This document shows positions 1 through 64,000 of a DNA stretch of 64,000 nucleotides, one piece after another; positions within the stretch are counted from its first letter, which is position 1; every line of letters begins with the position of its first letter. The DNA lies in contig JBILTX010000001.1 in NCBI GenBank assembly GCA_044371315.1, forward strand, positions 1,907 to 65,906. The letters are read 5' to 3'. The notes below the pieces were generated by a model, which worked only from the letters and a program-made list of their open reading frames with translations, was not told the DNA's origin and searched no databases. This DNA comes from Alphaproteobacteria bacterium. Its GTDB lineage: Bacteria; Pseudomonadota; Alphaproteobacteria; JAJTHO01; CANGYM01. Made by a program: the position numbers and the translations under genes.

Positions 1-2
1 TT

Positions 3-278
3 TTGCGGTTTTAATCCTCGCGAGTGCCTTGGCCGTAAAATAGGGGATTTTGGTTGGCGCGGCGTTTTTGGGGTCAGGGATTGATGACAGAGGCTTTAAA
101 GCCCATCACCGATTATGCTTTTGATGTTTTGGGATTTGAATCCCTAACGTTTTCCAACGCGGTGGGAAATTTCCGTTCCCGCCGGATTAAGGAAAAACAA
201 GGGGCCCAATTTTTGGGTATCCGCCTTGGCACTTTTTGGCGGCCTATAGGGCCACCACACCCCCGCACCATGATTTGA
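3..278 (+). CDS. GNAT-family N-acetyltransferase, C-terminal fragment (5' end outside window)
   Basis: The frame is open from the window start. The motif GQGLMTEALKPITDYAFDVLGFESLTFSNAVGNFRSRRIKEKQG resembles the C-terminal acetyl-CoA-binding region of RimJ/RimL-type GNATs. Confidence 0.5.
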
Positions 279-356
279 ATTGTTTTTGATATAAACCTTG
301 ACATTTTTTTTTTTCGATTAGCCTTGCTGAAATGATTTTCATTGAAAGGGGTTTAT

Positions 357-1049
357 ATGGAGGAAGAAATTTCAGAAGAAGAGCTCTCTTTATATGAGTG
401 GTTGTCCAGCCAAACGAAGGAACTTTGGGGGTATCTTGTTCAGGGGGTACCATATCAGAATATTTCTAGCATGTATGATAGGCCTTCCGAAGGCTCTCAG
501 GAACAACAGCAAGGCATAAAGTTTTTGATTGCTGCACCAGAATACCAAAGGTCCAAAGAATTAGTCGTTGAGAAGCCTTTTCTTAGGTTTGATTTAGAAC
601 GTTTTGAAGAATTGTGGAGGGGTTTGCCTGCTATACAGGAAATGCAAGCTGAACAACGGTTTTGTACTGAACGTGCGAGGGAATATTTTGATCAGTGTGA
701 CGATGAAACCCAGCGTGCTGTTCGTCAGGTTATGAAAGTGTTTGAAAAAGCTCAAACAGAAAGAGACAAGCCGCCTTATGATTGGTTTCATTTTGAGTCC
801 ATTCGAAACTATTGCCCATTAGAGTCAGAAAATCCTGATGATTTGACTCAATGGGCTAAAGGTAGAATACATGATTTTTTGGCCATTATTCCCGCTATGG
901 ATTCAGATGTTTCAGGGAAAGCAAGCGATGAAAATTCTCCTGCGTTGGGCCCAATGGAAGGTATAGCAAGGCAAGCGGCAGGCGCATTTGGTAGTGCCGT
1001 CCAAAGATTCCAACATTTAATCGGTATGGGCCGCGACCACACCCAATAA
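357..1049 (+). CDS. hypothetical acidic protein in a low-GC segment, no recognisable domain
   Basis: 231-aa ORF (from the ATG at 357, which has an AAAGGGG SD; an alternative ATG lies at 342). The local sequence is AT-rich compared with its neighbours, and a TTGACA lies about 55 bp upstream. No signal peptide and no TM segment. Confidence 0.45.
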   Translation: MEEEISEEELSLYEWLSSQTKELWGYLVQGVPYQNISSMYDRPSEGSQEQQQGIKFLIAAPEYQRSKELVVEKPFLRFDLERFEELWRGLPAIQEMQAEQRFCTERAREYFDQCDDETQRAVRQVMKVFEKAQTERDKPPYDWFHFESIRNYCPLESENPDDLTQWAKGRIHDFLAIIPAMDSDVSGKASDENSPALGPMEGIARQAAGAFGSAVQRFQHLIGMGRDHTQ

Positions 1050-2126
1050 CCCCCCCCGCGTCATCGTCGCATCCTGTTGCCACAAGTGCTGCGCCAGTGT
1101 CAGGCGTTTGGAGAGTTCGGGGCCCTGCGGCACGCCGGCGGCCATCAGGTCCGCGGCGGTGATGGGGGGCGTGCGGCGATTCCACCATTGGTCAAACAGG
1201 GCGCGGGCGGCGGTGTCGTCGGTTTCGCGGGACAGGGCGCGGGCCAACAGGGCCTCTGGCGATGTCCAGTCCTGCCCCGTTAAGGCATGCTGAAACCAGC
1301 GCCGCTGGGATCGTGTCAGGGGCCACGTGGTTAAGATAACCTCAGGGTCTTGGCACAGGACCAACAACGCCGCTTTGGCCCGATCCACCGGCACATCAAA
1401 AAACCCCATCAGACGGGCGGCCCGCTCTCCCCCATCAAAGGGGGGCAGGTGGGGGGCGGTGATGTTGGATGTGTGCATCTCCGCCAACATGCGGGGCATT
1501 TGGGGGGCGGCCAGCAATTTGATCATTTCCGCCATGATCCGTTCTGCCGATAACGTGGCCAGCCGGTGTCGGTTTTGGGCACAGGCCATCAGGGCGTCTT
1601 CGGACAAGGGCACATCGGCCCCTTGATACCACGCCGCCATGCGCATATACCGCAGGATGCGCAGGTGATCCTCGATAATCCGGTCGTCGGGATTGCCAAT
1701 AAAGCGCACAAAGCGGTTTTTCAGGTCCACCATCCCCCCCAAAGGGTCGTGGATGGTGCCGGCGGCATCCTGATACAGGGCATTCATGGTAAAATCGCGG
1801 CGCTGGGCATCTTGGTCCCATTGATCGGTAAAGACAACCTGGGCATACCGGCCATCTGCCGCATGATCCGACCGCAGCGTCGTAATTTCGTAGGTGTGAC
1901 CGCCGGTATACGCCACAATGGTGCCATAGCGGGCATAGCGGTCTTGGGCGGAAATCCGGCATCGTTCCAACATCGAAACAACTTTATTGGGGGTCAGGGT
2001 TGTGGCAAAATCCACATCCGTCACCGGATAGCCCATCAGAGTATTCCGAACGCATCCCCCCACCATACGGGTGGTGTCGTGCCCTAGGGCCTGAAAAATT
2101 GCCGTGGGGGCAGGGCAGGGGGGCAT
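1017..2126 (-). CDS. cca: CCA tRNA nucleotidyltransferase / poly(A) polymerase family
   Basis: N-terminal GGCVRNTLMG...DVDFATT nucleotidyltransferase head motif. Length is 369 aa. Confidence 0.8.
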   Translation of the reverse strand: MPPCPAPTAIFQALGHDTTRMVGGCVRNTLMGYPVTDVDFATTLTPNKVVSMLERCRISAQDRYARYGTIVAYTGGHTYEITTLRSDHAADGRYAQVVFTDQWDQDAQRRDFTMNALYQDAAGTIHDPLGGMVDLKNRFVRFIGNPDDRIIEDHLRILRYMRMAAWYQGADVPLSEDALMACAQNRHRLATLSAERIMAEMIKLLAAPQMPRMLAEMHTSNITAPHLPPFDGGERAARLMGFFDVPVDRAKAALLVLCQDPEVILTTWPLTRSQRRWFQHALTGQDWTSPEALLARALSRETDDTAARALFDQWWNRRTPPITAADLMAAGVPQGPELSKRLTLAQHLWQQDATMTRGGLLGVVAAHTD

Positions 2127-2414
2127 TTAAAACCGCACCCCCGTTTGGGCCGCGTATCCCAGCGACAGGATCAGCAGCAGCAGGCTGGTGGCACTCAGCC
2201 ACATCGTGCGTTTTCGGGCCCACCACGGGCGCGGGGTGATGGGTATGGTGATGATTTTGGGTTTTAACGTTTGGGGATAGCGGGCACGCGCCCACCGCAG
2301 CAGCGTATCCCCCACCCACGCCAGAATCCATGGCAAAATCAGGGGGATCAACAGGGCAAGAATTTTGTTCAGCATTTGGGTGTTGTCTGGTATAGCTGAC
2401 ACTAATCCTAACAT
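2127..2414 (-). CDS. small hypothetical membrane protein (2 predicted TM)
   Basis: ORF abuts the cca start codon and has two hydrophobic helices. The start is uncertain because it would overlap the divergent MoxR gene. Confidence 0.3.
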   Translation of the reverse strand: MLGLVSAIPDNTQMLNKILALLIPLILPWILAWVGDTLLRWARARYPQTLKPKIITIPITPRPWWARKRTMWLSATSLLLLILSLGYAAQTGVRF

Positions 2415-2433
2415 AACCCCGTTTGATTCGCCA

Positions 2434-3408
2434 ATGGTTGATGTTCCCCAAATTCAGGCGGCGACGGCTTCGGCCCGCGCCATCCTTTCTGAAATGCGCC
2501 GTCATGTTTTGGGACAGGATGAAACCTTGGCCCTGTTGCTGACCACCCTGTTGTCGGGGGGACATGCGTTGATGGTGGGGATGCCTGGGCTGGCCAAAAC
2601 GAAATTGGCGGCGTGTATGGCGGGATTGCTGGGGTTATCCATGGCGCGGGTGCAATGTACGCCGGATTTGATGCCATCCGACATTTTGGGCAGCGAAGTT
2701 TACGAAGAGGGGGCGCCCGAGCCGTTTCGCTTTATTCCGGGCCCCGTGTTCACCCATATCCTGCTGGTGGATGAAATCAATCGGGCCAGTCCGCGGACAC
2801 AATCGGCCCTGCTGCAGGCCATGCAGGAAAAGGCCGTCACCGTGGCCGGAAAAACCTATCCCCTGCCGTCGCCGTTTCATGTGCTGGCCACGCAGAATCC
2901 GCTGGAACATTTGGGGACGTATCCCCTGCCGGAGGCGCAGCTGGATCGCTTTTTGACCCACATTCAGATGGATTATCCCGATCCCAAAACCGAAGAGGCC
3001 ATTTTGATGGCCACCACCACAGGGGAAGAGCCCCCCCTGACCCCCGTGTTAACGGCGGATACCACGCGATCGCTGCAGGCCATGATCCACGCCATGCCGC
3101 TGGGTCAGGCCGTGGTGCAGGCCATTGTCGCCTTGTGTCAATCCACGCGCCCCGAAAGTCCCTTGGCCCCCGAGATCGTGCGTCGCTGCGTCACCTACGG
3201 CGCGGGGATTCGGGCGGGACAGGCCCTGATGCTGGCGGTGCGGGCGCGGGCGTTGGTGGATGGGCGTTTTGCCCCCACGGTGGAGGACATCGTGGCCCTA
3301 GCCCCCGCCGTCCTGCGCCACCGCATCGGCCTGAATCATCAAGCCCTGCGCGACAAAGTGGGTCCGCTGGATGTCATTCGCGCGGTGGTGGGGGGGATTA
3401 GCGGGTAA
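2434..3408 (+). CDS. MoxR-family AAA+ ATPase
   Basis: Walker A GMPGLAKT, Walker B LLVDEINRA and the following QSALLQAMQE motif. About 325 aa from the MVDVPQ start; an alternative upstream ATG is at 2365. Confidence 0.85.
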   Translation: MVDVPQIQAATASARAILSEMRRHVLGQDETLALLLTTLLSGGHALMVGMPGLAKTKLAACMAGLLGLSMARVQCTPDLMPSDILGSEVYEEGAPEPFRFIPGPVFTHILLVDEINRASPRTQSALLQAMQEKAVTVAGKTYPLPSPFHVLATQNPLEHLGTYPLPEAQLDRFLTHIQMDYPDPKTEEAILMATTTGEEPPLTPVLTADTTRSLQAMIHAMPLGQAVVQAIVALCQSTRPESPLAPEIVRRCVTYGAGIRAGQALMLAVRARALVDGRFAPTVEDIVALAPAVLRHRIGLNHQALRDKVGPLDVIRAVVGGISG

Positions 3409-3685
3409 CTTGTCGTTGTGCCAGTATGGCGGCGAATTCTTTTTCCAAAGAAGGCGTACGACTAAAGCGCACAATGGTGTTGGCGGGTTGCTGAATATGG
3501 GCCTCAATACCTTTGGCTAGTATCTCTAAAGCGGCTCCTTGGAGTTCTTTAGGAAGCTGGCCAACTGTTTGGCCTAGAACGGTTTCTTGATATTCTTTGG
3601 ACTGAGCGAGGAATTCATCAAGATTCCCCAAAAGCTTGGTAGCAAAAACTGCATCACTGTTAGGACTTTGTACCATAAAACCCAC
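3398..3685 (-). CDS. hypothetical small protein adjacent to flagellin (95 aa)
   Basis: ORF in a lower-GC patch. Its start lies 46 bp downstream of a perfect CRP-type palindrome. No recognisable family. Confidence 0.45.
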   Translation of the reverse strand: MGFMVQSPNSDAVFATKLLGNLDEFLAQSKEYQETVLGQTVGQLPKELQGAALEILAKGIEAHIQQPANTIVRFSRTPSLEKEFAAILAQRQVTR

Positions 3686-3730
3686 CTTTCCCTAAACCTT
3701 ACCCCCATAGTATCCCCTATTCGATCAAAA

Positions 3731-3752
3731 AAATGTGACGTGTGTCACATTT
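3731..3752. promoter_or_regulatory. perfect CRP-consensus palindrome AAATGTGA-N6-TCACATTT
   Basis: AAATGTGACGTGTGTCACATTT has a perfect 9-bp inverted arm. It is centred about 57 bp upstream of the 3398..3685 start codon on the minus strand. Confidence 0.5.
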
Positions 3753-3878
3753 TGGGGGGGGTGAAAAGAAAAACCCCCCATAAAACGCCCTCTCCCTTTC
3801 AGGGAGAGGGCTGGGGAGAGGGTGTTTCAGGTACGCAAAAGCCCCCTCTCCCTAACCCTCTCCCCGTGGGGGAGAGGG
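3753..3878. repeat. array of GC-rich hairpins built from the GGGAGAGGG/CCCTCTCCC motif, REP-like
   Basis: G8-N12-C6 hairpin. CCCTCTCCC-tttca-GGGAGAGGG at 3788-3810. GGGGAGAGG at 3813-3822 pairing with CCCCTCTCC near 3843-3852. CCCTCTCCCC-gtg-GGGGAGAGGG at 3856-3878. Confidence 0.55.
3762..3810 (-). terminator. putative intrinsic terminator of the flagellin transcript
   Basis: On the minus strand the 3788-3810 hairpin is followed by a T-rich run (GCGTTTTATGGGGGGTTTTTCTTTTC). Confidence 0.45.
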
Positions 3879-3915
3879 AAAATAGGAAAAGGGGGCGATA
3901 GCGTGGTTAGGATAA

Positions 3916-5895
3916 TTATCCCACCAGACGCAGCAACTGCTGGGGCATCTGGTTGGCCTGGGCAGCAACCCCAACCGCAGCCTGCAGCAAGGCCTGGTTT
4001 TTGTAGAAGTTGCTGGATTCCGCCGCAAAGTCCACATCAACAAACTGACCGTTGGCCGCGTTGCTGTTTTCAATAACGGTGGTTAGGTTGGTGTCGATTT
4101 GGCTGAACCGGCTTTGCAAGGCACCGATTTTGGCGGTGTTCTTGTTCAGCGTGTCGATGGCTTCATCAATCACCCCCTGCGCGGCTTGGGCACGGGCCGC
4201 CGTGTCAATGGCAATCAAATTGGCGCCATTGGCGTCGGTGATGCCCAATTCTTTGGTCGATACAGAATCCAACTCAACAGAGATAAGATCATTGAATGCA
4301 TCCAAACCAACCTGTGTGGTCACAGAGGTTTTTCCAGATTTTTCAACGTCAAAGCGGAATTGGTAGTTGTTGGATCCAAAGGTCACTTGTTGGAACGTTT
4401 CATCAGCGGCAAGGGTCGATGACGTTCTACGCAACTGATCGTTGGTAAAGGTCAATTCCACCCCGTTGCTGAAGGAAACCGTTGTCAAATTGGCATTATC
4501 ATCAATGTCAGACACATCCTTAACTACAGCGTCGTACGTCTGACCCTTTTGATCCTGAATGCGGAATGTGGTTGTGTCCGCATGGGAATCAAAGCTGGAG
4601 GTCAGGGTATACGTGCCGGCGGCTGTGCTGCTGGAGGCTTTCAGGATATTGTCATAACCACCCGCGGTTTGGGCCGTGGAGGTTGTGCCCAGTCCTAAGG
4701 ATGTCAGCGGAGTTCCTACACCGTTGGCAAGCGTAAAGGTCGATGCAGGATCCAGAGAGTATAAAACAAGATTCAATCCTCCGGTACCCGCAGAAGCATC
4801 ATCTCTTAGGGTTGCCGCTACCCCTGTTTGTTCTGAAATAGCATTGATTTTGTCCCGTATGGATCCAATGCCTTCATTGAGCGTAAGAGCTGCTGTAGTT
4901 GCAGATCCAGTGCTTCCCGTAATCGTAATTGTAGCCAGTGCCGCAGCAGCCGAAGGGGTAGCTTCTGTTGCAAAGTCCAAGGTACTGACAACACTGGATA
5001 CAACCGTAGTATCCGATCGGAATGCATTGGCTGTTTCTGTGATGTTGGCAGCGCGGAAGACAACTTCACTGCCCCCTGTGCCCACACCCAGAATTTGTTT
5101 CAGGTCGCTTTCCATGGTGTCTTCAGTTCCTGCTGTGACAACCAAGGCACCGTCAGCGTTAGATATTGTAAACCCATTGTTGTCGTTGGTGGTGCTTTTA
5201 AACTGAATGGTGCTGCCTATTGCTGCGTTTTGCTTCACTTCACCGCGAAAGGTTTCCATTTGGGCACCATTTTTGATATCCATTTCGATGATGTAATTGG
5301 TGTTGGCATCGTTGCGTGTTACGCGTACGTCATCAATGGTCCCCTCAACAGCACCGGTGTAGTTACTAAGGGCAATGTTAGTATTATTAAAGTAAGTTCC
5401 ATCTAAAGTTTGTAAGGAACTGTTTACAATACCAGCAGTGGTCACGTTGGTGCCCGCTTTAAATGTGGCATTGGCACCGCCTGCCAGTAATTTAATGCCG
5501 TTCATTTGGGTTTGGTTCACGGTGTTGTCGATCTGCTTGATCAATTCGCCGAATTCTTCTTGGGAAATCAGACGCTCAGCATCGGACAGGGTTCCGTTCA
5601 CGGCCTGTGTGGACAGGGTTTTCAAACGGGTTAACAATTCACTGACCCGTGTCACACCCCCACCGGCAATCTGCAGCAAGGATGATGTTTGTCCGGCGTT
5701 CACTTTGGCCTGGGTTAATGTGGCAATGTTGGATTTCAATTTGTTAGAAATAGCGAGTGAAGCCGCATCATCCGAAGGGCGCACAATACGCGAACCCGAT
5801 GACAGCTTTCCAACACTGGCAGCGGCATTGCGCGAGTGGATGTTGATATTGGCATTAGCGGCTTCAGCAGAGCTGTTGGTTAAGATACTAGGCAT
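3916..5895 (-). CDS. flagellin (659 aa) with a large central hypervariable domain
   Basis: N-terminal flagellin D0/D1 region (LSSGSRIVRPSDDAASLAISNKLKSNIATLTQA, NAGQTSSLLQIAGG). C-terminal D0 region (NSNAANGQFVDVDFAAESSNFYKNQALLQAAVGVAAQANQMPQQLLRLVG). The middle region is rich in T, S, G and N. Confidence 0.9.
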   Translation of the reverse strand: MPSILTNSSAEAANANINIHSRNAAASVGKLSSGSRIVRPSDDAASLAISNKLKSNIATLTQAKVNAGQTSSLLQIAGGGVTRVSELLTRLKTLSTQAVNGTLSDAERLISQEEFGELIKQIDNTVNQTQMNGIKLLAGGANATFKAGTNVTTAGIVNSSLQTLDGTYFNNTNIALSNYTGAVEGTIDDVRVTRNDANTNYIIEMDIKNGAQMETFRGEVKQNAAIGSTIQFKSTTNDNNGFTISNADGALVVTAGTEDTMESDLKQILGVGTGGSEVVFRAANITETANAFRSDTTVVSSVVSTLDFATEATPSAAAALATITITGSTGSATTAALTLNEGIGSIRDKINAISEQTGVAATLRDDASAGTGGLNLVLYSLDPASTFTLANGVGTPLTSLGLGTTSTAQTAGGYDNILKASSSTAAGTYTLTSSFDSHADTTTFRIQDQKGQTYDAVVKDVSDIDDNANLTTVSFSNGVELTFTNDQLRRTSSTLAADETFQQVTFGSNNYQFRFDVEKSGKTSVTTQVGLDAFNDLISVELDSVSTKELGITDANGANLIAIDTAARAQAAQGVIDEAIDTLNKNTAKIGALQSRFSQIDTNLTTVIENSNAANGQFVDVDFAAESSNFYKNQALLQAAVGVAAQANQMPQQLLRLVG

Positions 5896-5980
5896 AGAAA
5901 AAGACTCCTTGCTACGTGCATGATGGATGTCCTACATGGACAGGTTAAATCGGCAAAAAAGACCGATCGGCAAAAAAGGG

Positions 5981-5997
5981 TGCATGAAGTGTGCCAA
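5981..5997 (-). promoter_or_regulatory. sigma-54 (-24/-12) promoter candidate for the flagellin gene
   Basis: The minus strand reads TTGGCACACTTCATGCA, i.e. TGGCAC-N5-ATGCA. This fits the GG-N10-GC spacing with one mismatch to TGGCACG-N4-TTGCA. It lies about 85 bp upstream of the ATG. Confidence 0.5.
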
Positions 5998-6154
5998 AAG
6001 GGGTGTTTTTTGCCGAGCCCGCAACCAAAAATTGCAAAGAACCGGCAAAACCTGCCTAATTCCATGAAAAATAAGGAAAAAATACATAAAATGCACGGCA
6101 TTCAGGCACATTTTGCCCTGCACATTTTGCCGGTGGGTAAAAAATGCCTATCGT

Positions 6155-7291
6155 TTAAAGCGTATTCAGCGCTGCCCTAAAATCGGTGATCAGATCGCTG
6201 GGATCCTCAACTCCCACAGACACCCGCAGCAGGTTGGGGGGCGTGGTGAGTTTATAATCCTCGACCGTTGCGCGATGTTCAATTAAACTTTCGGTGCCGC
6301 CTAGGGATGTGGCAACCTTGAAAATCCTGAGTGCCCGAATCACCGCCAAGGCCGCCGGTGCCCCGCCGCGCACCAAAACGGACATCAGGGCCCCATAACG
6401 GCCATGCATCTGAACCCGCGCGGTATCGTGCCCAGAGTGGGATGGCAGGCCTGGGTACAAAACGCCCTCAACTTTGGGATGGGCTTGCAGGGCCAGCGCC
6501 AAGGCCAAGGTGTTGTCACAACTGGCCGCAATCCGCAGATGCAGGGTTTTCATCCCCCGCAGCAATAACCATGCTTCAAAAGGTCCCAGAATCCCCCCCA
6601 GTGTGCCGCGCAGTTTTTTGATGGTTTGCCACAGGGCGGTGTCTTCTTTGGCAATCACGGCCCCCGCAATCACATCATGATGACCGTTCAGGGCCTTGGA
6701 ACACGAATGCACCACAAAATCCGCGCCTAGGCGTAGCGGCTGGGTCAGCAGGGGCGTGGGCACGGTGTTATCCACCACCAAAATTGCGCCGCAGCCCCTC
6801 GCGATGGCGGCAGCGTCGGCGATGTCCGTGATGTCCATCATGGGATTTGACGGCGTTTCCACCCAAATCACATCGGTGCGTCCAGCCCCCGCCACGCGGG
6901 CCAGATCATCAGGGTTACTGTTGTCATAGACCCGCACACCGTACCCCCACTGCCCTGCCCATTCCAAAAACCAGTTGGACAGCCCCACATATAATGTTTT
7001 CGGCACCACAAACTGGGCCCCTGCTTTTTGGGCCAATAAAACTGCGCTGCAGGCCGCCATGCCAGAGGCATAAACGGCGCTTTCAAAGCCACCCTCCATC
7101 AGGGTCAACAAACGTTCCACATCCAGATAGGTGGGATTTTCGGGGCGTGCATACACCCGTCCTGCTTCGTATCCTGTATCCGTAGGTTGACGGGCAAAGG
7201 TGGCGGAGGGGTAAATGGGCGGCACGATGGAACGGGTGGTGGGCTCGATGGCGGGGGTGGCTTGGGCCAAGTGGGTGTGGATGTGGGACAT
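6155..7291 (-). CDS. Cys/Met-metabolism PLP-dependent enzyme (O-succinylhomoserine sulfhydrylase / cystathionine gamma-synthase family)
   Basis: Family-typical block around the PLP-lysine, SCSKALNGHHDVIAGAV. The internal start MSHIHTHLAQ is preferred over the longer ORF. Confidence 0.8.
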   Translation of the reverse strand: MSHIHTHLAQATPAIEPTTRSIVPPIYPSATFARQPTDTGYEAGRVYARPENPTYLDVERLLTLMEGGFESAVYASGMAACSAVLLAQKAGAQFVVPKTLYVGLSNWFLEWAGQWGYGVRVYDNSNPDDLARVAGAGRTDVIWVETPSNPMMDITDIADAAAIARGCGAILVVDNTVPTPLLTQPLRLGADFVVHSCSKALNGHHDVIAGAVIAKEDTALWQTIKKLRGTLGGILGPFEAWLLLRGMKTLHLRIAASCDNTLALALALQAHPKVEGVLYPGLPSHSGHDTARVQMHGRYGALMSVLVRGGAPAALAVIRALRIFKVATSLGGTESLIEHRATVEDYKLTTPPNLLRVSVGVEDPSDLITDFRAALNTL

Positions 7292-7354
7292 AAATTTGCG
7301 TTGGTTGGGAAAAAAGGTTATGATGACTGCCTTTATTATCATGTTTTCACCGTT

Positions 7355-8704
7355 ATGAGTAGTTTTCACCGCGAATCTTGGTCCCCTGATGCTTGGCAGC
7401 GCCTGCCCATTGTGCAACATCCCACCTATCCGGATCAGGCGGCCTTGCAAGGCGTCAAAGCCCAACTGTCCAAAATGCCCCCGCTGGTCTTTGCGGGGGA
7501 GGTGCGGGCCCTAAAGAGAAAATTGGCCAAAGTGGCCAGAGGCGAGGCCTTTTTGCTCCAAGGCGGGGACTGCGCCGAAAGTTTTGTGGAATTTGGGGCC
7601 AACAAAATTCGGGATACGCTGCGCGTGATTCTGCAAATGGCTGTGGTTTTGGCCTATAGTTCCGGCAAGCCTGTGGTAAAAATTGCGCGTATGGCCGGCC
7701 AGTTTGCCAAGCCCCGATCGGCGGATATGGAAACCATAGGGGATATAACCCTGCCCGCGTATCGCGGGGATATCATTAACGGCATGGACTTTACACCAGA
7801 GGCACGGTGCCCTGACCCCGAGCGTATGTTGCGCTGTTATTATCAATCCGCAGCCACGCTGAATTTGATTCGCGCCCTTTCCGAAGGGGGCTATGCCAAC
7901 ATTCACAAGCTGAACCGGTGGAGTTTGGATTTCGTGGCGGCCTCTCCCGTGGGGCATCGTTACCAAGACACCATCGACAGTATCACCAAGGCCCTGAGCT
8001 TTATGGAAGCCTGCGGTCTGACGGCAGAACAGGTGCCCCAAATTGAAAAAACAACGGTGTATACATCTCATGAGGCTTTGTTGTTGCACTATGAAGAATG
8101 CTTAACCCGCATTGATAGCTTAACAGGGGATTGGTACGACACCTCGGCCCATATGGTGTGGATTGGGGATAGGACCAGACAGCCGGATCACGCCCACGTG
8201 GCCTTTATGCGCGGCATCGGCAACCCCGTTGGCATCAAGTGTGGCCCAACCACGGATCCCCAAACGTTGGTAGACATTATCAAAACCATAAACCCCGATA
8301 ACGAAGAGGGTCGCATCGTCCTGATTTCCCGTATGGGGGCGGGCAAGGTGGAGGCCCACTTGCCAACCTTGATTGAGGCTGTTGAAGCCACGGGGCAATC
8401 GGTGGTTTGGTCCTGTGATCCCATGCACGGCAATACCCATAAAACCAGCGATGGGACCAAAACACGATCCTTTGACGCTATTTTACAAGAAGTTAGAGAG
8501 TTTTTTGCCGTTCATAAAAAAATGGGCACCCACGCTGGTGGTGTTCATATCGAAATGACGGGACAGGATGTCACGGAATGTGTCGGCGGCGGCCAGCAGT
8601 TGGGGGAAGAGGATCTAAAACATCGCTACGAAACCCACTGTGACCCCAGACTGAATGCGTCACAGGCTTTGGAATTATCCTTTTTGCTGGCGGATGTTGT
8701 CTAA
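7355..8704 (+). CDS. class II 3-deoxy-7-phosphoheptulonate (DAHP) synthase
   Basis: About 449 aa from MSSFHRESWSPDAWQ. Class II N-terminus LPIVQHPTYPD..., followed by LLQGGDCAESF. Confidence 0.85.
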   Translation: MSSFHRESWSPDAWQRLPIVQHPTYPDQAALQGVKAQLSKMPPLVFAGEVRALKRKLAKVARGEAFLLQGGDCAESFVEFGANKIRDTLRVILQMAVVLAYSSGKPVVKIARMAGQFAKPRSADMETIGDITLPAYRGDIINGMDFTPEARCPDPERMLRCYYQSAATLNLIRALSEGGYANIHKLNRWSLDFVAASPVGHRYQDTIDSITKALSFMEACGLTAEQVPQIEKTTVYTSHEALLLHYEECLTRIDSLTGDWYDTSAHMVWIGDRTRQPDHAHVAFMRGIGNPVGIKCGPTTDPQTLVDIIKTINPDNEEGRIVLISRMGAGKVEAHLPTLIEAVEATGQSVVWSCDPMHGNTHKTSDGTKTRSFDAILQEVREFFAVHKKMGTHAGGVHIEMTGQDVTECVGGGQQLGEEDLKHRYETHCDPRLNASQALELSFLLADVV

Positions 8705-8720
8705 ACCTTATAAGGGCTGA

Positions 8721-9692
8721 TCAGTGCTGCCTGTGGGCTAGGCTTTGGAGAATATCCCCAAAAGCGTCGTGAATCGCCTTGGGGCCCCCTAAGGTATGAA
8801 GGGCCTCTGTTGCCTGCTGGGTGTGGTGAACAACCAGATGGTGCATATCAGAAAAAATGCTGTGTTCGTGCATCAGTTGGGTCACTTTGGGCAGGCTGCT
8901 ACGGCGTTCCTCCTCATGATCCATTAGGCTTTGCATCCATGTTTTTTTAGACGGGGAAACCCGTTGATACAGGGTTAGCCAAGGCCACGTTACCTTGCCC
9001 TCTAAAAAATCTTTTCCGATGCTTTTGCCCAAGGATTCCCCTTGGGCGGTGTAATCCAACAGATCATCCTGCAACTGAAACGCCAGCCCCAAGTGTAACC
9101 CCAGACGGCGCAACTGATTGCATGTCTCTTGGGGTTTTTGCGCCAAATACCCCGTGACCTCGCAGGCTGCGGCAAACAATTCGGCGGTTTTGCGCTCAAT
9201 GATGTTAAAATAATGCTCTTCTGTCATGGTCAGGTTTTTCAGGGATAGCAGTTGCAGCACTTCTCCCTCAGCAATGCGGGAAGAGGCCCGTGCCAGAATC
9301 TCCAACACCTTCAGCGTTTTGGTTTCCACCATCAATTGAAACGCCCGACTGAACAGGAAATCCCCCACCAGAACGTTGGCCGCATTGCCCCACACCAAGC
9401 GGGCACTGGCTTTGCCGCGGCGTTCCTCCGCCTGATCCACAACATCATCATGCAGCAGGGTGGCGGTATGGATGCATTCCACGGCGGCGGCCAGAGGATA
9501 GTGACGATCCTCTTTATAATCCATCAACCCCGCACAAGCCAAGGTCAGCAAAGGTCGAATGCGTTTGCCCCCTGCATCCAGCAAATAATGGGAAAGGTCC
9601 GGAATTAGGGCAATACCAGAGGATACGTTTTCTGACAACAGGGCCTCAACCCTCCTCATTTCATCTGAAAACAGTATGCTGAGCGTATCCAT
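8721..9692 (-). CDS. ispB: polyprenyl diphosphate synthase (octaprenyl-diphosphate synthase-like)
   Basis: First DDxxD motif LLHDDVVDQAEERRG and second motif FQLQDDLLDY. Length is 323 aa. Confidence 0.75.
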   Translation of the reverse strand: MDTLSILFSDEMRRVEALLSENVSSGIALIPDLSHYLLDAGGKRIRPLLTLACAGLMDYKEDRHYPLAAAVECIHTATLLHDDVVDQAEERRGKASARLVWGNAANVLVGDFLFSRAFQLMVETKTLKVLEILARASSRIAEGEVLQLLSLKNLTMTEEHYFNIIERKTAELFAAACEVTGYLAQKPQETCNQLRRLGLHLGLAFQLQDDLLDYTAQGESLGKSIGKDFLEGKVTWPWLTLYQRVSPSKKTWMQSLMDHEEERRSSLPKVTQLMHEHSIFSDMHHLVVHHTQQATEALHTLGGPKAIHDAFGDILQSLAHRQH

Positions 9693-9740
9693 AATCGTTT
9701 TTTCCTAGCGTTGCTTCGTTTTCCGTTCTAAGGTGCTTTT

Positions 9741-10643
9741 ATGTCAAGCGTTTTCCCGTTTTTTCGCCTTTTTTTTGTGTTGATGGTTTTGGTCATGGCT
9801 TCGGCCTGCGCCCTTAAAGAAGAGGCCTATCGCAGAGCGGCCAACGAAGAGGCCTCAGCATCATTGATAAAAATTGGGGATTCTTCCTTTGAGGCTGAAA
9901 ATTATCAACCCGCCCTTGACCTTTATTTGCGTGCCTACAAAAAAAAACCCGATGATGCCACACTGGAAAAAATCGCCGTGACGTTTGACCGCATGGGGAA
10001 CCCTCAGGCCTCTTATCAAACCTATCTTTTGTTGCAACAAAACAACCCTAAAAACGAATTGTATCTTAAAAATCTGGCGCAGGCGGCCTTTTATGCCGAA
10101 GATTTTCAGGCCAGTCAGAAATACTATCAGGATCTTTTGCAAAGGGATCCCAGCGATGGCAATCACTTAGGCGCAGGCGTTGTTGAGGATGTTTTGGGGC
10201 ATCACGATACAGCCCAAAACCATTATCGCCAAGTTATCGAGCATAGCCCTCGGAATTTGAATGCCAAAAATAATTTGGGCCTTTCGTTGTTGTTACAGGG
10301 TAAGGTGACGGAGGCAGAGGCCCTTTTCAAGGCCCTCACCGAACGCGCCGATAGCGAGCCGCGTTTTGATATGAATCTGGCTCTTGTTTACGGTGTTTCG
10401 GGAAAATCGGCGCAGGCTGAATCGTTGTTAAAAAAATATCTTTCCCCAGAGGACGTGGCATCAACCCTGCAATTTTATCGGGATTATAGTTTGCTGAATG
10501 CGGAACAACGCCGGCGGGTGGTGTATGGGTTTTCCGAAAACCCTGAAACGGACCCCAAGTCCGACTCTGCGGCAGGGTCTTTAAAAGCCTTTCTTTCCCC
10601 AAGGCCATCTGGCACGGAAGAGCCAGATGCGTCTAAGCCTTAG
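9741..10643 (+). CDS. secreted tetratricopeptide-repeat protein
   Basis: N-terminal signal peptide ending ...MASAC, followed by multiple TPR-like repeats (YQPALDLYLRAYKKKPDD, NNLGLSLLLQGKVTEAEALF). Confidence 0.7.
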   Translation: MSSVFPFFRLFFVLMVLVMASACALKEEAYRRAANEEASASLIKIGDSSFEAENYQPALDLYLRAYKKKPDDATLEKIAVTFDRMGNPQASYQTYLLLQQNNPKNELYLKNLAQAAFYAEDFQASQKYYQDLLQRDPSDGNHLGAGVVEDVLGHHDTAQNHYRQVIEHSPRNLNAKNNLGLSLLLQGKVTEAEALFKALTERADSEPRFDMNLALVYGVSGKSAQAESLLKKYLSPEDVASTLQFYRDYSLLNAEQRRRVVYGFSENPETDPKSDSAAGSLKAFLSPRPSGTEEPDASKP

Positions 10644-10647
10644 TCGG

Positions 10648-11328
10648 TTATTTAGGAGGAGAACCCTTTTCCGGTTCGCTGGTGGGGGCGTCGTCTTCAG
10701 GGATGGGGATAAACACGGGATCCCCCGCTACCAAAGAATAACGAAAAGATACATGCTTTCGTTTTTTTAGGGTTATCAGTCGCGCCAGATACAATACCCC
10801 CCCCAAAAAAGCAAAAACCCAGATGGTTCCGAGAATCCACAAACTATGCAGACCGAAATAAATCAACAGCATACCAGCGGCGATTACTAGGCACAGGGTT
10901 TGCTTGATGCTTTTTTTGAGTTCTTTTTCCGTATATTGACTGGCGTATTCAATATCATAGCGTTTTTTACTGAGCGTCATGGGGGCAATACGCATTTGGG
11001 GACGCAGGGCTTGGAAACGTTTGTTTTCATCCATTTTCAGTTTCAATCGCCACCCTGCAATCATCAAAATCAGAATCGGCAACGTGACGATGTCAATCAC
11101 AATCAGCAGCAGGCAGGATATCAGGATTCCTACAATCAGGGCGATGTAGGTGGGATGCATGAAGGGTGCTTCCCATTGATCTTTAATACTTTTTGTGGCC
11201 ACATAACCAATGCCGCCGCGTTTATGGGCAAAGGGATGAATCAGAAACTCCCCCTGTCTCGTGGGGCGCACGCAAACGCGGTAGTGATGGCGCCGCATGC
11301 GAGAGGTCATCCAAAAAGGATAGATCAT
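10648..11328 (-). CDS. hypothetical membrane protein, paralog A of a tandem pair
   Basis: N-terminal cytoplasmic motif R-x-R-P-x3-GEFL-x-HPFAHKRGGIGYV followed by TM helices. Shares this architecture with the upstream paralog. Confidence 0.6.
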   Translation of the reverse strand: MIYPFWMTSRMRRHHYRVCVRPTRQGEFLIHPFAHKRGGIGYVATKSIKDQWEAPFMHPTYIALIVGILISCLLLIVIDIVTLPILILMIAGWRLKLKMDENKRFQALRPQMRIAPMTLSKKRYDIEYASQYTEKELKKSIKQTLCLVIAAGMLLIYFGLHSLWILGTIWVFAFLGGVLYLARLITLKKRKHVSFRYSLVAGDPVFIPIPEDDAPTSEPEKGSPPK

Positions 11329-11969
11329 GGCTTTTCTCCCTCAAGGGGGGGCAACAATCCTTCTGTTCGTCCCAAAGACAGCTTTGCAGCTTTCCAGCGC
11401 GACGTTAGCAGCATGTATGCGCGGTACCCGTAATACGCTGTCATCAGGGCCGCAAGAACCAATACCAAAAGCTGTTGGCGCAGACTATCCCCCGAGAGGC
11501 CATAAATCATAGTTCCGATAAAAAGGATCAGCAGAAAAATAGAAAAAAGAGACAAAACAAAAATATAAAAACGGGAAACCTGCAGCGATCGCTCCATCCA
11601 ATACCGTTTGAATGTCAATCGGTGGGGCAGGGGGGTTAAGTGTGACAAAAAGGCATCAAAGCGTCGTTTCTGCCAGTCATAATTCAAAACGCCCAGCCAG
11701 ATCCCCAATCCCAACCCCAACAAGGATCCGATCAGATCATAATCAAAAAGCCAGGCAATGAGCAGGCCCAACAACAGCGTGGGTACAAACACAAAAGCAA
11801 AGGGATCCCAATCAGCGGTTTTGGCCTGTTCCAAATCCTTGGCATTGACGGCATACCCCACGCCGCCGCGATGATGGTCAAAGGGGAAATAAAGAAAATC
11901 CCCCCCCTCGCTGGGGCAGGGACGCAGGCGGATTTCTGTACGTTTTCTTATTTGGCGATTGAAAAACAT
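11325..11969 (-). CDS. hypothetical membrane protein, paralog B of a tandem pair
   Basis: N-terminal LRPCPSEGGDFLYFPFDHHRGGVGYAV followed by TM helices. Overlaps paralog A by 4 bp. Confidence 0.6.
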   Translation of the reverse strand: MFFNRQIRKRTEIRLRPCPSEGGDFLYFPFDHHRGGVGYAVNAKDLEQAKTADWDPFAFVFVPTLLLGLLIAWLFDYDLIGSLLGLGLGIWLGVLNYDWQKRRFDAFLSHLTPLPHRLTFKRYWMERSLQVSRFYIFVLSLFSIFLLILFIGTMIYGLSGDSLRQQLLVLVLAALMTAYYGYRAYMLLTSRWKAAKLSLGRTEGLLPPLEGEKP

Positions 11970-12047
11970 CGTGACATCGTTTTTGGTTTTTTACAGTTTT
12001 ATGGGTAAGATGCTGTAAGATTACAATCTCAATGTCAATAAACCGTT

Positions 12048-13859
12048 ATGGCCTCTTTCCTATCCGCCCCCCTGTCGCACAGGCTTTCGCCCGTGATTTT
12101 GCCGTTGTTGTTTGTTTTGGGGATGAAGATTCTGCCCATCATGACCCAGCCGCAAAACTGGACAGAAACGATGACGGATCCCGATGCAATTTTGCGTTTG
12201 GTGGTGGTGGATAATCTGATTCAAACGGGGGACTGGGGGGATCATCGGATTCATCGGACCAACCCCCCCACGGGAACCGTGACCCCGTGGACACGGCCCA
12301 TGGATGGTGTGGTGTTGACAGGGTATGCGTCCATGCGGTTATTTTTGGATGAAAAACAGGCCCTCATCGGATCGGCCATGATCATGCCGCCGCTGTTGTT
12401 TGTTTTGGGGCTTGTCTTTGTGTGGCGATGGATGGCGTCACAGGGGATGCCGATTTATGCCCAGCTCTTTGTTTTGATGGCTATGGCTCTTAATCCGTGG
12501 TTCAGAGCGTTTGATCCTGGTGCCGTTGATCATCATGGCTTGCTTTTGGTGTGTGCTTGGATGCAGTTTCTTTTGACCTATAGCGTGATTCAGGGTAGGG
12601 GGCATCACGCCCCCTACTTGGCCATGGTTACAGGATTGGGAATATGGGTTTCCCCTGAATTTTTTATCGTGTCATTTTTATCGTTTGCGGGGTTGGCCTT
12701 TTGCTGGTTAAGGTGCCCTAGGGAGTATCACGCGCCTTTTTTAAACGTTCTGTGGATCACAACCTTGATTCTGGCGGTGGCTGTTGGGATAGAGCAGCCT
12801 GTGTTTTGGGTGCCTTTTTATGACACGGTTTCTGTGGTTTACGTGGCGTTGTTGGCCATGATGACGGCGGGCTTTTGGGCCCTGAAAGCAACAGAGCGTC
12901 ATGATCTGTGGGACCGTTTGTTTTTTGCGGTGGGTGTATTGATTTTAATTTTGGGGGTTATGCGGTGCCTTTATCCGGAATTTTATAAACTCACCATGGG
13001 GGGGCTAGATCCCTATATCATAAAGTCTTTTTTGCCCAGCGTGTCGGAACAACAGGCGTTGGTGGATGGCTTTAAAGATATTTTTCCCCCCCAACCGTGG
13101 ATAGGGATTGTGGTTTCTCATCTTTTGTTTTTTTTGGGATACGGGTTTTTCTTTCATCGGCTGAGGGTGACGAGGGGGGAGTTTTTTCAGGGACATTCTC
13201 CGGACCTCTTCGTGTTTGTTTATGCGGTGGTGACCTTAGGGTTGGGGGTGGCAGTGGTGCGCCTTTATCCTTATTCCCTTTTGCCTGGGGTGTTTTTATT
13301 TTTGCCTGTTTTGGATGCGTTGGTTAAAACGCCCAAACTCTCCGCTTTATCCGACAGTTTAAGAGCGTGCTGTGTGATCATTATAGCGGCTGTGCCCATG
13401 TTGAGTTTGGCGTTTTTGATGAGTTTGGCGGAACTTTGGCCGTCATCGCAAAAAGATGGTGTGGATAATGCCTGTGATGACGATACGCGGGTTTTTATCC
13501 AAAACGCCCTGATGCCCGCCCTGCCCCAAGCCCATTTGATTTTCACCCACAACAACGATATGCCCGCGTTGCTGTTTTGGACCCCCTACACGGCCTTGGC
13601 GGGGAATTATCACAGAGAGCCTGCCGCCCTGAAAGATTTGGCAACGTTTTTTTCCGCCAAGACAGAGAGCGAAGCCCAAGCTTTGATCCAAAAACATCGT
13701 CCCGATGCGGTGATTGTGTGTTTAAAACGGGCAGAGCCCCGTGGCCGCTGGATTTATGATGTGGCCACTGGAAAAATCAACCCACCCGACGGCCTGAAAC
13801 GTATTTCCACAGACGAAAAGCTGTATCCTAACATTCGGCTGTATCAGGTCAGCCCTTAA
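12048..13859 (+). CDS. large polytopic membrane protein (603 aa) with a C-terminal soluble domain; possible GT-C-like glycosyltransferase
   Basis: More than 10 hydrophobic helices and a first loop with DPDAILRLVVVDNLIQTGDWGDHRIHR. The soluble C-terminal part is about 150 aa. Family assignment is uncertain. Confidence 0.6.
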   Translation: MASFLSAPLSHRLSPVILPLLFVLGMKILPIMTQPQNWTETMTDPDAILRLVVVDNLIQTGDWGDHRIHRTNPPTGTVTPWTRPMDGVVLTGYASMRLFLDEKQALIGSAMIMPPLLFVLGLVFVWRWMASQGMPIYAQLFVLMAMALNPWFRAFDPGAVDHHGLLLVCAWMQFLLTYSVIQGRGHHAPYLAMVTGLGIWVSPEFFIVSFLSFAGLAFCWLRCPREYHAPFLNVLWITTLILAVAVGIEQPVFWVPFYDTVSVVYVALLAMMTAGFWALKATERHDLWDRLFFAVGVLILILGVMRCLYPEFYKLTMGGLDPYIIKSFLPSVSEQQALVDGFKDIFPPQPWIGIVVSHLLFFLGYGFFFHRLRVTRGEFFQGHSPDLFVFVYAVVTLGLGVAVVRLYPYSLLPGVFLFLPVLDALVKTPKLSALSDSLRACCVIIIAAVPMLSLAFLMSLAELWPSSQKDGVDNACDDDTRVFIQNALMPALPQAHLIFTHNNDMPALLFWTPYTALAGNYHREPAALKDLATFFSAKTESEAQALIQKHRPDAVIVCLKRAEPRGRWIYDVATGKINPPDGLKRISTDEKLYPNIRLYQVSP

Positions 13860-13890
13860 ATAATTATTTGGTGCAATAATTATTTGGTGC
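13857..13890. repeat. tandem 16-bp direct repeat AATAATTATTTGGTGC x2 that includes the tRNA-Leu 3' end
   Basis: Seen directly in the sequence. The repeat unit is GCACCA plus the palindromic AATAATTATT in the tRNA orientation. Confidence 0.6.
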
Positions 13891-13970
13891 CCCAGGAGGG
13901 ACTTGAACCCCCACACCCTTGCGAGTAGCAGATTTTGAGTCTGCCGCGTCTACCATTCCACCACTGGGGC
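13885..13970 (-). tRNA. tRNA-Leu (anticodon CAA)
   Basis: Reverse complement folds as a type II tRNA. Acceptor GCCCCAG/CTGGGGC, anticodon loop CTCAAAA, long variable arm, T-loop GGTTCAAGTCC, encoded CCA. Confidence 0.9.
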
Positions 13971-14079
13971 ATTATCAACGGTGTGCTTTATACCAAGGTT
14001 TTGGGGGGTGGTCAAATTTTCCTTAAAAAAAATTTTGTGGCGATGGGCGGGGGGATTTGTTAAGGTCAGCGACCTTTGT

Positions 14080-14163
14080 GCGGTCGTGGCGGAATGGTAG
14101 ACGCGCAGCGTTGAGGTCGCTGTGGGGAGACCCGTGGAAGTTCGACTCTTCTCGACCGCACCA
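14080..14163 (+). tRNA. tRNA-Leu (anticodon GAG)
   Basis: Acceptor GCGGTCG/CGACCGC, anticodon loop TTGAGGT, long variable arm, T-loop GGTTCGACTCT, encoded CCA. Confidence 0.9.
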
Positions 14164-14178
14164 CCTTGTTTTATTGGA

Positions 14179-14334
14179 TTAAAAATCCGTCACCACCATG
14201 CGGCCATCCGATTTACGCACAATCCATTCGGTGGGGGCTGACGCCACAGGGGGCTCTTTTTTATCCAGGGATTTTTTTTCAGCGGGGACGTGTGTTTCCT
14301 CAGCCGATGTGTTAATGTCTTGAGTCATATCCAT
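14179..14334 (-). CDS. small DUF1674-like protein (SDHAF4-like C-terminus)
   Basis: 51-aa ORF ending APTEWIVRKSDGRMVVTDF. This resembles the conserved ...GDWE.KGR..DF tail of alphaproteobacterial DUF1674 proteins. The start is uncertain. Confidence 0.4.
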   Translation of the reverse strand: MDMTQDINTSAEETHVPAEKKSLDKKEPPVASAPTEWIVRKSDGRMVVTDF

Positions 14335-14369
14335 CCTGTGATGCTTTGACGATAAACAAACGTACCATA

Positions 14370-15671
14370 ATGTCTGCCCCAAAACCATCCCGATTTTCCA
14401 CGGATCACAGCATGGCCCTGCGCCGTTTGGTGCTGGACATCTATAGTGATATTCTCAAACGCAGACAAATGTTGGAGGAAACCTGCGCCCGTCACCCCAG
14501 CTTTGCGCGGTATGATGCCGCAGATCGCGGATTTGTCATGGTGCGCCTAAAAACCCTGTTCCGGTATCGGGGGGCCTTTATGGCCATGCTGCGGGATTTT
14601 TCCCCCAAAAAAACAGAGCACGAGGCTGTGTTGCATTTGGCCTTGGCTGAGGTTTTGTGTTTAGGCACCCCCGTGTATGCCGTTGCCCAGTGGGCTAAAA
14701 GCGTTTCAAAGCTATATGCCCAAAAGTATGTTCATGCTTTGATCCAGAGGGCTGTGCGTCTGGGGGAGGGGTGGTGTGCGCTTTATCTGAAACCTGAAAA
14801 CCTGATATCCCCTTGGTTATACCAGCGATTGCAGCAGGGGTATGACTCAGATACCTTAAACACGATGACCAAGGTTCATTTGACCATACCCCCTTTGGAT
14901 ATAACCCTCAGAAATTCAGGATTTTTAGGGGATGATAGGGCAGGGCAGGGGGGGCATTCCTTTCTGGTGCCGTGGTCAAACCGTTATTCAGACTCACCGG
15001 TTGTTAGCTCTTTGCCAGGGTATGACCAGGGGCTATGGTGGGTTCAGGATGTGGCGGCCAGTTTTCCGGTGATGGCCCTAGGTGATGTACGGGGGCAGAC
15101 TGTTTTGGATATGGGCGCGGCCCCAGGGGGAAAGACGATGCAGCTGGCCTCGCGCGGGGCCTATGTTACGGCGCTGGATTATGCGCCGGATCGTATGAGG
15201 GTTTTAAAAGAGAATCTGGCGCGAACGGGCCTTATTGCCGATGTGGTGGCTGCGGATGCGTTGACGTGGGCTTCGCCAAGATTGTTTGATGCTGTCTTGC
15301 TGGATGCCCCGTGTTCCGCCACGGGAACGTTGCGGCGTCATCCGGAATTGCCTTGGATTCGGGATGATGGCTACCTTGGGGCGTTACAGGCTACGCAAGA
15401 GGCTTTGCTGCATCGCGCCCTGAATGTGGTTAAACTGGGGGGCAAAGTGGTTTACGCTGTGTGTTCCCTTTTGAAAGAAGAGGGATCGGATGTGGTTCAG
15501 TCTGTGCTGGTGGCGCGGGCGGATTGTCTCTTGCAGCCGATCACAAACCAAGATACCATGATCCCTGATTTTGCCCTGAAAGACGGATATCTTCAAACCA
15601 ACCCCAGCCATGCTGCTGAGGATGGGGGGATGGATGGATTTTTTGCGGCATGTTTTGTTAAAACATCCTGA
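14370..15671 (+). CDS. rsmB: 16S rRNA m5C methyltransferase, RsmB/Sun family
   Basis: SAM-binding VLDMGAAPGGKT, DAPCSATG and the PC/TC catalytic cysteine context CSLLKEEG. An NusB-like N-terminal region is present. Confidence 0.8.
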   Translation: MSAPKPSRFSTDHSMALRRLVLDIYSDILKRRQMLEETCARHPSFARYDAADRGFVMVRLKTLFRYRGAFMAMLRDFSPKKTEHEAVLHLALAEVLCLGTPVYAVAQWAKSVSKLYAQKYVHALIQRAVRLGEGWCALYLKPENLISPWLYQRLQQGYDSDTLNTMTKVHLTIPPLDITLRNSGFLGDDRAGQGGHSFLVPWSNRYSDSPVVSSLPGYDQGLWWVQDVAASFPVMALGDVRGQTVLDMGAAPGGKTMQLASRGAYVTALDYAPDRMRVLKENLARTGLIADVVAADALTWASPRLFDAVLLDAPCSATGTLRRHPELPWIRDDGYLGALQATQEALLHRALNVVKLGGKVVYAVCSLLKEEGSDVVQSVLVARADCLLQPITNQDTMIPDFALKDGYLQTNPSHAAEDGGMDGFFAACFVKTS

Positions 15672-15683
15672 TGGTGGTCGACT

Positions 15684-16334
15684 GTGGTTCGTTTGGCACC
15701 TTCTCTTTTATCCGCGGATTTTGCCCATTTGGCCAGAGATGTGGCGGCTTTAGAGGCCGCGGGGGCGGATGCGTTGCATTTGGATGTGATGGATGGTCAT
15801 TTTGTGCCTAATATGACGTTTGGTCCGCCGGTGATTGCGGCGTTGCGGCCGTTGACAGCCTTACCTTTGGACGCCCATTTGATGATCACCCATGCTGAAA
15901 CCACGGTGGAGTCCTATATCGCCGCCGGTGTCAATCATATCACGGTTCATGCCGAGGCCTGCACCCATTTGGACCGTCTTCTTACCTTTATAAAATCTCG
16001 GGGCTGTACGGCAGGGGTGGCCTTTAATCCCTCAACACCCCCAGATATGCTGCGCTATTTACCCCAAGTAGATTTGGTTCTGGTGATGACTGTGAATCCT
16101 GGGTTTGGGGGGCAGGCTTTTTTGGAGTCTCAAATTGAAAAAATCAAATGGGTTCGGGATTTTCGGGCTGAAAAGAAATTATCTTTTGATATTCAGGTTG
16201 ACGGGGGCATTACGCAGGATACCATTGGGCGTGTTGTGGCCGCCGGTGCCGATGTGATTGTGGCCGGCAGTGCGGTTTTTAAAGGGGGTGTTGCTGAGGT
16301 TCCCAATAATATCGCACGGTTGCGTCATGGTTGA
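15684..16334 (+). CDS. rpe: ribulose-phosphate 3-epimerase
   Basis: LAPSLLSADFAHLARDV...HLDVMDGHFVPN, and a C-terminal GAD..VAGSAVF. Confidence 0.9.
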   Translation: MVRLAPSLLSADFAHLARDVAALEAAGADALHLDVMDGHFVPNMTFGPPVIAALRPLTALPLDAHLMITHAETTVESYIAAGVNHITVHAEACTHLDRLLTFIKSRGCTAGVAFNPSTPPDMLRYLPQVDLVLVMTVNPGFGGQAFLESQIEKIKWVRDFRAEKKLSFDIQVDGGITQDTIGRVVAAGADVIVAGSAVFKGGVAEVPNNIARLRHG

Positions 16335-17961
16335 AACGTTACAGCATTTCGATGCGCATATCACGCTGCCGGATTTTGAGGTTAGCCCCCTGCGGGCGCA
16401 TTTGATGCAATCTGCACTTCATCTATCCCCTTACCGTTGGATGTTAAAGCGGGGTAGCACGCAAGAAGTTGTCTGCTTTCCTCCCGATTTATGGGCCGGA
16501 GACCCTGAGGAAGGTCAGGCCCTTATCGACGGTGTGTACACTCTGCGTGGGCAACGTTTTCCTGTGACGGAAACCCCTTGGCGTCGTGGGGGCTTGCCTC
16601 TTGAGGCCTCTCATTTCCTTTGGCTGCGGGATCTTCACGCGGTGGGCGGGGATCAGGCGCGTCAAATAGCCCGCCGGTTGACCGAATCTTGGATTCAGGA
16701 TCATACTCGTGTATCCGGTCTTCCTTGGCAGCCGTATATTACGGCAGAGCGTTCCGTGTTGTGGTTGCAGCATTATTCCTTTTTTGCGGCAGGATCAGAG
16801 GAGGTTTTCCAAGAAAGCCTCAGTCAATCGTTGATCCTTCATCTTTATCGCTTGAGGGCTCATTATTATGCCCGTTATCCTGATGATGACCCCCTGTTGA
16901 TCATCAAAGCCATGATGTATATCACAGGCTGTCTTAAGGGGTATGAGACTTGGTTTGAAGAGTTAGAATCGTGCGTAGAGGATTACCTCTCCCATGCCAT
17001 CGATGAACGGTATGAACACCGCTGCAAGAGCCTTGCCCTGCAGCTGGAAACGGTCATTCATTTGCTGGACATTCGGCTCTTGTATCAAAGCAGAAAACAG
17101 AGTGCCCCTGCTTATCTTAGGGATATGCTCTGCCAAATGGGGGCGGTGCTTAAGAGGGCGCAGATGGGGGCCTTGCCTGCATTTCATATGACGCCACGCT
17201 ATGATCGCGCTTGGTTACAAAGTTTGCTGACCATGGCTGGACAGTCCTGTCAAGTGATGGTGCAGCCGTTTCAAGGTCGTGTGATGGGGTTGGAAAAAAT
17301 TGTTTGCAAGAATACCTGTGTTATTATGGACTGTCGATTGCCAGAAACGGGCCAGCGGTATCATGCCAGTCCACTGGCCTTTGAACTGGGTATTGGTAAA
17401 AATCTGCTGATTACCCACTGTGGTTATAGTGCCACGTTATCCCCAGAATGGAAAAAGGCCCTGCGGGGGACGGCGGCGCACAGCACGCTGTCCATGGATG
17501 ATGCGGATGCCTTTGATTATGGGATATCTGGGGAAAAAACGTTATCCCGCATTGAAACGGAGGTTTCAGAAGACGCGGGTCGTATGACGCTGAAAGCCCG
17601 TCACGATGGGTATTTTGGTCGTTTTGGGGTGTTGCATGAACGCACGTTGGTGCTTTCTCGCAATGGAGATCATTTAAGTGGGCACGATGGGCTCAAAGGG
17701 GCGCAAGGTCATGCGTTTTGTGTGCGTTTCCACCTGCCGCCCCACATTCGCCCCTTGCTGGAGGCCGGAAAAAACCGCGTCTATCTGGATGCCGTGAACC
17801 AAGACATTTGGACCCTGACCTGTCCTGCATGGCCCATTACGGTGGAAGAAAGTGTGTTCATCGATACCGAAGGGGCCATCCGCCAAACGTCCCAAGTTGT
17901 GATTCGTGGCACCACAGGCGCCGGACAGACCGATATTCATTGGGTGCTGCAAAAGGCGTGA
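16327..17961 (+). CDS. heparinase II/III-like family protein (conserved next to rpe in alphaproteobacteria)
   Basis: 544 aa, start overlapping the rpe stop. The assignment rests on remembered gene context and overall similarity, not on a single motif. Confidence 0.45.
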   Translation: MVETLQHFDAHITLPDFEVSPLRAHLMQSALHLSPYRWMLKRGSTQEVVCFPPDLWAGDPEEGQALIDGVYTLRGQRFPVTETPWRRGGLPLEASHFLWLRDLHAVGGDQARQIARRLTESWIQDHTRVSGLPWQPYITAERSVLWLQHYSFFAAGSEEVFQESLSQSLILHLYRLRAHYYARYPDDDPLLIIKAMMYITGCLKGYETWFEELESCVEDYLSHAIDERYEHRCKSLALQLETVIHLLDIRLLYQSRKQSAPAYLRDMLCQMGAVLKRAQMGALPAFHMTPRYDRAWLQSLLTMAGQSCQVMVQPFQGRVMGLEKIVCKNTCVIMDCRLPETGQRYHASPLAFELGIGKNLLITHCGYSATLSPEWKKALRGTAAHSTLSMDDADAFDYGISGEKTLSRIETEVSEDAGRMTLKARHDGYFGRFGVLHERTLVLSRNGDHLSGHDGLKGAQGHAFCVRFHLPPHIRPLLEAGKNRVYLDAVNQDIWTLTCPAWPITVEESVFIDTEGAIRQTSQVVIRGTTGAGQTDIHWVLQKA

Positions 17962-17977
17962 AGGAGAATTATGTTGT

Positions 17978-18850
17978 TCACACAGGATCCTGATGCACCA
18001 TCACATCGGCGTGGGGGTATAGGGTTTCGAGTTTTTTTTCCAGTCCATCGGCGATGGCGTGGGCCTGAAACAGGGTTTGGTGACCGCTCAGGTCCAGATG
18101 AACCTGAATAAAAATTTTACTGCCCGATGCGCGGGTTTTCAGACGGTGATACCCTTCGACCCCCGGATATTCCGTGATAATCCTGATGATGTCGGCTTCT
18201 TGATCTGGCGGCAGGGCGTGGTCCATCAGGCGATGATACGCGGGCATAACAACATGCATCACCACATGCCACAAAACATACAGGGCAATCCCTATGCCCA
18301 ACAGACCGTCAACAGCCACCCATCCCGTGCGTGATGCGATCAAAATGGCGGCAATGACTCCTGCGTTGGTTAAAACGTCACTCAGATAATGCGCATGATC
18401 CGCCCGTAACAGAACCGATCGGGTCCTTTTCATCATCATTTGCTGATACACAACCAAACTGAGTGTGAAGGTGATGGAAATCCCCATAACGGCCAAGGCC
18501 CAAATGTCATTGTGCAGCGGGGTGGGGCGAATCAGTTGTTCCACCCCCTGCAGCAGAGCAAACACCGCAATGCCGCTGACAAAGGCCCCCTGAAGAAGGC
18601 CCATAATATCCTCGATGCTATGATGGCCAAAACGGTGATCATCATCGGCGGGTTTTGACGCATAGCCCGCTGCCAGCGCGTTGCCTAGGGACATCAGGGC
18701 ATCCATCAGAGAATCCAGCATAGAGGCAAAGACACTGGCGGATCCCGATATACTCCAAGCGGCAATTTTCAGGGCCACCAAAATTAAAGCCATCCCCATG
18801 GCTACAAAGCTGGCGCGGCGGGCAATATGGGTATGCTCAGACACACTCAT
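17978..18850 (-). CDS. cation diffusion facilitator family transporter
   Basis: Six TM helices, then a cytoplasmic domain with HSIEDIMGLLQGAFVSGIAVF and a C-terminal HQ-rich metal-binding region. Confidence 0.85.
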   Translation of the reverse strand: MSVSEHTHIARRASFVAMGMALILVALKIAAWSISGSASVFASMLDSLMDALMSLGNALAAGYASKPADDDHRFGHHSIEDIMGLLQGAFVSGIAVFALLQGVEQLIRPTPLHNDIWALAVMGISITFTLSLVVYQQMMMKRTRSVLLRADHAHYLSDVLTNAGVIAAILIASRTGWVAVDGLLGIGIALYVLWHVVMHVVMPAYHRLMDHALPPDQEADIIRIITEYPGVEGYHRLKTRASGSKIFIQVHLDLSGHQTLFQAHAIADGLEKKLETLYPHADVMVHQDPV

Positions 18851-19389
18851 AAAACATCATAGTACAAATAGGTGGCAAAAAGGGTTTTGACGCACCCACG
18901 CTTTTGAAGGCGTGTGTCTTGAACAGGGGGAAAGGTCGCCTTGCGTCGCAGAAGATCCTGCTTTGACCATAAACTTTCGGCAATAGGATCCTTAATGTTC
19001 ATGGCCTCATTCAGAGCTTGGCAGGGGGCTTTGGATAGGCCCTCTAAAAAGAAAACCAAATGTTCCCCCGCCCATCCCATTTGCCAATTTAAGGGGGGAT
19101 TGCCCTGAAAAACGGGGGGTGTTATGGGCCAAAGATCCTGATAAATCTTGGATAGACTGGTGGGATTTTGCCCATCCCACGATAGGTCTTTTTTGGCAAT
19201 CCCTAAAACGTTTGCATGATTCGCCATGTCCCGCAGCATTTCGGATTGTTGAAAAACGGCCGTGATGGGATTGTTTTTGGGGTTTTGCCCATGTTTTGTT
19301 AACATTATCAGGCCTAGGGCCGCTACCATAGTCGCCAGAAAAGCCCATAAAATTTTGATTTTTAAGGATTTTGAAAGGAGAGGCATCAC
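18847..19389 (-). CDS. hypothetical membrane-anchored protein
   Basis: One N-terminal TM helix and an otherwise soluble 150-aa domain. 4-bp overlap with the downstream CDF gene. Confidence 0.45.
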   Translation of the reverse strand: MMPLLSKSLKIKILWAFLATMVAALGLIMLTKHGQNPKNNPITAVFQQSEMLRDMANHANVLGIAKKDLSWDGQNPTSLSKIYQDLWPITPPVFQGNPPLNWQMGWAGEHLVFFLEGLSKAPCQALNEAMNIKDPIAESLWSKQDLLRRKATFPPVQDTRLQKRGCVKTLFATYLYYDVL

Positions 19390-20231
19390 AGATGTGCCCT
19401 TAAAACTTGAATCGCCGCAGAGACAAGGGGCCAGCGGTTCAGGGTATAAAAATGAAAATCCCGAACGCCGCGTTGATATAACGTCTCACACTGGCCAATC
19501 AGCAGATGGGCGGCCAGATGGTGGTTGGCAGGATCTTGGTCAAAATCTGAAAACCAACGTTCCACCCACAGGGGAATAGACGTTCCGCAAAATCCAGCAA
19601 AGGCCTTGGCTTGGGAAAAACTATGCATCGCCAGCAGTCCTGGCACGATGGGGATGGTGATGCCAGCGTTTTGCGCCGCGTCCACAAAACGACTGTACAC
19701 GTCCACATCAAAGAAAAACTGTGTGATGGCCTGTGTGGCGCCGGCATCCTGCTTGCGCTTTAAGATGTCAATATCTTGGGCAATTGAAGAGGATTCGGGG
19801 TGCTTTTCCGGATAGGCAGAAACCTTGATGTCAAAAGGATGTCGTTGCCGCAGACCCGCGATCAAATCGGTGGCATAGGCGTACCCTTCAGGATGGGGCG
19901 CATAATCCATGGTTTTTTCGGGCATATCACCGCGCAGCCCCACCAAAGAGCGCACGCCATGTTGCCAATAATCATCCGCAATGGTATGGATATCATCTTT
20001 GGAAAGCCCCACACAGGTCAGGTGCGGCGTGACATTCTTGGCCCCCCTGTTTATCATTTCCAGAACGATTTCCCGTGTTTTTTCCCGCGTGCTGCCCCCC
20101 GCGCCAAAAGTCACAGATACAAACTGAGGGTTTAGCGGCAGAAGGTTATCCACCGTTTCCCACAGCTGGGTGGTCTGGGTTTGGGTTTTCGGGGGGAAAA
20201 ACTCAAAAGAATAACGTAAAGACTCTGGCAT
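19386..20231 (-). CDS. metF: 5,10-methylenetetrahydrofolate reductase
   Basis: N-terminus SFEFFPPKT...VSVTFGAGGSTREKT and internal HLTCVG. Length is 281 aa. Confidence 0.9.
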   Translation of the reverse strand: MPESLRYSFEFFPPKTQTQTTQLWETVDNLLPLNPQFVSVTFGAGGSTREKTREIVLEMINRGAKNVTPHLTCVGLSKDDIHTIADDYWQHGVRSLVGLRGDMPEKTMDYAPHPEGYAYATDLIAGLRQRHPFDIKVSAYPEKHPESSSIAQDIDILKRKQDAGATQAITQFFFDVDVYSRFVDAAQNAGITIPIVPGLLAMHSFSQAKAFAGFCGTSIPLWVERWFSDFDQDPANHHLAAHLLIGQCETLYQRGVRDFHFYTLNRWPLVSAAIQVLRAHL

Positions 20232-20306
20232 GGGGCGTAGCGAAGTGTTAAGACATAATCTTTACCATACCCTTTCTTTGGATGCAAAGATCTATAGAGA
20301 CCCCCC

Positions 20307-21104
20307 ATGAAGCCGTTATCCTTGATTTTTTTCTTTTTCGTCGTTTGGGCGTGGCATCCTGCATTTGCGCAGACGTCCTCTGATCAAGCAGAATCATCGG
20401 ACGTTTGTCAGGACATGAACGCTTATGACCCGTGGGAGGGTTGGAATCGTCAGGTTTTTGCTTTTAACCTGTTTATGGACGATTATCTGATTAAACCGGT
20501 GGCCCAAGGGTATGATTTTATCCGCCCCGATTTTCTGAAAAAGCCCCTTAACAATTTTTATGATAACCTGCACGAGCCCCTTAATGTCTTGAATAATCTG
20601 CTGCAGGGGGAATGGAAGCGTGCGGGGGATTCGTGGGCCCGTTTTTTCGTCAATTCAACGTTTGGTCTTTTGGGATTTTTTGATGTGGCTGACGATGAAA
20701 ATGTTCAAGAAGCCCGCGAGGATTTTGGTCAAACCCTAGCGGTATGGGGTGTGGATCACGGGGCCTATTTCGTGATTCCTTTTTATAAACCCAGCACGGT
20801 GCGGGATGCCTTTGGGGAAATCGCCGTGGATGGTTTTCTTTTAACGCCATGGTATTACGTTGCCGACAATAACGACGCCATGGGCTGGTACTATGGTCGC
20901 CTTGCAGGTGAATTTTTAGAGGTTCGCGCTGATAATCTTAAAACATTCGATAATCTACGCAAAACAGCGGCGGATGATGATAGCTTTTATGCCCTAATGC
21001 GTTCTCTCTCTTGTCAAAAGCGTCAGGTTGAGATAAGTAATGGGAAGTTTCAGGAGAATCAATCGGCTGGTTTTGAGGAAGAATTTTTCGCAGATCAACC
21101 TTAA
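20307..21104 (+). CDS. mlaA: MlaA/VacJ family lipoprotein
   Basis: Signal peptide, then WEGWNRQVFAFN and NSTFGLLGFFDVA family motifs. Confidence 0.8.
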   Translation: MKPLSLIFFFFVVWAWHPAFAQTSSDQAESSDVCQDMNAYDPWEGWNRQVFAFNLFMDDYLIKPVAQGYDFIRPDFLKKPLNNFYDNLHEPLNVLNNLLQGEWKRAGDSWARFFVNSTFGLLGFFDVADDENVQEAREDFGQTLAVWGVDHGAYFVIPFYKPSTVRDAFGEIAVDGFLLTPWYYVADNNDAMGWYYGRLAGEFLEVRADNLKTFDNLRKTAADDDSFYALMRSLSCQKRQVEISNGKFQENQSAGFEEEFFADQP

Positions 21105-21110
21105 ATAATT

Positions 21111-21743
21111 TTGGATCGGGTATTTATCATGCGTTTTTTTGGGTTGGTTTTGGCGTTTTTGGTTTGCTTTGGTTCCGCGGCATGGGCACAGTCTTTTGAT
21201 AAAAAACCCAGTATGGATTATATCCAGGGGTTGGCGGAAAAAGTTGTCGTTATTGCCAAACAAAATAAAGATAAGGCCATTCAGGATGAGAATGTTGCAA
21301 AATTACTGAATGAAAATTTAGCTTATGAACGGATTGCCCGTTTTGTTTTGGGCAAACATTGGGCGAATGCCAACGAAAAAGAGAAAAAAGAGTTTGTTGA
21401 TCTTTATGCGAAATCCCTTCGTCTAGCCTATTCCCGTCAAATTTTGTCGGTGGATTTGAAAGATGTACAGGTTTATGATGCTCTTGTTGCGCCTCGGGGC
21501 CAGATGGTCACGGTCAAAACAAAGGTCGTGGATCCCGATTCAGGTCAACTTGTGGCGATTGACTGGCGGTTGTTTTCTTCTGCCGAAGGATACAAAATTC
21601 TGGATGTGCTCGTAGAGGGCATCAGTGTGGCGTCTTCTCAGCGTTCAGAATACGCCTCGATTATTCAACGAGGGGGGGGTAAAGTTGAGGCGGTTCTGGC
21701 CAAGTTGCGTCAGGATACCCAAGAACCTGTTCAAAATCCGTGA
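21111..21743 (+). CDS. mlaC: phospholipid-binding protein MlaC/Ttg2D family
   Basis: Signal peptide. ERIARFVLGKHWANANEKEKKEFVDLYAKSL is typical of the toluene-tolerance Ttg2D family. Confidence 0.75.
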   Translation: MDRVFIMRFFGLVLAFLVCFGSAAWAQSFDKKPSMDYIQGLAEKVVVIAKQNKDKAIQDENVAKLLNENLAYERIARFVLGKHWANANEKEKKEFVDLYAKSLRLAYSRQILSVDLKDVQVYDALVAPRGQMVTVKTKVVDPDSGQLVAIDWRLFSSAEGYKILDVLVEGISVASSQRSEYASIIQRGGGKVEAVLAKLRQDTQEPVQNP

Positions 21744-23605
21744 AGACTTTTAGCCTTCGCCGCCTTTCATATGCGGTGATTGTGGTTGTTTTTGTTTTTT
21801 TGATGGTCTGCTCAGGCTTTATTATTTTAAGCCTTAATAATTTAAGCGTCATGGCAGAGCATGCCCGTTTAGAAGCCGTCCCGAAAGCCCTAGATCGTCA
21901 CCAAAAAGCCAGGATTATTGAGCAAATGCGGGCGTTGTTGGATGTGATGCTGACTACGGGCGATTTAAAAAAAATTGACATGGTTAAGGGAAAATTGGTT
22001 TTTTTAAGCACGCATATGATGGATCGTTATCTTGATCCTTCTCTTCATGCTTTGATGAGGCATATTTCTGCGGAAACCCAACGTTTGGCATCAAAAGCAC
22101 GGACTATCGTAGCTAAAAACAATGAAATTTTTGATCAAAAACAGAAAATTGATGCGCAGATTGAAACCTTGCGTCCTTTTATAGAACAAACTCAGATTGA
22201 ATTGTGGTCAAAATTGCAGGTTCATTCTTCCCACGACAGGGAGGTATTTGTGCTTTATAAACGCATGGAAACATTGATGGGGACCTTTGACAAAATGGCT
22301 CTTTCTTTGGCCCAGCTGATGATTTTGCAAACGTCACAAGCTGTGGAAAATGAACAAAATCATTACCGCGCGATGGCAAGCTTGCTTCTTTATCTTAAGC
22401 CAAGATTGCCTAGCCTCAGTTATCAAAAAGAGCTCTACGCACTTATTGAACATTTTTCATCTGTGGAGTATTTGTTTGATTTAAAACAAGAAAATATTAG
22501 TTTTTTGGCCCAGCTTTCTAAAGAACATTTGTCCCTGAATCAGAATTTGTCTTCTTTGCAGAATCAATTGACCCAAACAGGTATTGATTTGGCCAAAAGG
22601 GTGACGGATTCTTTGGAATATCAAGCTCGTGAAGGATTTTTAGCCTCAATGATTGTTTTCCTTGTTTTGGGGGCTTTGTTTTTCTTGTTGGCGCTCATTT
22701 TGCTTTATGGGATTGTGAAACCTATGACGCGGGCCAGCTATGTTTTGCGGAATTTGCATGGGTGTGATCCCCAAAAGGATTTAATGCATTCCGATTTGGT
22801 TGAGATGGAATCCATTAATCAAGGGGTTATACAGTTGGCGTCTGCCATGAAGGCTACAGAGGAGGCTAACGCACGTTTAATCACCATGGCCCAACTGCAA
22901 AGCACCTTCACCGCCACCGTTTCCCATGAATTGCGCACCCCATTAACGTCCATCCGTGGCTTTTCGCATATCATTCAAAAAGATTTAAAAACCATTTTGC
23001 AAGATATACCATCATCAAAATATATATCCCGCATTGTCTCTAACGTAGAGATTATTCAGGCTGAAAGTGAACGTTTGAGCCTGTTGATTAATGATGTTTT
23101 GGATATGACCAGTCTTTCCTCTGGCCGCATGGTCTGGCGGGACGAATATACTCAACCGGCGGAGGTTATCCGTTACACCGTTGCGGCCATGAAGGGGCAG
23201 CGTCTTCAGCATACCCACATTTTACTGGAGCAGGATATTCAAAATCCCTTGCCAACCTTAAAGGTGGATCCTCATCGCCTGCAACAGGTTCTGATGAACT
23301 TGTTGCACAATGCATACAAATTTACGGAAAAGGGTCGCATTATATTGAAATGCTGGGCAAAAAATGATCGTGTTTATTTTTCCGTCCAAGATACGGGCAT
23401 GGGGATTCCCAAAGAAGACTTTGATAGAATTTTTGAACAATTTCAGCAAAGTGGGTCTTTGAAAGATAAGCCCCGTGGTACCGGTTTGGGATTGGCCATT
23501 TGTCGTCAAATTGTAGAACATTATGGTGGTTCGTTAACCGTGTCTTCTGAGGTCGGCAAAGGCAGTACCTTTACATTTTTTATTGGACATAATACCTCAG
23601 CATAG
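21740..23605 (+). CDS. membrane sensor histidine kinase
   Basis: N-terminal TM helix, long coiled sensor region, second TM helix, HisKA H-box SHELRTPLTSIRGF, and the N, G1 and G2 boxes of an HATPase_c domain. Confidence 0.85.
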   Translation: MKTFSLRRLSYAVIVVVFVFLMVCSGFIILSLNNLSVMAEHARLEAVPKALDRHQKARIIEQMRALLDVMLTTGDLKKIDMVKGKLVFLSTHMMDRYLDPSLHALMRHISAETQRLASKARTIVAKNNEIFDQKQKIDAQIETLRPFIEQTQIELWSKLQVHSSHDREVFVLYKRMETLMGTFDKMALSLAQLMILQTSQAVENEQNHYRAMASLLLYLKPRLPSLSYQKELYALIEHFSSVEYLFDLKQENISFLAQLSKEHLSLNQNLSSLQNQLTQTGIDLAKRVTDSLEYQAREGFLASMIVFLVLGALFFLLALILLYGIVKPMTRASYVLRNLHGCDPQKDLMHSDLVEMESINQGVIQLASAMKATEEANARLITMAQLQSTFTATVSHELRTPLTSIRGFSHIIQKDLKTILQDIPSSKYISRIVSNVEIIQAESERLSLLINDVLDMTSLSSGRMVWRDEYTQPAEVIRYTVAAMKGQRLQHTHILLEQDIQNPLPTLKVDPHRLQQVLMNLLHNAYKFTEKGRIILKCWAKNDRVYFSVQDTGMGIPKEDFDRIFEQFQQSGSLKDKPRGTGLGLAICRQIVEHYGGSLTVSSEVGKGSTFTFFIGHNTSA

Positions 23606-23643
23606 TTTATATTTATCTGATTTTTTATATAGGTGCCATTTGT

Positions 23644-24336
23644 ATGAATAAAACGCTGGAGGCCATTGATATCTTCTCTGGACTGTCTCCTGAAGACAGG
23701 AGCCGTATCGCTGCCCTCTGCCAGTGGAGGGTTTTTGAAAAAGATCAGTACATTCTGGACAAAGACGACCAAGAAACCGATGTTTATTTTATTATAGAGG
23801 GTGCTGTACGCATTTTGAATTATTCTTTGGCCGGACGCGAAGTCAGCTATGCAGATATTGGGGCGGGAGCCTGCTTTGGAGAACTGTCTGCCCTAGACAA
23901 ACAGCCCCGCTCGGCGGCTGTGATTGCCAAAACCACCACCCAAGTGGCTGTGCTCTCTGCCGCACAATTTGAAAAGATTCTTCGGGATTATCCCAGCATT
24001 GCCATGGCCTTGCTGAAAAAATTGGCCTCTTTTTTACGGTTTGCCTCGCTGCGTATTTTTGAGATGAGCACTCAGCAATCTCAAAATCGTGTAGCCTTGG
24101 AATTGTTGCGTTTGATGGAAGATTGTGGAGAAAAAGGTCTTAATCACGATGTTTCCGTGATTTTATCACCCGCCCCCAAGCAGATGGATTTGGCCAACCG
24201 TATTGGCACAACACGGGAAACTGTGGCCAGAGCCTTTCGGAAATTAACCGAAGAGGGGATTGTGGTCCGCGTCCCCAAGGGATTAAAAATTTTAAATCCA
24301 GAGGCTTTGCATGCCTTAGCGGAAAACATTGAATAG
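23644..24336 (+). CDS. Crp/Fnr-family transcriptional regulator
   Basis: cNMP-binding fold (GACFGELSALD...RSAAV) and a C-terminal HTH RETVARAFRKLTEEGIV. Confidence 0.85.
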   Translation: MNKTLEAIDIFSGLSPEDRSRIAALCQWRVFEKDQYILDKDDQETDVYFIIEGAVRILNYSLAGREVSYADIGAGACFGELSALDKQPRSAAVIAKTTTQVAVLSAAQFEKILRDYPSIAMALLKKLASFLRFASLRIFEMSTQQSQNRVALELLRLMEDCGEKGLNHDVSVILSPAPKQMDLANRIGTTRETVARAFRKLTEEGIVVRVPKGLKILNPEALHALAENIE

Positions 24337-24782
24337 CGGGCAGGGAACCTTTATACTTGTTTTAGGCTGGCGTGTGCGAGGTCCATCACGTTCCTCGGTC
24401 CATAATGTAAGAATGGGAGCTGTCCCTGTTTTGATCGTGGTCAAAGCACTACGGCGCCCCCCTGGTCATCGGCACCAGGCAACACGATGGCCACGGCACG
24501 CTGGCTCTTTTTTAAAACAAACTGTCGATTTCATGGCCACGACCGTTGTCGTCGTCGCCGACCTGAAAGGTGTCATCGCGCCAAGGCGGCGCATCTTTGC
24601 GCGTTTTGCGTTGAACGGCCTCTCTGTATGTCGCTTTGTGACTTTTTGCGGGAATGGCCCCTTTGATAACAGAAACCGGCACCACCAACGCAGGCGCGGG
24701 GGGAGGAATCGTAAACATATCCTTTATTATCCCCCCAAAAGGTTAACGAAAGGTCAATCAGACTATCCCCCCCTCTGGTCAT

Positions 24783-26108
24783 TTATTTTCGTTTATCATA
24801 AGGATTGTCCCGCGTGCGCAGGACAATGCGCAGGGGAATTGGACCCAACCCTAAATTATCAGCAAGGCTTTTTTTTAGGTAACGTAAATAATCCGCCGGA
24901 ACCTCCTCGCTGCGCGTTGTGAAGATCACGAACGTAGGGGGGCGGGTCGAGGCTTGCGTGGCGTATTTTAAACGGATGCGGCGACTTTTGATTACCGGCG
25001 GTGGGTGATGGGTGGTGGCATAGGTCAGCCATTGATTCAGAAGGGCCGTGGACACACGTTTGTTCCATAAATCATACAAAGCGCGGCTTTTTGCAAAAAG
25101 GTCGGAAACGCCCTGACCCTTTTGGGCCGAGAGGTAAACCACGGGCAAGTCTGCCACATCATGAAACAGCATGGGGGATTGTTTTTTGATATAATGGGTG
25201 ATCCGTTTTTTTTGATCCTCTGGCACCAAATCCCATTTGTTCAGGGCCAAAATCACGGGCCGTCCTTCTTCCAGTGCATCGGATACGATGGAAAGATCCT
25301 GTTTTTCAATTCCCTGAACGGCATCCACCACCACAATGGCGATATGACAAAAATCCATAGCATGCTTGGTTTCGTGGGCGGCTTTGTGTTCAATAACATC
25401 GCGGTGGGCCTTTTTTTTGCGCAGGCCCGCAGTGTCCGTAAGACGAAATGTATGCCCAGAAATAACCGTGGTCGCATGAATGGCATCCCGCGTCATTCCT
25501 GGCATTTCACTGGTCAAGGTTCGCTCGTACCCCAGCAAAGCATTGAGAAGTGTAGATTTACCGGCATTTGGCCGTCCCAAAAGCGCGATTTTTAGGGGGT
25601 CCTGACCTTTTTCTATGCCTTGGCTTTTCTCGGCATTTCTTTTAAGGATTTCTTCTTTTAACTCAGAAATACCATGCCCTGTGCGTGCTGATAAGAGGAT
25701 TGTAAGCTCAGCGTCATAAATGTCACCCCCAGTATTTTTTTGTATGTCTGACTTGTTTTTGACAATAAAAACAGGCTTTTGCTCCTTTTTGAGAAGCCGG
25801 AAGCAGCCCTTGTCTTCCTCGGAAATACCTTCGCCGGCATCGGTTAAAAAGACAACTAAGTCAGACTTAGAAATACCATTAAGCGTTGCTCGCATCATGT
25901 CCTTGGCCATAGACGTTTTGCCATAAAGATCGATGCCAGGGGTATCAATCAGGCAAACATCGTGTCCATCCCACGTTGTGTAAACGTCTTTCCAATCCCG
26001 CGTAACGCCAGGTTCATCATGAACGATGGCAACGGGCCGGCCCAAAAGACGGTTCAGAAGCGTGGATTTTCCCACATTGGGGCGTCCCACCAAGGCAACA
26101 GTGATCAT
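24783..26108 (-). CDS. der: ribosome-associated GTPase Der (EngA)
   Basis: Two tandem GTPase domains, each with a [10 protein letters not shown] / [11 protein letters not shown]-loop, and a KH-like C-terminus. Confidence 0.95.
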
Positions 26109-26129
26109 AAGGCATCATATCACAAAAAA

Positions 26130-26675
26130 TTAAGGAAGGATTCCCTTTAACAAAGGATTTTGCTCTTGATAGGCCACGGGCTCTCCATCACTCAGGGGTT
26201 TGTTTGCCTCTTTAAGTGTTTTTAATCGTGCGTATTCTTTTTTAGGCTCAATGATTGTGTTGGGTTTGGCTAAATTTAAGGGGTTGGTTAATACATCTTG
26301 GCTTTCCGCTTCATCGGTTTTCAATCGTTCGCGAATCATGGGATCCACCGCCGTTGTGCCGGTGGCTTTGTCTAGGAAAGCTTGGGCATTTCCCCCTGTT
26401 ATAGCAACAGCCTCGGAGGCGGCCTCTGTTGTTAGGGGGGTGCCCGTGATCACAGAGGCTCCGCGGCTTTGAGAGGAAGGGGTTGCGGTTGCCAAGCTTC
26501 CGGGGGAGGGAATGTGTTCAGGATTATGAACATCGCCGGGTACAGCCAAAGGCTCCCGCTTTAAAATGGCAAATTCATCAGGGGTGTTGCGGGCAATGCC
26601 CAGCATAGAGGCCCGATCCTCGCCTGCACAACCGGAGAGGCTCAGGGCTAAGACAGCGGCAAAAAACAGGCGCAT
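26130..26675 (-). CDS. hypothetical lipoprotein downstream of lspA
   Basis: The internal start MRLFFAAVLALSLSGC is a lipobox signal peptide. The start abuts the lspA stop. Confidence 0.5.
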   Translation of the reverse strand: MRLFFAAVLALSLSGCAGEDRASMLGIARNTPDEFAILKREPLAVPGDVHNPEHIPSPGSLATATPSSQSRGASVITGTPLTTEAASEAVAITGGNAQAFLDKATGTTAVDPMIRERLKTDEAESQDVLTNPLNLAKPNTIIEPKKEYARLKTLKEANKPLSDGEPVAYQEQNPLLKGILP

Positions 26676-26676
26676 A

Positions 26677-27158
26677 TCAAACCTTCTTCTTTGAAACGAT
26701 TTGACTATAAAGCAACATAAGCACGCCGACAACAATACAGCTGTCGGCCAAATTAAAAGCCGGCCAATGGTACGAGCCAACATAGAAATCCAAAAAATCA
26801 AAAACCGCGCCATACAAAATACGGTCCCGTATGTTGCCCACCGCACCCCCAATAATCAGCGACAGGGCCCAACGTTCCCGAGGCTGATCGTTTTTATACA
26901 ACCAGATCAGCAAACCCACCACAAAACCCCCTGTTATGCCCAGCAAAACAAAGGGGGGAAGGGCCTGAAACAGACCAAAACTGACGCCGGTATTCCAAAC
27001 AACATTCAGGTTGAATCCGTTAAAGATCGGATAAAAAGACGTATCGCGAGAAAAAAGAAAAGACATCACCGCTGTTTTCAGCCAGATATCCCCAAGGGCA
27101 ATCAGAAGGGCGACTCCCACGTGCCACCCAAACCGTTGAACATGCTGGCGGTGCATCA
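26677..27158 (-). CDS. lspA: lipoprotein signal peptidase II
   Basis: NTGVSFGLF and FNLADSCIVVG motifs. Four TM helices. The start overlaps the ileS stop (TGATG). Confidence 0.9.
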
Positions 27159-29975
27159 GGATACCCCCTGAATGACAGAGGCACACCGGTCACACAGGTT
27201 GGGTGTGGCATGATCCTGAGGGGTCAGATCCTCATGACGCCAGCACCGCTGGCATTTTTCCCGCATTGATTTTGATATCGAAACAAGGGGTGCCACAATC
27301 GTTTCGTTTTCAATATAATCAATGTGCGAAACAAGGGCGACCTCTGTCAGGTTAAAATAATCAGCCGTTTTACGATCGTTAGGGTGAAGTTCTAGGGTAA
27401 CATCAGCCTCAAGATTGGCTTTGATGTCTCCTTTTTTTCTTGCCTGTTCAAGGGATTGTAGGACTTGGGCCCGAAGGTTCAAGAGGGATTCCCCGTGTTC
27501 GGCCAAAGAGGGATTGTCCCATGTCGTCGGCAGAGGGGGGGTATCCAGCAAATGCACGCTGCCATGTTCATGATCCAAAAGATACAGCTCTTCTGCTGTA
27601 AAACAGAGCAGGGGGGCCAGCCAGCGCAGAAGGCTGTCGTATAAATGGCGTAAAACGGTGCGCGTGGCCCGACGTTTTGGGCTATGTGTCCCCTCACAGT
27701 ATAAGGTGTCCTTGCGGATATCAAAATAAAACGAAGATAGGATGCTGCTGCAAAAGGTGTGAAGCTTTTGATAAAATTCAGAAAATTCAAAGGTGGATTG
27801 TAGGGCTTGCCAGTCATGATCAAGGGCTTTCAAGTGGTGCAAGACCCATTGTTCCAACGGGGGCAGGGCGCCATATTCGATCGTTTCGCTATCGAACCAA
27901 AAGCGAAGGTTGCCATGCAAAAAGCGCATGGTGTTACGAAAACGTCGATAAATATCGGCGTAGTGGTCGAACAATGTTTTTTGAACGTGGACATCATGGC
28001 TGGTGTCTGAAAAGACCGCCCATAGCCTGAGAATGTCCGCGCCGTAGGCTTTGACGATATCTTGGGGGGCGACAACATTCCCCAAAGATTTAGACATTTT
28101 TCGTCCCTGATGATCCAAAACAAACCCGTGTGTCATCAGGTTTTTATAGGGGGCCTGCCCCAACAGCGCAGATCCCACCAGCAAAGACGATTGAAACCAG
28201 CCGCGATGTTGGTCGGACCCTTCCAAATAAAGGTCTGCGGGGACCTGCTCAGAGTCCAGAGCAAAGCTAAACGTTGTGCCGCTATCAAACCAGACATCCA
28301 AAATATCATGGGATTTTTCGTAATCATGGGGGTTTAAATCCAGTCCCTCAAAGAAAACCTCCAGCGGGGTTTCAAACCATGCATCACATCCCTTTTCGGC
28401 GATGACGTTGGCAACACGATCAATAAACGTTTGAATGATTGCGGGATTTTTGGGGATTTCCCCCGTTTCTTTATGCTGAACAATGGTTAACGGAACCCCC
28501 CACAGGCGTTGACGGGACAAACACCAGTCGGGACGAGACGCCACCATAGAGGTCAGACGTGTGCGACTTTTGGAGGGGAAAAACCCCACGCGATGCAGAC
28601 TGCGCAGAGCAACCTCACGCAGGCTCAGCCCTGAATCCATAGGTTGATCCATGGTGACGAACCATTGTGGAGTCAGCAGCGTGATTAAGGGGGCTTTGGA
28701 TCGCCAAGAATGCGGGTAACTATGCACAAAAGGGCGTTCCCCCAAAAGGCGATGGTTGGTTTTGAGGTGTTCTAGAATCGCCGGCGTCACCTTAAAAATA
28801 TGCTGTCCCCCAAAATGGGGAACGTTTTGGGTGTAAAGGCCTTCCCGTGTTACAATTTGGGGGAAATGATTTTGAAAAAAGGCGATGGTTTCTAGGCGGT
28901 GTTGCAAACGGGGCTCTTCGGTTAAAGGCGAGCGCATCAAAAGAAAATCATCTTCACCATGGGCGGGGGCGATGTGAACAATCCCTGTGCCCTGATCATC
29001 GGTGATAAAGGTTGCGGGGTATACGCAGGAATACCAAGACAGCCCTTTGTTGGTATCAAGCGGAAAGGGCCGCTCACACAGGGTGCCGACTAAGGAATGC
29101 CCAAGAATGTCTTGTATGACATCAAAAGATATACCGCAGGCAGACGAAAAGGCCTGGACGCGTTGACGCAAGACCACAAAATGATGTCCGTCAGGATGAC
29201 GCAGCAGAGCGTAAAGCAAATCAGGGTGCACCGCCAGCCCCGCATTGGCCGGCAAGGTCCAAGGGGTTGTGGTCCAAGCGACCAAAGATGTTTCAGGCGG
29301 CAAATCTCCCTCAATCACGGGAAAAGCAACATAGGCTTCGGTGGATGTTTTTTCGTGGTATTCTATTTCGGCCTCTGCAAGGGCCGTTTGTTCAACCGTT
29401 GACCACCAAACGGGGCGAACCCCTTGGGTAATCAGATTTTTTTCCCATAGTTTTCCAAAAGCCCGAACAATGGCCGCTTCGTTGTCAAAGTCCATGGTTA
29501 AATAAGGGTGATCCCAGAGACCATCAACACCCAGACGTTGAAATTCCTCGTTTTGGTGATTGGACCATTGCTCGGCATAGCTGCGGCATTCTTCGCGAAA
29601 GTCACGCAAGGAAACATCGGCTTTTTTCTTTTTTTGGGCTTGGTATTGCTCCTCAATTTTCCATTCGATGGGCAGGCCGTGACAATCCCACCCTGGGCGA
29701 AAACGAACATGGCGCCCCATCATGCGATGATAGCGGTTTAGGAGATCCTTTAAAATTTTCCCCATGGCATGACCCAGATGGATGGGGCCATTGGCATAGG
29801 GCGGCCCATCGTGCAGCACAAAGGGACGGGCCCCTTGGTTTTTCTGCGTTAAGGACGCATATAAATTTTGTGACTGCCAGCGGGCCAAAATATCCCCTTC
29901 CTTTTGGGGAAGGCCGGCTTTCATGGGCAGAGGGGTTTCCGGAAGGAACAGGGTATGACGATAATCGGTGTTCAT
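27156..29975 (-). CDS. ileS: isoleucine--tRNA ligase
   Basis: HLGH (PIHLGHAMGK) and KMSKS (KMSKSLGN) class I motifs. 939 aa with C-terminal Zn-binding cysteines. Confidence 0.95.
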   Translation of the reverse strand: MNTDYRHTLFLPETPLPMKAGLPQKEGDILARWQSQNLYASLTQKNQGARPFVLHDGPPYANGPIHLGHAMGKILKDLLNRYHRMMGRHVRFRPGWDCHGLPIEWKIEEQYQAQKKKKADVSLRDFREECRSYAEQWSNHQNEEFQRLGVDGLWDHPYLTMDFDNEAAIVRAFGKLWEKNLITQGVRPVWWSTVEQTALAEAEIEYHEKTSTEAYVAFPVIEGDLPPETSLVAWTTTPWTLPANAGLAVHPDLLYALLRHPDGHHFVVLRQRVQAFSSACGISFDVIQDILGHSLVGTLCERPFPLDTNKGLSWYSCVYPATFITDDQGTGIVHIAPAHGEDDFLLMRSPLTEEPRLQHRLETIAFFQNHFPQIVTREGLYTQNVPHFGGQHIFKVTPAILEHLKTNHRLLGERPFVHSYPHSWRSKAPLITLLTPQWFVTMDQPMDSGLSLREVALRSLHRVGFFPSKSRTRLTSMVASRPDWCLSRQRLWGVPLTIVQHKETGEIPKNPAIIQTFIDRVANVIAEKGCDAWFETPLEVFFEGLDLNPHDYEKSHDILDVWFDSGTTFSFALDSEQVPADLYLEGSDQHRGWFQSSLLVGSALLGQAPYKNLMTHGFVLDHQGRKMSKSLGNVVAPQDIVKAYGADILRLWAVFSDTSHDVHVQKTLFDHYADIYRRFRNTMRFLHGNLRFWFDSETIEYGALPPLEQWVLHHLKALDHDWQALQSTFEFSEFYQKLHTFCSSILSSFYFDIRKDTLYCEGTHSPKRRATRTVLRHLYDSLLRWLAPLLCFTAEELYLLDHEHGSVHLLDTPPLPTTWDNPSLAEHGESLLNLRAQVLQSLEQARKKGDIKANLEADVTLELHPNDRKTADYFNLTEVALVSHIDYIENETIVAPLVSISKSMREKCQRCWRHEDLTPQDHATPNLCDRCASVIQGVS

Positions 29976-29986
29976 AGAATGGATTT

Positions 29987-30910
29987 TTAAAGGTCACCAA
30001 AACATTGCCGTGCGCGTCGACAGTCTTCTTCTATACATGCTTTCAGGGTGGGAAGCGATGGAAATTTCATTTCGGGGCGCAGGAAGTGATGGAAAGACAC
30101 GTGGAGGGTATCCCCGTAAAGATCGTTTTGAAAGTCAAACAAATGAACCTCAAGGCGTTCTTGCGTCCCCCCAACCGTGGGACGAAGGCCCACATTGGCC
30201 ACGCCATAATGCCGATGTTGCCGCCATTGGATGGTGACAGCGTAAGCCCCAGCATGCGGGGGTAAAAATGAGTCTAAGGATAGATTGGCCGTGGGAAAGC
30301 CCAAGGTGCGGCCCAGACGATCTCCGGCAATCACAGGACCGGTGATGGTATAGGGACGCCCTAAAAGATGATTGGCTTTTTTCAGGTTTCCTTCCCTTAA
30401 CAGTCGGCGAATGGTGGTGGAGGCACAAACGGTTCCCTCCTCATCGACCCATGGGGCGGCAACGGTGACGCCAAAACCCAAACGTTCCCCAAGATGCCGG
30501 AGTGTTTGAACATTGCCGCTGCGTCCATGTCCAAAAGCAAAATCTGGCCCCACCACTACGTGACCCACACGTAGGCCCTGCACCAAAAACTCTTGGGCAA
30601 AGTGTTCGGGGGATTGCTCAGCAAAGGGGCCATCAAATGTCTGGTGCCACAAAAAATCCAGCCCTTCTTCTTTAAGATATTGTTCTTTTTGAGATTGAGA
30701 TGTCAGGTGAAAAGGGTTTCGGGAAGGATGAAAAAAATCTCGGGGGTGGGGATCAAAGGTTATTGCGCCAAAGAAACGAAAATGCACAAATTGTTTTGAT
30801 ATAGAAATGACATGGGCGTGCCCCCGATGAACACCGTCAAAGTTCCCGAGGGCCACGCTGCAGCCAGGGTGTTGAAAATCGGAAAAACAGGCATTTTGGT
30901 AGATTTTCAT
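29987..30910 (-). CDS. ribF: bifunctional riboflavin kinase / FAD synthetase
   Basis: N-terminal ALGNFDGVHRGH FAD-synthetase motif and a C-terminal riboflavin kinase domain. Length is 307 aa. Confidence 0.9.
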   Translation of the reverse strand: MKIYQNACFSDFQHPGCSVALGNFDGVHRGHAHVISISKQFVHFRFFGAITFDPHPRDFFHPSRNPFHLTSQSQKEQYLKEEGLDFLWHQTFDGPFAEQSPEHFAQEFLVQGLRVGHVVVGPDFAFGHGRSGNVQTLRHLGERLGFGVTVAAPWVDEEGTVCASTTIRRLLREGNLKKANHLLGRPYTITGPVIAGDRLGRTLGFPTANLSLDSFLPPHAGAYAVTIQWRQHRHYGVANVGLRPTVGGTQERLEVHLFDFQNDLYGDTLHVSFHHFLRPEMKFPSLPTLKACIEEDCRRARQCFGDL

Positions 30911-31038
30911 GGGATAAATTTTGGAAAAACCTTAACAGAGTATGGGGGGGCTAAGAGCGTTTGCCTCCTTAGGGGAAGTGTGTTACAAGGAAAGCCGTCT
31001 GACCCCAACATAAATTTCTAAAGAGAGAGCTTTCAGGC

Positions 31039-31698
31039 ATGACCACCAAAAAACTACAAGATCCCGAAGAAATCAAGGATTTGATGCGCGAAGTTGAAGA
31101 CGATATGGCCTTTGAATCCCTAAAAAAAGGGATGAAGCGCTTTGGGCCAGCGATAGCGGTTCTGGTTATGGCGATTCTTTTGGCGATGGGTGGGGGCTCT
31201 TGGTACCATAACAGGCAGGATCAAAAAGCCTTGCAGGCAGAGGACGTTTTTATTCGCTTGGTTTATCCGGACGCAGAAAATAGCAAAGGGGATGTGAGGG
31301 ACGAGGATTTGGTATTTTCCTCAGGATATCAGACATTGGTAGCCTTTGCGGAGGGCCAGCGGCATCTCAGCCACGATCGCCCTGCAGAGGCATGGGACAT
31401 CTGGCAGAAATCCCTTAAAAACGCCCCGCTTCCTTTGCGGAATCTTTTGGTGGTGGCGTCGGGGTCCTTGCCCAAGGGCGATGCTGGCAAAGGCATCCCT
31501 GAGGAAAGTTTGCAGGCCTTGGCACAAAGCCAAACATCATCGTGGCGCTTTTTGGCCCAAGAGGCCAGAGCCTTCGGCCTTTATGCCGCAGGGGATAAGG
31601 CTGGTGCCAAAAAAATTTGGGATGAACTTGCTAAAACAGAGGGCCTTCCTTCGGGGCTGCGGGATCGAACCCAAACGATGCTCAAGAGTTTCATATGA
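31039..31698 (+). CDS. YfgM-like membrane-anchored TPR-like protein
   Basis: A single TM helix after an acidic N-terminus. It sits directly upstream of the BamB-like gene with a 4-bp overlap, as in yfgM-bamB arrangements. Confidence 0.55.
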   Translation: MTTKKLQDPEEIKDLMREVEDDMAFESLKKGMKRFGPAIAVLVMAILLAMGGGSWYHNRQDQKALQAEDVFIRLVYPDAENSKGDVRDEDLVFSSGYQTLVAFAEGQRHLSHDRPAEAWDIWQKSLKNAPLPLRNLLVVASGSLPKGDAGKGIPEESLQALAQSQTSSWRFLAQEARAFGLYAAGDKAGAKKIWDELAKTEGLPSGLRDRTQTMLKSFI

Positions 31699-32993
31699 TG
31701 GGGCGGGGCGCGATGTTTCGGCCTTCTTTGGGTTTGATTTTGGGCTGCACTATGGTTTTTTCTGCCTGTGCTTCCTCTGAGGATCCTGAAAACAAGGTTG
31801 TGGGTGACCGTATTGCGGTGTTTGAGGACCATCAAGAGACGTTAAAACCCAAAGAAGGTGCTCAGATCGAGTTATCAGAACCCGTGGATCGAGCCATTTG
31901 GCCTATGGTTTCTGGCAATGCCACCCACCAGATGGGCCAAATGGTGCTGGATGATCATTTGAAACGTTTGTGGGATGTGGATTTAGAGGATTTTGAGTCC
32001 AGTGAGGACGGAACTCTGTCTCAGCCCGTCATCAATGAAGGTCGCATGATCGTGATGGACGCGACCTCTGTGGTTTTTGCATTGGATCAAAAAACAGGAA
32101 AAGCGTTGTGGAAGACGCCCTTAGCGCCCTCTACAGAACAGGATGTTGTTTTGGATGGAGGGGGGGTCGCCGCCACGGAATCCAAGGTTTTTGCCGCAAC
32201 GGGGTATGGCGAGTTTTTGGTGTTGAAAGCAGAAACAGGGGAGGTGCTTTGGCGTCTTGCTTTGCCTGCTTCCCCAGCCTCTGCCCCGACCTTTGAAGGC
32301 GACTATGTTTATATAACCACAAAATCCAATCAGGTGGTGGCGATTTCTCTGGGCACCAAGGCCATCGCGTGGGTTTATACAGGTCTGCAGCAATCAACAG
32401 GGGTTGCCGGTGGTGCTGCGCCCGCCATTTTTGATCAGACGGTGGTGGCGGCTCTTTCATCAGGGGAGGTTGTGGCCATTCATAAAGATACGGGCCGTTC
32501 CCTTTGGTTTGATTCGCTCAGCGAAGACAGTACGTTGGGGCTTTCGGATATCGTTGCTGATCCTGTTTTGGCGTATAATCGGGTCTTTGCGGCCCCTGTT
32601 GGCGGGGGGTATTTCACGGCTCTCAGTCTGGCAACGGGCACACGCCTCTGGCAGCATTCTGTGGGCCTTGTGTATCCCCCTGCTGTCGCCGGCAACGGTA
32701 TTTTTGTCACCACGTCGGATCAGAAGGCTATGGCCTTTACCGTCAAAGGGGATTTGGTATGGACGGTTTCCCTGCCCAAAGACGATGATCAGATGTGGTT
32801 TGGCCCCCTTGTGGCCGGATCAAAAGTTTTGGTTTTGAATCACCAAGGGGACCTTTTGGTCCTAAGCCCCACCACAGGTCAAACCTTGAGCACGTTATCC
32901 TTAGGCGACGAAGTGGCGGCGCCGCCGTTGATTACTCAAAAAACGCTGTTTGTGCTGACAAAAAAAGGGCGCATTTTGGCATATGGTTCTTAA
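31695..32993 (+). CDS. bamB: PQQ-like beta-propeller lipoprotein, BamB-like outer membrane assembly factor
   Basis: Lipoprotein signal sequence, then repeated beta-propeller blades (VVALDQKTGKALW, VLKAETGEVLW, AIHKDTGRSLW, ALSLATGTRLW). Confidence 0.75.
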   Translation: MMGRGAMFRPSLGLILGCTMVFSACASSEDPENKVVGDRIAVFEDHQETLKPKEGAQIELSEPVDRAIWPMVSGNATHQMGQMVLDDHLKRLWDVDLEDFESSEDGTLSQPVINEGRMIVMDATSVVFALDQKTGKALWKTPLAPSTEQDVVLDGGGVAATESKVFAATGYGEFLVLKAETGEVLWRLALPASPASAPTFEGDYVYITTKSNQVVAISLGTKAIAWVYTGLQQSTGVAGGAAPAIFDQTVVAALSSGEVVAIHKDTGRSLWFDSLSEDSTLGLSDIVADPVLAYNRVFAAPVGGGYFTALSLATGTRLWQHSVGLVYPPAVAGNGIFVTTSDQKAMAFTVKGDLVWTVSLPKDDDQMWFGPLVAGSKVLVLNHQGDLLVLSPTTGQTLSTLSLGDEVAAPPLITQKTLFVLTKKGRILAYGS

Positions 32994-32995
32994 GG

Positions 32996-33652
32996 CTAGG
33001 GGGCTTGTGGCTTAGCCAGAGGCGATTGCCCTTGGAAAAAAGCACAGTCATCACGGATCAGGCAGGTGTTACAAAGGGGATTTCGCGCTTTGCAGGTATA
33101 CCGTCCATGTAGAATCAGCCAGTGATGGGCGTTTTTCTGGTAAATCTCTGGTATGACTTTTAAAAGACGATCTTCAACGGCTCTGGGTGTTTTCCCTAGG
33201 GCTAGGCCTGTTCTTTGAGCGACGCGGAAAATATGGGTATCAACGGCAATGGTGGCATGCCCAAAAGCTGTGTTTAGAACGACATTGGCGGTTTTGCGCC
33301 CCACCCCAGGCAAGGCCTCTAAAGCCTCTCGGTCATCGGGGACGTGCCCTTGGTGGTGCTCGCAAAGCAGACGGCATGTTTGAAAAAGATGTTTGGCTTT
33401 GCTGCGAAATAAATTGAGACTTTTTAAAAGAGAGGTTAAACGCTCCTCCCCCAGTGCCAACATGGTTTGTGGAGTATCGGCAAGGGCAAACAGGGGCCGC
33501 GTGACAATGTTGACTTGTTTATCGGTGCTTTGGGCCGATAGCATGACCGCCACCAAAAGGGTGAAGGGCGAGTGATACATCAACTCGGTTTTGGGCTCTG
33601 GACAGGATTTTTGAAAAATTTCAAAAATGCGGACAACGGCCTCGGGGGTCAT
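32996..33652 (-). CDS. nth: endonuclease III
   Basis: HhH-GPD motif LPGVGRKTANVVL and a C-terminal 4Fe-4S cluster C-x6-C-x2-C-x5-C. Confidence 0.9.
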   Translation of the reverse strand: MTPEAVVRIFEIFQKSCPEPKTELMYHSPFTLLVAVMLSAQSTDKQVNIVTRPLFALADTPQTMLALGEERLTSLLKSLNLFRSKAKHLFQTCRLLCEHHQGHVPDDREALEALPGVGRKTANVVLNTAFGHATIAVDTHIFRVAQRTGLALGKTPRAVEDRLLKVIPEIYQKNAHHWLILHGRYTCKARNPLCNTCLIRDDCAFFQGQSPLAKPQAP

Positions 33653-33674
33653 GGCAAGCCGTTTGCCTCAATCC

Positions 33675-34841
33675 TTACACAGCCAGCAGCATGCGCTCGG
33701 GGTCTTCCATCATGTCCTTGAGTCTGACCAAAAAGGTCACGGCTTCTTTCCCATCAATAATGCGGTGATCATAGGACAAAGCCACATACATCATCTGACG
33801 GATCACAATCTGATCTTTGACCACGACGGGACGGGGCTGGACTTTGTGCAATCCCAAAATGCCAGACTGGGGGGTGTTTAAAATGGGCGTGGATAGCAGG
33901 GATCCATAAACTCCCCCATTGGTGATGGTAAAGGTGCCCCCGTTCATATCCTCAATAGACAGTTTGCCATTGCGGGCTTTAACGGCCAGATCTGCGATGG
34001 TTTTTTCAATGCCCGCCAGACTAAGGATATCCGCATCCCGCACAACCGGCACAACCAGCCCTGCATCGGTGCCCACTGCAACACCGATATCATAATGATT
34101 TTTATAGATAATTTCATCACCTTCGATTTGGGCATTGACGGATGGGATATCCTGAAGCGCGGCGATGGCGGCCTTAACAAAAAAGCCCATAAAGCCCAGT
34201 TTAATGCCGTGTTTTTTCTCAAACAGGTCTTTGTGACGATTGCGCAAGTCGATGACGCGCGTCATGTCGATTTCATTAAAGGTGGTGAGGATGGCCGCTG
34301 TGTTTTGGGCTTCTTTCAGGCGTTCGGCAATGCGGGCACGAAGGCGGGTCATGCGGCGACGTTCCTCCCGCGGGGCAGAGGTGGCCGTTGCAAGGGAGGG
34401 TTGAGACAGATGGGCGACGACATCGGATTTTAAAATCTGTCCTTTTTTTCCCGTCCCAGACACATCCGCGGCGGAAAGGTTATGTTCCGCCATCATTTTG
34501 GCCGCCGCAGGGGGCACCACAGGAGAGGGAAGATCAGGAACGACCGCAGGGGACGCAGGGGAAGGCGTTTTGGCTAACGGGGGGGAGGCGGCGGCGGAAG
34601 CCACACCGTCTTCAATAATGCCCAACGTTGCCCCAATGGCAACAGTATCCCCTTCTTTAAAAGCGCAGGAGGAGAGAACACCCGCCGCAGGGGCAAAGAC
34701 CTCCACGGTCACTTTGTCCGTTTCGAGCTCGGCGATGGCTTCGTTGACGGCCACGGCCTGTCCAACGGTTTTGAACCATTTGGCAACGGTGGCTTCGGTG
34801 ATGGATTCTCCGAGGGCAGGTACAACAACAGGGGTCGTCAT
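33675..34841 (-). CDS. 2-oxoacid dehydrogenase E2 component (dihydrolipoamide acyltransferase, SucB-like), not next to any E1 or E3 gene
   Basis: Single lipoyl domain ([11 protein letters not shown]), an Ala/Pro linker, a peripheral subunit-binding domain and a catalytic domain ending in the DHRIIDG active-site motif. Confidence 0.85.
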
Positions 34842-34854
34842 AATGGGGGTGTCC

Positions 34855-35802
34855 TTAATGAATCAGGGCACGAATCATGCCAGAAAAAAGCACCTTGTCA
34901 AGAACCAAGGCCGAAAACAGCGCAAACAGATAAAACAAAGAGTAACCAAACAAACGGCGGGCAGCTTTGTTTTGCTGTTCTGTGTTGGTTGTGATCAGGG
35001 GGTGAGCGAGGGATAAAAAGCGCATTCCTAGCAATAAAGCAATGGCCCCATAACCCCAAGAAACATATCCCAGCAAGGTCGGCATGAGAGAGATCCCTAC
35101 CAAAAGGATGCTGTAAATCAGGATATGCAAAACGGTGCTGGGTTTTCCCTTAACGACAGGCAGCATGGGGATGCCGACACGGGCGTAATCTTCGGCGCGG
35201 TACAGGGATAAAGCCCAAAAATGGGGCGGTGTCCAGAAAAAAACAATAAGAAACAAAGACCAAGGCAAAAGACTGTCAACGTTGCCCGTCATAGCGGCCC
35301 ATAAAATCACGGGGGGCAGGGCCCCTGCCGCCCCGCCAATCACAATGTTTTGATAGGTGGAGCGTTTCAAAACCACCGTATAAAGACCGGCGTAAAAAAC
35401 AATAGAAAACGCCAGCCAGCCTGCCGCGTACCACGATAGTGACAGGCCCATAAGCACAACGGAAAATGTTGCCAGACTTAGGGAAAAAGCCAAAGCATTC
35501 TCAGGGCTGACGGTTCCAGAGGGAATGGGACGCAGGGCGGTCCGCTCCATCTTGGCATCAATGTCGCGATCATACCACATATTGAACGCGCCGGCAGCGC
35601 CACTGCCAAAAGCAATACACAAAAGGGCCATGAAACAAGAAAAGGCATTCACATTTTCTAAAAAAGGAACTGTACAAAGGGCGGTGAAAACGACCAACTG
35701 AATGACGCGGGGTTTTAAAAGCGCCCCGTAGGGGGAAAGGGTGGCCAAAGACAGACGAATCTCTGTGAAAAAGGGGGCGAGAGAAGCTTTTAGCGTTGTC
35801 AT
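34855..35802 (-). CDS. ctaB: protoheme IX farnesyltransferase (heme O synthase)
   Basis: [20 protein letters not shown] and the UbiA-fold TM pattern. The internal start MTTLKASL is preferred; it overlaps the upstream stop in an ATGA. Confidence 0.85.
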
Positions 35803-36191
35803 GCCGCATCTCCTTGCCAGAGCGACCATAAGCCCAAAAGGAAAGAGATCATGATACAAAGAACAGAAACCACGAAGGGGATCAGTCTGCGAGAAGGGGC
35901 AGAGGAGGTATAGCCCAAAGCGTAAAAAACACGGGCCGCCAGCCAAGACCAGCCCAAAATGGCTGCGGCTATGTTTTGTCCCTGTCCAGATAAAATCCAT
36001 AACAGGGGCAAAAACATAACAGTGGATTCTATGGTATTTTGTTGGGTACGAAAAACAGCCTCAAAACGCGGGTCACCACGGGTTTCAGGGGGGGTAACGC
36101 CAAATTTGTGCCGAGCACGTCCAACAGAAAATGCCAAGCCCCACAGGAAAGCACAGGTCAAAAGGGTGATGAGGGTGGGGTGAAAAGGCAT
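35799..36191 (-). CDS. MAPEG-family small membrane protein
   Basis: 130 aa and four TM helices. The RARHKFGVTPPE...ESTVMFLPLLW pattern is typical of bacterial MAPEG members. Confidence 0.6.
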   Translation of the reverse strand: MPFHPTLITLLTCAFLWGLAFSVGRARHKFGVTPPETRGDPRFEAVFRTQQNTIESTVMFLPLLWILSGQGQNIAAAILGWSWLAARVFYALGYTSSAPSRRLIPFVVSVLCIMISFLLGLWSLWQGDAA

Positions 36192-36202
36192 AAAAGGGGG
36201 CT

Positions 36203-37801
<1,599 letters not shown>

Positions 37802-38605
37802 TTAGAGATCTTTTGAAGGGGTTTTTTCTTGGATTTTTCCGCCTTTTTCTTGAATCCAAAGATCAAAGGCTTCGGGGGAGACAGCCTTGATCGCAATGGG
37901 CATAAAGGCATGCCCGACACCGCAAATTTCAGAACACTGACCGTAATACATGCCTTCTTTTTCAATGTGCGTCCATGTTTCGTTGAGGCGGCCTGGGATC
38001 GTATCCGTCTTAATGGCCAAGGAAGGCATAGCCCAACTGTGAATCACATCAGCCGAGGTTAGGATAAACTTGATTTTTGTGCCCACGGGCAAAACCAAAG
38101 GATTATCCACATCCAAAAGGCGTTTTTGACCAGGTTTTAGGTCTTTCTCTTCAATCATGTAAGAATCAAACGCCAGCCCACCATGATCAGGGTACTCATA
38201 CTGCCAGTACCATTGATGACCTGTTACCTTGACGGTGAAGGCGGTGTCTGGGGCCACATCGGTAAAATAAAGAAGCCGCATAGATGGGACAACAATCGCC
38301 ACCAAAATCAGCACAGGAATGCCGGTCCAGATGATCTCTAGCAGGGTATTATGAGAAGTTTTGGAAGGGGCCGGATTTTTGGATGCTCGAAAACGCCACG
38401 TCACATACAGCAAAAGGGCCAAAACAAAAATTGTAATAAAAAAAATAATATAAAGCAAAAGATTATGAAAATCATGGATTTTGTGAGCCACGGGGGATGA
38501 TGCTGATTGAAGAGAGAGCCCCCAAGGTTGGGGAGCAGCAAAAGAGGGTAGGGAAACCAAAGTCAAAACGGGAAGAGTGAACAATAAAAACAAAAAAGAA
38601 CGCAT
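37802..38605 (-). CDS. coxB: cytochrome c oxidase subunit II
   Basis: Signal peptide, two TM helices and the CuA site HSWAMPSLAIKTD...CSEICGVGHAFM. Confidence 0.95.
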   Translation of the reverse strand: MRSFLFLLFTLPVLTLVSLPSFAAPQPWGLSLQSASSPVAHKIHDFHNLLLYIIFFITIFVLALLLYVTWRFRASKNPAPSKTSHNTLLEIIWTGIPVLILVAIVVPSMRLLYFTDVAPDTAFTVKVTGHQWYWQYEYPDHGGLAFDSYMIEEKDLKPGQKRLLDVDNPLVLPVGTKIKFILTSADVIHSWAMPSLAIKTDTIPGRLNETWTHIEKEGMYYGQCSEICGVGHAFMPIAIKAVSPEAFDLWIQEKGGKIQEKTPSKDL

Positions 38606-38722
38606 TGACAGAAGATCTCCTCAATCATGAGAGAAAAAAAGGCAGGGTATGCACAACCTCTGATTTGGTTGTAACGGTTGGCCTTTGGCCGCGCAAGTGT
38701 TTTTTGATTTTAGTATGGCGTA

Positions 38723-39319
38723 TTAAGGGACGTTTTTTTTCTGGGGTGCTGGGTCCACCAAAGACATTTTGATAATGCGATCCGGCTGGGTGACGGTCCC
38801 ATTGTTCATGGGGTCACCTTTTTTGATGGTGTCGACAAAATTCATGCCCTCGACAACCTCGCCCCAGACAGTATATTGGCCATCCAGATGGGGGGCTGGG
38901 GCTAAGACAATGAAAAACTGACTGTCCGCGCTGTCAGGATTCATGGCGCGCGCCATGGAAACGGTACCGCGCAGGTGAGGGGCACTGGAAAATTCGGCAG
39001 CTAAGTTTTGCCCTGATCCCCCCGTGCCATCCCCCTTAGGGTCGCCGGTTTGGGCCATAAAACCATCAATAACGCGATGAAACGTCAGGCCATCATAAAA
39101 GCCCTTGGCGATCAATTCCTTAATGCGGGTCACGTGACGAGGGGCTAAGTCGGGGCGCAGCCGGATTTTCACAACACCGTCTTTGAGTTGCATATAGGCA
39201 AAAGCCGTATCGTTTTCTTGATTTTGGCCAGCAGGTGTTTCAGCTTTGGCAGATTGTGCGTTGGTCACAAAAAAAACTCCGCATATAAAAAAGAAGGATA
39301 AAAGAAAAAGGCGCATCAC
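38723..39319 (-). CDS. periplasmic cyclophilin-type peptidyl-prolyl isomerase
   Basis: Signal peptide and the FHRVIDGFMAQTGDP...GTGGSG cyclophilin signature. Confidence 0.9.
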   Translation of the reverse strand: MMRLFLLSFFFICGVFFVTNAQSAKAETPAGQNQENDTAFAYMQLKDGVVKIRLRPDLAPRHVTRIKELIAKGFYDGLTFHRVIDGFMAQTGDPKGDGTGGSGQNLAAEFSSAPHLRGTVSMARAMNPDSADSQFFIVLAPAPHLDGQYTVWGEVVEGMNFVDTIKKGDPMNNGTVTQPDRIIKMSLVDPAPQKKNVP

Positions 39320-39337
39320 AGGGGACCTTTGGGCTTC

Positions 39338-39955
39338 TTAGGCTTTGGAATAAAACTCCACAACAAGGCTGGGCTCCATCCGCACAGGATAGGGGACATC
39401 CGCCAGCTTGGGCACACCAATGAATCGGCACGAACGCTCAGAGGTGTTGACGTCCAGATAAGAGGGCACTTCCCGTTCTGAATTTTGAAGGGCCTCAAGA
39501 ATGCGGATATTGTCCTTGGAGGTATCGCGAATGGCGATGATATCGCCCTCTTGAACTTGGTAAGAGGCAATGTTGACCACTTTTCCATTGACCGTAATGT
39601 GTTTGTGGCTGACCAACTGGCGGGCGGCAAAAATAGTCACGGCGAAACAGGCGCGGTAAACCACGGCATCCAAGCGGCTTTCCAGCAAGGCAATCAGGTT
39701 TTCGCTGGTGTCCCCTTTGCGACGAACGGCTTCGTCAAAAAGACGGCGAAACTGACGTTCGTTGATGCGACCGTAATAGCCCTTTAATTTTTGCTTGGCC
39801 ATTAGCTGAATGCCGTAATCGGTCGGCTTGCTGCGACGCTGGCCGTGCTGGCCAGGGCCATAGGCGCGGGCGTTAAAGGGACTTTTCGGGCGTCCCCACA
39901 GGTTAATGCCCAAACGGCGGTCGATTTTGTACTTTGTTGTGACAATTTTTGTCAT
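39338..39955 (-). CDS. rpsD: 30S ribosomal protein S4
   Basis: [41 protein letters not shown] is a near-invariant S4 N-terminus. Confidence 0.95.
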
Positions 39956-40071
39956 GCGTGCAAATCCCAAAAAGTAAAAATAAGGATGGCACTATAAAAC
40001 CTCCGCTGGATTTGTCAAATGCTTTTCCGGTGCCTGTCAAAGCAAATTACAAATGTCCTCATTTGTGGGTG

Positions 40072-40548
40072 TTATAATCCAACCCCCTCTAGGGTTAAAA
40101 GGGCTTGTTTTCTCTCTGCCCCCCAGCGATAGCCCCCGACGCCGCCCGCGCGGGGAACCACCCGATGACAGGGCACAACAATGGCGCACGGGTTGGCTGC
40201 ACAAGCCTGCGCCACCGCACGGATGGCGCTTCCATAGCCAATCATGGCGGCAACCTCGCCGTAGGTTCGCACCTGTCCCGCCGGAATTGTGGTGAGGGCC
40301 CGCCAAACTTGGTGTTGCAATGATGTTGCCTGGGGCAGGGCGTAGGGCAATTTTGGCCAAGGTCCCTGACCATTTAAAAAAATTTTCAAGGCCTCAACCC
40401 ACAAAGCCTGATCGGGGCTGTCAAAAGGGCGAGGCTTGCCCATTATAAAAGGTGGGGTATCGTCAAAAATAACCCTTTGAAATCCAAGGCTATTGCCTTC
40501 CCAGCACAAGGCCCCCAGCGGGGTGCTGAAAACACCGCTTGACATCAA
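40072..40548 (-). CDS. ogt: methylated-DNA--protein-cysteine methyltransferase
   Basis: IPAGQVRTYGEVA and the active-site PCHRVV motif. Confidence 0.9.
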   Translation of the reverse strand: MMSSGVFSTPLGALCWEGNSLGFQRVIFDDTPPFIMGKPRPFDSPDQALWVEALKIFLNGQGPWPKLPYALPQATSLQHQVWRALTTIPAGQVRTYGEVAAMIGYGSAIRAVAQACAANPCAIVVPCHRVVPRAGGVGGYRWGAERKQALLTLEGVGL

Positions 40549-41117
40549 GATCCTTCTTTTTTTTCAAAAAAAGTATAAGAGAGGGTTATGCTGGTGACGT
40601 CATCCATAAACGGATCTTTGAGTATGGCCGGATCCACGTAAAAACTGACAGGAAACCGTTTGGTTGCGCCTGGTTTAATGGATTGCTCTTTAAAACAAAA
40701 ACACTGGATTTTGTGAAAATATCGCCCCGCTTTTAAGGGGGTTACATTAAACGTCGCCGTACCCACAACGGGAGTCTGGCTATTATTGTGGGCTTCGTAA
40801 TAAATCAAAAAGGGGCGACCGGCGTGGACCGATACGCTGCGTTGTTCTGGTCGAAAAACCCAAGGCAATCCTGGGGTCACATCGGCATTAAATTCAATGC
40901 GGAAAGGTCGCCCCAGATTGGCTATTGGGTCCTTGGTCATGGGTGGGGTGTTTTCTCCGATTTGGGGTGTGCCCCCAAATCCGGTTACTTGGCAAAACAA
41001 GCGATAAAGGGGCGCAGAGGCAAAGGTCAAAACGAGCATGACCGCCACCAAGCCCACCAAGGGCATCACCGTTTGTTTGTATTTAGCCACCATGCCCCAT
41101 CCGATGTAGGGTGACAT
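40545..41117 (-). CDS. ctaG: cytochrome c oxidase assembly protein CtaG/Cox11
   Basis: N-terminal TM anchor, LYRLFCQVTGFGGT and the copper-binding CFCF motif. Confidence 0.9.
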   Translation of the reverse strand: MSPYIGWGMVAKYKQTVMPLVGLVAVMLVLTFASAPLYRLFCQVTGFGGTPQIGENTPPMTKDPIANLGRPFRIEFNADVTPGLPWVFRPEQRSVSVHAGRPFLIYYEAHNNSQTPVVGTATFNVTPLKAGRYFHKIQCFCFKEQSIKPGATKRFPVSFYVDPAILKDPFMDDVTSITLSYTFFEKKEGS

Positions 41118-41262
41118 AATAAAACAAAATCACCAGCAAAACCAAAAGAATCAGGACCGCTCGATTTTTACGGCGTGTTTGAAGATCGGGAACCATAAGC
41201 GCTTGCGTACCTAAACAGAATCAGATTATAAAGGACCCATCATGACATTGTAAAGCCCGATT

Positions 41263-41748
41263 ATGTCCGTCCTTCATCGCAGCGCACGCACTTGGTTTTT
41301 GTGGGAACTGGTTCAGGGGATGGCCCTGTCTTTGTCCTATTTTTTTAAGCCCAAAGTGACCCTGAGCTATCCCCATGAAAAAGGGCCAATCAGCCCACGT
41401 TTTCGGGGGGAGCATGCCCTGCGCCGCTATGACAATGGGGAGGAGCGCTGCATCGCCTGTAAATTGTGTGAAGCCGTCTGTCCCGCCCAGGCCATCACCA
41501 TCGAGGCAGAGCCCCGCCCCGACGGCAGTCGTCGCACCACACGTTATGACATTGACATGACCAAGTGCATTTATTGCGGTTTTTGCCAAGAAGCCTGCCC
41601 CGTGGATGCCATTGTGGAGGGGCCCAATTTTGAATTTGCCGTAGAAACACGCGAAGAGCTCTATTATACCAAAGAAAAATTGTTGGATAATGGGGATCGG
41701 TGGGAAGAGCAAATCCGAAAAAATCTCGCCGCCAATGCCGATCATTAA
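41263..41748 (+). CDS. nuoI: NADH-quinone oxidoreductase subunit I, located outside any nuo operon
   Basis: Two 4Fe-4S motifs [12 protein letters not shown] and [12 protein letters not shown], plus the NuoI-specific flanks [13 protein letters not shown] and [13 protein letters not shown]. Confidence 0.9.
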
Positions 41749-41764
41749 ATAATGGTCCGTTTTT

Positions 41765-42571
41765 ATGGCCGGAACGTCATCCCTTTTGCCTGCGACGCGG
41801 TTGACGTCGCATTTGAATATCATTCTTGTGCGTCCCCAAATGGGGGAAAACATAGGGATGGCCATACGGGCTATGGTCAACTGCGGTTTAACATCTTTGC
41901 GCTTGGTGGCCCCACGGGATGGATGGCCCAGTGAAAGTGCCCAAAGCGCTAGTGCGGGTGGCCTGAATCATCTATGCGTGTCTGTGTTTCCAACCCTTGA
42001 GGATGCCATTGCCGATCTGTCCTTTGTTATCGCCACCACAGCCCGTCCCCGAACGTTGGCCAAACCCTCCCTCAGTCATCCACAGGCGTGTGAGATCCTT
42101 TCCTCAAAGGCCCAAAATGACCCCGTGGGGCTTCTCTTTGGTCCCGAAAAAGCTGGCTTGACCAACGATGATGTGGCTTTGGCGGATGCCACGGTGACGC
42201 TGGATTTAAACCCTGCCTTTGCGTCATTAAACCTTGCTCAGGCTGTTTTTGTTTTTGCTTATGCCTTTTGGAATCTTCGGGATACGCCGCCTGAGCCCCC
42301 CCAAGAAGCCCACATAGCCGCCCCCAAAAAAGAGTGGCTTTATTTTTTTGAAACGTGGGAACGTGTTTTAATTCAGACGGGATTTTTGCATGTTCCTGAA
42401 AAGCGGGACATGATGATTCGGAATCTCCGCACCATGTTGATGCGTGGCCAGTTTTCCCATCAGGAACTTCAAACATTGCACGGGGTGTTTCGGTCCTTGC
42501 TGATGGCGGATGGGAAACGGGTCTCTTTTGAAAAAAAACACCCTGATCCAAACAAAACTGGCGATGCCTAA
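41765..42571 (+). CDS. SpoU/TrmH-class RNA 2'-O-methyltransferase (TrmJ-like)
   Basis: LNIILVRPQMGENIGMAIRAMVNCG N-terminal SPOUT motif, then LFGPEKAGL. Confidence 0.7.
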   Translation: MAGTSSLLPATRLTSHLNIILVRPQMGENIGMAIRAMVNCGLTSLRLVAPRDGWPSESAQSASAGGLNHLCVSVFPTLEDAIADLSFVIATTARPRTLAKPSLSHPQACEILSSKAQNDPVGLLFGPEKAGLTNDDVALADATVTLDLNPAFASLNLAQAVFVFAYAFWNLRDTPPEPPQEAHIAAPKKEWLYFFETWERVLIQTGFLHVPEKRDMMIRNLRTMLMRGQFSHQELQTLHGVFRSLLMADGKRVSFEKKHPDPNKTGDA

Positions 42572-42644
42572 AACCCATCTTTACATCCTATTTGTTTTAT
42601 GAAAGTACTTTAGACAAAGAACAAACCATAAAGAGGTTACACTT

Positions 42645-43418
42645 ATGGCGCACCAAAAACACCCTTATCACTTGGTGGATCCCAGTCCGTGGCCGTTGTT
42701 GGCATCGCTGGCGGCGGGGGCCTTGGCTGTGGGGGCCCTGTTGTTTTTCAAGGGGCTGACGTCCCATGGGTTGTGGGTTGGCCTGCTGTCTGTTCTGGTT
42801 TGTATGTATGGCTGGTGGCGCAGTGTGGTGAAAGAGGCCAATACGCCCGGCACCCACAATCCTGTCGTTCAAACGGGTCTGCGATATGGGGTGGTGCTTT
42901 TTATTGCCTCTGAAGTGATGTTTTTTGTGGCGTTTTTTTGGGCGTATTTTAATGCCCGTTTGTTCCCCGTGGGGGGCGTTTGGCCGCCTCAGGGCATTGT
43001 TCCGCTGGATCCCATGTCGTTGCCCTTTTTGAACACCTTGATTTTGTTGCTTTCAGGGACAACCGTGACGTGGGCCCACCATGCGTTGCTGCATGGGGAC
43101 CGTCAGGGGCTGCGTCAGGGGTTGCTGTATACCGTTCTTTTGGGAACGCTGTTTTTGGGATTGCAGGCTTATGAATACAGCCATGCGACCTTTGGGTTTC
43201 GTGATGGCATTTATGCCTCAACCTTTTACATGGCTACGGGATTTCACGGGTTTCACGTGTTGATTGGGACGCTGTTTTTGCTGGTGTGTTATTTGCGGGC
43301 CCGTTCCGGCCAGTTTACAGAAAAACACCATGTCGGGTTCGAGGCCGCCGCGTGGTACTGGCATTTTGTGGACGTCGTCTGGCTGTTTCTGTTTGCGTCG
43401 GTGTATTTGGGTGGTTAA
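42645..43418 (+). CDS. coxC: cytochrome c oxidase subunit III
   Basis: [17 protein letters not shown] start, seven TM helices and a conserved C-terminal [14 protein letters not shown]. Confidence 0.95.
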
Positions 43419-43770
43419 GCCGCGGGTTTCTTTCCTGCACACGGTCTTTCGGGGCACATGCCCCCGATGTGGGGTGGGGTCTGTTTACGAAGGCTTTTTT
43501 GCGTTAAAACCCGCTTGTCCATCCTGTAATCTGGATTTGCGTGGCCATGACATGGGCGATGGCCCTGTTTATGTGATCCTTTCGTTGCTGTGTCTTCTGG
43601 TGCCTTTGGGGGCGCTTTTTGTGGAATTTCGGTATGAACCACCGGTATGGGTCCACGGGATTGTCTGGCCTGTGGTGGTTTTGGGGTTAACATTGGGCCT
43701 GCTGCGGCCGATCAAATCGGCCTATCTGCATCAGCAGTACTGTCACCGTTCTTTGAAAGAGGATGCCTAG
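43330..43770 (+). CDS. DUF983-family zinc-ribbon membrane protein
   Basis: CPRCG...CPSCN zinc ribbon followed by two TM helices, in the position after coxC that is typical for alphaproteobacteria. The start is ambiguous: the nearest in-frame ATG overlaps coxC by 89 bp. Confidence 0.55.
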
Positions 43771-44497
43771 GTTCATGCGGTGGCTGAAGCCCCTTTTGTT
43801 TTGGGTTGTTGTGCTTGGCATTCAAGGGACCCTTATGGGATTAAGCCACTGGCAATGGCATCGCCTGTCGTGGAAGGAAAATGCCATAGCCCTGAGGGAT
43901 GCACGCTGGGCATCCGAAGTCATTCCGGTAGAACACGCCCTTTCCCAAAACAGTATGCCCCCCGACTGGTTGAACGTCAGAGTGTGTGGCCAAGTCATAC
44001 CACAAACATATGCCAAAGTTTCCTACGTAGCGGGGCTGTCCAAGGCTGCTTTTTCTGTGGTGGTGCCCATGACGGCAGCATTGGGGCCGTTGGGGAATCG
44101 AAACATACTTTTGGATGTCGGTTATGTTTATTTTGATGAAGAAATAAACATGGCGTCGCAAGAAATACCAGAGCAAAGCACAGAAAAACAATGTTTTTCT
44201 GGACACATTATCCCTGTATCTCGTGCTTGGGGCGGGGGCATGGGCGGGAAAGGGCAGGGGGATGTCTACTCTTATTTCGATATCGACACAATGGCGCGTC
44301 GTTGGTCGGTGGATCCCTTTGTGCCGTGGGTGGTGCGGCTGGATCAGCCGGATGTGTTGGTGGCGGGGCCTGTTAAAGCGTATCCCAATACCCCGCCAGA
44401 ATTGCGTAACCCCCACTTGGGCTATGCGCTGACGTGGATGGCTTTGGCCGTGATTTGGCCCGTTATGGTGTGGCTGCGCCTTAAAAAAGCGCGATAA
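43763..44497 (+). CDS. SURF1-family cytochrome oxidase assembly protein
   Basis: N-terminal TM helix plus HWQWHRLSWKE, and a C-terminal TM helix with LGYALTW. Length is 244 aa. Confidence 0.8.
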   Translation: MPRFMRWLKPLLFWVVVLGIQGTLMGLSHWQWHRLSWKENAIALRDARWASEVIPVEHALSQNSMPPDWLNVRVCGQVIPQTYAKVSYVAGLSKAAFSVVVPMTAALGPLGNRNILLDVGYVYFDEEINMASQEIPEQSTEKQCFSGHIIPVSRAWGGGMGGKGQGDVYSYFDIDTMARRWSVDPFVPWVVRLDQPDVLVAGPVKAYPNTPPELRNPHLGYALTWMALAVIWPVMVWLRLKKAR

Positions 44498-44592
44498 AGA
44501 CACACATCAATGGATAGAAACATTCTCATGGTGCCTTTTTGAAAAAAGAGTCATTGACAAATGCCCCACAAAACGACACCTTAGGCACCGAA

Positions 44593-44685
44593 GGAGCGAT
44601 GGGTGAGTGGCTGAAACCAACGGTTTGCTAAACCGTCGTACGGGCTTTACCCGTACCGAGGGTTCGAATCCCTCTCGCTCCGCCA
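44593..44685 (+). tRNA. tRNA-Ser (anticodon GCU)
   Basis: Acceptor GGAGCGA/TCGCTCC, anticodon loop TTGCTAA, long variable arm, T-loop GGTTCGAATCC, encoded CCA. Confidence 0.9.
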
Positions 44686-44761
44686 TGATTCTCTCCGAAT
44701 GCTTTTTGAGCCGCAGTTAAGCGTTAAGTGTCTAATATAATTATTTTTTAAAAGGACATTT

Positions 44762-45364
44762 GTGTTAGACCAAATTATTATAGACAAACAGGTCACTGCC
44801 GCAATAGTGGGCGGTTTTATAGCGGGTTGCACTGGCTGGTTTATTGATTGGAAGCGTGAAAACAGGAAGTTTCAAGCCTTAAGAAATTTTTTGATCACGG
44901 GTATTTGTGATGATCTCCAGCATTCTGTTGGGCTTTTCGATAAAATTCACGAAGAGTATGAAAAAACAGGAATAATTTATTTTACAACACTCAATGAGTT
45001 AAAAGAATCAAGGTATGTGTACCACAACAACAAAGATTGGATGGCCATCTTTGATGATGGTGATTTGCGCAAGAAAATTTTTAAGTATTATCTACAGAGC
45101 AATAATGCAATTCATATGCTGGAGTTTTTTCAACAGAGAAAGTATGACATAGAAGCTAGAGTTGATGAATTAGCCATAAAAATCAAATCAGAAAATCCAA
45201 CGTTTTCACAGGAAGAGGCTCTAAAACAGGCTATTGGTTATATGTCTAAAGAACACACTGAATATGAGAATTTACCCAAGCACATCAGTCAATTTGCAAA
45301 TAAGTTAAAAGATTTCAAAACAACAGCTGAAACTATAATCACAAAACTTAAAACCATACAGTGA
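44762..45364 (+). CDS. hypothetical protein of the islet: N-terminal TM helix plus a 170-aa cytoplasmic domain
   Basis: AT-rich codon usage and one hydrophobic helix (VTAAIVGGFIAGCTGWFIDW). No recognisable domain. Confidence 0.5.
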   Translation: MLDQIIIDKQVTAAIVGGFIAGCTGWFIDWKRENRKFQALRNFLITGICDDLQHSVGLFDKIHEEYEKTGIIYFTTLNELKESRYVYHNNKDWMAIFDDGDLRKKIFKYYLQSNNAIHMLEFFQQRKYDIEARVDELAIKIKSENPTFSQEEALKQAIGYMSKEHTEYENLPKHISQFANKLKDFKTTAETIITKLKTIQ

Positions 45365-45717
45365 GAGTTCAAGTGAGATTTAAGCATCAATTTGTATTGA
45401 TATTTTTGGTCCTTGTTGTTGTAGGATCGGCAACAGCAAAAACTGAAAATAAAGCTGAGGACACCCTTGACCCGCGTTGGGTTTTGGCTGTTGCAAAAAA
45501 CACTGGGTCTTGTGGCATCATGCAGGAGATGATTTCCTTTCAGCAGAAAACAAAAATGCAAGGCGGAGATGATTTTGTGACGAGGTTTTTGCAAACGGAA
45601 TCAGCCCGTCGGGGTATCGCCGTTAACCAGATGTTCGATGAGTGCAATGATTCGATTGCCAAATATGGAGACTTATGGCAATTTATGGATCCACAGTCCA
45701 AACAGACAAAGCCATAA
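45361..45717 (+). CDS. hypothetical small secreted protein of the islet (GTG start)
   Basis: Signal-peptide-like FVLIFLVLVVVGSATA, four Cys residues, 4-bp overlap with the upstream ORF. Confidence 0.4.
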   Translation: MRVQVRFKHQFVLIFLVLVVVGSATAKTENKAEDTLDPRWVLAVAKNTGSCGIMQEMISFQQKTKMQGGDDFVTRFLQTESARRGIAVNQMFDECNDSIAKYGDLWQFMDPQSKQTKP

Positions 45718-45829
45718 GGGTGCTTTTGGTTTTTGCAGGAAAGAGTTGTCTATTTTGAGTGCTCCTGAATCTGCCCCAACATTTTTGAGTTGCCAAAGAG
45801 CCCCTCTGCGCTATACCTGAACCTGTGTT

Positions 45830-46801
45830 GTGTTCAAAAAGGATGTTATGCTGCCCAAACCATCGTTGACCGTGCTGATGGCCAGCCCGCGCGGGTTTTG
45901 TGCGGGGGTGGATCGGGCGATTTTGATCGTAGAGCGGGCGCTGGAAAAATACGGCCCCCCTGTGTACGTGCGTCACGAAATTGTCCATAATCGTCACGTG
46001 GTGCAGTCCCTCAGGAATAAAGGCGCTGTTTTTGTTGACGATTTGCAGGATATTCCCACGGATCGCCCCGTGGTGTTTTCCGCCCATGGCGTATCAAAGG
46101 CCGTGGTGGGGGAGGCCGAGGACAAAGCGCTGTTTACCCTGGATGCCACCTGTCCCCTAGTGTCCAAAGTGCATCATGAGGTTCTGCGCTGGCACAGTAA
46201 AGGCTATCACATCATTTTTATCGGACACCGCGGCCATCCTGAGGTGGAGGGCACCATGGGTCAGGTGCCGGCGGGGGCCATGACCTTGGTGGAAACGGTA
46301 GCGGATGTGGCGGATTTGAGTATGTCTTCGGACACACCGATGGCATACGCAACGCAAACCACCTTATCAGTGGATGAAACCATGGCCATTGTGGCGGCGC
46401 TGAAGGCCCGTTATCCCCACCTGCAGGGTCCCAAAAAAGAAGATATCTGTTATGCCACCACCAACCGGCAAGAGGCTGTGAAGCGACTGGCCCCGCTTTG
46501 TGATCTGTTTCTTGTGGTGGGGTCCCCCAATTCGTCCAATTCGCGCCAACTGGTTCAGGTCGCCATGGATTATGGATGCCCCCGCGCGGTGCTGTTGGAT
46601 ACACCAGACCCGCTACAGCGTTTGCCTTTGGTGGGGGGGATGACCGTGGGCCTAAGCGCAGGGGCATCAGCCCCCGAAGCGTTGGTTCAGGACATACTCA
46701 AGGCCCTGCAGGATTATTTCTTTGTGGAAATAAAAGAAGAAAGCGGCATGTCCGAAGGGGTCTCCTTTCGCCTACCAGTCATTCTTGAGGGGAATGACTG
46801 A
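45830..46801 (+). CDS. ispH: 4-hydroxy-3-methylbut-2-enyl diphosphate reductase
   Basis: LMASPRGFCAGVDRAI, with the other cluster-binding cysteines conserved. Length is 323 aa. Confidence 0.9.
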   Translation: MFKKDVMLPKPSLTVLMASPRGFCAGVDRAILIVERALEKYGPPVYVRHEIVHNRHVVQSLRNKGAVFVDDLQDIPTDRPVVFSAHGVSKAVVGEAEDKALFTLDATCPLVSKVHHEVLRWHSKGYHIIFIGHRGHPEVEGTMGQVPAGAMTLVETVADVADLSMSSDTPMAYATQTTLSVDETMAIVAALKARYPHLQGPKKEDICYATTNRQEAVKRLAPLCDLFLVVGSPNSSNSRQLVQVAMDYGCPRAVLLDTPDPLQRLPLVGGMTVGLSAGASAPEALVQDILKALQDYFFVEIKEESGMSEGVSFRLPVILEGND

Positions 46802-46803
46802 GT

Positions 46804-47766
46804 ATGGCGGTATTTACAAGTCTTTCCAAGAGCGACTTTGACCAAGTCTCTCAAGTATGGCCCATAGGGCCTATAGAGAAATACCAAGGAATGGCTTCCG
46901 GTGTTGAGAACACCACCTACCGAGTTTGCTCTGGTATGTCTAAGTATATCCTCACATTGATTGAAAAAAGGACCCGGGCAGACGATTTAAGGTATTTCTC
47001 AGAGCTTCAAAAGTATTTCTTTTCGCGAGGCATACCATGTCCGACAGTTGTTTTGACGGAGCATCAAAAAAACTATCAAGAAATACTTGGGCTGCCCGCT
47101 GTTTTGACGACGTTTTTATCGGGCCAGTCTTTGGAAGCCCTCAGCCAAGAAGCCTGTGCCCAAATGGGAGGGTTCTTGGGCACCATGCACCGCGTTCAGG
47201 GGGAGTTTCCCCTGCGTAAAGACAATCCCGTTTCCTTGGCTGCGTTGGGGGATATCTGGCAAAAATGCACGCAGGCGCAGGGCTTTTCCCCAGAATCTTG
47301 GGGGGGGCTTTACGACGAATTTTTGTTGTTGGGACAGCAGGATATGGATCATCTGCCCCGTGGAACCATCCATGCGGATGCCTTTCCCGACAATGTTTTT
47401 TTTGATGAAAAAGGGCAGATTTGCGGCATCATCGATTGGTATTTTGCGTGTTATGATCATTTGCTTTACGATGTCGCCCTGACCATGGTGGGGTGGTGTT
47501 ATGACGAAGCCCGTCAGTGGCGGCCGGATTGGGCAGGGGCATTTTTGCGGGCGTATTTGCGGGCGTTTCCTTTAGGGGCCTTTAAAGACACCGATTTGCG
47601 CTGGATGCTGCGTCGTGCCTGTGTGCGTATTGCCATAACGCGCCTTTATGATCACCTGTATCCCCGCGCCGACGGGATGGTTGTGCCCAAAAGCCCCTTG
47701 GATTTTTTGCAGCATCTGCAAAACCATCAGCGGGGGATTCCCCTTTATGAGGGATCGTTGCTATGA
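46804..47766 (+). CDS. thrB: homoserine kinase, type II (APH-like phosphotransferase fold)
   Basis: Position within the conserved ispH-thrB-rnhA arrangement. The [12 protein letters not shown] catalytic loop and [10 protein letters not shown] are present. Confidence 0.8.
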
Positions 47767-48206
47767 CTTATCCTCAGGTTTGTCTGTATACGGATGGGGC
47801 TTGCTCGGGCAATCCGGGACCAGGGGGATGGGGCGCGTTGCTGACTATGGGGGCGCATGAAAAAGAACTATGCGGGGCCGAGGCCCATACCACCAACAAC
47901 CGTATGGAAATGATGGCAGCGATTCAGGGGCTTAGGGCCCTAAAAAATCCCTGTCAGGTGGATCTTTATACCGACAGCCAGTATCTTCGTATGGGGATCA
48001 CCAGCTGGATTGTGGGGTGGAAAAAAAACGGTTGGAAAACAGCGGATAAAAAACCTGTTAAAAATGAAGATCTCTGGCGGGCCTTAGAGGATCTGGTGAG
48101 CATCCATGACATCCGTTGGCATTGGGTGAAAGGGCACAATGGACACCCCGAAAACGAACGCGTGGATCTGCTGGCGCGGTCGGCAATATTGACTTTAAAA
48201 TCATGA
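47763..48206 (+). CDS. rnhA: ribonuclease HI
   Basis: [24 protein letters not shown] and DSQY active-site blocks. Confidence 0.95.
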
Positions 48207-49423
48207 CGTTGCGGCATTGGATATACTTAGGAGTACTTGGTTTTTCCAGTGGATTACCCTTTATGGTCACGGGTATGACCTTGGCGGCCCGTCTGACCGA
48301 TGCGGGGTTTTCGTTGCAGACGTTGGGGTTGTTTGCCTTGGTGGGGATGCCCTATGCGCTGAAGATTTTATGGGCCCCCTGTATTGACCATCTTTCCTTG
48401 CCTTTTTTGGGTCCTAGGTTGGGGCAGAGGCGGGCTTGGGCGGTTTTGGCTCAGATGGGGATTCTGCTGATGTATGCGGCGATGGCTTTCGTTGGGCCAG
48501 AGTCCAACATTCTGATGTTTGCCAGTCTTTGTTTTGGTTTGACTTTTTTTTCGGCGACACAGGATGTGGCGCTTGATGGATACCGCATTGCGTGGCTGCA
48601 GAAGCATCAGCAGGCTTGGGGGGCAGGGGTTTTTGTGAATTGTTATCGTTTGGCCCTGATGGTATCGGGGGCAGGGGCTGTGATGGCCTCGGACGTTGTG
48701 GGCTGGTTTTGGGTGATGCTGGGGTTGATGGTGTTTCAAATTTTGGGTGTAGCCGCGATTCTAGCGCTTGGCCCCCAAGATGTTTCCCCAGAGTCTTATC
48801 ACGGATCATGGTTTTCTCGGGCGTTTTTGAAGCCTCTTCAAGGGCTTAAACAGCATAAAAACTGGATTGCTTTTTTGGCCATCGTGCTGACGTTTCGGCT
48901 GCCGGATGCTTACTTGGCATCCATGAATTATCGTTTTTTGCATGATATGGGGTTTTCTAAGGCTGAAATTGCCAGTGTGGTCCAGATTTACGGCCTGTCG
49001 GCGGCGTTTGTGGGGGGTGTGTTGGGTGGATTTATCATGCAGCGCTTGGGCCTGTATCGCGCCTTGGTGATTGCGGCGGTGCTGCAAATGGTATCGAATC
49101 TCAGTTATGCGTGGATTGATGGGCCATTTTTATCTCAATTGATTGTTGTGATGACCATAGAGGAGTTAGCCAGCGGGATTGCGACGGCTTCTTTCCTAGG
49201 GTTTCTCGCCCTTTTGTGTCAAAAGGATGTGGCGGCCACGCAGTATGCTTTGTTGACGTCGTTGGTCGCATTAACACGGATGTTGGTTTCGTCAACATCG
49301 GGTGTGGCGGCGGCGGCGCTGGGATGGGACACTTTTTTTGTTGCCTCCGCTTTGTTGGGGGTGTTGGGATTGGGCCTTGTGGTTGCGGTGCGCCCCGTTT
49401 TTGGCCGTTTGATGAGGGATTGA
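48203..49423 (+). CDS. ampG: AmpG-family muropeptide MFS permease
   Basis: N-terminus [20 protein letters not shown] characteristic of AmpG, with 12-14 TM helices. The start overlaps the rnhA stop (ATGA). Confidence 0.85.
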
Positions 49424-49453
49424 CCCCTTAGGTGCGGTGCGTTAAGGTGTCTC

Positions 49454-50107
49454 ATGACCCAAATTCATCGCCTTCTTCCCAAAACCATCACCAAAGCCGT
49501 GATTTTTTTGCACGGGGTTGGCGCCAATGGTCAGGATTTGCTGGGATTGTCGTCTTTTTTGCGGCCTGCCCTGCCTGAAACCGTGGCCTATATCGCGCCC
49601 GATGGGTTTGATTCCTACGATATGTTGCCTGTGGGGATGGTGGCCGAAAGCTATCAATGGTTTTCTTTAAAGGATCGATCGCCACAGGTTTTGTCCGATG
49701 CCCTTGATCAGGCCGTCGTTCGTTTTCAGGTGGTGTTTGAGGATATGCGTCGCAATTTGGGCCTAGGGTACAACGACATTGTATTGGTGGGATTTTCTCA
49801 AGGCACCATGCTTGCTATACGTGCCGCCCTAGAATTGCCCTCACCTATTGCTGGTGTTATAGGCTTTTCGGGGGCTTTTTTGCCGCCATCGCGTATGCAT
49901 AGTCATCCCCCGTTTTGTCTGATTCATGGAAGGCAGGATGAGGTTATACCCAGTCAAGCTACAGAACATGCCGCCCACCAGCTCAAGCAGGGGGGATGCT
50001 TGGTGGACTATTTTATTGATGAAGATTTGGGCCACTCTATCGATGAAAGGGGCATACAAAGAATGACAAAGTATATCTCTCAATGGTTTAACGCGCCTTC
50101 TCTCTAA
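49454..50107 (+). CDS. alpha/beta hydrolase, phospholipase/carboxylesterase family
   Basis: VIFLHGVGANGQDL, the nucleophile elbow GFSQGT, and a C-terminal Asp/His. Confidence 0.8.
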   Translation: MTQIHRLLPKTITKAVIFLHGVGANGQDLLGLSSFLRPALPETVAYIAPDGFDSYDMLPVGMVAESYQWFSLKDRSPQVLSDALDQAVVRFQVVFEDMRRNLGLGYNDIVLVGFSQGTMLAIRAALELPSPIAGVIGFSGAFLPPSRMHSHPPFCLIHGRQDEVIPSQATEHAAHQLKQGGCLVDYFIDEDLGHSIDERGIQRMTKYISQWFNAPSL

Positions 50108-50413
50108 AAGGTTAACGGGGCGCGCGTCTATGCAGAGTATGGCAGGGGGTGTTTTGTTGAAAAAATCGCTCAAAACAATTGCATTTTCGTATGATTTAAT
50201 TTATATTAAATCATATCGGCGCTTTGGGGATGCCTTGGGATCTTTGGGGATTTCGGGATTTTCTCTTTATTTTCCTGAAATCCACCTAAAAAAACAAAAA
50301 CATCTGACTAAAAAGATAGGGTTTTTTAGGGGTTTTTTAAGCATCCGCTCTTCATTTTTGGGAAAGTTTAATCTGTTGTTACCATTCCAATATCGAAATA
50401 AAATGGGGTTTTT

Positions 50414-51832
50414 ATGCGCTATATAAGCACGCGGGGGCTTGCCCCTAGGCTGTCTTTCTCGGATGTTGTGTTTGCGGGTCTTGCCGAGGATGGTGGTCTG
50501 TATGTTCCTGAGGAATACCCCGTTTTTTCGATGCAGGAATGGGCCCGTTTGCGGGGAAAGTCCTACGCAGAGGTGGCGTTTTCCATTATGCGGCCGTATA
50601 TGCATGAAACTTTTGATGATCCTACCTTGCGGGCGATGATTGATCGTGCTTATGGGGGGTTTTCTCAACCGGATAATATCGCTCCTCTTATTCAGGTGGG
50701 GCCAGAAGACTGGATTCTGGAGCTGTTCCATGGCCCAACCCTTGCGTTCAAAGATTATGCCATGCAGATGTTGGCCCAGACTTTTCAGGGGCTTTTACAA
50801 CAAAAAAAACGTGCCCTGACCATCGTGGGGGCCACATCGGGGGATACAGGGTCTGCTGCGCTGCATGCGTGTCGGGATATTCAAGGGGCCCAAGTTTTTA
50901 TTTTGCATCCCCATGGACGTGTGTCAGAGGTTCAGCGCAAACAAATGACAACCGTCATCGCGCCCCATATTCATAACATTGCTTTGCAGGGCACGTTTGA
51001 TGATTGCCAGGCCATGGTTAAACGCCTTTTTCAGGATATAGAAGCGAGGAATGTGTGGGGATTGACCGCGGTCAACTCTATTAACTGGGCCCGTATTTTG
51101 CCCCAAGTTGTTTATTACGCATATGCCGCTTTGGCTTTGGGGGCGCCTGAACGTACGGTGTCTTTCACCGTGCCCACAGGAAATTTTGGTAATATGTTTG
51201 CGTGTTTTGTGGCCCAAAAAATGGGTCTTCCTTTGGGGCGATGTGTTGTGGCCAGCAACAGAAACAATATTTTGACCCGTTTTTTCCAAACCGGCGTGAT
51301 GGAGGCAAGGCCTGTGGAAGCCTCTGTCAGCCCCAGTATGGATATTCAGGTTTCCAGTAATTTTGAGAGGATGTTGTTTGAAGTTCAATCTAGAAACGCA
51401 ACGATGGTTAAAAATCAAATGGATAGTTTTAAAAAAACAGGGGAATTTTCAGTTGATTCGGGGACCATAGAGGGATTAAGAGAAAAATTCGATGCTTTTG
51501 ATGCGATGGATGATCAAACATCCGAAATGATTTCGGTCATGGAACAAAAAACGGGATATCTGTGTGATCCCCATACATCCGTAGGTTGCTATGCAGCACG
51601 TCAATGGCGTCAATCAGGAGGCTTGGGGGTGATGGTGGCTTTGGCTTGTGCTCATCCGTCAAAGTTTGGCCCGGTCGTTCAAGGTGCTACGGGCAGGCCG
51701 GTCAGTATCCCAGAGCGATTAAAGAAAACGCTTCAGGCCCCCGAAAAGGTTAACGTTTTGGCGAACAATTTTGAGATGGTTCGGGATTTTATCGATTCAG
51801 CCCGTCGTTCGCCATCGGCGTCTCTATCTTAG
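50414..51832 (+). CDS. thrC: threonine synthase
   Basis: MRYISTRG start, PLP-lysine context PTLAFKDYAM. Length is 472 aa. Confidence 0.9.
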   Translation: MRYISTRGLAPRLSFSDVVFAGLAEDGGLYVPEEYPVFSMQEWARLRGKSYAEVAFSIMRPYMHETFDDPTLRAMIDRAYGGFSQPDNIAPLIQVGPEDWILELFHGPTLAFKDYAMQMLAQTFQGLLQQKKRALTIVGATSGDTGSAALHACRDIQGAQVFILHPHGRVSEVQRKQMTTVIAPHIHNIALQGTFDDCQAMVKRLFQDIEARNVWGLTAVNSINWARILPQVVYYAYAALALGAPERTVSFTVPTGNFGNMFACFVAQKMGLPLGRCVVASNRNNILTRFFQTGVMEARPVEASVSPSMDIQVSSNFERMLFEVQSRNATMVKNQMDSFKKTGEFSVDSGTIEGLREKFDAFDAMDDQTSEMISVMEQKTGYLCDPHTSVGCYAARQWRQSGGLGVMVALACAHPSKFGPVVQGATGRPVSIPERLKKTLQAPEKVNVLANNFEMVRDFIDSARRSPSASLS

Positions 51833-51958
51833 GGTGTGGATTGCAGATTTCGCAGGAAGCGGACGAAATTTTCTTTTGGGGCTATTGCCAAGCGTTGGCG
51901 AATGGTCTAATGCTATTTTTCTTTCATCATCATGGTTTTTTTTGGAGACGAAACTTTC

Positions 51959-52381
51959 ATGTCTACGCAACAGACGCTTTCTATCATTAAGCCTGACGCC
52001 ACCCGTCGCAATTTAACAGGGGAAATTAATGCCCGCATTGAAAAGTCGGGGTTGCGTATTGTGGCCCAAAAACGGACACTTTTGAGTCGCGCTCAGGTAG
52101 AGCGTTTTTATGCCGCCCACAAAGATCGTTCTTTTTTTCCAGAATTGTGTGCTTTTATGACCTCGGGTCCTGTGGTGATTCAAGTGCTGGAGGGCGTAGA
52201 AGCCGTTAAAAAATACAGGGCCCTGATGGGTGCCACAAACCCCAGTCAGGCAGATCCAGACACGCTAAGACGGGATTTTGCCGAATCGATTGAGGCAAAC
52301 TCTGTCCATGGCAGCGATTCAGAAGACTCTGCTGAGGAAGAAATTGCCTTTTTCTTTGCGAAAATGGACATTGTTGGCTAA
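51959..52381 (+). CDS. ndk: nucleoside diphosphate kinase
   Basis: [13 protein letters not shown] and the active-site NSVHGSDS. Confidence 0.95.
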
Positions 52382-52435
52382 CCTTTCTTTGGGGGACGAT
52401 GACGTTTCCTTGCCGCTGCCCTCTCACCTTCAGCT

Positions 52436-53536
52436 TTGGAAGGGACTATGACCCTTTACGTGCGCCTGTTTTTTAAGCGTCTGGTGTGGGTCTTTTTTGG
52501 GGTTTTTTTTGCCCTTTTGGGGCTGGCTTGGATGGGTAGGATTGTCCAGTATATGGACGTTTTGCAACAGGTCTCCCTCCCTCTTTCTGCCTTTTTTTCG
52601 TGGGTGGCTTTGCTGCTGCCCTATGTGATTTATATGATCTTGCCGTTGGTGGCGGTGGTGACCACATTTTTGGTTTATCATTATTGTCATCAGCATCATG
52701 TTCTGACGGTGTTATCCAGTGCGGGTCTTTCGGTGGGCCGCCGTATGCGCCCCGCTTGGTATTTTGGGGCGATGTGTGGTGGGATGGCCTTGATTGTTTC
52801 TTGTTTTCTTTTACCCCCCAGCTATCATAGTTTTAAGATGAAGCAAAATGCTTTTCGTCAACAACAGACTGTCAATTTGATTCAGCCCCAACAGTTTTTC
52901 ACATGGGACAAAAAAACATTTTATATCAAAAAGGTGGCAGAGGACGGTGGCCTACAAGATATTTTAATTTGGACAGATGAAGAGGGGACCCAGTCGTTTC
53001 TTTATGCCAAAGCCGGTCGCTTGGTCCAAGAAGACGAGGGGTCTTTTCTGGTATTAAAACAAGGATATCAAAATATTGTGGATGATCGAGATCGGCTTTC
53101 TCGGCTGGATTTTGATCACTATCAACTGCGCTTGGATCCACAGACGGCTGAGGTTTATCAAAGGCGGAATCTTTTGGAGTTTTCCCCCATGGATCTTTTG
53201 ACATCGGATCATGTTCCCACTACCCAAAAAACCAAACGTTGGGTGGCGGGACATATGCGGTTGCTTTACCCCTTGTTGGCGGTTTTGTTTGCGGTTTATC
53301 CTGCGCTGATTTTTTCAACACTGTCATTTTCCCGAACATCGGGGGTAATGCGACCTTTTTTGCGGATTGTTCCTGTAACGCTTGGGTTTTTTGGTGTGTT
53401 TTTGTTCCTCAGCCAGAGCGCGGAATCCTTTCCCATTCTGGTGTATGCCTTGTATGGAATGGTGGCTTTCGCCTTTGTGAGGTTGGCATTTCCCACGTTA
53501 AAAATTTCCGGCATCGTTCGGGGGGGGCGGCCATGA
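52436..53536 (+). CDS. lptF: LPS export ABC permease LptF
   Basis: LptF/LptG (YjgP/YjgQ) family architecture with six TM helices and a periplasmic beta-jellyroll. First of a tandem pair upstream of lptD. Confidence 0.8.
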   Translation: MEGTMTLYVRLFFKRLVWVFFGVFFALLGLAWMGRIVQYMDVLQQVSLPLSAFFSWVALLLPYVIYMILPLVAVVTTFLVYHYCHQHHVLTVLSSAGLSVGRRMRPAWYFGAMCGGMALIVSCFLLPPSYHSFKMKQNAFRQQQTVNLIQPQQFFTWDKKTFYIKKVAEDGGLQDILIWTDEEGTQSFLYAKAGRLVQEDEGSFLVLKQGYQNIVDDRDRLSRLDFDHYQLRLDPQTAEVYQRRNLLEFSPMDLLTSDHVPTTQKTKRWVAGHMRLLYPLLAVLFAVYPALIFSTLSFSRTSGVMRPFLRIVPVTLGFFGVFLFLSQSAESFPILVYALYGMVAFAFVRLAFPTLKISGIVRGGRP

Positions 53537-54603
53537 TTTTGGATAATTATTTGTGGTTTCGTTTGTGGCAACGATGGCTTTTGCTGCTGGGGGTGATGGT
53601 TATTATTTTGTATTCCATTGATTTTTTGGCGCAAATTCGGGAATACGATCACTGGCCCGTGTTGGATGTGGCCAAAATGGTTGTGTATCGGTTGCCGATG
53701 CTTTTGGATACAGCCTTGCCTTATCTTGGTTTTTTGACTGTTTTTTTTACATTTTCTAGCCTTCAAAATGCCAATGTTTTTGATGTAATGCGCTCGTCAG
53801 GATATTCTTGGCGTCGTATTATGGCGGTTTCCGCTTTGTTTGCTTGTGTTTTGGGGCTTTTTCATATCATTGTGTTTGAAAATATGCGTCTGCGGGCCCA
53901 TGAGGTTTATCAGGATTTGTTGTCCGATCATGGAGATGCCCCAGAACATCCTTTTAAGGGGCAGGATATTTGGTTAACCTCTTCTTTTCCCTCAGAAACG
54001 ATTGTTTTGCAGGCCAAAGCCTTTCGAGACGGTGCTTTTCAGAATGTTTCTCTTGTTGTTCTGGGGCCAGACAATGCCTTAAAAAACCAGATCCGCGCTG
54101 AAAAAGCAGAAATTAGGGATGGTGTGCTTGTTGTGGAAAAGGGAGACTCTTGGGCTTCTGGAACCAAAGAACCTCTTGGGCCCCAAGGGGTGCGCTTGCC
54201 TTGGGGGGGGCAATCTAGGGAAGACCTTTTAAGGCCCAGCCCACCAGAAAAGACATTTGTATCCGTAATGCGTGATTTTTTTCAGAATGGGGATAATCTT
54301 TCAAGGATCCATCCAGAGGAAACACGGGTGTTTTGGCAGGGAGCAGCTCGTCCATTGTATTATAGCGCGTTGGCGGTTTTGGCCACAGTGGCGCTGCTTA
54401 GCAGTCATCACCGCACGCGTTCTTTTGTGCCTTTTGGGGTTAGCGCGGTGTTGATGTTCGTTTTTCATATGGCCACGAACGTGACCGTGCATTGGGCCAA
54501 TCAGGGATTGCTGCCGTTTTGGTATGCCTTTTTATGGGCGTCAGTTCTCTTGCTTTTCGGATCTTTTTTGGTTTTAATGCGTCGCACATATGGCGCGGTA
54601 TGA
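53533..54603 (+). CDS. lptG: LPS export ABC permease LptG
   Basis: Second YjgP/YjgQ-family permease. Its start overlaps the lptF stop (ATGA). Confidence 0.8.
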   Translation: MILDNYLWFRLWQRWLLLLGVMVIILYSIDFLAQIREYDHWPVLDVAKMVVYRLPMLLDTALPYLGFLTVFFTFSSLQNANVFDVMRSSGYSWRRIMAVSALFACVLGLFHIIVFENMRLRAHEVYQDLLSDHGDAPEHPFKGQDIWLTSSFPSETIVLQAKAFRDGAFQNVSLVVLGPDNALKNQIRAEKAEIRDGVLVVEKGDSWASGTKEPLGPQGVRLPWGGQSREDLLRPSPPEKTFVSVMRDFFQNGDNLSRIHPEETRVFWQGAARPLYYSALAVLATVALLSSHHRTRSFVPFGVSAVLMFVFHMATNVTVHWANQGLLPFWYAFLWASVLLLFGSFLVLMRRTYGAV

Positions 54604-56725
54604 CTTTTTTTTGGCGATGGTTTTTATCTGGCTGCTGCTGGTTCCAGCAGCGGCGGAATCCATAACGGTGAAAGATGTCGCCGTGAAAGCCGATGTCCTA
54701 ACCCTCAATTATGAGGGGCGAACCATCCAAGGTGAGGGGAATGTTGTCTTAGAAAGTCAAGATCATCGCCTAACGTCGGACACCTTGACCTATAATGAAA
54801 AGACTGGCGAAATCACCGCCGCAGGCCATGTTGTTTTGTTGGATAAAAAAGAACAAACAACCCTGAAAACGGATCATGTTGTTTTGGATGGTGATTTTCG
54901 CTCTGTTACGCTTGAAAAGATGCGTTTGCTGTTTCAGAATAAAGGCACGCTCACGGCTTCTTCAGGACAGCGGCGTTTGGGGAAAGAGCACGATTTAAAA
55001 GACGCGCATTTTACGCCCTGCAAAGTCTGTGAAGGCGAGTCCCCCCTGTGGTCGGTGGCAGCGGATGAGGTCAAGCATGATACAGACTCCAAGGTGATTC
55101 GTTACTATAATGCGTATTTTCAAATCTTTGATGTGCCTGTGTTTTACTTGCCGTATTTTGAACAGGACGATCCTACGGTCAAGCGTTCCAGTGGCTTTTT
55201 GCGGGGATCCGTGGAGCAGCGATCAGAAGAGGGGATTTTGATTCGCGCCCCATATTATTACACCATGTCCCCCCATCAGGATGTCACCGTCACGCCCATC
55301 TGGACCCAAAATGGGGGGGAGGTTTTGGGGATGGAGCATCGGTATCTAGGGGAAACCTTTGGGATTACATCCACGGGGTCCATCGGTAGTGTCAATCGTG
55401 TGGAAAATACCCAGTTGCAGGATGATAAAAATGCGGCTGGTCATTTGGATTCTGCGTTGGATTGGCAACCTGCGCCTTTTTGGCAGGTGGATGGGGATTT
55501 GGAACGTGCCAGCCGGAAAGGGTATCTGCGTCAGTTTGATTTTGATCAGCGGGACATTCTTTCCAGTGGGGCGCGGACCCTTTATCATCGTGGCCCAACA
55601 ACCTTTGTGACGGATGCCCGCACGTACCAAGATTTGCGCCCTGCTGAGGACAGCGATACCGTGCCATGGGTTTTGCCGGATACCAGCCTGTCTCATTTTT
55701 GGGAATCCCCATCGTGGGCGAAGGGATCCCTAAGCAGCGGCGTTTCGGGGCGTGTTCTTGAGCGGGATCAAGGCAACGATAATCAGCGGGCCAGTGTTTT
55801 TAACGCTTGGCAACGGCAGTTTTTTGCATCTGATGGCAGTGTTTTTGAAACATCGGCGCTGCTGCGCCAAGATATTTATCATCGGGATGTTTTTTCAAAA
55901 GCGCAGGATGCCGTGGTGGAATCCGATACCAAGGCCCGTTTTTTTCCGGCCCTTCAGGCAGGGTATAAAAAACCGTTTTACAAAGCCACGGAATCGGGGT
56001 TTCACCAGTTATCTCCTGTGGCGCAGGTGGTGGTGATCCCCACCAATGTCAACAGCGATACCATCCAAAACGAAGATTCTCAGGTTTTTGAGTTGGATGC
56101 GGACAATCTGTTTTCTGTGAACCGCCCCACAGGGTATGATATCACCAGCGAAGGCAGCCGCGCCGATTATGGGGGATCCTATGCGTATCAGGGGGAGACG
56201 TATCTGGCGGACCTCTTTTTGGGCCAAAGTTTCCAGTTCGATCAGCCCACCACAGAGGCATTGCTGGCCGGTGGGGAAGGGGAGGATTTTTCCGATCCCG
56301 TGGCGCGGTGGCAGTTGGCATTTCCGGGCTTGCTGTCCTTTGATCACAGCATGCGTTTGCATGAAAGTGATGGTCGCATTGCCCGCAGTCTGGCCAACCT
56401 TAGTACGGAATTTGGTGGCTTTACCACGAGCTTTACCCATTTCCTGCTGGATCGGGGTCAGGATTATCAGGAAACATCGGAAAAACGGGATGAACTTTCT
56501 GCAACCTTGGGCATTCCCCTGAATGAATCATGGATGTGGAGCAACACCGCCATTCGGGATTTGCAAAACGACGAAAACCGTTTGGCCCAAACGCAGTTAA
56601 CTTACACCATGGATTGCGCCCGCTTTTCGTTGGAGTATCGCAAAGATTACACCAGCGACCCCAATGCCACGGCCGGAAATTCCGTGATGTTTCGTATTGA
56701 TTTGATTGGGGCAGGATCCCCATAA
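54590..56725 (+). CDS. lptD: LPS-assembly outer membrane protein LptD
   Basis: Signal peptide, N-terminal OstA/LptA-like domain (YEGRTIQGEGNVVLESQDHRLTSDTLTYNEKTGEI), and a large beta-barrel. Length is 711 aa. Confidence 0.85.
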   Translation: MARYDFFLAMVFIWLLLVPAAAESITVKDVAVKADVLTLNYEGRTIQGEGNVVLESQDHRLTSDTLTYNEKTGEITAAGHVVLLDKKEQTTLKTDHVVLDGDFRSVTLEKMRLLFQNKGTLTASSGQRRLGKEHDLKDAHFTPCKVCEGESPLWSVAADEVKHDTDSKVIRYYNAYFQIFDVPVFYLPYFEQDDPTVKRSSGFLRGSVEQRSEEGILIRAPYYYTMSPHQDVTVTPIWTQNGGEVLGMEHRYLGETFGITSTGSIGSVNRVENTQLQDDKNAAGHLDSALDWQPAPFWQVDGDLERASRKGYLRQFDFDQRDILSSGARTLYHRGPTTFVTDARTYQDLRPAEDSDTVPWVLPDTSLSHFWESPSWAKGSLSSGVSGRVLERDQGNDNQRASVFNAWQRQFFASDGSVFETSALLRQDIYHRDVFSKAQDAVVESDTKARFFPALQAGYKKPFYKATESGFHQLSPVAQVVVIPTNVNSDTIQNEDSQVFELDADNLFSVNRPTGYDITSEGSRADYGGSYAYQGETYLADLFLGQSFQFDQPTTEALLAGGEGEDFSDPVARWQLAFPGLLSFDHSMRLHESDGRIARSLANLSTEFGGFTTSFTHFLLDRGQDYQETSEKRDELSATLGIPLNESWMWSNTAIRDLQNDENRLAQTQLTYTMDCARFSLEYRKDYTSDPNATAGNSVMFRIDLIGAGSP

Positions 56726-56735
56726 GGACGCATAG

Positions 56736-56758
56736 CCCCCGCGGTTTAAGGGCGGGGG
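56736..56758. terminator. GC hairpin between convergent lptD and the T4SS-like operon (possible bidirectional terminator)
   Basis: CCCCCGC-ggtttaagg-GCGGGGG. The loop contains the stop codon of the minus-strand gene. No clear U-tract on either side. Confidence 0.3.
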
Positions 56759-58296
56759 GATTGTGGAGTCCCCTCTTTGGGGCATGCGGATTCCAGCTCT
56801 TTTTGTTTTTCCCCAATGCGTGTGCTGATGGCACAGGTGATGTTCAGGATTCTGGGATTCCATTGATAATCGGGGTTTTGGGTGTAATAGGTCAAAAATT
56901 GCTGGGCCTTGGCGGCGTAGGCTTTGGCAAAGTTAATTTCCCCTGTCAGCACCCGTAGGGTTTCTCTGGGTTCGTTGGCAGCCAAGGGCAGATAAGCCGC
57001 CGCTTTTTTTTGCAGGTTGGCCTTCCTCTGGGCCAAAGACAGGGGTTTAGGGGACAGACCATCCAGACCCGACTGGTCCACGGTCATGAAAAATATGCTC
57101 ATATCCTCACGCTCGGCCTCAGCCTTGGCCACAGAGGGGGGGACCATGCGGTCATAATCGGCTTTCATGGTTTTCAGGTTTTTGGTGGATTCCTCAACCG
57201 ATCGACGCTGGTTTTGCAAAGCCGACATGAAAATAGTATTGTTTTTTAGGGACGGATCCTTGGCCAAAGCCTCTTCTGCGCGTTCCAGAGACTGTTGCTG
57301 GCGGCGAAGCGCAAAATCCTGACGTTGCATGGTTTCCTCAAACGCCATCCAGTTGAGGGTTGTGGGGTCATACAGTTGGCTGTGCTGTTTTAGGACGTTT
57401 TTCGCCAAGGCCGCGCGGTTTTCCCGCAGCAACCATGCGGGATTCTGGATGCCCGTCTGGCAGGCCAACAGTTGAAACAGGCCGCTGTTGTCAACGGGCA
57501 GGGGACGGTTCATCAAGGCTTTCACCCCGCGGGAAAATTGTTCCGAAAACACAGACCCCGTATCCGGCGTTTTGTTGGGAAAACAGGCGGGAACCTGACT
57601 TTGCATGGCGCCCAGGGTCAATCCGGCATCACTCAGCTGGGTCAGGGTTTCTGTGACGCCAGAGGCCGTCATGTCCATCAACGCGGTCAGCGAGGCCCCC
57701 ATCTGGGCACGCATCAATCCGGCCTGTTCCGCATCACGCTGGCGCATCAGCAAATCATCAAACAGTTTGGGATCCACACCAATGCCGCCCCCCCCATCAA
57801 CAGGGGAGATTTTCAGCGGCCCCAGAACGCTGGGATTGTCCTGCAAAATCTTTTGCATGGCAGAGGCCGAGGAGAGGGGCTGGCTATCGTCTATCGATAA
57901 CGGAATGCCAAAAATTTCACGCGGGGGCATGGGGGTTTGCTGTTTGCAACCCCGAATTTGGCGGTCGTAACGGTTTAGGTCCTGAAAAAATTTTTCGTAC
58001 GCCTGATCGGGTTTCAGGAAATAGGGTTGCAGGGCCTGAAACACAACGGCGTGTTGTTCGTTCAGGGCGATGATGGCCTCTTCATGGCGGATGGCGGCCT
58101 CGAACGTGGCTTGAAAGGTTTGGGGCACGCTATTCCCGCGAATCAGGGTTTCTGTGCTTTGCCACTGGGTGGCGGCGCTGCTGAGCTGACGCGCCTGCGC
58201 TTGGCTTTGCAAACATAGCAGGGTGGGGGTGTCAGGGGGCGCGGCCCCCGCCGAAGTTGCCGTCAAAGTGAACAAAAACAGGGTTAAAAATCGCAT
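56746..58296 (-). CDS. secreted protein (516 aa), last gene of the VirB3/VirB4-like operon
   Basis: Signal peptide MRFLTLFLFTLTATSAGA. No TM helix, Gln/Leu/Ala-rich. No recognisable family. Confidence 0.6.
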   Translation of the reverse strand: MRFLTLFLFTLTATSAGAAPPDTPTLLCLQSQAQARQLSSAATQWQSTETLIRGNSVPQTFQATFEAAIRHEEAIIALNEQHAVVFQALQPYFLKPDQAYEKFFQDLNRYDRQIRGCKQQTPMPPREIFGIPLSIDDSQPLSSASAMQKILQDNPSVLGPLKISPVDGGGGIGVDPKLFDDLLMRQRDAEQAGLMRAQMGASLTALMDMTASGVTETLTQLSDAGLTLGAMQSQVPACFPNKTPDTGSVFSEQFSRGVKALMNRPLPVDNSGLFQLLACQTGIQNPAWLLRENRAALAKNVLKQHSQLYDPTTLNWMAFEETMQRQDFALRRQQQSLERAEEALAKDPSLKNNTIFMSALQNQRRSVEESTKNLKTMKADYDRMVPPSVAKAEAEREDMSIFFMTVDQSGLDGLSPKPLSLAQRKANLQKKAAAYLPLAANEPRETLRVLTGEINFAKAYAAKAQQFLTYYTQNPDYQWNPRILNITCAISTRIGEKQKELESACPKEGTPQSPRP

Positions 58297-58311
58297 GCCT
58301 TAGCGCATTGA

Positions 58312-59505
58312 TTATTTTTGACATTCTTGGGGGACGAAGTAGGTCGGATTATGGCAAACGCTGTTTAGGGATTCGCTCAACAGTTTCATGCTTTGCAGGT
58401 GGGCTTTGTATTGCTCCAGCAGGCTGCGATCGGCCTCCAGATTTTGGATTAGGGCCAGACTGCGGTTAATGCACCCAGAAATTGGCATTTCTATTTCTTT
58501 CAGGCGCAGGGAAAAGTTACCCAATCCCCCCAGATTGACCCCAAGACCTTCCGCTAGGTTGGCTAATCCTTTGATCGTATCCAAAAATTTCTGGGTTGTG
58601 TTTTTATTAAACACCGAATAATCCTCCACACAGGGTTCGTACAGGGTTTTGGGGATGTAATTAAAAAAGACTTCCCGCATGCGGGCATGCACGCGCAGCA
58701 GATCCGAATAGGCATTCATGCTATAGGCCGCGTGGGCCAACGTGGCACTTTTGCACGTATCGATAAAGCATTGTTTTTGTGCGGTAAACACCGTGTTATT
58801 GCGACAGTCTTTCTTCAAATCCATCATCTGTGCCAGATTGTTTTGGGCACAATTCATGATGTATTGGGTTTTTTGGGCGGGGGTGATTTGTTTTTGTTGG
58901 ATGGCCAGTTCCGCCAAACTTTCGCAGCGCAAACACCCGAAATCTGTGGGGGCGCCCCCTGTTTGGGTGGATGCCTCAATCAGGGCTTTGATTTTTTTAT
59001 CGGGCATGCCGATGGCGTTTTTGATACCGCTGAGCAAATAATACTGCTCGCCCCGTTGTTGCAACAGGTAATCCAGTTGGGCAGAGGTATCCTTAAACTC
59101 CTTCACCCGCAGGGTTTCATAAAACTGCCGACTGCCCGGCAGCATGGTCAGGTCCGTCACACAAAACCCCGTTCCGCACCAGAGGGCATTGCAGGGGATA
59201 TACATGTGACAGAGATTGGTCCCAGGGAAGGGGGGCGTTTGTTTACAGACGCACGGTCTGGTGGACGACAGAGGGTAACAAATCCCATCCACACACGGCT
59301 CCAACGGACTCACCGGCACAATGGGCGGCGGCGGGACAGAGGGCACATATGCGGGCGGCCCCTTTAACCCCAACAAACTGGTGGCCGCTCCAGCCGCTCC
59401 GGCGACCTTAGAGGCCCCCGATGCCACCGCCGTCGGATCAACGGCCCCCGCCCCCGCCGATATCCCCAGCATCAGCAAAAACAGGATCAGATGGCGCATG
59501 ATCAA
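58312..59505 (-). CDS. Cys-rich secreted protein (397 aa, 18 Cys) with an N-terminal Pro-rich linker
   Basis: Signal peptide, PPAYVPSVPPPPIVPVSPLEP linker, then clustered cysteines (CVDGICYPL, PCVCK, LCHMYIPCNALWCGTGFC). Confidence 0.6.
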   Translation of the reverse strand: MIMRHLILFLLMLGISAGAGAVDPTAVASGASKVAGAAGAATSLLGLKGPPAYVPSVPPPPIVPVSPLEPCVDGICYPLSSTRPCVCKQTPPFPGTNLCHMYIPCNALWCGTGFCVTDLTMLPGSRQFYETLRVKEFKDTSAQLDYLLQQRGEQYYLLSGIKNAIGMPDKKIKALIEASTQTGGAPTDFGCLRCESLAELAIQQKQITPAQKTQYIMNCAQNNLAQMMDLKKDCRNNTVFTAQKQCFIDTCKSATLAHAAYSMNAYSDLLRVHARMREVFFNYIPKTLYEPCVEDYSVFNKNTTQKFLDTIKGLANLAEGLGVNLGGLGNFSLRLKEIEMPISGCINRSLALIQNLEADRSLLEQYKAHLQSMKLLSESLNSVCHNPTYFVPQECQK

Positions 59506-61205
59506 TCAGTCGCTTGATAGACAGGGGCTCCACTTTCAATCAGATCCCCCAGACTGGCACAGGCATTTTGCAAAATCACCTGTTCGGTGTTGACGTTGGT
59601 CATGACCAGATTGTACATGGACAGTCCGATCAGGACGTTCATTTGGCTCATCACCGAACCTTCGGCCAAGGAAGAGGCCTGTAACAGGGCGATGGAGGGG
59701 CAGAGTTCTTTGCCGCTTTTTGTGTCATAAAATTGGACTTTTTCGCATCGTTTTGGGTTCCCAGTGCCGGTGAACAATTCCTGAAACATTTTGGCGGGAA
59801 TTTGTTGTTTGCTGATGGCCGCGGCGGCGCAGCGGGATTTGAGCTGGCCTAGAAACAGACGTTTATTCGCCTCTTCGATCTGTTTGCATTTGGTGGTGCT
59901 GTTGTTGGCCATTTTGGGGTTGCATCTCAGCATGCTGAGCAAAAACTTTGCAATATCTGCGGTGTTTAGCGTTTGGTTGGGTGGTAGATTGGTTGTCCCC
60001 GCCAACGGGGTGTCTTTGGATAACGGGCCGGTTCGGAAAGAGTCTTCTGTCGCTCCCGCGACATCACCGAGCTGCGCTAAGACATTAGGGAAATCTGTTC
60101 TTGTCCCCATGGCCTCAAGGACGGGGAGACCAAACAGTCCTGCAAAATCATAGAACATACTTTTCAATGATCCTGCTGGTCCGGTGACTTCATCAGACAA
60201 TGCAAATCCCCCTTTGAGCAAACCACTACCAATTAAAAATCCTTGGACGGATCGGATGTAGGTCGTTAGTTGGCCCGCATCGAAGCCTTGGCCGCCCCCG
60301 AATGTCCCCACCAATGTAAAAATAGCCCCCCCGATTTGACCAATTTGCCCTATGTTTTTGGTGATGTCTGGGGAGAGGGCAATCCCAAATTTCCCCAATA
60401 CATCGGGAAGGTTTGTGAGGAAATTGAGACCCGATTGTGCGCAATTCAGGCCTCCGCCCTGACAGTTCCCTTGCAGACCTTGGAGGGCATAGTACGTATC
60501 GCCCAAATTCTCGCTCAGGTCTCGTACTTGTCTGGTAAACTTGGCAATATTGCCGAGGGGGTCGGATGGTTTCGCGATCAATGAGTCTTTCAGCGTGTAT
60601 CCTAGGGTGGCATTGGTGGAGGCAGATGGATCAAAGGCCCCGCTAAAGTCACCGGCAGGAGCAGGTACGTCAACGAGGGCGGGGGCAGAGGGATCAAAGG
60701 GATTAGGAGGCGTAGCCGTTCCCTGAGTAGGGGCCGGCGTCCCCGCCGGCGTAGAGGTAGCCGGTGTCGCCGCCGGAGCAGGGGTGCCAGATGTCGCCGG
60801 CGTAGTAGCCGGAGCAGCAGCGGCATTCACCTTTGCTGCCGCCGCTGGGCCTTCTCTTATGGCGTTATATGCAATGGAATCGCTGGTATAGGCGGCGTAC
60901 AATGAACTGGAAAATTCAGCCAAAATTGTGTCAGTGGTGGGGATGTCTTTTGCTTCCGCTGGGGCTTGGTATTTAATAGCCCCCAGAATCTTAGTTAGGG
61001 TTTCGTTTGTTGTTTTTTGGGCATTGTTCAGCTCAAGAAGCTTAATATTGAGATTGGCCAATGCAATGACTTGGCTCGTCAAAAGTGTCTGCGCCTTTGT
61101 ATCAGACACCATCACCACGGGCAGGGCAGAGGCCCCGTAAACGGGCATCAGCACCATTTGCAGCACCATCACATAGCATAACGTCCGTCGAAAGAGGGAA
61201 AGCAT
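59502..61205 (-). CDS. secreted protein (567 aa) with a coiled-coil N-domain, Pro/Ala/Thr low-complexity linker, and Gly-rich/Cys-containing C-terminal part
   Basis: Signal peptide, a heptad-like segment (QVIALANLNIKLLELNNAQKTTNETLTKILGAIKYQ), the AAAAPATTPATSGTPAPAATPATSTPAGTPAP linker, and GQIGQIGGAIFTLVGTFGGGQGF. Confidence 0.6.
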   Translation of the reverse strand: MLSLFRRTLCYVMVLQMVLMPVYGASALPVVMVSDTKAQTLLTSQVIALANLNIKLLELNNAQKTTNETLTKILGAIKYQAPAEAKDIPTTDTILAEFSSSLYAAYTSDSIAYNAIREGPAAAAKVNAAAAPATTPATSGTPAPAATPATSTPAGTPAPTQGTATPPNPFDPSAPALVDVPAPAGDFSGAFDPSASTNATLGYTLKDSLIAKPSDPLGNIAKFTRQVRDLSENLGDTYYALQGLQGNCQGGGLNCAQSGLNFLTNLPDVLGKFGIALSPDITKNIGQIGQIGGAIFTLVGTFGGGQGFDAGQLTTYIRSVQGFLIGSGLLKGGFALSDEVTGPAGSLKSMFYDFAGLFGLPVLEAMGTRTDFPNVLAQLGDVAGATEDSFRTGPLSKDTPLAGTTNLPPNQTLNTADIAKFLLSMLRCNPKMANNSTTKCKQIEEANKRLFLGQLKSRCAAAAISKQQIPAKMFQELFTGTGNPKRCEKVQFYDTKSGKELCPSIALLQASSLAEGSVMSQMNVLIGLSMYNLVMTNVNTEQVILQNACASLGDLIESGAPVYQATD

Positions 61206-61254
61206 AGGTCACGCCCCAGAAACTTTTAAGAGTTTATTTAAAATTTATCATACC

Positions 61255-63705
61255 TTAAGAATCGCTGTCAAGGTAGATGTTCAGCCAGTCGGATTGATAA
61301 TTGTGCATTAACCGCTCAGCCAACGCGCGGGAGGGTTCATCGGAATAATAAATCCGCATCAATCGGCCCAGCGGGGACAGGTCCGTGTCCAGAATGATGG
61401 ATTCCCCGCTGGCGCGTTTCATCAACACAGAGCGTTTCAGTTTTTTGGCGGCGGGCAGTTTGCCGCTGATGTATAGCCATTCCCGCTCGGTTAATCCCCA
61501 GTCCTGATATTCCCGCGCTTGGCCTTGGGGGTTGGGAAAGAAAAATGTGGTTTGCGCTTGGCCACGGATGGCCTCGCCCAGGCCGGCTTGGGTGATGGCC
61601 TCGGGCCGCTGGAATGCCGAAATGACGGCGCCGCGGCGTTTTCGATATTCCTGCAACATCTGCAAAAAATAATTCCGGAAAATGGGGTGTTTCACCACGG
61701 GTTCCGTTTCGTCAATGAAAATCAGGGCAGGGGCCTTTAATTCGGAAATCGTATCCTGAATCCGGTGCATCAGATACAAAATCACGGCCCGCGCCAAATC
61801 ATCGTGTTCATACAACCGCGTAAAATCCAGCGCCACAATGCGGGATGTTTTTAAATCTAGGGTGTCCTGCTTGGCATTAAAAATCTTTCCATAAACGGCG
61901 GGGTCCACCCATTTATGAAGATTTTTTCGCACCATGCCGCCTTTGCTGTACACCGCATCATAAATGTTGGCCAGCGATCGGCGTTCGTGTGGCAGGCCCG
62001 GTGTGTCATATGCGGCCTCAATAGAAAACCCAATTTCCTCGATGGCATCGGCGTCTTGGCATTCTGAAATGGCCTGCAAAAAGGCCCTGAGAAACGATCG
62101 GTTCGATGGATTATCTTTCAGCTGAAACGGATTCATGGACGATTGAATCCCGGGGATGTTGGATCCCTCAAAGGTCACATAACTGCCCGAGGTCGCGCAG
62201 GTAAACAGGTATCCCCCCCCGTGCCGATCCACCATATAATAGCGCAGATCTTCATGCCGCATGGCCATGCCCGCCAGAAAGTTGATCAGCGTGGTTTTTC
62301 CCCCTCCGGTGGGGCCAATGCTGACGGCGTGGGCGACGGCGGCTTTTTCCTCAGAAATATGAAACTGAAAGGCATAGGGTGTGCCAGAAATGGTCCGAAA
62401 GTTGGCGATGGCCCCCTTGCCCCAATCCGAGGAGCTCAGGCCCGGAGATGGCCGCTCAAACGTCAAATGTGTGGCAATGTTTTTGGAAAACAGTTTATAG
62501 GGGCGCGGCCATAATTTAAAACTGGGGAATTGCAAAAACCAGCTGGCTTGGGCGACGGCGCCCTCTCGCACCACAGAAATGCCGTAAGTGCTGGCGATGC
62601 GCTTGACTTCGGCTTCGGTGGCTTCCATTTCGTCTACGGTTTTGCCATAGCAAAACACCATCATCATGTATTGTGACAACACGTTGGTGCCGCCGGTGTT
62701 GCCCTCCACCGCATCCAGCGCGGTTTCAAACTGGGCGGCGGTGCCGGGACTGAACCGTTGGGCCAGTGACAGTTTGTATTGGTGGGTGATATGGATGGCG
62801 GCCTTGGTTTTGGTCCAAGGTTCAATGATGTGGGAAACAATAATTTCCCCGTGAACGGTGTTTAGCGAATTGACATAGGCTTCGTACGTAAAATCCCCCA
62901 ACGCCCGCAGACCCACGCAGCAGGCATAGAGTTTTTTATGGCCGGATGTAAAGGTAATGCCCCCATCATCCCCCCCAAATTCCACCTGATCGCCGCAAAT
63001 GGCATCCGATGCCCCATCCCCCACGCCCCCAGGCACGGGTTGAGAAATCGGGCTGACAATCCGCGAAAATACATAAAGGGGACGCATTTTCACATCGGGA
63101 TGGCCCTGCTTCATGACCACGGGCCCATATTTATGCAAAATGTTGCTGGTGATATCGATAACGGAATTGAGTTTTTTTTGGGATGTTTGATCTTTATCGG
63201 GCAAAGAAAAAACAACAAACTGGCGGTTGCTATAGGCGCGGGCAAAGGTGCCGTTCCAACGTCTGGCAATTTCCCGCAAAACAGGGTTGGCGTGGGTGGT
63301 GGGGGGGGCGACGTCCACCCGCTCGCGGATGGTAAAGGCCCGAATGGTGACATGATAATCCTGCAGGGCATCGATCCAATCCTTTCGCGCCAGCAGCAGC
63401 ATTTCCCGATCATGGTCACTCATGAACGTATCATCAAAACCCATCATTTCCACACATTGCGCCAAATCCCCATTTTTACAGGCGATGGTTTTCCCGTCGC
63501 TGAGCACCTTTTCAAAAGGCAAAACATCCGCCAGACGATCTTCTTTGGGATAGGGCAGCAAAATGCGGGCCGTGGTGGGAATCAAAATGGCCGCAAAGGC
63601 CACCCCTGCGGCAATAACCCCCAGCAGGGTCAAAAGAATGGAAGTCAGGCTGAAGTTTTCGGAAAACGCCGCCAACACATCGGGGGATAACGACTCAGGG
63701 AACAT
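61255..63705 (-). CDS. VirB4/TrbE/TraC-family type IV secretion ATPase (816 aa)
   Basis: Walker A GPTGGGKTT, Walker B ALIFIDE, and the C-terminal VirB4 blocks ISAFQRPEAI and QTTFFFPNPQ. Hydrophobic N-terminal segment. Confidence 0.9.
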   Translation of the reverse strand: MFPESLSPDVLAAFSENFSLTSILLTLLGVIAAGVAFAAILIPTTARILLPYPKEDRLADVLPFEKVLSDGKTIACKNGDLAQCVEMMGFDDTFMSDHDREMLLLARKDWIDALQDYHVTIRAFTIRERVDVAPPTTHANPVLREIARRWNGTFARAYSNRQFVVFSLPDKDQTSQKKLNSVIDITSNILHKYGPVVMKQGHPDVKMRPLYVFSRIVSPISQPVPGGVGDGASDAICGDQVEFGGDDGGITFTSGHKKLYACCVGLRALGDFTYEAYVNSLNTVHGEIIVSHIIEPWTKTKAAIHITHQYKLSLAQRFSPGTAAQFETALDAVEGNTGGTNVLSQYMMMVFCYGKTVDEMEATEAEVKRIASTYGISVVREGAVAQASWFLQFPSFKLWPRPYKLFSKNIATHLTFERPSPGLSSSDWGKGAIANFRTISGTPYAFQFHISEEKAAVAHAVSIGPTGGGKTTLINFLAGMAMRHEDLRYYMVDRHGGGYLFTCATSGSYVTFEGSNIPGIQSSMNPFQLKDNPSNRSFLRAFLQAISECQDADAIEEIGFSIEAAYDTPGLPHERRSLANIYDAVYSKGGMVRKNLHKWVDPAVYGKIFNAKQDTLDLKTSRIVALDFTRLYEHDDLARAVILYLMHRIQDTISELKAPALIFIDETEPVVKHPIFRNYFLQMLQEYRKRRGAVISAFQRPEAITQAGLGEAIRGQAQTTFFFPNPQGQAREYQDWGLTEREWLYISGKLPAAKKLKRSVLMKRASGESIILDTDLSPLGRLMRIYYSDEPSRALAERLMHNYQSDWLNIYLDSDS

Positions 63706-63991
63706 ATTTTCGGGTTCCGGGCTTTCCCTTAATCAAATTGCGCGTGGATCGCTTGCTATAGGCCCATGCGGGGAGCAGGGTCGCCATATGGGGTTCCTTG
63801 GCCCCTTGCGCCGCCAAAACCATATGGAAAAAAATCAAAGAAATGATGATCAACAGGGGGCTGACCTTAAACAATCCCCATGCATACACAATACCCAAGG
63901 CATGAAAGCCCATATTGATAATGGCGGGCATCATCGGTGCCCAAAACAGTGTGGCCGGACTGGCAACAGCGCGCATGACTTTTTCTGGCAT
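63695..63991 (-). CDS. VirB3/TrbD-like small inner-membrane protein
   Basis: 98 aa with two hydrophobic helices and an RAVASPATLFWAP N-terminus. It overlaps the VirB4-like gene by 11 bp, the typical virB3-virB4 coupling. The start is close to the window edge. Confidence 0.55.
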   Translation of the reverse strand: MPEKVMRAVASPATLFWAPMMPAIINMGFHALGIVYAWGLFKVSPLLIIISLIFFHMVLAAQGAKEPHMATLLPAWAYSKRSTRNLIKGKPGTRKYVP

Positions 63992-64000
63992 GGGGCCCCT

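What the first reader, a model, noticed from the sequence alone, without database searches (positions are those of the whole stretch)
3731..3752. Perfect CRP-consensus palindrome between the flagellin 3' end and a small unknown gene
AAATGTGACGTGTGTCACATTT has a perfect 9-bp inverted arm and matches the enterobacterial CRP consensus (AAATGTGA-N6-TCACATTT) at every arm position. It is centred about 57 bp upstream of the start codon of the 95-aa gene at 3398..3685, which places it at a class-II-like distance if the 5' UTR is short. A Crp/Fnr-family regulator is encoded at 23644..24336 in the same window. A perfect site in an alphaproteobacterium, next to the flagellin gene, suggests cNMP-dependent control of a flagellin-associated factor.
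Basis: seen in the sequence. Interest (0 to 1): 0.6.

Follow-up and report, generated by a model that had tools for sequence, protein, structure and literature searches.

The report
Conserved CRP-type promoter site beside flagellin
A perfect, evolutionarily conserved CRP-type regulator binding site probably switches on a small, rapidly changing gene next to the flagellin gene of an uncultured lake alphaproteobacterium; this is an ordinary kind of control element in a new organism.

Summary
The palindrome is real, and it is the only copy in the 64-kb window. It is slightly longer than reported: AAAATGTGAC-GTGT-GTCACATTTT, 3730..3753.

It lies on the coding strand between the flagellin terminator and a small ORF. 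That ORF most likely starts at the conserved ATG at 3676, not at the GTG at 3685.

Three diverged lineages of the same uncultured Alphaproteobacteria clade (Lake Mendota and other metagenomes) were compared:
- The arms AATGTGAC/GTCACATT are 16/16 identical in all three.
- The central 4 nt vary.
- The flanking sequence is only about 64% identical.
- The true flagellin terminator next door shows compensatory stem changes over the same distances.

A TAnnnT hexamer always sits exactly 21 bp after TCACA, with no -35 hexamer. This puts the site centre at -41.5 of a predicted start at 3700, which is class II geometry.

The Crp-family protein at 23644..24336 carries a CAP-like recognition helix (RETVAR) and the FGE/RSA cNMP motifs.

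Best reading (about 0.6): a CRP-family activator site of a class II promoter. Binding, the ligand and the transcript start are untested.

No other such site and no nucleotide cyclase were found in the window. The downstream gene is a hypervariable mosaic cassette of unknown function.

The parts
3730..3753 (.). 24-bp inverted repeat AAAATGTGAC-GTGT-GTCACATTTT. It contains the 22-bp CAP consensus match (3731..3752) and the 16-bp core TGTGA-N6-TCACA (3734..3749).
   Evidence: single copy, 0 expected by chance. The arms are 16/16 identical in three lineages while the central 4 nt are 2/4 identical.
3707..3712 (-). -10-like hexamer TACTAT. It reads TACTGT, TATGGT or TAGGAT in relatives, so the pattern is TAnnnT. 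It starts exactly 21 nt after the last A of TCACA in every lineage.
   Evidence: Read and alignment A2. T1, A2 and T6 are kept while the inner positions vary. This is an inferred promoter element, not a mapped one.
3700..3700 (-). Predicted transcription start: an A preceded by a T, 7 nt after the hexamer. It puts the palindrome centre (3741.5) at -41.5.
   Evidence: Inference from the spacing. The T/A step lies inside the block GGGGNTAAGGTTT, which is conserved in all lineages. There are no transcript data.
3694..3706 (-). Conserved block GGGGGTAAGGTTT, a G-rich discriminator plus the first transcribed bases. It contains an alternative -10 candidate, TAAGGT.
   Evidence: Nearly invariant columns in A2. 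If TAAGGT were the -10 element, the site would be centred near -52.5.
3682..3688 (-). Shine-Dalgarno sequence AAGGTGG, 5 nt before the ATG at 3676.
   Evidence: Read; conserved in relatives.
3398..3676 (-). Small ORF of 92 aa, all-helical, with no known family. It is a hypervariable mosaic cassette in relatives.
3754..3779 (-). Downstream half of the flagellin terminator (GGGGGG plus a T-run) followed by a conserved C-run that abuts the palindrome.
   Evidence: Comparison with the intact terminator CCCCCGAAGAGG-TTTT-CCTCTTCGGGGG-TTTTTCTTTG in relatives (-27 kcal/mol).
3780..3890 (.). Long-hairpin insertion of about 111 nt (two CCCTCTCCC-N5-GGGAGAGGG hairpins) that replaced the inner stem and loop of the flagellin terminator.
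   Evidence: The same insertion is in L014 and L001, and is absent from the other relatives. Sub-threshold miRNA-like Rfam hits only reflect the hairpin.
3916..5895 (-). Flagellin gene (659 aa), upstream neighbour on the same strand.
   Evidence: Pfam Flagellin_N, Flagellin_C and Flagellin_IN; NCBIfam flagellin models.
23644..24336 (+). Crp-family regulator (230 aa) and candidate binder. F-helix RETVAR, cNMP pocket FGEL..RSA.
   Evidence: Pfam cNMP_binding and HTH_Crp_2. BLASTP alignment to E. coli CRP. Best PDB match is the Thermus Crp structure 4ev0. RETVAR is present in 90 of 95 homologues.

Best explanation
The palindrome is the DNA binding site of a dimeric CRP/CAP-type transcription factor, one whose recognition helix carries R-E-x-x-x-R. 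It forms the activator site of a class II promoter that drives the small ORF at 3676..3398 on the minus strand.

In this model the regulator binds TGTGA-N6-TCACA centred at about -41.5 and takes the place of the missing -35 element. It recruits RNA polymerase to the TAnnnT -10 hexamer at 3712..3707, and transcription starts near 3700. The resulting 24-nt leader carries the Shine-Dalgarno sequence.

The Crp-family protein encoded at 23644..24336 is a plausible binder. Its ligand is probably a cyclic nucleotide, but whether that is cAMP or cGMP is open.

Shown: the sequence match, its conservation, the fixed spacing to the hexamer, and the regulator's motifs.
Inferred: the transcript start, activation rather than repression, which protein binds, and the ligand.
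For: (1) Consensus match. The site matches the 22-bp CAP consensus at all 16 specified positions. It is the only such site in 64 kb, with 0.00 expected by chance.

(2) Phylogenetic footprint. Three lineages were compared: the window clade, L016 and L017, whose MoxR proteins are 98, 90 and 88% identical to the window's. The arms AATGTGAC/GTCACATT are 16/16 identical in all. The central 4 nt read ACAC, ATCC and ATAT. Sequence downstream to the ATG is 34/53 identical and upstream sequence 8-10/15 identical.

(3) Internal control. The flagellin terminator, which ends 14-17 nt upstream of the palindrome, shows compensatory stem changes over the same distances: G>A with C>T in L016, and A>G with T>C in L017. 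A structure-only constraint therefore does vary here, yet the palindrome arms never change.

(4) Promoter geometry. A TAnnnT hexamer sits exactly 21 nt after TCACA in every lineage, keeping T1, A2 and T6 while the inner bases vary. There is no -35-like hexamer: the -35 position reads CATTTT. A conserved T/A step lies 7 nt downstream. Together these give the canonical class II -41.5 geometry. On the opposite strand no -10-like hexamer lies at that distance.

(5) A matching regulator. A cNMP_binding plus HTH_Crp_2 protein is encoded in the window. Its residues align with R180, E181 and R185 of E. coli CRP (RETVAR), and with E72 and R82-S83. RETVAR is kept in 90 of 95 homologues down to 37% identity.

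(6) Precedent. The R. centenum CRP homologue CgrA footprints on TGTGA-N6-TCACA (PMC4681086), and R180, E181 and R185 are the CAP residues that read TGTGA (PMC10187061).
Against: - There are no binding, expression or transcript-start data.
- Only three independent lineages are available, all from one clade. The other roughly 15 loci carry the same intergenic sequence as the window.
- A second fully conserved TAnnnT candidate, TAAGGT, lies 11 nt further downstream. It would place the site at about -52.5, which is not a productive CAP position in E. coli.
- The palindrome can also fold as an RNA hairpin of about -10 kcal/mol followed by a T-run.
- No further strong site occurs in the window or in the roughly 48 kb of relatives' flanks, so a regulon is not visible.
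- No nucleotide cyclase is encoded in the window.
- By eye in the alignment, the CAP AR2 residues used in class II activation (H19, H21, E96, K101) are not conserved, and T127 is replaced by A. The activation contacts and the ligand may therefore differ from those of CAP.
Confidence: 0.6

Rival explanations
1. The palindrome is an operator for a repressor, either a Crp-family protein acting negatively or an unrelated dimeric helix-turn-helix protein. Because the site overlaps the -35 region, it would shut the small-gene promoter off rather than switch it on.
For: The sequence-level conservation of both arms shows protein recognition but not its sign. The site overlaps the -35 position, where repressors also bind. 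No regulon or cyclase is visible in the window.
Against: There is no recognisable -35 hexamer and no extended -10 element, so the promoter looks activator-dependent. The site matches the CAP consensus at 16 of 16 positions, including the A/T flanks. A CAP-type F-helix protein is encoded nearby. Operators of the LacI type use TGTGA-N4-TCACA spacing with a central CG, which is not the case here.
Confidence: 0.15
2. The palindrome acts as RNA. It would be a second, weak, possibly bidirectional intrinsic terminator or insulator hairpin behind the flagellin gene: AAAAUGUGAC-ACAC-GUCACAUUUU followed by a U-run.
For: The hairpin folds at -9.6 to -10.8 kcal/mol in all three lineages, well below shuffled sequences (z from -2.8 to -5.1). 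It is followed by 7-8 T in the window clade and in L017, and it lies downstream of a highly expressed gene. In the window and in L014 the main terminator has been disrupted by an insertion.
Against: - Only 3 of the 10 stem pairs are G-C, and the consensus scan did not call the hairpin a terminator.
- A -27 kcal/mol canonical terminator ends 14-17 nt upstream in every relative without the insertion.
- In L016 the T-run is interrupted (TTCTTTCT).
- The stem shows zero substitutions and no covariation (covariation term +0.11), whereas the adjacent real terminator covaries.
- A terminator here would leave the small ORF, which has a conserved Shine-Dalgarno sequence, without room for an ordinary promoter.
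- No Rfam family matches the region.
Confidence: 0.12
3. The palindrome marks a recombination or cassette-exchange boundary. It would be a site used to swap the hypervariable small gene, rather than a transcriptional element.
For: The ORF downstream is replaced by unrelated or mosaic sequences in loci whose upstream 150 nt are identical.
Against: Variability begins at the start codon, 55 nt from the palindrome, not at the palindrome itself. In L016 and L017 the sequence between the palindrome and the Shine-Dalgarno sequence has diverged by ordinary point substitutions. No recombinase or integrase gene is adjacent. The far boundary of the cassette, at the MoxR 3' end, has no matching palindrome.
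Confidence: 0.05
4. The palindrome is a chance occurrence without function.
For: Only one site was found, and weak CRP-like matches in the window are at chance frequency.
Against: The expected count for this 22-mer with up to 3 mismatches is 0.00. The arms are 16/16 conserved in lineages whose flanks are about 64% identical. If the positions were independent, that would occur with a probability of about 0.001 per lineage.
Confidence: 0.03

Closest known systems
Class II CAP/CRP-dependent promoters of E. coli (galP1 and the synthetic CC(-41.5) type)
   Same: The 22-bp consensus AAATGTGA-N6-TCACATTT is matched at all specified positions. The site replaces the -35 element and lies 21 bp from a -10-like hexamer, which implies a centre at -41.5. 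A regulator with the R180/E181/R185 equivalents is present.
   Different: The organism is an uncultured freshwater alphaproteobacterium. Positions 6 and 11 (C and G) are also conserved, so the lineage motif is TGTGAC-N4-GTCACA. The AR2 activation residues are not conserved in the candidate regulator (by eye). The transcript start and the ligand are unknown. Natural E. coli sites deviate from the perfect core palindrome (PMC10187061), whereas this one does not.
Rhodospirillum centenum CgrA (cGMP-responsive CRP homologue) and its site TGTGAAGCAGTTCACA at the gcyB-gcyC-cgrA promoter
   Same: It is an alphaproteobacterial CRP homologue that footprints on a perfect TGTGA-N6-TCACA (PMC4681086, PMC10187061).
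   Different: The CgrA site is next to guanylate cyclase genes and autoregulates. Here there is no cyclase nearby, and the target is a small variable ORF beside flagellin. Orthology between the local regulator and CgrA was not tested.
Sinorhizobium meliloti Clr and its motif HGTYHC-N4-GRWACA
   Same: It has a four-base variable spacer flanked by conserved C6 and G11, as in the three lineages here. Clr is alphaproteobacterial and influences motility genes (PMC10187061).
   Different: Position 4 is G here, which is the CAP type, not Y. The Clr F-helix is RPKVNR, while the local protein has RETVAR. The site is therefore not a Clr-type site by the defining residues.
Cyanobacterial SYCRP1 and Pseudomonas Vfr (cAMP control of motility organelles)
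   Same: These are CRP-type regulators that bind TGTGA-N6-TCACA-like sites and link cAMP to motility-related genes (SYCRP1: PMC10187061; Vfr: my own knowledge).
   Different: Here the link to motility rests only on adjacency to flagellin.

Membership tests
CAP/CRP-type DNA binding site | 16-bp core TGTGA-N6-TCACA with A/T-rich flanks (22-bp consensus AAATGTGA-N6-TCACATTT). | tested here: met
   Exact match at 3731..3752. It is unique in the window, with 0 expected by chance.
CAP/CRP-type DNA binding site | The half-sites are conserved as sequence in orthologous regions while the spacer is free to vary. | tested here: met
   Arms 16/16 identical in three lineages. The spacer reads ACAC, ATCC and ATAT. 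Flanks are about 64% identical.
CAP/CRP-type DNA binding site | A cognate regulator in the genome whose F-helix residues are equivalent to R180, E181 and R185. | tested here: met
   The protein at 23644..24336 has RETVAR aligned to RETVGR of E. coli CRP. It has cNMP_binding and HTH_Crp_2 domains. RETVAR is present in 90 of 95 homologues.
CAP/CRP-type DNA binding site | Specific binding by the regulator, stimulated by a cyclic nucleotide. | not testable with these tools
   This needs EMSA, DAP-seq or ITC.
CAP/CRP-type DNA binding site | The site belongs to a regulon, with further related sites at other promoters of the genome. | tested here: inconclusive
   No other site with at least 13 of 16 matches was found in the 64-kb window or in about 48 kb of relatives' flanks. 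Matches at 12 of 16 are at chance level.
Class II activator-dependent promoter | Site centre at about -41.5 from the transcript start, overlapping or replacing the -35 element. | tested here: inconclusive
   The 21-bp spacing to a conserved TAnnnT hexamer and the lack of a -35 hexamer fit this geometry. However, the start is only predicted, and an alternative hexamer, TAAGGT, would give -52.5.
Rho-independent terminator | A G+C-rich stem followed directly by a U-run. | tested here: not met
   Only 3 of 10 pairs are G-C. The energy is -10 kcal/mol against -27 for the neighbouring terminator. The hairpin was not called by the terminator scan. The U-run is interrupted in L016.
Rho-independent terminator | The stem is maintained by compensatory changes rather than by its sequence. 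| tested here: not met
   The stem shows no substitutions at all, while the adjacent terminator shows compensatory pairs in L016 and L017.
Clr-type site (S. meliloti) | HGTYHC-N4-GRWACA, read by an RPKVNR F-helix. | tested here: not met
   C6 and G11 are conserved, but position 4 is G. The local regulator has RETVAR (PMC10187061).
Dispersed repeat family (REP or MITE) | Many copies per genome, in unrelated contexts. | tested here: not met
   There is one copy in the window. There is one copy per orthologous locus and none in 70 unrelated loci. A metagenome scan anchored on the flanks returned only orthologous loci. The whole genome was not scanned.

The most novel reading that the evidence does not exclude
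A strictly conserved promoter, probably responsive to a cyclic nucleotide, together with its 5' leader acts as a fixed expression platform. Behind it, a small helical gene next to flagellin is repeatedly replaced or reshuffled by recombination. At least four N-terminal and two C-terminal modules are seen among near-identical genomes. This would be a signal-controlled, diversifying cassette tied to the variable flagellin, for example a filament-specific partner or a decoy under pressure from phage or grazers.
Probability: 0.15. Interest if true: 0.55.

Novelty: new member of a known kind. Interest (0 to 1): 0.3.

Why it matters
CRP-type regulation is little studied in Alphaproteobacteria. The review consulted here describes only CgrA and Clr as studied examples (PMC10187061).

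This site is a consensus-perfect, phylogenetically footprinted candidate in an abundant uncultured lake lineage, paired with a widespread RETVAR subfamily of Crp-like proteins. Together they give a clean, testable promoter-regulator pair. Because the site is perfect for E. coli CAP, the promoter could even be assayed in E. coli.

On its own it is an ordinary regulatory element. The more unusual point is its target, a hypervariable mosaic gene beside flagellin.

Tried and rejected
- Repeat-family idea: rejected. There is a single copy in the window, one per orthologous locus, and none in 70 unrelated MoxR loci.
- Known RNA family: none. Rfam gave only sub-threshold miRNA-like hits on the neighbouring inserted hairpin.
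- RNA structure spanning the intergenic region (C-run pairing with G-runs): RNAalifold gave no covariation support.
- Sigma-54 and sigma-28 readings of the palindrome: rejected by eye, because there is no GG-N10-GC or GCCGATAA in register. A sigma-54-like element is found instead upstream of flagellin.
- LacI-type operator: rejected because of the wrong half-site spacing and the lack of a conserved central CG.
- Function of the small protein: Pfam, NCBIfam, an AlphaFold model (pLDDT 66) and a Foldseek PDB search gave nothing.
- A genome-contig search with the small-protein profile found nothing, because the gene is too variable. The MoxR neighbour recovered the relatives instead.
- A metagenome scan anchored on the terminator and the TAAGGTTT block added only three loci of the window type and no new lineage.
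- A search for a nucleotide cyclase or further flagellar genes among about 55 ORFs of the window found none.

Full report
OBSERVATION

The 22-mer AAATGTGACGTGTGTCACATTT is at 3731..3752, exactly as reported. The inverted repeat extends one base further on each side, giving AAAATGTGAC-GTGT-GTCACATTTT at 3730..3753. With up to 3 mismatches it has no second copy in the window, and none appeared in 100 dinucleotide-preserving shuffles. It is the only perfect TGTGA-N6-TCACA in 64 kb. Matches with up to 2 mismatches are at chance frequency, 26 found against 22.9 expected.

ANATOMY

All relevant genes lie on the minus strand. Reading 5' to 3' on that strand:
- Flagellin, 5895..3916 (Pfam Flagellin_N and Flagellin_C).
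- A terminator region.
- A run of 8 C.
- The palindrome.
- TTTGATCGAATAGGGGA (the stretch between the palindrome and the hexamer).
- The hexamer TACTAT (3712..3707).
- GGGGG-TAAGGTTT.
- A Shine-Dalgarno sequence AAGGTGG (3688..3682).
- ATG at 3676.
- A 92-aa ORF that ends at 3398.

All homologues begin at the ATG. The ORF ends a few bases inside the 3' end of a convergent MoxR-type ATPase gene.

RELATIVES

The small protein has only a handful of relatives, all from metagenomes. Their contigs show the same order: DAHP synthase, Cys/Met enzyme, flagellin, small ORF, MoxR, CCA-adding enzyme.

The MoxR neighbour recovered four species representatives, all titled 'MAG: Alphaproteobacteria bacterium'. 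Three of them carry Lake Mendota-style isolate labels. These are L014 and L015 (98% identity), L016 (90%) and L017 (88%). The next hits fall to about 55%.

Every one of these loci has exactly one perfect TGTGA-N6-TCACA, at the syntenic place. None of the 70 unrelated loci, about 800 kb in total, has one.

CONSERVATION PATTERN

The window clade, about 15 loci, carries an identical palindrome. These genomes are only 7-12% diverged at the DNA level, so that observation is weak on its own.

L016 and L017 are the informative lineages:
- The arms AATGTGAC/GTCACATT are 16/16 identical.
- The central four bases read ACAC, ATCC and ATAT.
- Sequence between the palindrome and the ATG is 34/53 identical.
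- Sequence upstream is 8-10/15 identical.

The canonical flagellin terminator, CCCCCGAAGAGG-TTTT-CCTCTTCGGGGG plus a T-run, folds at -26 to -27 kcal/mol and ends 14-17 nt upstream of the palindrome. Over the same evolutionary distances it shows compensatory changes: GAAGAGA/TCTCTTC in L016 and GGAGAGG/CCTTTCC in L017. A purely structural constraint in this region therefore does produce covariation, whereas the palindrome is conserved as sequence. RNAalifold on the intergenic region gave no covariation support (term +0.11), and the palindrome pairs never vary. This pattern is what a protein recognition site predicts.

PROMOTER GEOMETRY

In all lineages a hexamer of the form TAnnnT begins exactly 21 nt after the last A of TCACA. 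It reads TACTAT, TACTGT, TATGGT or TAGGAT. Only T1, A2 and T6 are kept, and these are the positions that matter most in a sigma-70 -10 element (established knowledge).

Seven bases further downstream lies a conserved T/A step. If the A at 3700 is the start, the site centre (3741.5) is at -41.5. That is the position of class II CAP-dependent promoters, where the activator replaces the -35 element (established knowledge of E. coli CAP).

Consistent with this, the -35 position reads CATTTT, which does not resemble TTGACA. There is also no extended -10 element. On the other strand, no -10-like hexamer lies at that distance.

A caveat applies. A second, fully conserved TAnnnT (TAAGGT, 3701..3696) lies 11 nt further downstream and would place the site at about -52.5. 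Only transcript mapping can decide between the two.

CANDIDATE REGULATOR

The ORF at 23644..24336 has cNMP_binding and HTH_Crp_2 domains. Its best solved relative is the Thermus thermophilus Crp-family regulator 4ev0, followed by GlxR, Clr, CAP and Vfr.

In a BLASTP alignment with E. coli CRP, the recognition helix RETVGR aligns with RETVAR. This keeps the equivalents of R180, E181 and R185, the residues that read TGTGA (PMC10187061). The cNMP pocket residues GE(72) and RS(82-83) are also kept. T127 is replaced by A, and the AR2 residues (H19, H21, E96, K101) are not conserved; both points were read by eye from a 24%-identity alignment.

Of 95 homologues down to 37% identity, which their sources label as Alphaproteobacteria or Rhodospirillales MAGs, 90 keep RETVAR and 81 keep FGE..RSA. 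This is therefore a conserved CAP-like subfamily.

The gene follows a histidine kinase gene after a 39-nt gap. No nucleotide cyclase and no other flagellar gene was found among about 55 ORFs of the window. The protein is a plausible binder, but the genome surely holds other Crp/Fnr paralogues, so the assignment stays tentative.

RIVALS

Terminator or RNA hairpin. As RNA the palindrome folds at about -10 kcal/mol and is followed by a T-run, so a weak terminator role cannot be excluded. This applies especially to the window and L014, where an insertion has disrupted the main terminator. Against it, the stem has only 3 G-C pairs, the terminator scan did not call it, the T-run is interrupted in L016, a strong terminator directly precedes it in every relative without the insertion, and it does not covary.

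Repressor operator. A repressor reading fits the conservation equally well. It fits the missing -35 element less well.

Recombination site. This idea was prompted by the variable downstream gene. It is unlikely because variability starts at the ATG, not at the palindrome.

Chance. Excluded by the conservation.

COMPARISON WITH KNOWN SYSTEMS

The site works like a class II CAP site.

Among Alphaproteobacteria, R. centenum CgrA footprints on a perfect TGTGA-N6-TCACA (PMC4681086). S. meliloti Clr uses HGTYHC-N4-GRWACA, with conserved C6 and G11 and an RPKVNR helix (PMC10187061).

The lineage motif here, TGTGAC-N4-GTCACA, shares the C6/G11 feature with Clr. However, it keeps G4, and the candidate regulator has the CAP-type helix. 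It is therefore CAP- or CgrA-like, not Clr-like.

It is a new member of a known kind.

SIDE OBSERVATIONS

The small ORF behind this conserved promoter is a mosaic, hypervariable cassette. L014 and L015 have identical promoter and leader sequences and 98% identical MoxR. Yet they encode 150-aa and 108-aa proteins with no detectable similarity to the window's 92-aa protein. N-terminal and C-terminal modules are reshuffled among loci.

The window and L014 carry a long-hairpin insertion of about 111 nt (3780..3890) inside the flagellin terminator.

A sigma-54-like TGGCAC-N5-ATGCA lies upstream of flagellin.

VERDICT

Interest is modest.

Noticed in passing
window 3398..3676 (minus strand); L014 7034..7486; L015, L016, L017, L008, L010, L012, L091-L093: The small ORF behind the conserved promoter is a hypervariable mosaic cassette of 79-150 aa. 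Loci with an identical promoter and leader and 98% identical MoxR carry proteins with no detectable similarity to each other. At least four N-terminal types and two C-terminal modules (..ANNIVRFSR.. and ..PSLEQQF.ELL.R..) are reshuffled. There is no Pfam, NCBIfam or structural match.
   Followed up: partly
window 3780..3890: A long-hairpin insertion of about 111 nt, built of two CCCTCTCCC-N5-GGGAGAGGG hairpins, has replaced the inner stem and loop of the flagellin terminator. The same insertion is present in L014 and L001 and absent from all other relatives. It is the only copy in the window and looks like a MITE or REP-like element.
   Followed up: partly
window about 5945..5995 (minus strand), upstream of flagellin: TTGGCACACTTCATGCA fits a sigma-54 promoter (GG-N10-GC). 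It is followed by two TTTTTTGCCGAT repeats that resemble the sigma-28 -10 motif. Flagellin therefore seems to use a specialised sigma factor, unlike the small gene downstream.
   Followed up: no
window 24430..24445: An FNR-like palindrome, TTTGATCGTGGTCAAA, lies in an unusually long (446-nt) gap between the convergent Crp-family gene and der. On statistical grounds it is at chance level.
   Followed up: no
window 3754..3761, 3702..3706 and 3714..3717: A run of 7-8 C directly upstream of the palindrome, and G-runs on both sides of the TAnnnT hexamer (GGGG-TAnnnT-GGGG), are conserved in all three lineages. They are unexplained: they could be a G-rich discriminator, or pairing partners in a read-through RNA.
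   Followed up: partly
window 1..64000: Flagellin is an orphan gene among housekeeping genes (DAHP synthase, MoxR, CCA-adding enzyme, cytochrome oxidase, Lpt and Mla genes). No other flagellar or chemotaxis gene and no nucleotide cyclase was found in the window. A VirB4-like ORF lies at 61255..63705, next to three large ORFs without Pfam hits (56746..61205).
   Followed up: partly
window 21740..24336: The Crp-family gene follows a 621-aa histidine kinase gene after a 39-nt gap. The kinase gene in turn overlaps the end of an mlaA-mlaC pair, which suggests co-transcription of a sensor kinase with the Crp-like regulator.
   Followed up: no

What the first reader, a model, noticed from the sequence alone, without database searches (positions are those of the whole stretch)
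44700..45830. Low-GC two-gene islet inserted directly 3' of tRNA-Ser(GCU)
GC content drops abruptly from about 55% to about 35% right after the tRNA and recovers at ispH. The islet carries a 200-aa protein with one N-terminal TM helix plus a cytoplasmic domain, and an overlapping 118-aa secreted Cys-containing protein. Neither has a recognisable family. An imperfect copy of the tRNA 3' end (CCCTCTGCGCT versus CCCTCTCGCTCC) sits at the distal edge, consistent with a degraded attR. Small tRNA-adjacent two-gene cargo of this architecture often encodes toxin/immunity, abortive-infection or exclusion functions.
Basis: partly seen in the sequence, partly recalled or inferred. Interest (0 to 1): 0.6.

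Follow-up and report, generated by a model that had tools for sequence, protein, structure and literature searches.

The report
Two unrelated accessory genes beside tRNA-Ser
The AT-rich stretch between tRNA-Ser and ispH is real foreign DNA, but it is two unrelated, separately acquired genes of unknown function (one from a prophage gene family, one present in only some strains), not a toxin/immunity pair or an att-bounded island.

Summary
GC falls from about 0.55 to 0.33 directly after tRNA-Ser(GCU), the lowest value in the 64-kb window, and recovers at ispH. Both ORFs are real, conserved protein genes.

The interpretation mostly fails.
- **attR:** the proposed copy of the tRNA 3' end is at chance level, and there is no integrase.
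- **Gene pair:** the two genes are not a unit. About 35 loci with ORF1 relatives carry no ORF2 relative. None of the 21 ORF2-family viral contigs whose neighbouring ORFs I listed (of 46) showed an ORF1 relative.
- **ORF1-less haplotype:** sister strains appear to carry ORF2 directly after the tRNA without ORF1, a 638-nt single-gene indel. This is inferred from a fused protein; the DNA was not read.

ORF1 belongs to a rare family (160 clusters among 1.84 billion). It has a hydrophobic N-terminal helix and an all-alpha domain, with no sequence or fold match. It is usually AT-rich relative to its host. Relatives sit near restriction-modification and toxin-antitoxin genes, inside a phage structural gene cluster, and in one other lineage also after tRNA-Ser(GCU).

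ORF2 does have a family, PHROG 19844: secreted three-helix proteins with two conserved cysteines. In P22-like prophages the gene lies downstream of the mnt repressor, in the sieA/orf59a region.

The most likely role is envelope-level phage exclusion or defence. That is inferred from context only. Interest is modest.

The parts
44593..44685 (+). tRNA-Ser(GCU), the left border of the AT-rich stretch
   Evidence: ARAGORN. Rfam tRNA model, 58.9 bits.
44699..44740 (+). Short leader stretch after the tRNA: a 13-codon ORF, MLFEPQLSVKCLI*. Its first 12 codons are fused in frame to ORF2 in protein P0215, which marks the left junction of the ORF1 indel.
   Evidence: Translation. P0215 sequence.
44736..45373 (+). 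Inferred 638-nt strain-variable segment: ORF1 with about 25 nt upstream (including an AAGGA Shine-Dalgarno sequence) and about 10 nt downstream. The end points are uncertain by 1-2 nt. In the ORF1-less form the junction reads CTA|ATG AGA, which gives ORF2 an ATG start.
   Evidence: P0215 = MLFEPQLSVKCL + MRFKHQF.... The ORF2 90% cluster has 10 members on many contigs. The ORF1 cluster has only 2 members, both identical to the window, and the next relative is 67% identical. The DNA of the ORF1-less contigs was not read.
44762..45364 (+). ORF1, 200 aa. It has a Gly/Ala-rich hydrophobic N-terminal helix (about residues 10-30) followed by an all-alpha domain predicted to be cytoplasmic. It belongs to a rare, unnamed family.
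   Evidence: ORF list. 21 relatives at 37-100% identity with 35 invariant columns. 160 clusters at E<=1e-3 among 1.84 billion. AlphaFold2 model, pLDDT 86.7. Charge is -1 before and +4 after the hydrophobic helix. Both strain differences are synonymous.
45373..45717 (+). ORF2, 114 aa from 45373 (118 aa if it starts at the GTG at 45361). It has a signal peptide, with likely cleavage after ATA at residue 26 in 118-aa numbering. The mature part is a three-helix domain with conserved Cys51 and Cys95. It is a member of PHROG 19844.
   Evidence: PHROG hit at E = 5.8e-18 covering profile positions 6-99 of 105. 37 relatives. Alignment A5. AlphaFold2 model with the core above pLDDT 90. 46 viral contigs.
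45360..45381 (+). 10-nt direct repeat, AGTGAGAGTT and AGTGAGATTT, spanning the ORF1 stop and the ORF2 start at the right junction of the indel.
   Evidence: Family D11. Its significance is not established.
45718..45847 (+). Spacer between ORF2 and ispH. GC is about 0.46. It is unusually divergent between strains, and it holds the supposed attR at 45801-45811.
   Evidence: 8 of the 15 differences between the window and L088 fall here. The attR test is at chance level. No Rfam match and no terminator.
45848..46801 (+). ispH (LytB), the native right flank
   Evidence: Pfam PF02401 at E = 8e-90. GC3 is 0.64.
43763..44497 (+). SURF1-family gene, the native left flank
   Evidence: Pfam PF02104. GC3 is 0.57.

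Best explanation
The stretch is a small composite of horizontally acquired accessory DNA in an uncultured alphaproteobacterium. It lies in the variable spot just downstream of tRNA-Ser(GCU). It holds two unrelated genes that arrived separately.

**ORF2** is the older resident. It belongs to a phage-borne family of small secreted proteins with two conserved cysteines. In P22-like prophages that gene sits in or just after the mnt repressor operon, between mnt and the DNA-ejection genes. This is the region that holds orf59a and sieA in P22.

**ORF1** is a rare, probably membrane-anchored all-alpha protein. In this population it is a present/absent single-gene segment of about 638 nt, wedged between the tRNA leader and the ORF2 start. 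Elsewhere it turns up alone in variable regions, and in one case in a phage-like gene cluster.

**Inferred function, not shown:** both are moron-type envelope proteins. ORF2 would act in the periplasm and ORF1 at the inner membrane. They would protect the cell against incoming phages, by superinfection exclusion or a single-gene abortive/defence action. They do not act as a cognate pair.
For: **Foreign composition:**

**ORF1 family**
- It spans Alpha- and Gammaproteobacteria and Zixibacteria.
- The gene is more AT-rich than its flank in most loci. In L083, GC3 is 0.31 against 0.68 for the neighbouring ClpB gene.
- Between the window and the other ORF1 loci, DNA similarity stops at the ends of the coding sequence.
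- Neighbours differ from locus to locus. They include type I restriction-modification, GmrSD, an MjaI-type endonuclease, BrnT/BrnA and Fic. RES-Xre and transposases among them were recognised only by my reading of the translations.
- L168 and L169 place a 62%-identical relative on the opposite strand inside a phage capsid/tube gene cluster.
- The same 1.24-kb module lies next to a type I restriction-modification system in L089.

**ORF2 family**
- PHROG 19844 hit. Relatives occur in Kapi1 and S.Kent 1-2-1 and in 46 IMG/VR contigs.
- A Mnt/Arc-type gene lies upstream on the same strand in 37 of the 46 contigs. Its stop overlaps the ORF2-homolog start in 22.
- P22 annotation gives the order 16, sieA, orf59a, mnt. 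The figure legend of PMC10883804 states that prophage-expressed regions are marked on the P22 map. I take the expression of mnt and sieA in lysogens from general knowledge of P22.

**Independence of the two genes:**

**Strain comparison:** there are 2 synonymous differences in 789 nt of the islet against 13 in 322 nt of the right flank, Fisher p = 5e-6.
Against: - No experiment or homology ties either family to phage resistance. PADLOC has no hit for either protein. hhalign finds no relation to P22 SieA, SieB or orf59a.
- Fold searches give only generic helical bundles.
- ORF1 relatives were not found in IMG/VR or in GenBank phages.
- Only about a third of ORF1 loci have defence, toxin-antitoxin or mobile neighbours. 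That may simply mark variable regions.
- The ORF1-less haplotype is inferred from one fused protein and from cluster counts. Its DNA was not read, and the direction of the event (insertion or deletion) is not settled.
- Whether ORF2 itself is absent from closer relatives could not be tested.
Confidence: 0.55

Rival explanations
1. The two genes form a toxin/immunity or toxin-antitoxin module, acquired together, in which one product neutralises the other.
For: The genes are adjacent, co-directional and 8 nt apart (or overlap by 4 nt). One product is probably membrane-bound and the other secreted. Some ORF1 relatives are also followed by a small secreted Cys-containing protein.
Against: The partners that follow ORF1 relatives are unrelated to ORF2 and to one another, except within one subclade. 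Many ORF1 relatives have no small partner at all. ORF2 relatives sit in prophages with no ORF1-like gene in the loci listed. The ORF1-less haplotype keeps ORF2. There is no hit to any toxin-antitoxin, immunity or defence model. A conserved 'immunity' protein paired with unrelated 'toxins' contradicts cognate specificity.
Confidence: 0.04
2. The stretch is the decayed remnant of a larger integrative element (prophage or genomic island) that integrated site-specifically into the 3' end of tRNA-Ser(GCU). The integrase and att repeats have since been lost.
For: The stretch begins directly after the tRNA. ORF2 belongs to a phage gene family. A 64%-identical ORF1 relative also lies about 175 nt after tRNA-Ser(GCT) in one other lineage, L083/L084, whose tRNA is 77% identical and whose flanking genes differ. 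A rough chance expectation for two of about 28 loci sharing one tRNA type is about 0.002, calculated after the fact.
Against: No integrase, no att repeat and no other phage gene is present. The ORF1 indel starts about 50 nt after the tRNA end, not at it. The other ORF1 loci scanned for tRNAs (L082, L089-L115) have no adjacent tRNA.
Confidence: 0.2
3. The genes are native and vertically inherited, and their low GC merely reflects amino-acid composition or local mutation bias.
For: ORF1 is rich in K, E, N and I. The same arrangement is seen at 98.7-99.9% identity in two other metagenome samples.
Against: GC3, which is largely free of amino-acid constraint, is 0.34 against 0.56 +/- 0.07 for the host. 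Both families are patchy across phyla and phages. The locus shows a present/absent polymorphism. The islet is far less diverged between strains than its flank.
Confidence: 0.03
4. ORF1 is an integron-type gene cassette, which would explain a bare ORF inserted tightly in many contexts.
For: The gene is single, compact and co-directional with its upstream neighbour in most loci, and some loci carry runs of small same-strand ORFs (L091, L106). Two GTTAAGY motifs lie upstream of ORF1.
Against: No attC-like site (RYYYAAC ... GTTRRRY with complementary ends) lies within 1.5 kb of ORF1 or of 22 relatives. No integron integrase was seen.
Confidence: 0.02

Closest known systems
Phage morons in the immI (sieA-orf59a-mnt) region of P22-like prophages
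   Same: ORF2 is a sequence member of the gene family that occupies this region in many enterobacterial P22-like prophages. It is often translationally coupled to mnt. Like orf59a and sieA, these genes lie between mnt and the ejection-protein gene 16.
   Different: In the window there is no mnt, no ant and no other phage gene. The host is an alphaproteobacterium, not an enterobacterium. ORF2 has no detectable relation to orf59a, and ORF1 has none to SieA. No function is known for PHROG 19844.
P22 SieA/SieB, T4 Imm/Sp and HK97 gp15-type superinfection exclusion proteins
   Same: All are small envelope-located proteins (inner membrane or periplasm) encoded as accessory genes. ORF2's relatives lie in the sieA region. 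[quoted passage not shown]
   Different: ORF1 shows no sequence or profile similarity to SieA or SieB, and ORF2 was not compared with either. Neither protein has a fold match. No exclusion phenotype has been tested.
tRNA-linked genomic islands and integrative elements
   Same: The stretch lies immediately 3' of a tRNA, has deviant composition and is variable between strains.
   Different: There is no integrase and no att duplication. The stretch is only about 1.1 kb. The variable unit is a bare 638-nt gene that starts about 50 nt beyond the tRNA.
Single-gene membrane-anchored abortive-infection/defence proteins found in defence islands
   Same: ORF1 relatives are solitary genes that are AT-rich relative to the host. 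Several lie next to restriction-modification, GmrSD, BrnTA, RES-Xre or Fic genes. The hydrophobic helix is highly conserved and rich in small residues.
   Different: No PADLOC model matches. No enzymatic or sensor domain is recognisable. The association with defence genes holds for only about a third of loci and has not been tested statistically.

Membership tests
tRNA-integrated genomic island / integrative element | Tyrosine or serine recombinase (integrase) gene within or at the edge of the element | tested here: not met
   The only ORFs with relatives between the tRNA and ispH are ORF1 and ORF2. The flanks are SURF1 and ispH.
tRNA-integrated genomic island / integrative element | Direct repeat (attL/attR) that duplicates the 3' part of the tRNA at the distal edge | tested here: not met
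   There is no match with up to 2 mismatches at the distal edge. The repeat finder reports nothing there. The local alignment score equals the shuffle mean.
tRNA-integrated genomic island / integrative element | Deviant base composition and presence/absence among strains | tested here: met
   The GC minimum of the window lies here, and GC3 is 0.34. An ORF1-less haplotype is inferred. No haplotype that lacks the whole islet was found.
Toxin-antitoxin or toxin/immunity pair | The two genes co-occur as a conserved pair across genomes | tested here: not met
   None of about 35 ORF1 loci has an ORF2 relative. None of the 21 ORF2 viral loci whose neighbouring ORFs were listed shows an ORF1-like gene, by inspection. 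The remaining 25 of the 46 were not checked for this.
Toxin-antitoxin or toxin/immunity pair | Match of either product to a known toxin, antitoxin or immunity family | tested here: not met
   Pfam, NCBIfam and PADLOC give no hits. PHROGs gives only the unknown-function family 19844.
Toxin-antitoxin or toxin/immunity pair | Toxicity of one product, relieved by the other | not testable with these tools
   This needs expression experiments.
PHROG 19844 (ORF2) | Significant full-length match to the family profile | tested here: met
   E = 5.8e-18, 66 bits, residues 12-107 against profile positions 6-99 of 105. A profile search finds 37 relatives.
PHROG 19844 (ORF2) | Shared architecture: signal peptide, conserved core motif and two conserved Cys | tested here: met
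   Alignment A5: K46, G49, C51, G52, F60, Q61, T64, G68, F72, R75, F76 and R83 are invariant, and C95 is conserved in at least 90%. Hydrophobic N-terminus. Model.
PHROG 19844 (ORF2) | Typical genomic setting: downstream of mnt in a P22-like prophage | tested here: not met
   This holds for 37 of 46 viral loci. In the window no RHH repressor or phage gene is nearby.
Superinfection exclusion proteins SieA / SieB (P22) | Sequence or profile similarity | tested here: not met
   hhalign probability is 0.24% or less for ORF1 against SieA and against SieB. ORF2 was compared only with orf59a, also without a match. ORF1 has no tblastn hit in phages.
Superinfection exclusion proteins SieA / SieB (P22) | Blocks infection by superinfecting phage when expressed | not testable with these tools
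   This needs plating assays.
Known anti-phage defence systems (PADLOC-DB v2) | Match to a system component model | tested here: not met
   No family at E <= 1 for either protein.
Integron gene cassette | attC recombination site next to the ORF | tested here: not met
   A regex and complementarity scan finds none within 1.5 kb of ORF1 or in 22 related loci. This is a crude test, not a covariance model.

The most novel reading that the evidence does not exclude
ORF1 would define a new family of solitary, membrane-anchored all-alpha anti-phage proteins. It would spread between bacteria and phages as an almost bare ORF, here as a 638-nt present/absent segment, with a recurrent landing place after tRNA-Ser(GCU). 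ORF2 (PHROG 19844) would be a previously unrecognised periplasmic superinfection-exclusion factor. It would be expressed from the mnt operon of P22-like prophages and act on the incoming ejection-protein conduit. An alphaproteobacterium would have captured both at one hot spot.
Probability: 0.25. Interest if true: 0.6.

Novelty: new member of a known kind. Interest (0 to 1): 0.35.

Why it matters
Taken at face value this is an ordinary kind of feature: a tiny horizontally acquired islet of hypothetical genes at a tRNA. Three points give it some value.

1. It links an uncharacterised gene family to an alphaproteobacterial chromosome. About 3% of complete E. coli genomes carry one close variant of that family, beside the mnt/Arc repressor of P22-like prophages. 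This makes the family a candidate lysogenic-conversion or exclusion factor that could be tested directly in Salmonella or E. coli.

2. It flags a rare, well-folded protein family, probably membrane-anchored, that behaves as a mobile solitary gene. That is a reasonable candidate for defence-gene screens.

3. The apparent 638-nt single-gene indel, with no repeats or recombinase, is a clean natural case for asking how bare ORFs are inserted or lost.

Tried and rejected
**Empty-site comparison**
None of the 60 of those loci scanned for tRNAs has a tRNA-Ser next to ispH.
- Exact-protein look-ups of ispH, SURF1 and the 114-aa ORF2 gave nothing or only contigs under 1.4 kb.

**Family and fold searches**
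- Pfam, NCBIfam and PADLOC returned nothing for either protein.
- PDB sequence search returned nothing.
- Foldseek against PDB (both models) and BFVD (ORF1) gave only generic helical bundles, with E >= 0.04 and TM-scores mostly below 0.4 and never above 0.5.
- hhalign found no relation to P22 SieA, SieB or orf59a.

**Other hypotheses tested**
- Integron cassette: no attC-like sites.
- Conserved element ends around ORF1: between the window and the other ORF1 loci, DNA similarity stops at the coding sequence.
- Longer family members (320-360 aa) were checked for an informative fused domain. They only add N-terminal hydrophobic (likely membrane) helices, and one is a purA chimera.
- A conserved 'ORF1 plus secreted partner' architecture: partners are unrelated between lineages, and about half of the loci have none, close to what chance would give. 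I did not retain it.
- A functional link to serine tRNA or serS (tRNA-Ser twice, serS once in L090): I treated the serS case as coincidence, because from general knowledge tatC-serS is a conserved neighbour pair in Alphaproteobacteria. The double tRNA-Ser adjacency remains unexplained.

**Other checks**
- The Kapi1 papers do not report a function or a specific expression level for Kapi1_059.
- The Rfam and terminator/promoter scans found nothing of note inside the islet.
Full report
**1. The observation**

tRNA-Ser(GCT) lies at 44593-44685 on the + strand. Directly after it, GC in 200-nt windows drops to 0.33-0.38 over 44700-45400. It stays at 0.44-0.46 up to about 45800 and returns to 0.55-0.60 in ispH.

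The lowest 600-nt GC of the whole 64-kb window is here: 0.332 at 44851, against a mean of 0.506 and sd of 0.042. Third-position GC is 0.34 for ORF1 and 0.43 for ORF2. Thirty-six long ORFs of the window average 0.56 +/- 0.07, with a minimum of 0.43.

The flanks are ordinary housekeeping genes:
- SURF1 at 43763-44497
- ispH/LytB at 45848-46801
- an APH-family kinase, probably a homoserine kinase, at 46804-47766

The two ORFs are as described: ORF1 at 44762-45364 (200 aa) and ORF2 at 45361-45717 (118 aa). So the compositional islet and both ORFs are real.

**2. The attR claim**

The proposed copy of the tRNA 3' end at the distal edge is not distinguishable from chance.
- A 12-mer search with up to 2 mismatches does not find it, and finds matches elsewhere at the expected chance rate.
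- The repeat finder lists many chance repeats of 10-14 nt in this region, but not this one.
- The best local alignment of the tRNA 3' half to 45650-45900 scores 8. Shuffles average 8.15, and 67% of shuffles do at least as well.

There is also no integrase. The stretch has no recognisable element ends.

**3. ORF1**

*Databases and structure.* Pfam, NCBIfam, PADLOC and PHROGs give nothing credible. The protein is nonetheless real and conserved. A word-index search found 21 relatives of 191-204 aa at 37-100% identity. Their alignment has 35 invariant columns, with the motifs GGF.A.GTGWF, TGICDDL.HS, TLNELKESR, RK.IFKYYL.S and QQRRKY.

A profile search of 1.84 billion cluster representatives found only 160 hits at E <= 1e-3, so the family is rare. 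The longer members add only N-terminal hydrophobic helices.

The AlphaFold2 model is confident (pLDDT 86.7) and entirely helical. It has one long N-terminal helix (residues 2-69) and a helical bundle. Foldseek against PDB and BFVD, and PDB sequence searches, return only generic bundles.

The N-terminal hydrophobic segment is Gly/Ala-rich and only moderately hydrophobic (Kyte-Doolittle 1.5). Net charge is -1 before it and +4 after it, so a membrane anchor with a cytoplasmic C-terminal domain is probable but not proven.

*Distribution.* I examined about 35 loci. Hosts include Alpha- and Gammaproteobacteria and Zixibacteria. In most loci the gene is more AT-rich than its surroundings. In L083, GC3 is 0.31 against 0.68 for the neighbouring ClpB gene. 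Between the window and the other ORF1 loci, DNA similarity ends at the coding sequence.

The neighbours differ from locus to locus:
- a type I restriction-modification system and Fic (L089)
- GmrSD and Fic directly after gyrB (L097)
- BrnT/BrnA (L090, L095, L112)
- RES-Xre (L095) and transposases (L103, L106), both recognised only by my reading of the translations
- plain metabolic genes
- a position squeezed between tatC and serS (L090)
- a phage-like structural cluster with a capsid E protein, a decoration protein, an S49 protease and a tail tube, with the ORF1 relative on the opposite strand (L168, L169)

The 1.24-kb module of L168 is an ORF1 relative plus a Gly-rich secreted protein. It recurs at 86% nucleotide identity next to the restriction-modification system of L089. 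In L082 only the upstream 170 nt and the ORF1 relative are shared.

No ORF1 relative was found in IMG/VR or in GenBank phages.

One further lineage (L083-L086, 64% identical protein, 52% GC, different flanking genes) also has the gene about 175 nt after tRNA-Ser(GCT). The other ORF1 loci scanned for tRNAs (L082, L089-L115) have no adjacent tRNA.

**4. ORF2**

It matches PHROG 19844 (unknown function) at E = 5.8e-18 over nearly the full profile. tblastn finds relatives in E. coli phage Kapi1 (Kapi1_059, annotated with a signal peptide) and in Salmonella phage S.Kent 1-2-1.

A profile search gives 37 proteins of about 100 aa from Salmonella, E. coli, Citrobacter, Yersinia and Caudoviricetes. All are named hypothetical and none has a Pfam domain. 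The alignment shows a variable signal peptide and a strongly conserved core, AK.aGMCG..kQM..FQEsT.MpGGdEF..RFL.TE.aRLG, with two conserved cysteines. The model is a signal helix plus a three-helix bundle, with core pLDDT above 90 and no PDB fold match.

*Setting in prophages.* The family occurs in 46 IMG/VR contigs. A Mnt/Arc-type ribbon-helix-helix gene lies upstream on the same strand within 2.5 kb in 37 of them. Its stop codon overlaps the ORF2-homolog start in 22. The typical order is tailspike, ant, arc, mnt, then the ORF2 homologue, facing the gene-16-type ejection protein gene.

In P22 this region holds orf59a and sieA. [quoted passage not shown] From general knowledge of P22, mnt is expressed in lysogens. 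The Kapi1 transcriptome paper, however, did not detect mnt transcripts there and does not comment on Kapi1_059.

ORF2 is unrelated to orf59a, and ORF1 is unrelated to SieA and SieB. One close variant of the family, with its adjacent Arc-family gene, is present in 156 of 5426 complete E. coli genomes. There it is annotated as a hypothetical protein.

**5. The two genes are not a unit**

No ORF1 locus has an ORF2 relative, and the genes that follow ORF1 relatives are unrelated to ORF2. In the 21 ORF2 viral loci whose neighbouring ORFs I listed, I saw no ORF1-like gene.

Within the window's own population, the 90%-identity cluster of ORF2 has ten members on many contigs of up to 68 kb. The ORF1 cluster has only two members, both identical to the window, and the next relative is 67% identical.

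The ORF2 variants P0208, P0210, P0212 and P0214 start with ATG at the position of window 45373. P0215 (126 aa) reads MLFEPQLSVKCL followed directly by MRFKHQF.... MLFEPQLSVKCL is exactly the translation of window 44699-44734, the stretch just after the tRNA.

The simplest reading is a haplotype in which about 44736 is joined to about 45374. ORF1, with its Shine-Dalgarno sequence and 10 nt of tail (638 nt in all), is absent, and the junction supplies an ATG for ORF2. This is an inference from protein sequences. I could not read the DNA because look-ups were exhausted. It also does not say whether the event was an insertion or a deletion. ORF1's more extreme composition and patchy distribution favour insertion.

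A second strain comparison points the same way. Against L088, the 789 nt of ORF1 and ORF2 show 2 differences, both synonymous. The adjacent 322 nt (spacer plus the start of ispH) show 13, Fisher p = 5e-6. The islet is therefore much younger or more recently exchanged than its right flank, with a boundary between 45720 and 45805.

**6. What it most likely is and does**

*Shown:*
- a compositionally foreign, roughly 1.1-kb stretch after tRNA-Ser
- two real protein genes from two unrelated families, both patchily distributed
- ORF2's family is phage-borne and tied to the mnt region of P22-like prophages
- ORF1's family is a solitary mobile gene in variable regions, and once in a phage-like cluster

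*Inferred:*
- ORF1 is a later, strain-variable addition
- both products act at the envelope, ORF2 in the periplasm with a disulfide and ORF1 at the inner membrane
- their selective value is protection against phage, by exclusion or single-gene defence

I put the structural part at about 0.85 and the functional part at about 0.3. The toxin/immunity reading is rejected on distribution. The 'decayed integrative element' reading keeps some weight because of the second tRNA-Ser(GCU) association, which I cannot explain. A rough expectation for two of about 28 loci sharing one tRNA type is about 0.002, calculated after the fact.

**7. Novelty and verdict**

The kind of feature, a small islet of moron-type accessory genes at a tRNA, is well known. 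Both protein families are uncharacterised, and ORF1's family is rare and unnamed. I file this as a new member of a known kind, with modest interest (0.35).

The most novel reading not excluded is that these are two new envelope-acting anti-phage families, one moving as a nearly bare ORF (probability about 0.25).

Noticed in passing
L083/L084 5734-5826 and 6001-6597; window 44593-45364: An ORF1 relative (64% identical) lies about 175 nt downstream of tRNA-Ser(GCT) in one other lineage, which has a different genomic context and a tRNA only 77% identical. The other ORF1 loci scanned for tRNAs have no adjacent tRNA. The recurrence is unlikely by chance (rough expectation 0.002) and is unexplained.
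   Followed up: partly
L082 about 5935-5970, L089 about 5935-5970, L168 about 690-725, L169 about 1110-1145: A perfect 9-bp inverted repeat, GCTGTGCAC-N14-GTGCACAGC, lies about 45 nt upstream of the start codon of ORF1 relatives in one subclade. It sits inside a conserved upstream region of about 170 nt. It could be an operator or a 5'-UTR hairpin. It is absent from the window.
   Followed up: no
L089 6617-7033; L168 1377-1787; L169 1795-2205: The gene downstream of ORF1 relatives in this subclade encodes a 136-138-aa secreted, Cys-containing protein. It is made almost entirely of Y(A/D/S)GVGGP repeats and has no real family; the only hit is a weak, sub-threshold match to Cornifin.
   Followed up: partly
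window 45805-45847: Seven of the 15 differences between the window and the 98.7%-identical contig L088, including a 1-nt indel, fall within 43 nt just upstream of the ispH start. The adjacent ORF2 is identical between the two.
   Followed up: partly
window 45360-45381: A 10-nt direct repeat, AGTGAGAGTT and AGTGAGATTT, spans the ORF1 stop codon and the ORF2 start, at the right junction of the inferred ORF1 indel. It could be a trace of the insertion mechanism or simply chance.
   Followed up: no
window 21900-22850: This is the second-lowest GC patch of the window (<= 0.40). It lies inside the N-terminal sensor part of a 621-aa histidine kinase gene (21740-23605). From my reading of the sequences, the two genes upstream look like an MlaA/VacJ-like and an MlaC/Ttg2D-like gene.
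   Followed up: no
window 13885-13970 (-) and 14080-14163 (+): Two divergently oriented tRNA-Leu genes (CAA and GAG) lie 110 nt apart.
   Followed up: no
L090 5244-7899; L097 31-1065; L100 13-1216: ORF1 relatives are inserted very tightly into conserved housekeeping neighbourhoods. One lies between tatC and serS with spacers of 4 and 18 nt. Two lie 18-50 nt after the gyrB stop codon. This suggests they depend on read-through transcription.
   Followed up: partly
L082 6597-7046: The gene overlapping the stop of the ORF1 relative in MAG GCA_016722515 encodes a 149-aa protein with an HEVTH (HExxH) motif and no Pfam match. It is followed by a 247-aa secreted protein in a patch of 33% GC.
   Followed up: no
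window 44628-44682 (-): Rfam reports a match antisense to the tRNA-Ser, to the plastid psbI-rps4 3'UTR family (62.2 bits against a gathering score of 68). It is almost certainly an artefact of that family overlapping plastid trnS.
   Followed up: no

What the first reader, a model, noticed from the sequence alone, without database searches (positions are those of the whole stretch)
56746..63991. VirB3/VirB4-like type IV secretion core followed by three large secreted proteins of unknown family
On the minus strand, a VirB3-like and a bona fide VirB4-family ATPase are followed in one tightly spaced or overlapping operon by three large secreted proteins (567, 397 and 516 aa). Each has a signal peptide and no transmembrane segment. 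Canonical T4SS loci follow VirB4 with VirB5 (~220 aa), polytopic VirB6, and VirB8-11. F-type loci follow TraC with TraW/U/TrbC/N of different sizes. None of these expectations fits. The operon ends at a convergent lptD, so the usual downstream channel genes are not in the window. This looks like either a highly divergent conjugation or effector-translocation apparatus, or a VirB4-powered module with novel extracellular components. The remaining core genes may lie upstream beyond position 64000.
Basis: partly seen in the sequence, partly recalled or inferred. Interest (0 to 1): 0.85.

Follow-up and report, generated by a model that had tools for sequence, protein, structure and literature searches.

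The report
Split chromosomal T4SS with hypervariable secreted trio
The flagged genes are one half of a type IV secretion machine that is split across the chromosome of an uncultured freshwater alphaproteobacterium; the three unknown secreted proteins occupy the slot normally held by the pilus-tip protein VirB5, and one of them varies drastically between otherwise near-identical genomes, as a surface recognition or adhesion molecule would.

Summary
On the minus strand lie VirB3-like, VirB4 and three exported, Cys-conserved proteins without internal TM segments: X (567 aa), Y (395-397 aa) and Z (516 aa). The operon ends 20 bp from convergent lptD.

X, Y and Z match no Pfam, NCBIfam or PDB family. 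An exhaustive HMMER scan of 1.84 billion representatives found only X's own family. AlphaFold failed on X and Y (pLDDT 31 and 40).

Related genomes place four VirB2 pilin genes upstream, then leuD/leuB. A contig with this lineage's tetranucleotide signature carries VirB7-like, VirB8, VirB9, a lipoprotein, VirB10 and VirB11 between housekeeping genes. The system is therefore a split, resident P-type T4SS resembling rvh and ComB.

In a graded VirB4 clade (66-39% identity), the same slot holds one to three secreted proteins. In distant members these are weak VirB5 homologues (TrwJ E=0.007). Y and Z link only to their nearest positional counterparts, and X links to nothing.

VirB3/VirB4 have dN/dS of 0.02-0.07, against 0.19-0.56 for X/Y/Z. 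X is a recombining mosaic, 45% identical where VirB4 is 99%.

My best reading is diversifying VirB5-slot pilus or surface proteins, a new variant of a known kind. Function is inferred.

The parts
63695..63991 (-). VirB3-like small inner-membrane protein (98 aa); its 3' end overlaps the VirB4 start by 11 nt
   Evidence: Pfam VirB3 E=3e-4, 21.5 bits, just under the 23.9 cutoff. One long hydrophobic stretch, residues 31-65. 90-99% identical in six related genomes. dN/dS 0.02-0.07. 34-49% identical to the gene in the same position in L007 and L009.
61255..63705 (-). VirB4-family ATPase (816 aa) with an N-terminal hydrophobic hairpin (residues 17-51), Walker A GPTGGGKT and Walker B LIFIDE
   Evidence: Pfam PF03135 at 31.4 bits (cutoff 21); TIGR00929 E=1e-100. 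TrwK of R388 E=1.8e-31. 94-99% identical across related genomes, dN/dS 0.03-0.06.
59502..61205 (-). X: exported 567-aa protein in the first post-VirB4 slot; an orphan family; hypervariable mosaic
   Evidence: No family or PDB match. Only 46 homologues, all unnamed. The exhaustive profile search found 9 representatives, all of its own family. Only 36-60% identical in genomes whose VirB4 is 94-99% identical. dN/dS 0.35-0.56. Eight invariant Cys. AlphaFold pLDDT 31.
60876..61205 (-). X residues 1-110: signal peptide plus the conserved N-terminal helical segment (motif LPVVMVSDT...)
   Evidence: Conservation in alignment A1. hhalign against N-termini of clade 'a' proteins gives P=0.0035 in the correct register, which is suggestive only.
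60024..60875 (-). X residues 111-394: hypervariable cassette region, including a Thr/Pro/Ala-rich linker encoded by an imperfect 27-nt repeat (60726-60817)
   Evidence: No nucleotide similarity to the closest genome (L006) across window 60871-60033, while the flanks are 95.6% and 91% identical. Identity differs sharply by segment and segments are uncorrelated across alleles. Repeat D1.
59505..60023 (-). X residues 395-567: conserved Cys-containing C-terminal region ending in a near-invariant helix (SQMNVLIGLSMYNLVMTNVNTEQVILQNACASLGD)
   Evidence: Alignment A1 invariant columns.
58312..59505 (-). Y: exported Cys-rich protein (18 Cys) in the second post-VirB4 slot; the likely true start is the ATG at 59499 (395 aa)
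   Evidence: No family or PDB match. 31 homologues, all unnamed. Most Cys invariant. The Y profile matches the positional counterpart L007_b461 (E=7e-5 in a 22-sequence set, 3e-4 in an 83-sequence set) and L013_3. dN/dS 0.31-0.36. AlphaFold pLDDT 40. Start codon.
56746..58296 (-). Z: exported 516-aa protein in the third post-VirB4 slot and last gene of the operon
   Evidence: No family match. Six of six Cys invariant in six orthologues. 66-95% identical across genomes, dN/dS 0.19-0.29. The Z profile matches positional counterparts L013_4 (2e-6), L013_5 (8e-6) and L007_c471 (2e-4 to 9e-4).

Best explanation
The window holds the 3' part of island 1 of a resident, chromosomally split P-type type IV secretion system in an uncultured freshwater alphaproteobacterium. 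Island 1 reads VirB2 x4 (six pilin domains) - VirB3 - VirB4 - X - Y - Z. Island 2, elsewhere on the chromosome, reads VirB7-like lipoprotein - VirB8 - VirB9 - lipoprotein - VirB10 - VirB11.

X, Y and Z are exported by Sec, disulfide-bonded outside the cytoplasm, and occupy the gene slot held by VirB5 (the pilus-tip or stalk protein) in canonical systems and by VirB5-like paralogues in distant members of the same VirB4 clade.

The proposed mechanism is that VirB4 drives assembly of a VirB2 pilus, and that X, Y and Z assemble on or at that pilus or on the outer face of the channel. In X, the conserved N- and C-terminal helices would serve assembly, while the hypervariable middle is displayed outward and contacts the surface of a target cell (host, prey or neighbour). 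Recombination between strains reshuffles X modules under frequency-dependent selection.

Shown: gene content and order, export signals, conserved Cys, strong constraint on VirB3/VirB4, relaxed or diversifying evolution of X/Y/Z, mosaicism of X, and a second island.

Inferred: descent from VirB5, location at the pilus or cell surface, an adhesion or recognition role, and that island 2 belongs to the same genome.
For: Gene order and families:
- establish the genes and their order.
- The same order, VirB2(n)-VirB3-VirB4-[1-3 secreted Pfam-less proteins]-small lipoprotein-VirB8-VirB9, recurs in nine context loci spanning 66-40% VirB4 identity.
- It recurs again in many of 75 metagenome loci.

Link of the slot to VirB5:
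- L008_a285 gives a full-length weak match to Pfam PF07996 (E=0.042).
- 4 of 14 short slot proteins hit PF07996, best E=0.007.
- A profile of these proteins places the two VirB5 chains TrwJ (E=0.0074) and TraC (E=0.94) among its 13 PDB matches.
- An iterated profile captures 43 of 83 slot proteins.

Link of the trio to the slot:
- Y and Z profiles match their positional counterparts in the nearest outgroup loci.
- The X N-terminus aligns in register with the clade's 'PV.D' N-termini (P=0.0035).

Extracytoplasmic location:
- Signal-peptide-like N-termini, no internal TM segment, and invariant Cys.

Functional machine:
- VirB3/VirB4 dN/dS is 0.02-0.07.
- The island-2 contig L016 has tetranucleotide r=0.951 to the window. 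This lineage's own loci score 0.926-0.973 and the next best locus scores 0.81.
- L016 encodes VirB8, VirB9, VirB10 and VirB11 flanked by ligA and an ABC ATPase gene.

Surface-type evolution:
- X is 45% identical where VirB4 is 99% and LptD 98%.
- X dS is 0.88 against 0.12 for VirB4.
- Nucleotide similarity is lost exactly over X residues ~112-391.
- Modules reassort among alleles.
- VirB2a and VirB2b are also only 50-60% identical between genomes.

Precedent:
- In Bartonella Trw, the amplified and diversified VirB2 (TrwL) and VirB5 (TrwJ) mediate host-specific adhesion without a coupling protein (PMC2883598).
Against: - Homology of X, Y or Z to VirB5 was tested and not demonstrated. There is no PF07996 hit. 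hhalign of X and Y profiles against the clade's VirB5-like profile gives probabilities of 0.5% and 1.6%. Five rounds of iterated profile never recruited X, Y, Z or the nearest outgroup trios in L007, L010 and L013.
- All three are two to three times the size of VirB5.
- Both AlphaFold runs failed, so no fold evidence exists.
- No VirB6, VirB1 or VirD4 was seen for this lineage.
- L016 is assigned to the lineage by composition and gene similarity only.
- No expression or localisation data exist.
- dN/dS below 1 is also compatible with relaxed constraint rather than positive selection.
Confidence: 0.55

Rival explanations
1. X, Y and Z are cargo rather than machine parts. They would be Sec-exported periplasmic substrates (a toxin or effector complex) that the T4SS pushes across the outer membrane, as the Ptl system does with pertussis toxin subunits encoded next to it. 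On this reading X's hypervariability reflects an arms race with a target or an immunity partner.
For: All three have signal peptides and conserved disulfide Cys. They are co-operonic with VirB4. X shows extreme, modular polymorphism. No structural family could be assigned. The pertussis toxin/Ptl precedent is from my own knowledge and was not checked here.
Against: The slot between VirB4 and VirB7/VirB8 is conserved across the whole clade and is filled by VirB5-like structural proteins in distant members. No enzymatic or toxin domain was detected. X's conserved N- and C-termini flanking a variable core is the pattern of an assembling subunit. No immunity-like small gene is adjacent.
Confidence: 0.15
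2. X, Y and Z are soluble periplasmic replacements for missing channel or stalk parts (the roles of VirB6, VirB5 or VirB1), so they are internal scaffold rather than surface-exposed.
For: No VirB6 or VirB1 was found in either island. In Rickettsiales the genes after virB4 are VirB6 paralogues in a similarly split system (PMC2653234). Some clade 'b' proteins carry a lysozyme-like stretch (L009_1176, GH19 E=4e-5).
Against: None has an internal TM segment, whereas VirB6 is polytopic. A 45%-identical, cassette-swapping protein is hard to reconcile with a buried scaffold that must fit a 99%-conserved VirB4. Sister loci have a recognisable TrbL/VirB6 elsewhere in the locus in addition to the slot proteins (L014, E=5e-7).
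Confidence: 0.1
3. The system works as a ComB-like DNA-uptake or DNA-release machine, and the trio are accessory DNA- or cell-envelope-interacting factors.
For: The layout is two operons, VirB2-3-4 and VirB7-8-9-10, as I recall for Helicobacter comB2-4 and comB6-10 (own knowledge). The small lipoprotein carries the 'K[KR]SPC' motif that Gillespie et al. describe as shared by Rickettsia VirB7 and ComB7. The best NCBIfam hit of L016 VirB10 is ComB10 (E=5e-34). No relaxase or coupling protein was seen.
Against: VirB11 is present. To my knowledge, four pilin genes and a hypervariable exported protein are not features of ComB. The ComB10 versus VirB10 score difference is small (117.6 vs 105.4 bits) and both are below their cutoffs.
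Confidence: 0.1
4. The locus is a decaying remnant of a mobile element's conjugation system, and X, Y and Z are unrelated hitch-hiking surface proteins.
For: The operon lacks channel genes and abuts lptD. One sister locus (L013) shows the slot broken into five ORFs.
Against: VirB3/VirB4 are under constraint as strong as LptD and Ndk (dN/dS 0.02-0.07). Synteny is conserved in seven genomes down to 83% LptD identity. All ORFs are intact. There is no GC anomaly and no integrase or relaxase in the flanks. The slot is conserved across the clade.
Confidence: 0.03

Closest known systems
Agrobacterium VirB/VirD4-type (P-type, MPF-T) type IV secretion systems, e.g. R388 Trw and pKM101 Tra
   Same: Recognisable VirB2 (Pfam TrbC), VirB3, VirB4 (best PDB match TrwK), VirB8, VirB9 (TIGR02781), VirB10 (TrbI) and VirB11 (TIGR02788). 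Exported proteins follow directly after VirB4, where VirB5 sits.
   Different: The genes are split over at least two chromosomal islands. There are four pilin genes, two of them double-domain fusions. No VirB1, VirB5, VirB6 or VirD4 is recognisable. The slot holds three proteins of about 400-570 aa instead of one of about 220 aa. All core components score below NCBIfam equivalog cutoffs.
Rickettsiales vir homologue (rvh) T4SS (Gillespie et al. 2009, PMC2653234)
   Same: Vertically inherited chromosomal T4SS scattered in islets. A virB3-virB4 islet is followed by several large lineage-specific proteins, and a separate islet holds virB7-virB8-virB9-virB10-virB11. No recognisable VirB5. The VirB7 has the ComB7-like K[KR]SPC motif.
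   Different: The rvh post-VirB4 proteins are hydrophobic polytopic VirB6 paralogues, whereas X, Y and Z have no internal TM segment. The host here has flagellin and amino-acid biosynthesis genes, so it is not an obviously reduced obligate intracellular bacterium. A phylogenetic relationship to rvh was not tested.
Bartonella Trw T4SS (Vayssier-Taussat et al. 2010, PMC2883598)
   Same: Multiple variant VirB2 pilin genes plus diversified VirB5-slot proteins, which evolve much faster than the rest of the machine. Recombination among variants. No coupling protein seen. Proposed role is variant pili for specific adhesion.
   Different: Trw copies are tandem duplicates of clearly recognisable TrwL/TrwJ/TrwI/TrwH within one colinear plasmid-derived locus. 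Here the three slot proteins are mutually unrelated by sequence and unrecognisable as VirB5, and the variation is between genomes rather than among copies within one genome.
Helicobacter pylori Cag surface components (CagL as a VirB5-like protein not detectable by sequence; recombining CagY) - recalled from my own knowledge, not checked here
   Same: T4SS pilus or surface proteins whose relation to VirB5 is invisible to sequence profiles, and a surface component diversified by recombination.
   Different: Cag is a pathogenicity island with many extra components.
Bordetella Ptl / pertussis toxin - recalled from my own knowledge
   Same: Sec-exported, disulfide-bonded proteins encoded next to T4SS genes.
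   Different: ptx genes lie upstream of a complete ptl operon and encode an AB5 toxin with recognisable domains. Here the proteins sit in the structural VirB5 slot and have no toxin domain.

Membership tests
VirB4/TrbE/CagE T4SS ATPase | Profile match to the family with Walker A and Walker B motifs | tested here: met
   PF03135 at 31.4 bits, above the cutoff of 21. TIGR00929 E=1e-100 over residues 176-813, but 338 bits is below the 643-bit cutoff. TrwK E=1.8e-31. GPTGGGKT and LIFIDE are present.
VirB3 | Roughly 100-aa membrane protein encoded immediately upstream of VirB4 that matches PF05101 | tested here: inconclusive
   PF05101 E=3e-4 at 21.5 bits, below the 23.9 cutoff. Size, hydrophobic stretch and 11-nt overlap with virB4 all fit. 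The orthologue in L014 also gives a weak VirB3 hit.
VirB5 / TrbJ / TraC (Pfam PF07996) - tested for X, Y and Z | Sequence or profile match to PF07996 or to solved VirB5 chains (TrwJ, TraC) | tested here: not met
   No PF07996 hit at E<=1. X and Y profiles find no VirB5 chain in the PDB. hhalign against the clade's VirB5-like profile gives probabilities of 0.5% and 1.6%. An iterated VirB5-like profile never recruits X, Y or Z.
VirB5 / TrbJ / TraC - tested for X, Y and Z | Exported protein encoded directly downstream of VirB4 | tested here: met
   Gene order and signal-peptide-like N-termini. In distant clade members the same slot holds weak VirB5 homologues.
VirB5 / TrbJ / TraC - tested for X, Y and Z | Size of about 220 aa with a three-helix-bundle fold and globular appendage | tested here: inconclusive
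   Sizes are 567, 395 and 516 aa. The AlphaFold models are all-helical but have pLDDT 31 and 40, so the fold cannot be judged.
VirB6 / TrbL - tested for X, Y and Z | Polytopic inner-membrane protein with at least five TM segments that matches PF04610 | tested here: not met
   No internal hydrophobic window above Kyte-Doolittle 1.6. No PF04610 hit.
F-type Tra proteins (TraW, TraU, TrbC, TraN, TraF, TraH) | Match to the corresponding Pfam or NCBIfam models | tested here: not met
   No such hits for X, Y or Z. VirB4 scores only 48 bits on the F-type TraC model, against 338 bits on TIGR00929.
Conjugative element (ICE or plasmid MPF module) | Relaxase, type IV coupling protein, integrase or replication genes, or compositional or synteny signs of mobility | tested here: not met
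   Flanks are leuB/leuD/nuo and lptFGD/ndk/thrC. Synteny holds in seven genomes. GC is 0.53 against a window range of 0.43-0.58. Only about 30 kb around the two islands could be inspected, so absence from the whole genome is not shown.
Rickettsiales rvh-type T4SS | Chromosomal scattering into islets, with virB3-virB4 separated from virB7/8-virB11 | tested here: met
   Island 1 is the window plus L001-L006. Island 2 is L016, assigned to the lineage by tetranucleotide r=0.951.
Rickettsiales rvh-type T4SS | Proliferated hydrophobic VirB6 paralogues after virB4; phylogenetic affinity of core genes to rvh | tested here: not met
   The post-VirB4 proteins are not hydrophobic.

The most novel reading that the evidence does not exclude
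X, Y and Z are not degenerate VirB5 proteins but a new three-part extracellular recognition module. Y and Z would be conserved adaptors and X a cassette-swapping specificity subunit, riding on a VirB4-built pilus in free-living freshwater bacteria, for example for partner, prey or kin discrimination. The same clade also appears to swap VirB10/VirB11 for a secretin plus PilB- and PilC-like proteins, which would make it an evolutionarily plastic T4SS/type IV pilus hybrid lineage not covered by current T4SS classifications.
Probability: 0.2. Interest if true: 0.75.

Novelty: new variant of a known kind. Interest (0 to 1): 0.48.

Why it matters
If the reading is right, diversification of T4SS pilus-surface components extends beyond mammalian pathogens such as Bartonella, Anaplasma and Helicobacter to an abundant uncultured freshwater lineage.

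It would provide a natural system for watching allele turnover of a recognition molecule, because the X cassettes could be followed through the 20-year Lake Mendota metagenome series.

It also adds three protein families that current HMM libraries and AlphaFold cannot place, in the least understood slot of the T4SS operon.

Finally, it flags a VirB4 clade in which the outer half of the machine seems interchangeable between VirB10/VirB11 and secretin/PilB/PilC.

Tried and rejected
- AlphaFold2 with family alignments for X (35 sequences) and Y (23 sequences) gave pLDDT 31 and 40. No fold search was run because such models give meaningless matches.
- Profile searches of X and Y against PDB sequences found nothing relevant.
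- An exhaustive HMMER search with the X profile over 1.84 billion representatives returned only X's own family.
- hhalign of X and Y against VirB5-like profiles was not significant. Domain-wise hhalign gave only P=0.0035 for the X N-terminus. A five-round iterated VirB5-like profile did not reach X, Y or Z.
- Exact-sequence look-ups of the source contig failed for VirB4 and for X (P0001). Upstream content was therefore read from related genomes.
- I looked for an in-genome diversity mechanism: silent cassettes, shufflon-type inverted repeats and other repeats. None was found. No reverse transcriptase or recombinase appeared among the window ORFs annotated, but not every ORF was scanned.
- I looked for VirB7, VirB8, VirB9, secretin and ATPase genes in the window and in the flanks of L001-L007. 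None was found.
- I tried to obtain the MAGs' taxonomy from the Lake Mendota paper's supplements. The names were not found.
- Promoter and terminator scans were not above chance. Rfam found only three tRNAs.
- Rejected: F-type or VirB6 identity for the trio, a conjugative-element origin, and a remnant or pseudogene status.

Full report
**1. Observation**

- VirB3-like, 63695-63991
- VirB4, 61255-63705
- X, 59502-61205 (567 aa)
- Y, 58312-59505 (397 aa from TTG; the family starts at the ATG two codons later)
- Z, 56746-58296 (516 aa)

The genes overlap or lie 15-49 nt apart. Z stops 20 nt from the stop codon of convergent lptD.

VirB4 passes Pfam's cutoff and scores E=1e-100 on TIGR00929. Its best solved relative is TrwK of R388. 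VirB3 falls just below Pfam's cutoff.

X, Y and Z each have one N-terminal hydrophobic segment ending in a small-residue cleavage-type site, and no other hydrophobic window. They are not paralogues of one another. They hit no Pfam or NCBIfam family.

The rest of the window is ordinary chromosome: IleRS, CoxA, DAHP synthase, ThrC, flagellin, rRNA methyltransferase and others. GC shows no anomaly.

**2. Source and what lies beyond the window**

A genome-collection scan found six loci with 94-99% identical VirB4. All are from unclassified Alphaproteobacteria MAGs from Lake Mendota, the Rimov reservoir and similar freshwater samples.

In L004 the genes upstream of VirB3 are four VirB2/TrbC pilin genes, two of which are double-domain fusions. 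Before those come leuD, leuB, terC and nuoH/G. The same pilin genes are present in the other loci, with five in L002.

The "remaining core genes" are therefore not beyond position 64000. No VirB7, VirB8, VirB9, VirB10, secretin or ATPase homologue exists in the window or in those flanks.

**3. The trio is sequence-orphan and evolves fast**

X has 46 homologues and Y has 31 in a 5.8-billion-protein collection. All are unnamed and all come from this lineage. An exhaustive HMMER profile search over 1.84 billion representatives found nine proteins, all of X's own family. PDB profile searches were empty. AlphaFold2 with the family alignments failed, with pLDDT 31 and 40 and helices only. No fold comparison was possible.

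Across the related genomes:

| Protein | Amino-acid identity |
|---|---|
| VirB4 | 94-99% |
| LptD | 83-98% |
| Z | 66-95% |
| Y | 58-85% |
| X | 36-60% |

In the closest genome (L006), X is 45% identical while VirB4 is 99% and LptD 98%.

Nei-Gojobori estimates:

| Genes | dN/dS |
|---|---|
| VirB3 / VirB4 | 0.02-0.07 |
| LptD | 0.05-0.07 |
| Z | 0.19-0.29 |
| Y | 0.31-0.36 |
| X | 0.35-0.56 |

X's dS against L006 is 0.88, compared with 0.12 for VirB4. The X alleles are therefore older than the genomes that carry them.

At nucleotide level, the window and L006 align at 95.6% up to position 60871. There is no alignment from 60871 to 60033, which corresponds to X residues ~112-391. From 60033 onward identity is 91%.

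Within the X family, identity to the window's allele varies by segment. Some alleles share 80% in residues 216-394 but only about 20% in residues 111-215, and others show the reverse. Segment similarities are uncorrelated. This is a recombining mosaic.

No silent copies, shufflon-like repeats or other in-genome diversification device were found. The variation is between strains.

Conserved Cys (8 in X, most of 18 in Y, 6 of 6 in Z) argue for folding in an oxidising, extracytoplasmic compartment.

**4. The wider clade explains the slot**

The VirB4 search returned a graded series of relatives from 66% down to 39% identity, including a Telmatospirillum sp. and a Loktanella sp.. Nine of their contigs were read with precomputed Pfam annotation.

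All share the same order:
1. One or more VirB2 genes
2. VirB3
3. VirB4
4. One to three exported proteins with no Pfam family (sizes 201-1176 aa)
5. A 54-79-aa lipoprotein
6. VirB8
7. VirB9

The lipoprotein has the invariant motif PEPVGIG..ELK[RK]SPCAC. That is the '[KI]KSP'+Cys signature Gillespie et al. describe as shared by Rickettsia VirB7 and epsilonproteobacterial ComB7.

The short slot proteins of the distant members are weak but coherent VirB5 relatives:
- One gives a full-length PF07996 match (E=0.042).
- 4 of 14 hit PF07996 (best E=0.007).
- Their profile places the two VirB5 chains, TrwJ (E=0.0074) and TraC (E=0.94), among its 13 PDB matches.
- They share the N-terminal 'PV.D' start and a C-terminal 'DLRGD..ANSA' helix.
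- The long second-slot proteins carry the same module after a Cys-rich N-terminus.
- An iterated profile unites 43 of 83 slot proteins.

The subclade nearest the window (L007, L010, L013, and the window itself) is not recruited. Y links only to L007_b461 and L013_3. Z links to L013_4, L013_5 and L007_c471. X links to nothing beyond an in-register N-terminal hhalign match with P=0.0035.

Homology of X, Y and Z to VirB5 is therefore supported by position and by a chain of positional counterparts. It is not shown by statistics.

**5. The missing half**

A metagenome scan with the VirB7-like lipoprotein alignment returned 75 loci.

One of them, L016 (10.2 kb, GC 0.54), carries, in order:
- smr and ligA
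- an ABC ATPase gene and a neighbouring membrane-protein gene on the other strand
- VirB7-like lipoprotein
- VirB8
- VirB9
- a 373-aa lipoprotein
- VirB10 (TrbI; best NCBIfam hit ComB10)
- VirB11 (TIGR02788 E=1.5e-56), running off the contig end

No VirB4 lies upstream.

Its tetranucleotide profile correlates with the window at r=0.951. This lineage's own loci score 0.926-0.973, the window's own 10-kb chunks score 0.89-0.97, and the next best locus scores 0.81. Its VirB8 and VirB9 are closest to those of the same clade.

I take L016 as island 2 of the same lineage. The assignment rests on composition and similarity, not on physical linkage.

**6. Mechanism**

The system is a resident, vertically inherited, split P-type T4SS with the layout of rvh and ComB. 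In it, VirB4 and the channel are tightly conserved. The parts expected to be exposed diversify: the pilins VirB2a and VirB2b (50-60% identity between genomes) and the VirB5-slot proteins.

The closest functional precedent is Bartonella Trw. There, amplified and diversified TrwL (VirB2) and TrwJ (VirB5) make variant pili for host-specific adhesion, and the coupling protein is absent.

I therefore rate X, Y and Z most likely to be pilus- or surface-associated recognition proteins (0.55). X's conserved termini would serve assembly and its mosaic core would serve contact.

The rivals are:
- Sec-dependent cargo, on the pertussis-toxin model (0.15)
- Soluble scaffold replacing VirB6/VirB1 (0.10)
- A ComB-like DNA-uptake machine (0.10)
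- A decaying remnant (0.03)

**7. Novelty and score**

The machine is a known kind. The variant features are:
- the split layout outside Rickettsiales and Helicobacter
- six pilin domains
- three large, mutually unrelated, family-less proteins in the VirB5 slot
- strain-level cassette exchange in one of them

T4SS specialists already know that VirB5-like proteins escape profiles and that surface parts diversify, so the surprise is moderate. I score interest at 0.48 and classify it as a new variant of a known kind.

The most novel reading not excluded is a genuinely new recognition module in a clade that also alternates VirB10/VirB11 with secretin/PilB/PilC. I give this a probability of about 0.2.

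Noticed in passing
L010:16394-22436; L011:14960-22526; L014:15973-22445; L015:6434-12892; also L017, L022, L024, L025, L030: In sister loci of the same VirB4 clade, VirB7-like/VirB8/VirB9 are followed by a secretin, a 160-200-aa protein, a PilB/GspE-like ATPase (MshEN+T2SSE) and a GspF-like platform instead of VirB10/VirB11. Across all fetched loci the two endings are mutually exclusive. L011 and L014 also carry a prepilin peptidase and an SLT upstream. This could be a T4SS/type IVb-pilus chimera or two habitually adjacent operons.
   Followed up: partly
window 12048-13859 (+): A 603-aa polytopic membrane protein with no Pfam family. It weakly resembles STT3-type oligosaccharyltransferases (TIGR04154 E=4e-4). 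It is 23% identical over 535 aa (E=5e-26) to L011:6504-8321, which lies directly upstream of the pilin genes of a sister T4SS locus. X has a Thr/Pro/Ala-rich linker that could be a glycosylation target; this was not tested.
   Followed up: partly
L004:7653-9683 (and the equivalent regions of L001-L003, L005, L006): Four VirB2 pilin genes lie upstream of VirB3 (five in L002). The last two each contain two TrbC/VirB2 domains in tandem. The first two are only 50-60% identical between genomes, against 70-80% for the fusions.
   Followed up: partly
L004:16998-21305: In this related genome the lptF-lptG-lptD block is inverted relative to the window, so lptD is co-directional with Z rather than convergent. 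The breakpoint lies immediately after Z.
   Followed up: no
L013:11379-15251: In a relative with 65% identical VirB4, the slot between VirB4 and the VirB7-like gene is broken into five ORFs (184, 234, 264, 324 and 151 aa). Their pieces match N- and C-terminal parts of the a, b and c proteins. This could be pseudogenisation or assembly frameshifts.
   Followed up: partly
L009:7527-11057: The 1176-aa second-slot protein of the Loktanella-type locus contains a GH19/lysozyme-like stretch (Pfam E=3.8e-5). This suggests a VirB1-like wall-degrading function fused to a VirB5-like module.
   Followed up: no
window 10648-11328 and 11325-11969 (-): Two adjacent, overlapping genes encode 226- and 214-aa membrane proteins with no family. 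They share an N-terminal 'H(K/H)RGG(I/V)GY' motif and are probably paralogues.
   Followed up: no
window 3916-5895 (-): An unusually long flagellin (659 aa) with Flagellin_N and Flagellin_C ends and a middle of about 430 aa without a family. The organism is probably motile.
   Followed up: no
window 61242-61271 (-): A sigma-70-like site (TTGACA, 18-nt spacer, TG-TAAATT; 10 of 12 matches) spans the VirB4 stop codon just upstream of X. It might give X, Y and Z their own promoter, but such sites were not more frequent than in shuffled sequence.
   Followed up: no
window 13885-14163: Two tRNA-Leu genes (anticodons CAA and GAG) are arranged divergently, 110 nt apart, directly after the STT3-like gene.
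   Followed up: no

Follow-up and report, generated by a model that had tools for sequence, protein, structure and literature searches.

VirB5-type tip proteins start the growth of the pilus and make the first contact with target cells, and no other T4SS parts escape homology searches so often. VirB5 itself is a pilus-tip and stalk subunit located atop a VirB6 pentamer (PMC9259494, PMC12857230). [quoted passage not shown] In the Trw system of Bartonella both TrwL/VirB2 and TrwJ/VirB5 are amplified and variable, and in the Ptl system the secreted cargo has been proposed as a VirB5 substitute (PMC12857230). For Bartonella VirB5, conserved helices, variable loops and recombining alleles have been described (PMC3391547). 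Here we describe o397, a Cys-rich ORF beside a virB4 gene, and compare it with these systems.

The ORF lies in a stretch of 64,000 nucleotides, analysed as a whole and called the window below, from an uncultured, flagellated, aerobic freshwater alphaproteobacterium without a known host. It is the fourth of five minus-strand genes, virB3, virB4, o567, o397 and o516, which are followed by a convergent lptD (Table 1). Straight after virB3-virB4, therefore, stand three consecutive unannotated exported proteins, o567, o397 and o516, and pairwise BLASTP among these three revealed no paralogy. The order virB2(xN)-virB3-virB4-o567-o397-o516 is kept in 7 of the 7 homologous loci with context; that is, homologues are co-localised with virB4 in each of them, a point which the first-pass annotation had proposed to check. 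At one related locus (L006) virB3 is immediately preceded by a tandem array of four to five TrbC/VirB2-like genes, in a region outside the window. The VirB4 of the window scores 338 bits against TIGR00929 VirB4_CagE versus 48 bits against TIGR02746 TraC-F-type and, judged by these profile scores, the T4SS is of the VirB4/CagE type and not of the F type (TraC). The window is chromosomal and encodes flagellin, IleRS, COX1, thrC, ndk and lptDFG. Because the T4SS is chromosomal and flanked by housekeeping genes, the label 'conjugative' used in the first-pass annotation is not established for the o397 lineage, where conjugation, effector delivery and adhesion are all candidate functions.

Table 1. 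The o397 locus: genes of the operon and parts of o397, with positions in the window
Feature	Position	Strand	Details
virB3	63695-63991	-	PF05101 E 3e-4; position and synteny
virB4 ATPase	61255-63705	-	TIGR00929 1e-100; PF03135
o567	59502-61205	-	First gene after virB4; exported, hypervariable
o397 (Cys-rich ORF)	58312..59505	-	397 aa from TTG; stop codon 58312-58314
o397 Sec-type signal peptide, residues 1-21 (MIMRHLILFLLMLGISAGAGA)	59443..59505	-	Without lipobox; read from sequence
o397 Ala/Gly-rich stretch and poly-proline linker, residues 22-69 (VDPTAVASGASKVAGAAG...VPPPPIVPV)	59299..59442	-	
o397 N-terminal cysteine cluster, residues 70-116	59158..59298	-	8 Cys
o397 body, predicted all-alpha, residues 117-397	58315..59157	-	10 Cys (6 invariant)
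o397 C-terminal module, residues ~335-391 (MPISGCINRSLALIQNLEADRSLLEQYK...NPTY)	58333..58503	-	Similar to genes of L007 and L010 (hhalign)
o516	56746-58296	-	Third gene after virB4; N-terminal signal-like sequence; orthologous to L010d+L010e, L007c

The ORF and its composition were confirmed as first described, with the signal peptide, the PPPP linker, the Cys cluster quoted at that time and a total of 18 Cys all present. The true start is probably the ATG at 59499, 2 bases past the o567 stop, giving a protein of 395 aa, the form found in the homologues and in the public annotation, which calls it a 'hypothetical protein'. As read from the sequence, the signal peptide ends in an AGA cleavage site (MIMRHLILFLLMLGISAGAGA and then VD) and has no lipobox Cys. 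Homologues keep the signal peptide, and the Ala/Gly and poly-proline segment that follows is variable or partly deleted in the distant ones. Apart from the signal peptide, no transmembrane segment was found with the Kyte-Doolittle 19-residue threshold. Several identities can be set aside from this topology. VirB6/TrbL is a polytopic inner-membrane protein with at least five TM helices, and o397 is not VirB6 because it has no transmembrane segment past the signal peptide. Nor is it VirB7, a small lipoprotein: it has 395-397 aa and lacks a Cys close to its cleavage site. The idea of an effector lacking a signal peptide, like that of a lipoprotein, was rejected on topology or size.

Cysteine makes up 4.5% of o397 versus a background of 1.2%, which places it top of the 54 non-overlapping window ORFs of at least 150 aa that served as the background set (binomial P ~3e-6). 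Eight Cys are clustered at residues 71-115 (71, 76, 85, 87, 99, 105, 110 and 115), and the other 10 are scattered over the rest of the chain (191, 194, 219, 234, 246, 251, 292, 345, 384 and 395), among them the six that are invariant in the family, C191, C194, C219, C246, C292 and C345. An even Cys count (14, 16 or 18) was found in 25 of the 25 full-length family proteins counted, namely the o397 of the window, 22 database homologues, L004b and L006b. Changes also come in pairs: three family sequences have Tyr in place of both C251 and C384, C110 and C115 are jointly lost in P0028 and likewise in P0029, and C234 and C395 were gained together in the sub-clade of the window. This even parity and the paired gain and loss argue that o397 is disulfide-bonded and extracytoplasmic and, as far as sequence can tell, it is an exported protein with its cysteines paired.

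The surroundings of related virB4 genes provide a frame for the o397 slot. Among VirB4 relatives with 32-66% identity to that of the window, virB2(xN), virB3 and virB4 are followed by genes for one to five exported proteins that lack annotation, then by a gene for a small lipoprotein and finally by virB8 and virB9. The small lipoprotein of this clade has 54-68 aa and the motif ..LKRSPCACIE.. and precedes virB8. More unusual than o397 itself is what comes past virB9 in the clusters of these relatives, the nearest ones of the lineage included: VirB10, VirB11 and VirD4 are replaced there by a secretin, a PilB-like ATPase and a PilC-like platform. Literature searches for such a VirB/secretin hybrid found no description. 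On profile evidence VirB5 is the first gene after virB4 in these relatives: the first-gene protein of an Erythrobacter plasmid (L015a) passes the curated cut-off of PF07996 (6.8e-7), and a profile of nine first-gene proteins matches TrwJ/VirB5 of R388 at 2.4e-4. The next non-membrane gene in many of the clusters encodes a signal peptide, a short Cys/Pro leader (for example QLGVCPTLVPPPCIVID, PLCCPTPCPVID or CPLCP; pattern ..PPPC[IP]V.D), a VirB5-like domain and a C-terminal extension. Phmmer connects the first-gene class with this second-gene class (L013a-L013c 1e-7; L024a-L024b 1.6e-9; L009a-L027b 3e-5). We refer to the latter informally as Cys/Pro-leader VirB5 paralogues, which have 2-18 Cys and 428-929 aa. 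In L008 and L022 the second genes are shorter (257 and 287 aa) and have a similar leader, with a link to VirB5 that consists of a 12-column motif match only.

In its slot, its signal peptide and its Pro/Cys leader before helices, o397 has the properties by which this informal group was defined. Its layout runs from the signal peptide through PPPP, the Cys cluster and ..GFCVTDLTML.. to the helices, and the likeness of the leaders is one of short patterns picked by eye. When the o397 family was aligned with the paralogues by hhalign, E was 0.43 for L011b/L020b/L024b, 0.05 for L013c/L015b/L016b/L009b and 0.0056 for L008b/L022b, the last being confined to the signal-peptide/leader region. Homology between o397 and the Cys/Pro-leader paralogues is not demonstrated by these alignments.

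The family to which o397 belongs is small. A word-indexed search of 5.8 billion proteins gave about 31 members, all at least 56% identical, and when 1.84 billion cluster representatives were searched exhaustively with a profile, the only additions were fragments of the same family. All homologues are from MAGs of uncultured freshwater Alphaproteobacteria (Lake Mendota and elsewhere), and according to these searches the family is a narrow orphan without detectable relatives outside one freshwater bacterial lineage. Neither the indexed nor the profile search found a homologue outside a virB4-operon context, and the family is clearly not one confined to surroundings other than a T4SS. The only part of o397 with detectable similarity outside the lineage is its C-terminal module of ~50 residues, which resembles the C-termini of the second of three genes at L007 and the third of five at L010 (hhalign E 4e-4, 7e-4 and 5e-3; L007b versus L010c 3.5e-4). 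Both of these module-bearing genes sit between virB4 and the small lipoprotein gene, with virB8 and virB9 following. A search with the L007 gene of the same slot matched itself only.

These data bear on the idea that o397, an envelope or surface protein of unrelated origin, merely shares the transcription unit and has no T4SS role. In favor of it, o397 has no homology to any T4SS family, and the remaining T4SS genes (VirB6, VirB8-11) were not seen near the operon within the window. However, the 2-nt spacing from o567 is kept even between sub-lineages whose o397 identity is down to 58-60%, and the module shared with genes lying between virB4 and lipoprotein-virB8-virB9 at L007 and L010, together with the lack of any homologue away from a virB4 operon, also counts against it. 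We therefore regard a passenger without a T4SS role as very improbable.

Searches for a known family returned little. Pfam and NCBIfam scans gave no match for o397, o567 or o516, and neither did PDB sequences searched by phmmer and profile hmmsearch. In Pfam and NCBIfam, o397 did not match VirB5/TrbJ (PF07996, NF010452) at E<=1, and the VirB5 and VirB7 families, which the first-pass annotation had named for a profile check, were not recovered for it. With the VirB5 alignments of the clade, hhalign reached E 0.04-0.15, and the aligned part spanned 17-32 columns close to the signal peptide; a clade-built VirB5-domain HMM ranked o397 191st of 474 window ORF pieces; and an N-terminal motif HMM gave E=96. 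The matches of L015a to PF07996 and of the clade profile to TrwJ reported above (6.8e-7 and 2.4e-4) served as positive controls. Direct homology of o397 to VirB5 is thus without statistical support in these sequence comparisons and is not shown by them. VirB5 proteins have a mature N-terminus in which a hydrophobic-P-V-x-D motif leads into a long helix. Three segments of o397 fit this pattern by eye, AVDPTAVA (22-29; VPVAD in P0027), FCVTDL (114-119) and PCVEDYSVF (291-299), at hhalign E 0.04-0.08 and with none scored by the motif HMM. The segment DLKKDCRNNT (229-238) was also considered as the VirB5 C-terminal motif D[LM]R.D...N[TA]; here the pattern was designed after o397 had been seen, and the HMM gives no support. 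We count neither this match nor the fits by eye as evidence. A weak alignment with the VirB5 N-terminal helix was found at the N-terminus of o567 (ALPVVMVSD...; PVPVID in L004; hhalign E 0.01). Two of the properties by which membership of VirB5/TrbJ was assessed, a Sec signal peptide and an extracytoplasmic location, are found in o397 from a reading of its sequence and from Cys parity and pairing. With TraH as precedent, a VirB5-like role may well escape sequence and fold searches.

Structure prediction, which had been suggested as a check, was run with AlphaFold2 on full-length o397 (16 sequences, pLDDT 40) and on its helical domain (35 sequences, pLDDT 51). Both low-confidence models are all-alpha, with three helices of 40-50 residues; the VirB5 reference folds are TraC 1R8I and TrwJ 7O3V. 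At such pLDDT values the models are unusable. Foldseek comparison of both models with the PDB gave no match at E<=0.001. The top, non-significant matches of the full-length model were ClyA-family tripartite toxins such as AhlC, AhlB and SmhB, in line with a different explanation, that o567, o397 and o516 are Sec-exported cargo, toxin- or adhesin-like, which leaves the cell by a two-step route like that of pertussis toxin through Ptl, or else form a ClyA-like helical pore or translocon set. Three consecutive exported, helical, fast-evolving proteins in one operon would suit this explanation, and Ptl offers a precedent for Sec-dependent, disulfide-bonded T4SS cargo (PMC12857230). On the other hand, no Foldseek match was better than E 0.25, the model behind them had a pLDDT of 40, and we have not used these matches as evidence. 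Pfam/NCBIfam scans found no toxin domains, and the same slots on conjugative-type plasmids (Microvirga, Erythrobacter) hold structural parts of the VirB5 family. Cargo, or a pore-forming set, seems to us distinctly unlikely.

The rate of change in o397 sets it apart from virB4 and lptD. Among orthologues in five related loci, dN/dS was 0.29-0.35 for o397 versus 0.03-0.06 for virB4 and 0.05-0.08 for lptD. The o397 values are below 1 but 5-10 times those of virB4 or lptD and mark a real gene whose selection, though purifying, is relaxed. Within the lineage VirB4 is 94-99% identical, and the lowest identities are 60% for o397, 66% for o516 and 48% for o567 (o567 range 48-63%). Between the window and L002, dS was 0.12 for virB4, 0.26 for o397 and 0.88 for o567, and this rise in o397 and o567 over virB4 points to allele replacement through recombination. 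Divergence is not spread evenly along the protein: residues 117-135, 151-165 and 331-375 are almost invariant, residues 226-240, 271-285 and 301-330 (the last a Gly-rich stretch) are hypervariable, and no segment diverges faster from one sub-lineage to another than the N-terminal cysteine cluster (34-51% identity). With conserved cores beside hypervariable stretches and a raised dS, o397 resembles the variable, recombining VirB5 described from Bartonella (PMC3391547).

On its cysteine content, o397 had originally been likened to the TraU/TraN proteins. In hhalign comparisons of the o397 family with F-plasmid proteins, E was 0.25 for TraU (family PF06834), 0.24 for TraN and 0.5 for TraH, and the full set of TraU, TraN, TraH, TraW, TrbC and TraF gave 0.24-0.7, with no similarity. 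A TraU/TraN-like identity is therefore unsupported, there being no family match in Pfam or NCBIfam, negative hhalign results and a VirB4 of the VirB4/CagE type rather than the F type. A related but broader possibility is that o397 acts in the periplasm as a scaffold or assembly factor, which helps the pilus or channel of the T4SS to form in a role like that of TraU, TraW or TrbC, and that it is not at the tip and is unrelated to VirB5. Being exported, disulfide-rich, operon-linked and without VirB5 homology are all compatible with this, and the better VirB5-like N-terminus on o567 would mean that the VirB5 role may already be filled. But o397 lacks similarity to each of the six F-plasmid proteins just named, and the T4SS here is, again, not of the F type. 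A housekeeping assembly factor would, moreover, be expected to change as slowly as VirB4, which is at odds with a dN/dS 5-10 times higher and with hypervariable stretches. We consider an assembly role unlikely.

The proposal in the first-pass annotation of a candidate novel exported component associated with a T4SS, perhaps at the surface or on the pilus, fares well, being backed by linkage in 7 of 7 loci, by Cys pairing and by a VirB5-like slot. Judged from gene order and sequence divergence, o397 is strictly linked to the operon, it evolves fast and shows signs of recombination, and its slot is equivalent to that of the VirB5 paralogues. Because it sits where relatives encode a second VirB5-like pilus-tip protein, o397 is probably a lineage-specific surface part of the T4SS. 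The reading we favor, to which we would give slightly less than an even chance, is that o397, in the slot of the VirB5 paralogues, is a T4SS subunit which has diverged, varies and is stabilised by disulfides, and that it sits at the tip or stalk of a putative pilus, where targets can meet it. For such a protein we infer an adhesive role, a fold like that of VirB5 and a location at the tip or stalk. As such a subunit, o397 would be a lineage-specific, fast-evolving accessory part of a chromosomal VirB-type T4SS, exported and then oxidised in DsbA-type fashion and so locked by 7-9 disulfides. The conserved helix-loop-helix past the Cys cluster (residues ~117-180) could dock into the T4SS stalk or pilus tip, either alone or jointly with o567 and o516, and the variable helical loops and Cys-knot N-terminus would be left exposed, where they may mediate and diversify contact with target cells.

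A more elaborate version, which we put forward as a long shot, is that o567, o397 and o516 together make up a new heteromeric, antigenically variable tip or translocon complex on a T4SS/type-IV-pilus hybrid lineage. The innermost helix-loop-helix alone would be VirB5-like in such a complex, and the disulfide-knotted N-terminus of o397 would be the exposed receptor-binding module. Under the favored reading of o397 as a single variable subunit of the VirB5-paralogue slot, the locus may be of use as a natural series that begins with recognisable VirB5, continues with the Cys/Pro-leader paralogues and ends in a disulfide-rich orphan that is no longer recognisable. Such a series could reveal the way in which tip proteins diversify. 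The locus also singles out proteins to examine for target specificity in an abundant, uncultured freshwater alphaproteobacterium. The practical value of the finding is limited until a structure or localisation is obtained.

Several described systems are instructive when set beside this locus. Like VirB5/TrbJ proteins (PF07996; TrwJ of R388, TraC of pKM101), o397 is Sec-exported and predicted to be helical, has virB2/virB3 alongside, is encoded close past virB4, and evolves fast, with signs of recombination and with conserved stretches beside variable ones. Unlike them, it is ~170 aa longer, contains 18 Cys versus 0-5 in the VirB5-family proteins sampled here, carries a ~95-residue Ala/Gly, Pro and Cys-rich segment ahead of its helical body, has no significant sequence or profile match, and is the second gene after virB4, the first position being held by o567. 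The Cys/Pro-leader paralogues, all annotated 'hypothetical', include proteins of Microvirga pMVF16-3 (WP_203447095), Erythrobacter aureus (WP_162815014) and Sphingosinicella (WP_129392753) and the metagenomic L009b, L011b, L024b and L027b. With these (leader PPPCIVID, for example) o397 has in common the second-gene slot, a signal peptide, a Cys/Pro leader and a long helical region, whereas the paralogues keep a VirB5-like domain detectable by phmmer, and the VirB4 of the plasmid-borne examples is only 32-36% identical to that of the window. The F-type proteins TraU (11 Cys), TraN (22) and TraH (7) are, like o397, exported, Cys-rich and associated with a T4SS; o397 differs from them in belonging to a VirB4/CagE-type system and in showing no hhalign or Pfam similarity. 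CagL, CagI and CagH of H. pylori we take to be comparable variable exported proteins near virB4, and neither for these nor for Bartonella Trw has a sequence relationship to o397 been shown. The arrangement of the locus is like that of Bartonella Trw, with multiple VirB2 paralogues upstream and several variable exported proteins adjoining virB4, and this combination suggests a variable surface structure.

The first and second genes after virB4, o567 and o397, form a hypervariable locus where recombination seems to have replaced alleles, as suggested by a divergence that contrasts with that of their neighbours. Between the window and L002, a homologous locus of the same lineage, VirB4 is 99% identical and the o567 product just 51%, and for the same genome pair dS reaches 0.88 in o567 and 0.26 in o397, whereas virB4 next to them shows 0.12 and lptD 0.16. 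The two genes also abut closely. When the o397 ORF is called mechanically, its TTG start (59505) falls within the stop codon region of o567 and overlaps that codon (window 59497-59505); the start used in homologues and in public annotation is an ATG at 59499, two bases past that stop. As no obvious Shine-Dalgarno lies at this start, the arrangement is consistent with translational coupling from o567 to o397. The third gene, o516, matches two adjoining genes, L010d and L010e, in the locus of a VirB4 relative (hhalign E 3e-5 and 1.4e-4); in one of the two loci a post-virB4 gene has thus been fused or split.

Coordinates of the features discussed (window or locus positions)
Feature	Position	Remark
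o567	window 59502-61205 (-)	
o397	window 58312-59505 (-)	
o516	window 56746-58296 (-)	
L010d + L010e	L010 13090-14546	
Flagellin, 659 aa (Flagellin_N/C)	window 3916-5895 (-)	
Second VirB5 paralogue with Cys/Pro leader	L013 15956-17242; L015 10168-11652; L016 10190-11575	plasmids of Microvirga, Erythrobacter, Sphingosinicella respectively
Small lipoprotein gene	L007 15046-15237; L008 14394-14558; L010 14668-14841; L012 14960-15148; L013 17406-17582; L015 11905-12111	
Genes beyond virB9 (secretin, PilB-like ATPase, platform run)	L008 16743-18368; L009 17757-22472; L012 17183-22445; L024 12254-18048	
Tandem TrbC/VirB2-like pilin genes	L006 2969-5418; L004 3403-5433; L034 212-1837	region just past window's right end

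Conserved in this T4SS clade, and always ahead of virB8, is a 54-68 aa lipoprotein, its lipobox followed by ..PEPVGIG..ELKRSPCACIE.PQ.., that belongs to no Pfam or NCBIfam family and is presumably the clade's VirB7 equivalent; the 64,000-nt window lacks it. On the three plasmids, the second VirB5 paralogues are annotated as 'hypothetical', with signal peptide and leader missing from the annotated proteins of L015 and L016 because of the start codon chosen there, and no polytopic VirB6 is encoded between virB4 and virB8.

In four relatives (L008, L009, L012, L024; VirB4 48-59% identical to that of the window, where measured), the order lipoprotein, virB8, virB9 (CagX) continues into a secretin (PF00263; L009 adds TcpQ and PAP_PilO domains), a ~190-aa protein, a PilB-like ATPase (T2SSE+MshEN, ~600 aa) and, last, a T2SSF platform; L011 and L012 have Peptidase_A24 and SLT genes on the upstream side. 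These clusters are either a T4SS/type-IVb-pilus hybrid, of which no description was found in the literature searched, or a tight juxtaposition. The canonical order VirB10-VirB11 is kept in more distant relatives, namely the plasmid loci L013, L015 and L016 and the metagenomic locus L027; L013 and L027 also show VirD4.

Given the flagellin, COX1, IleRS and other housekeeping genes of the window, the host is a flagellated aerobe whose T4SS operon is chromosomal, neither plasmid-borne nor part of an obvious ICE. Ahead of virB3, L006 carries 4-5 TrbC/VirB2-like pilin paralogues in tandem, a layout shared by L004 and L034 and reminiscent of Bartonella Trw and the Anaplasmataceae, which have several VirB2 copies.
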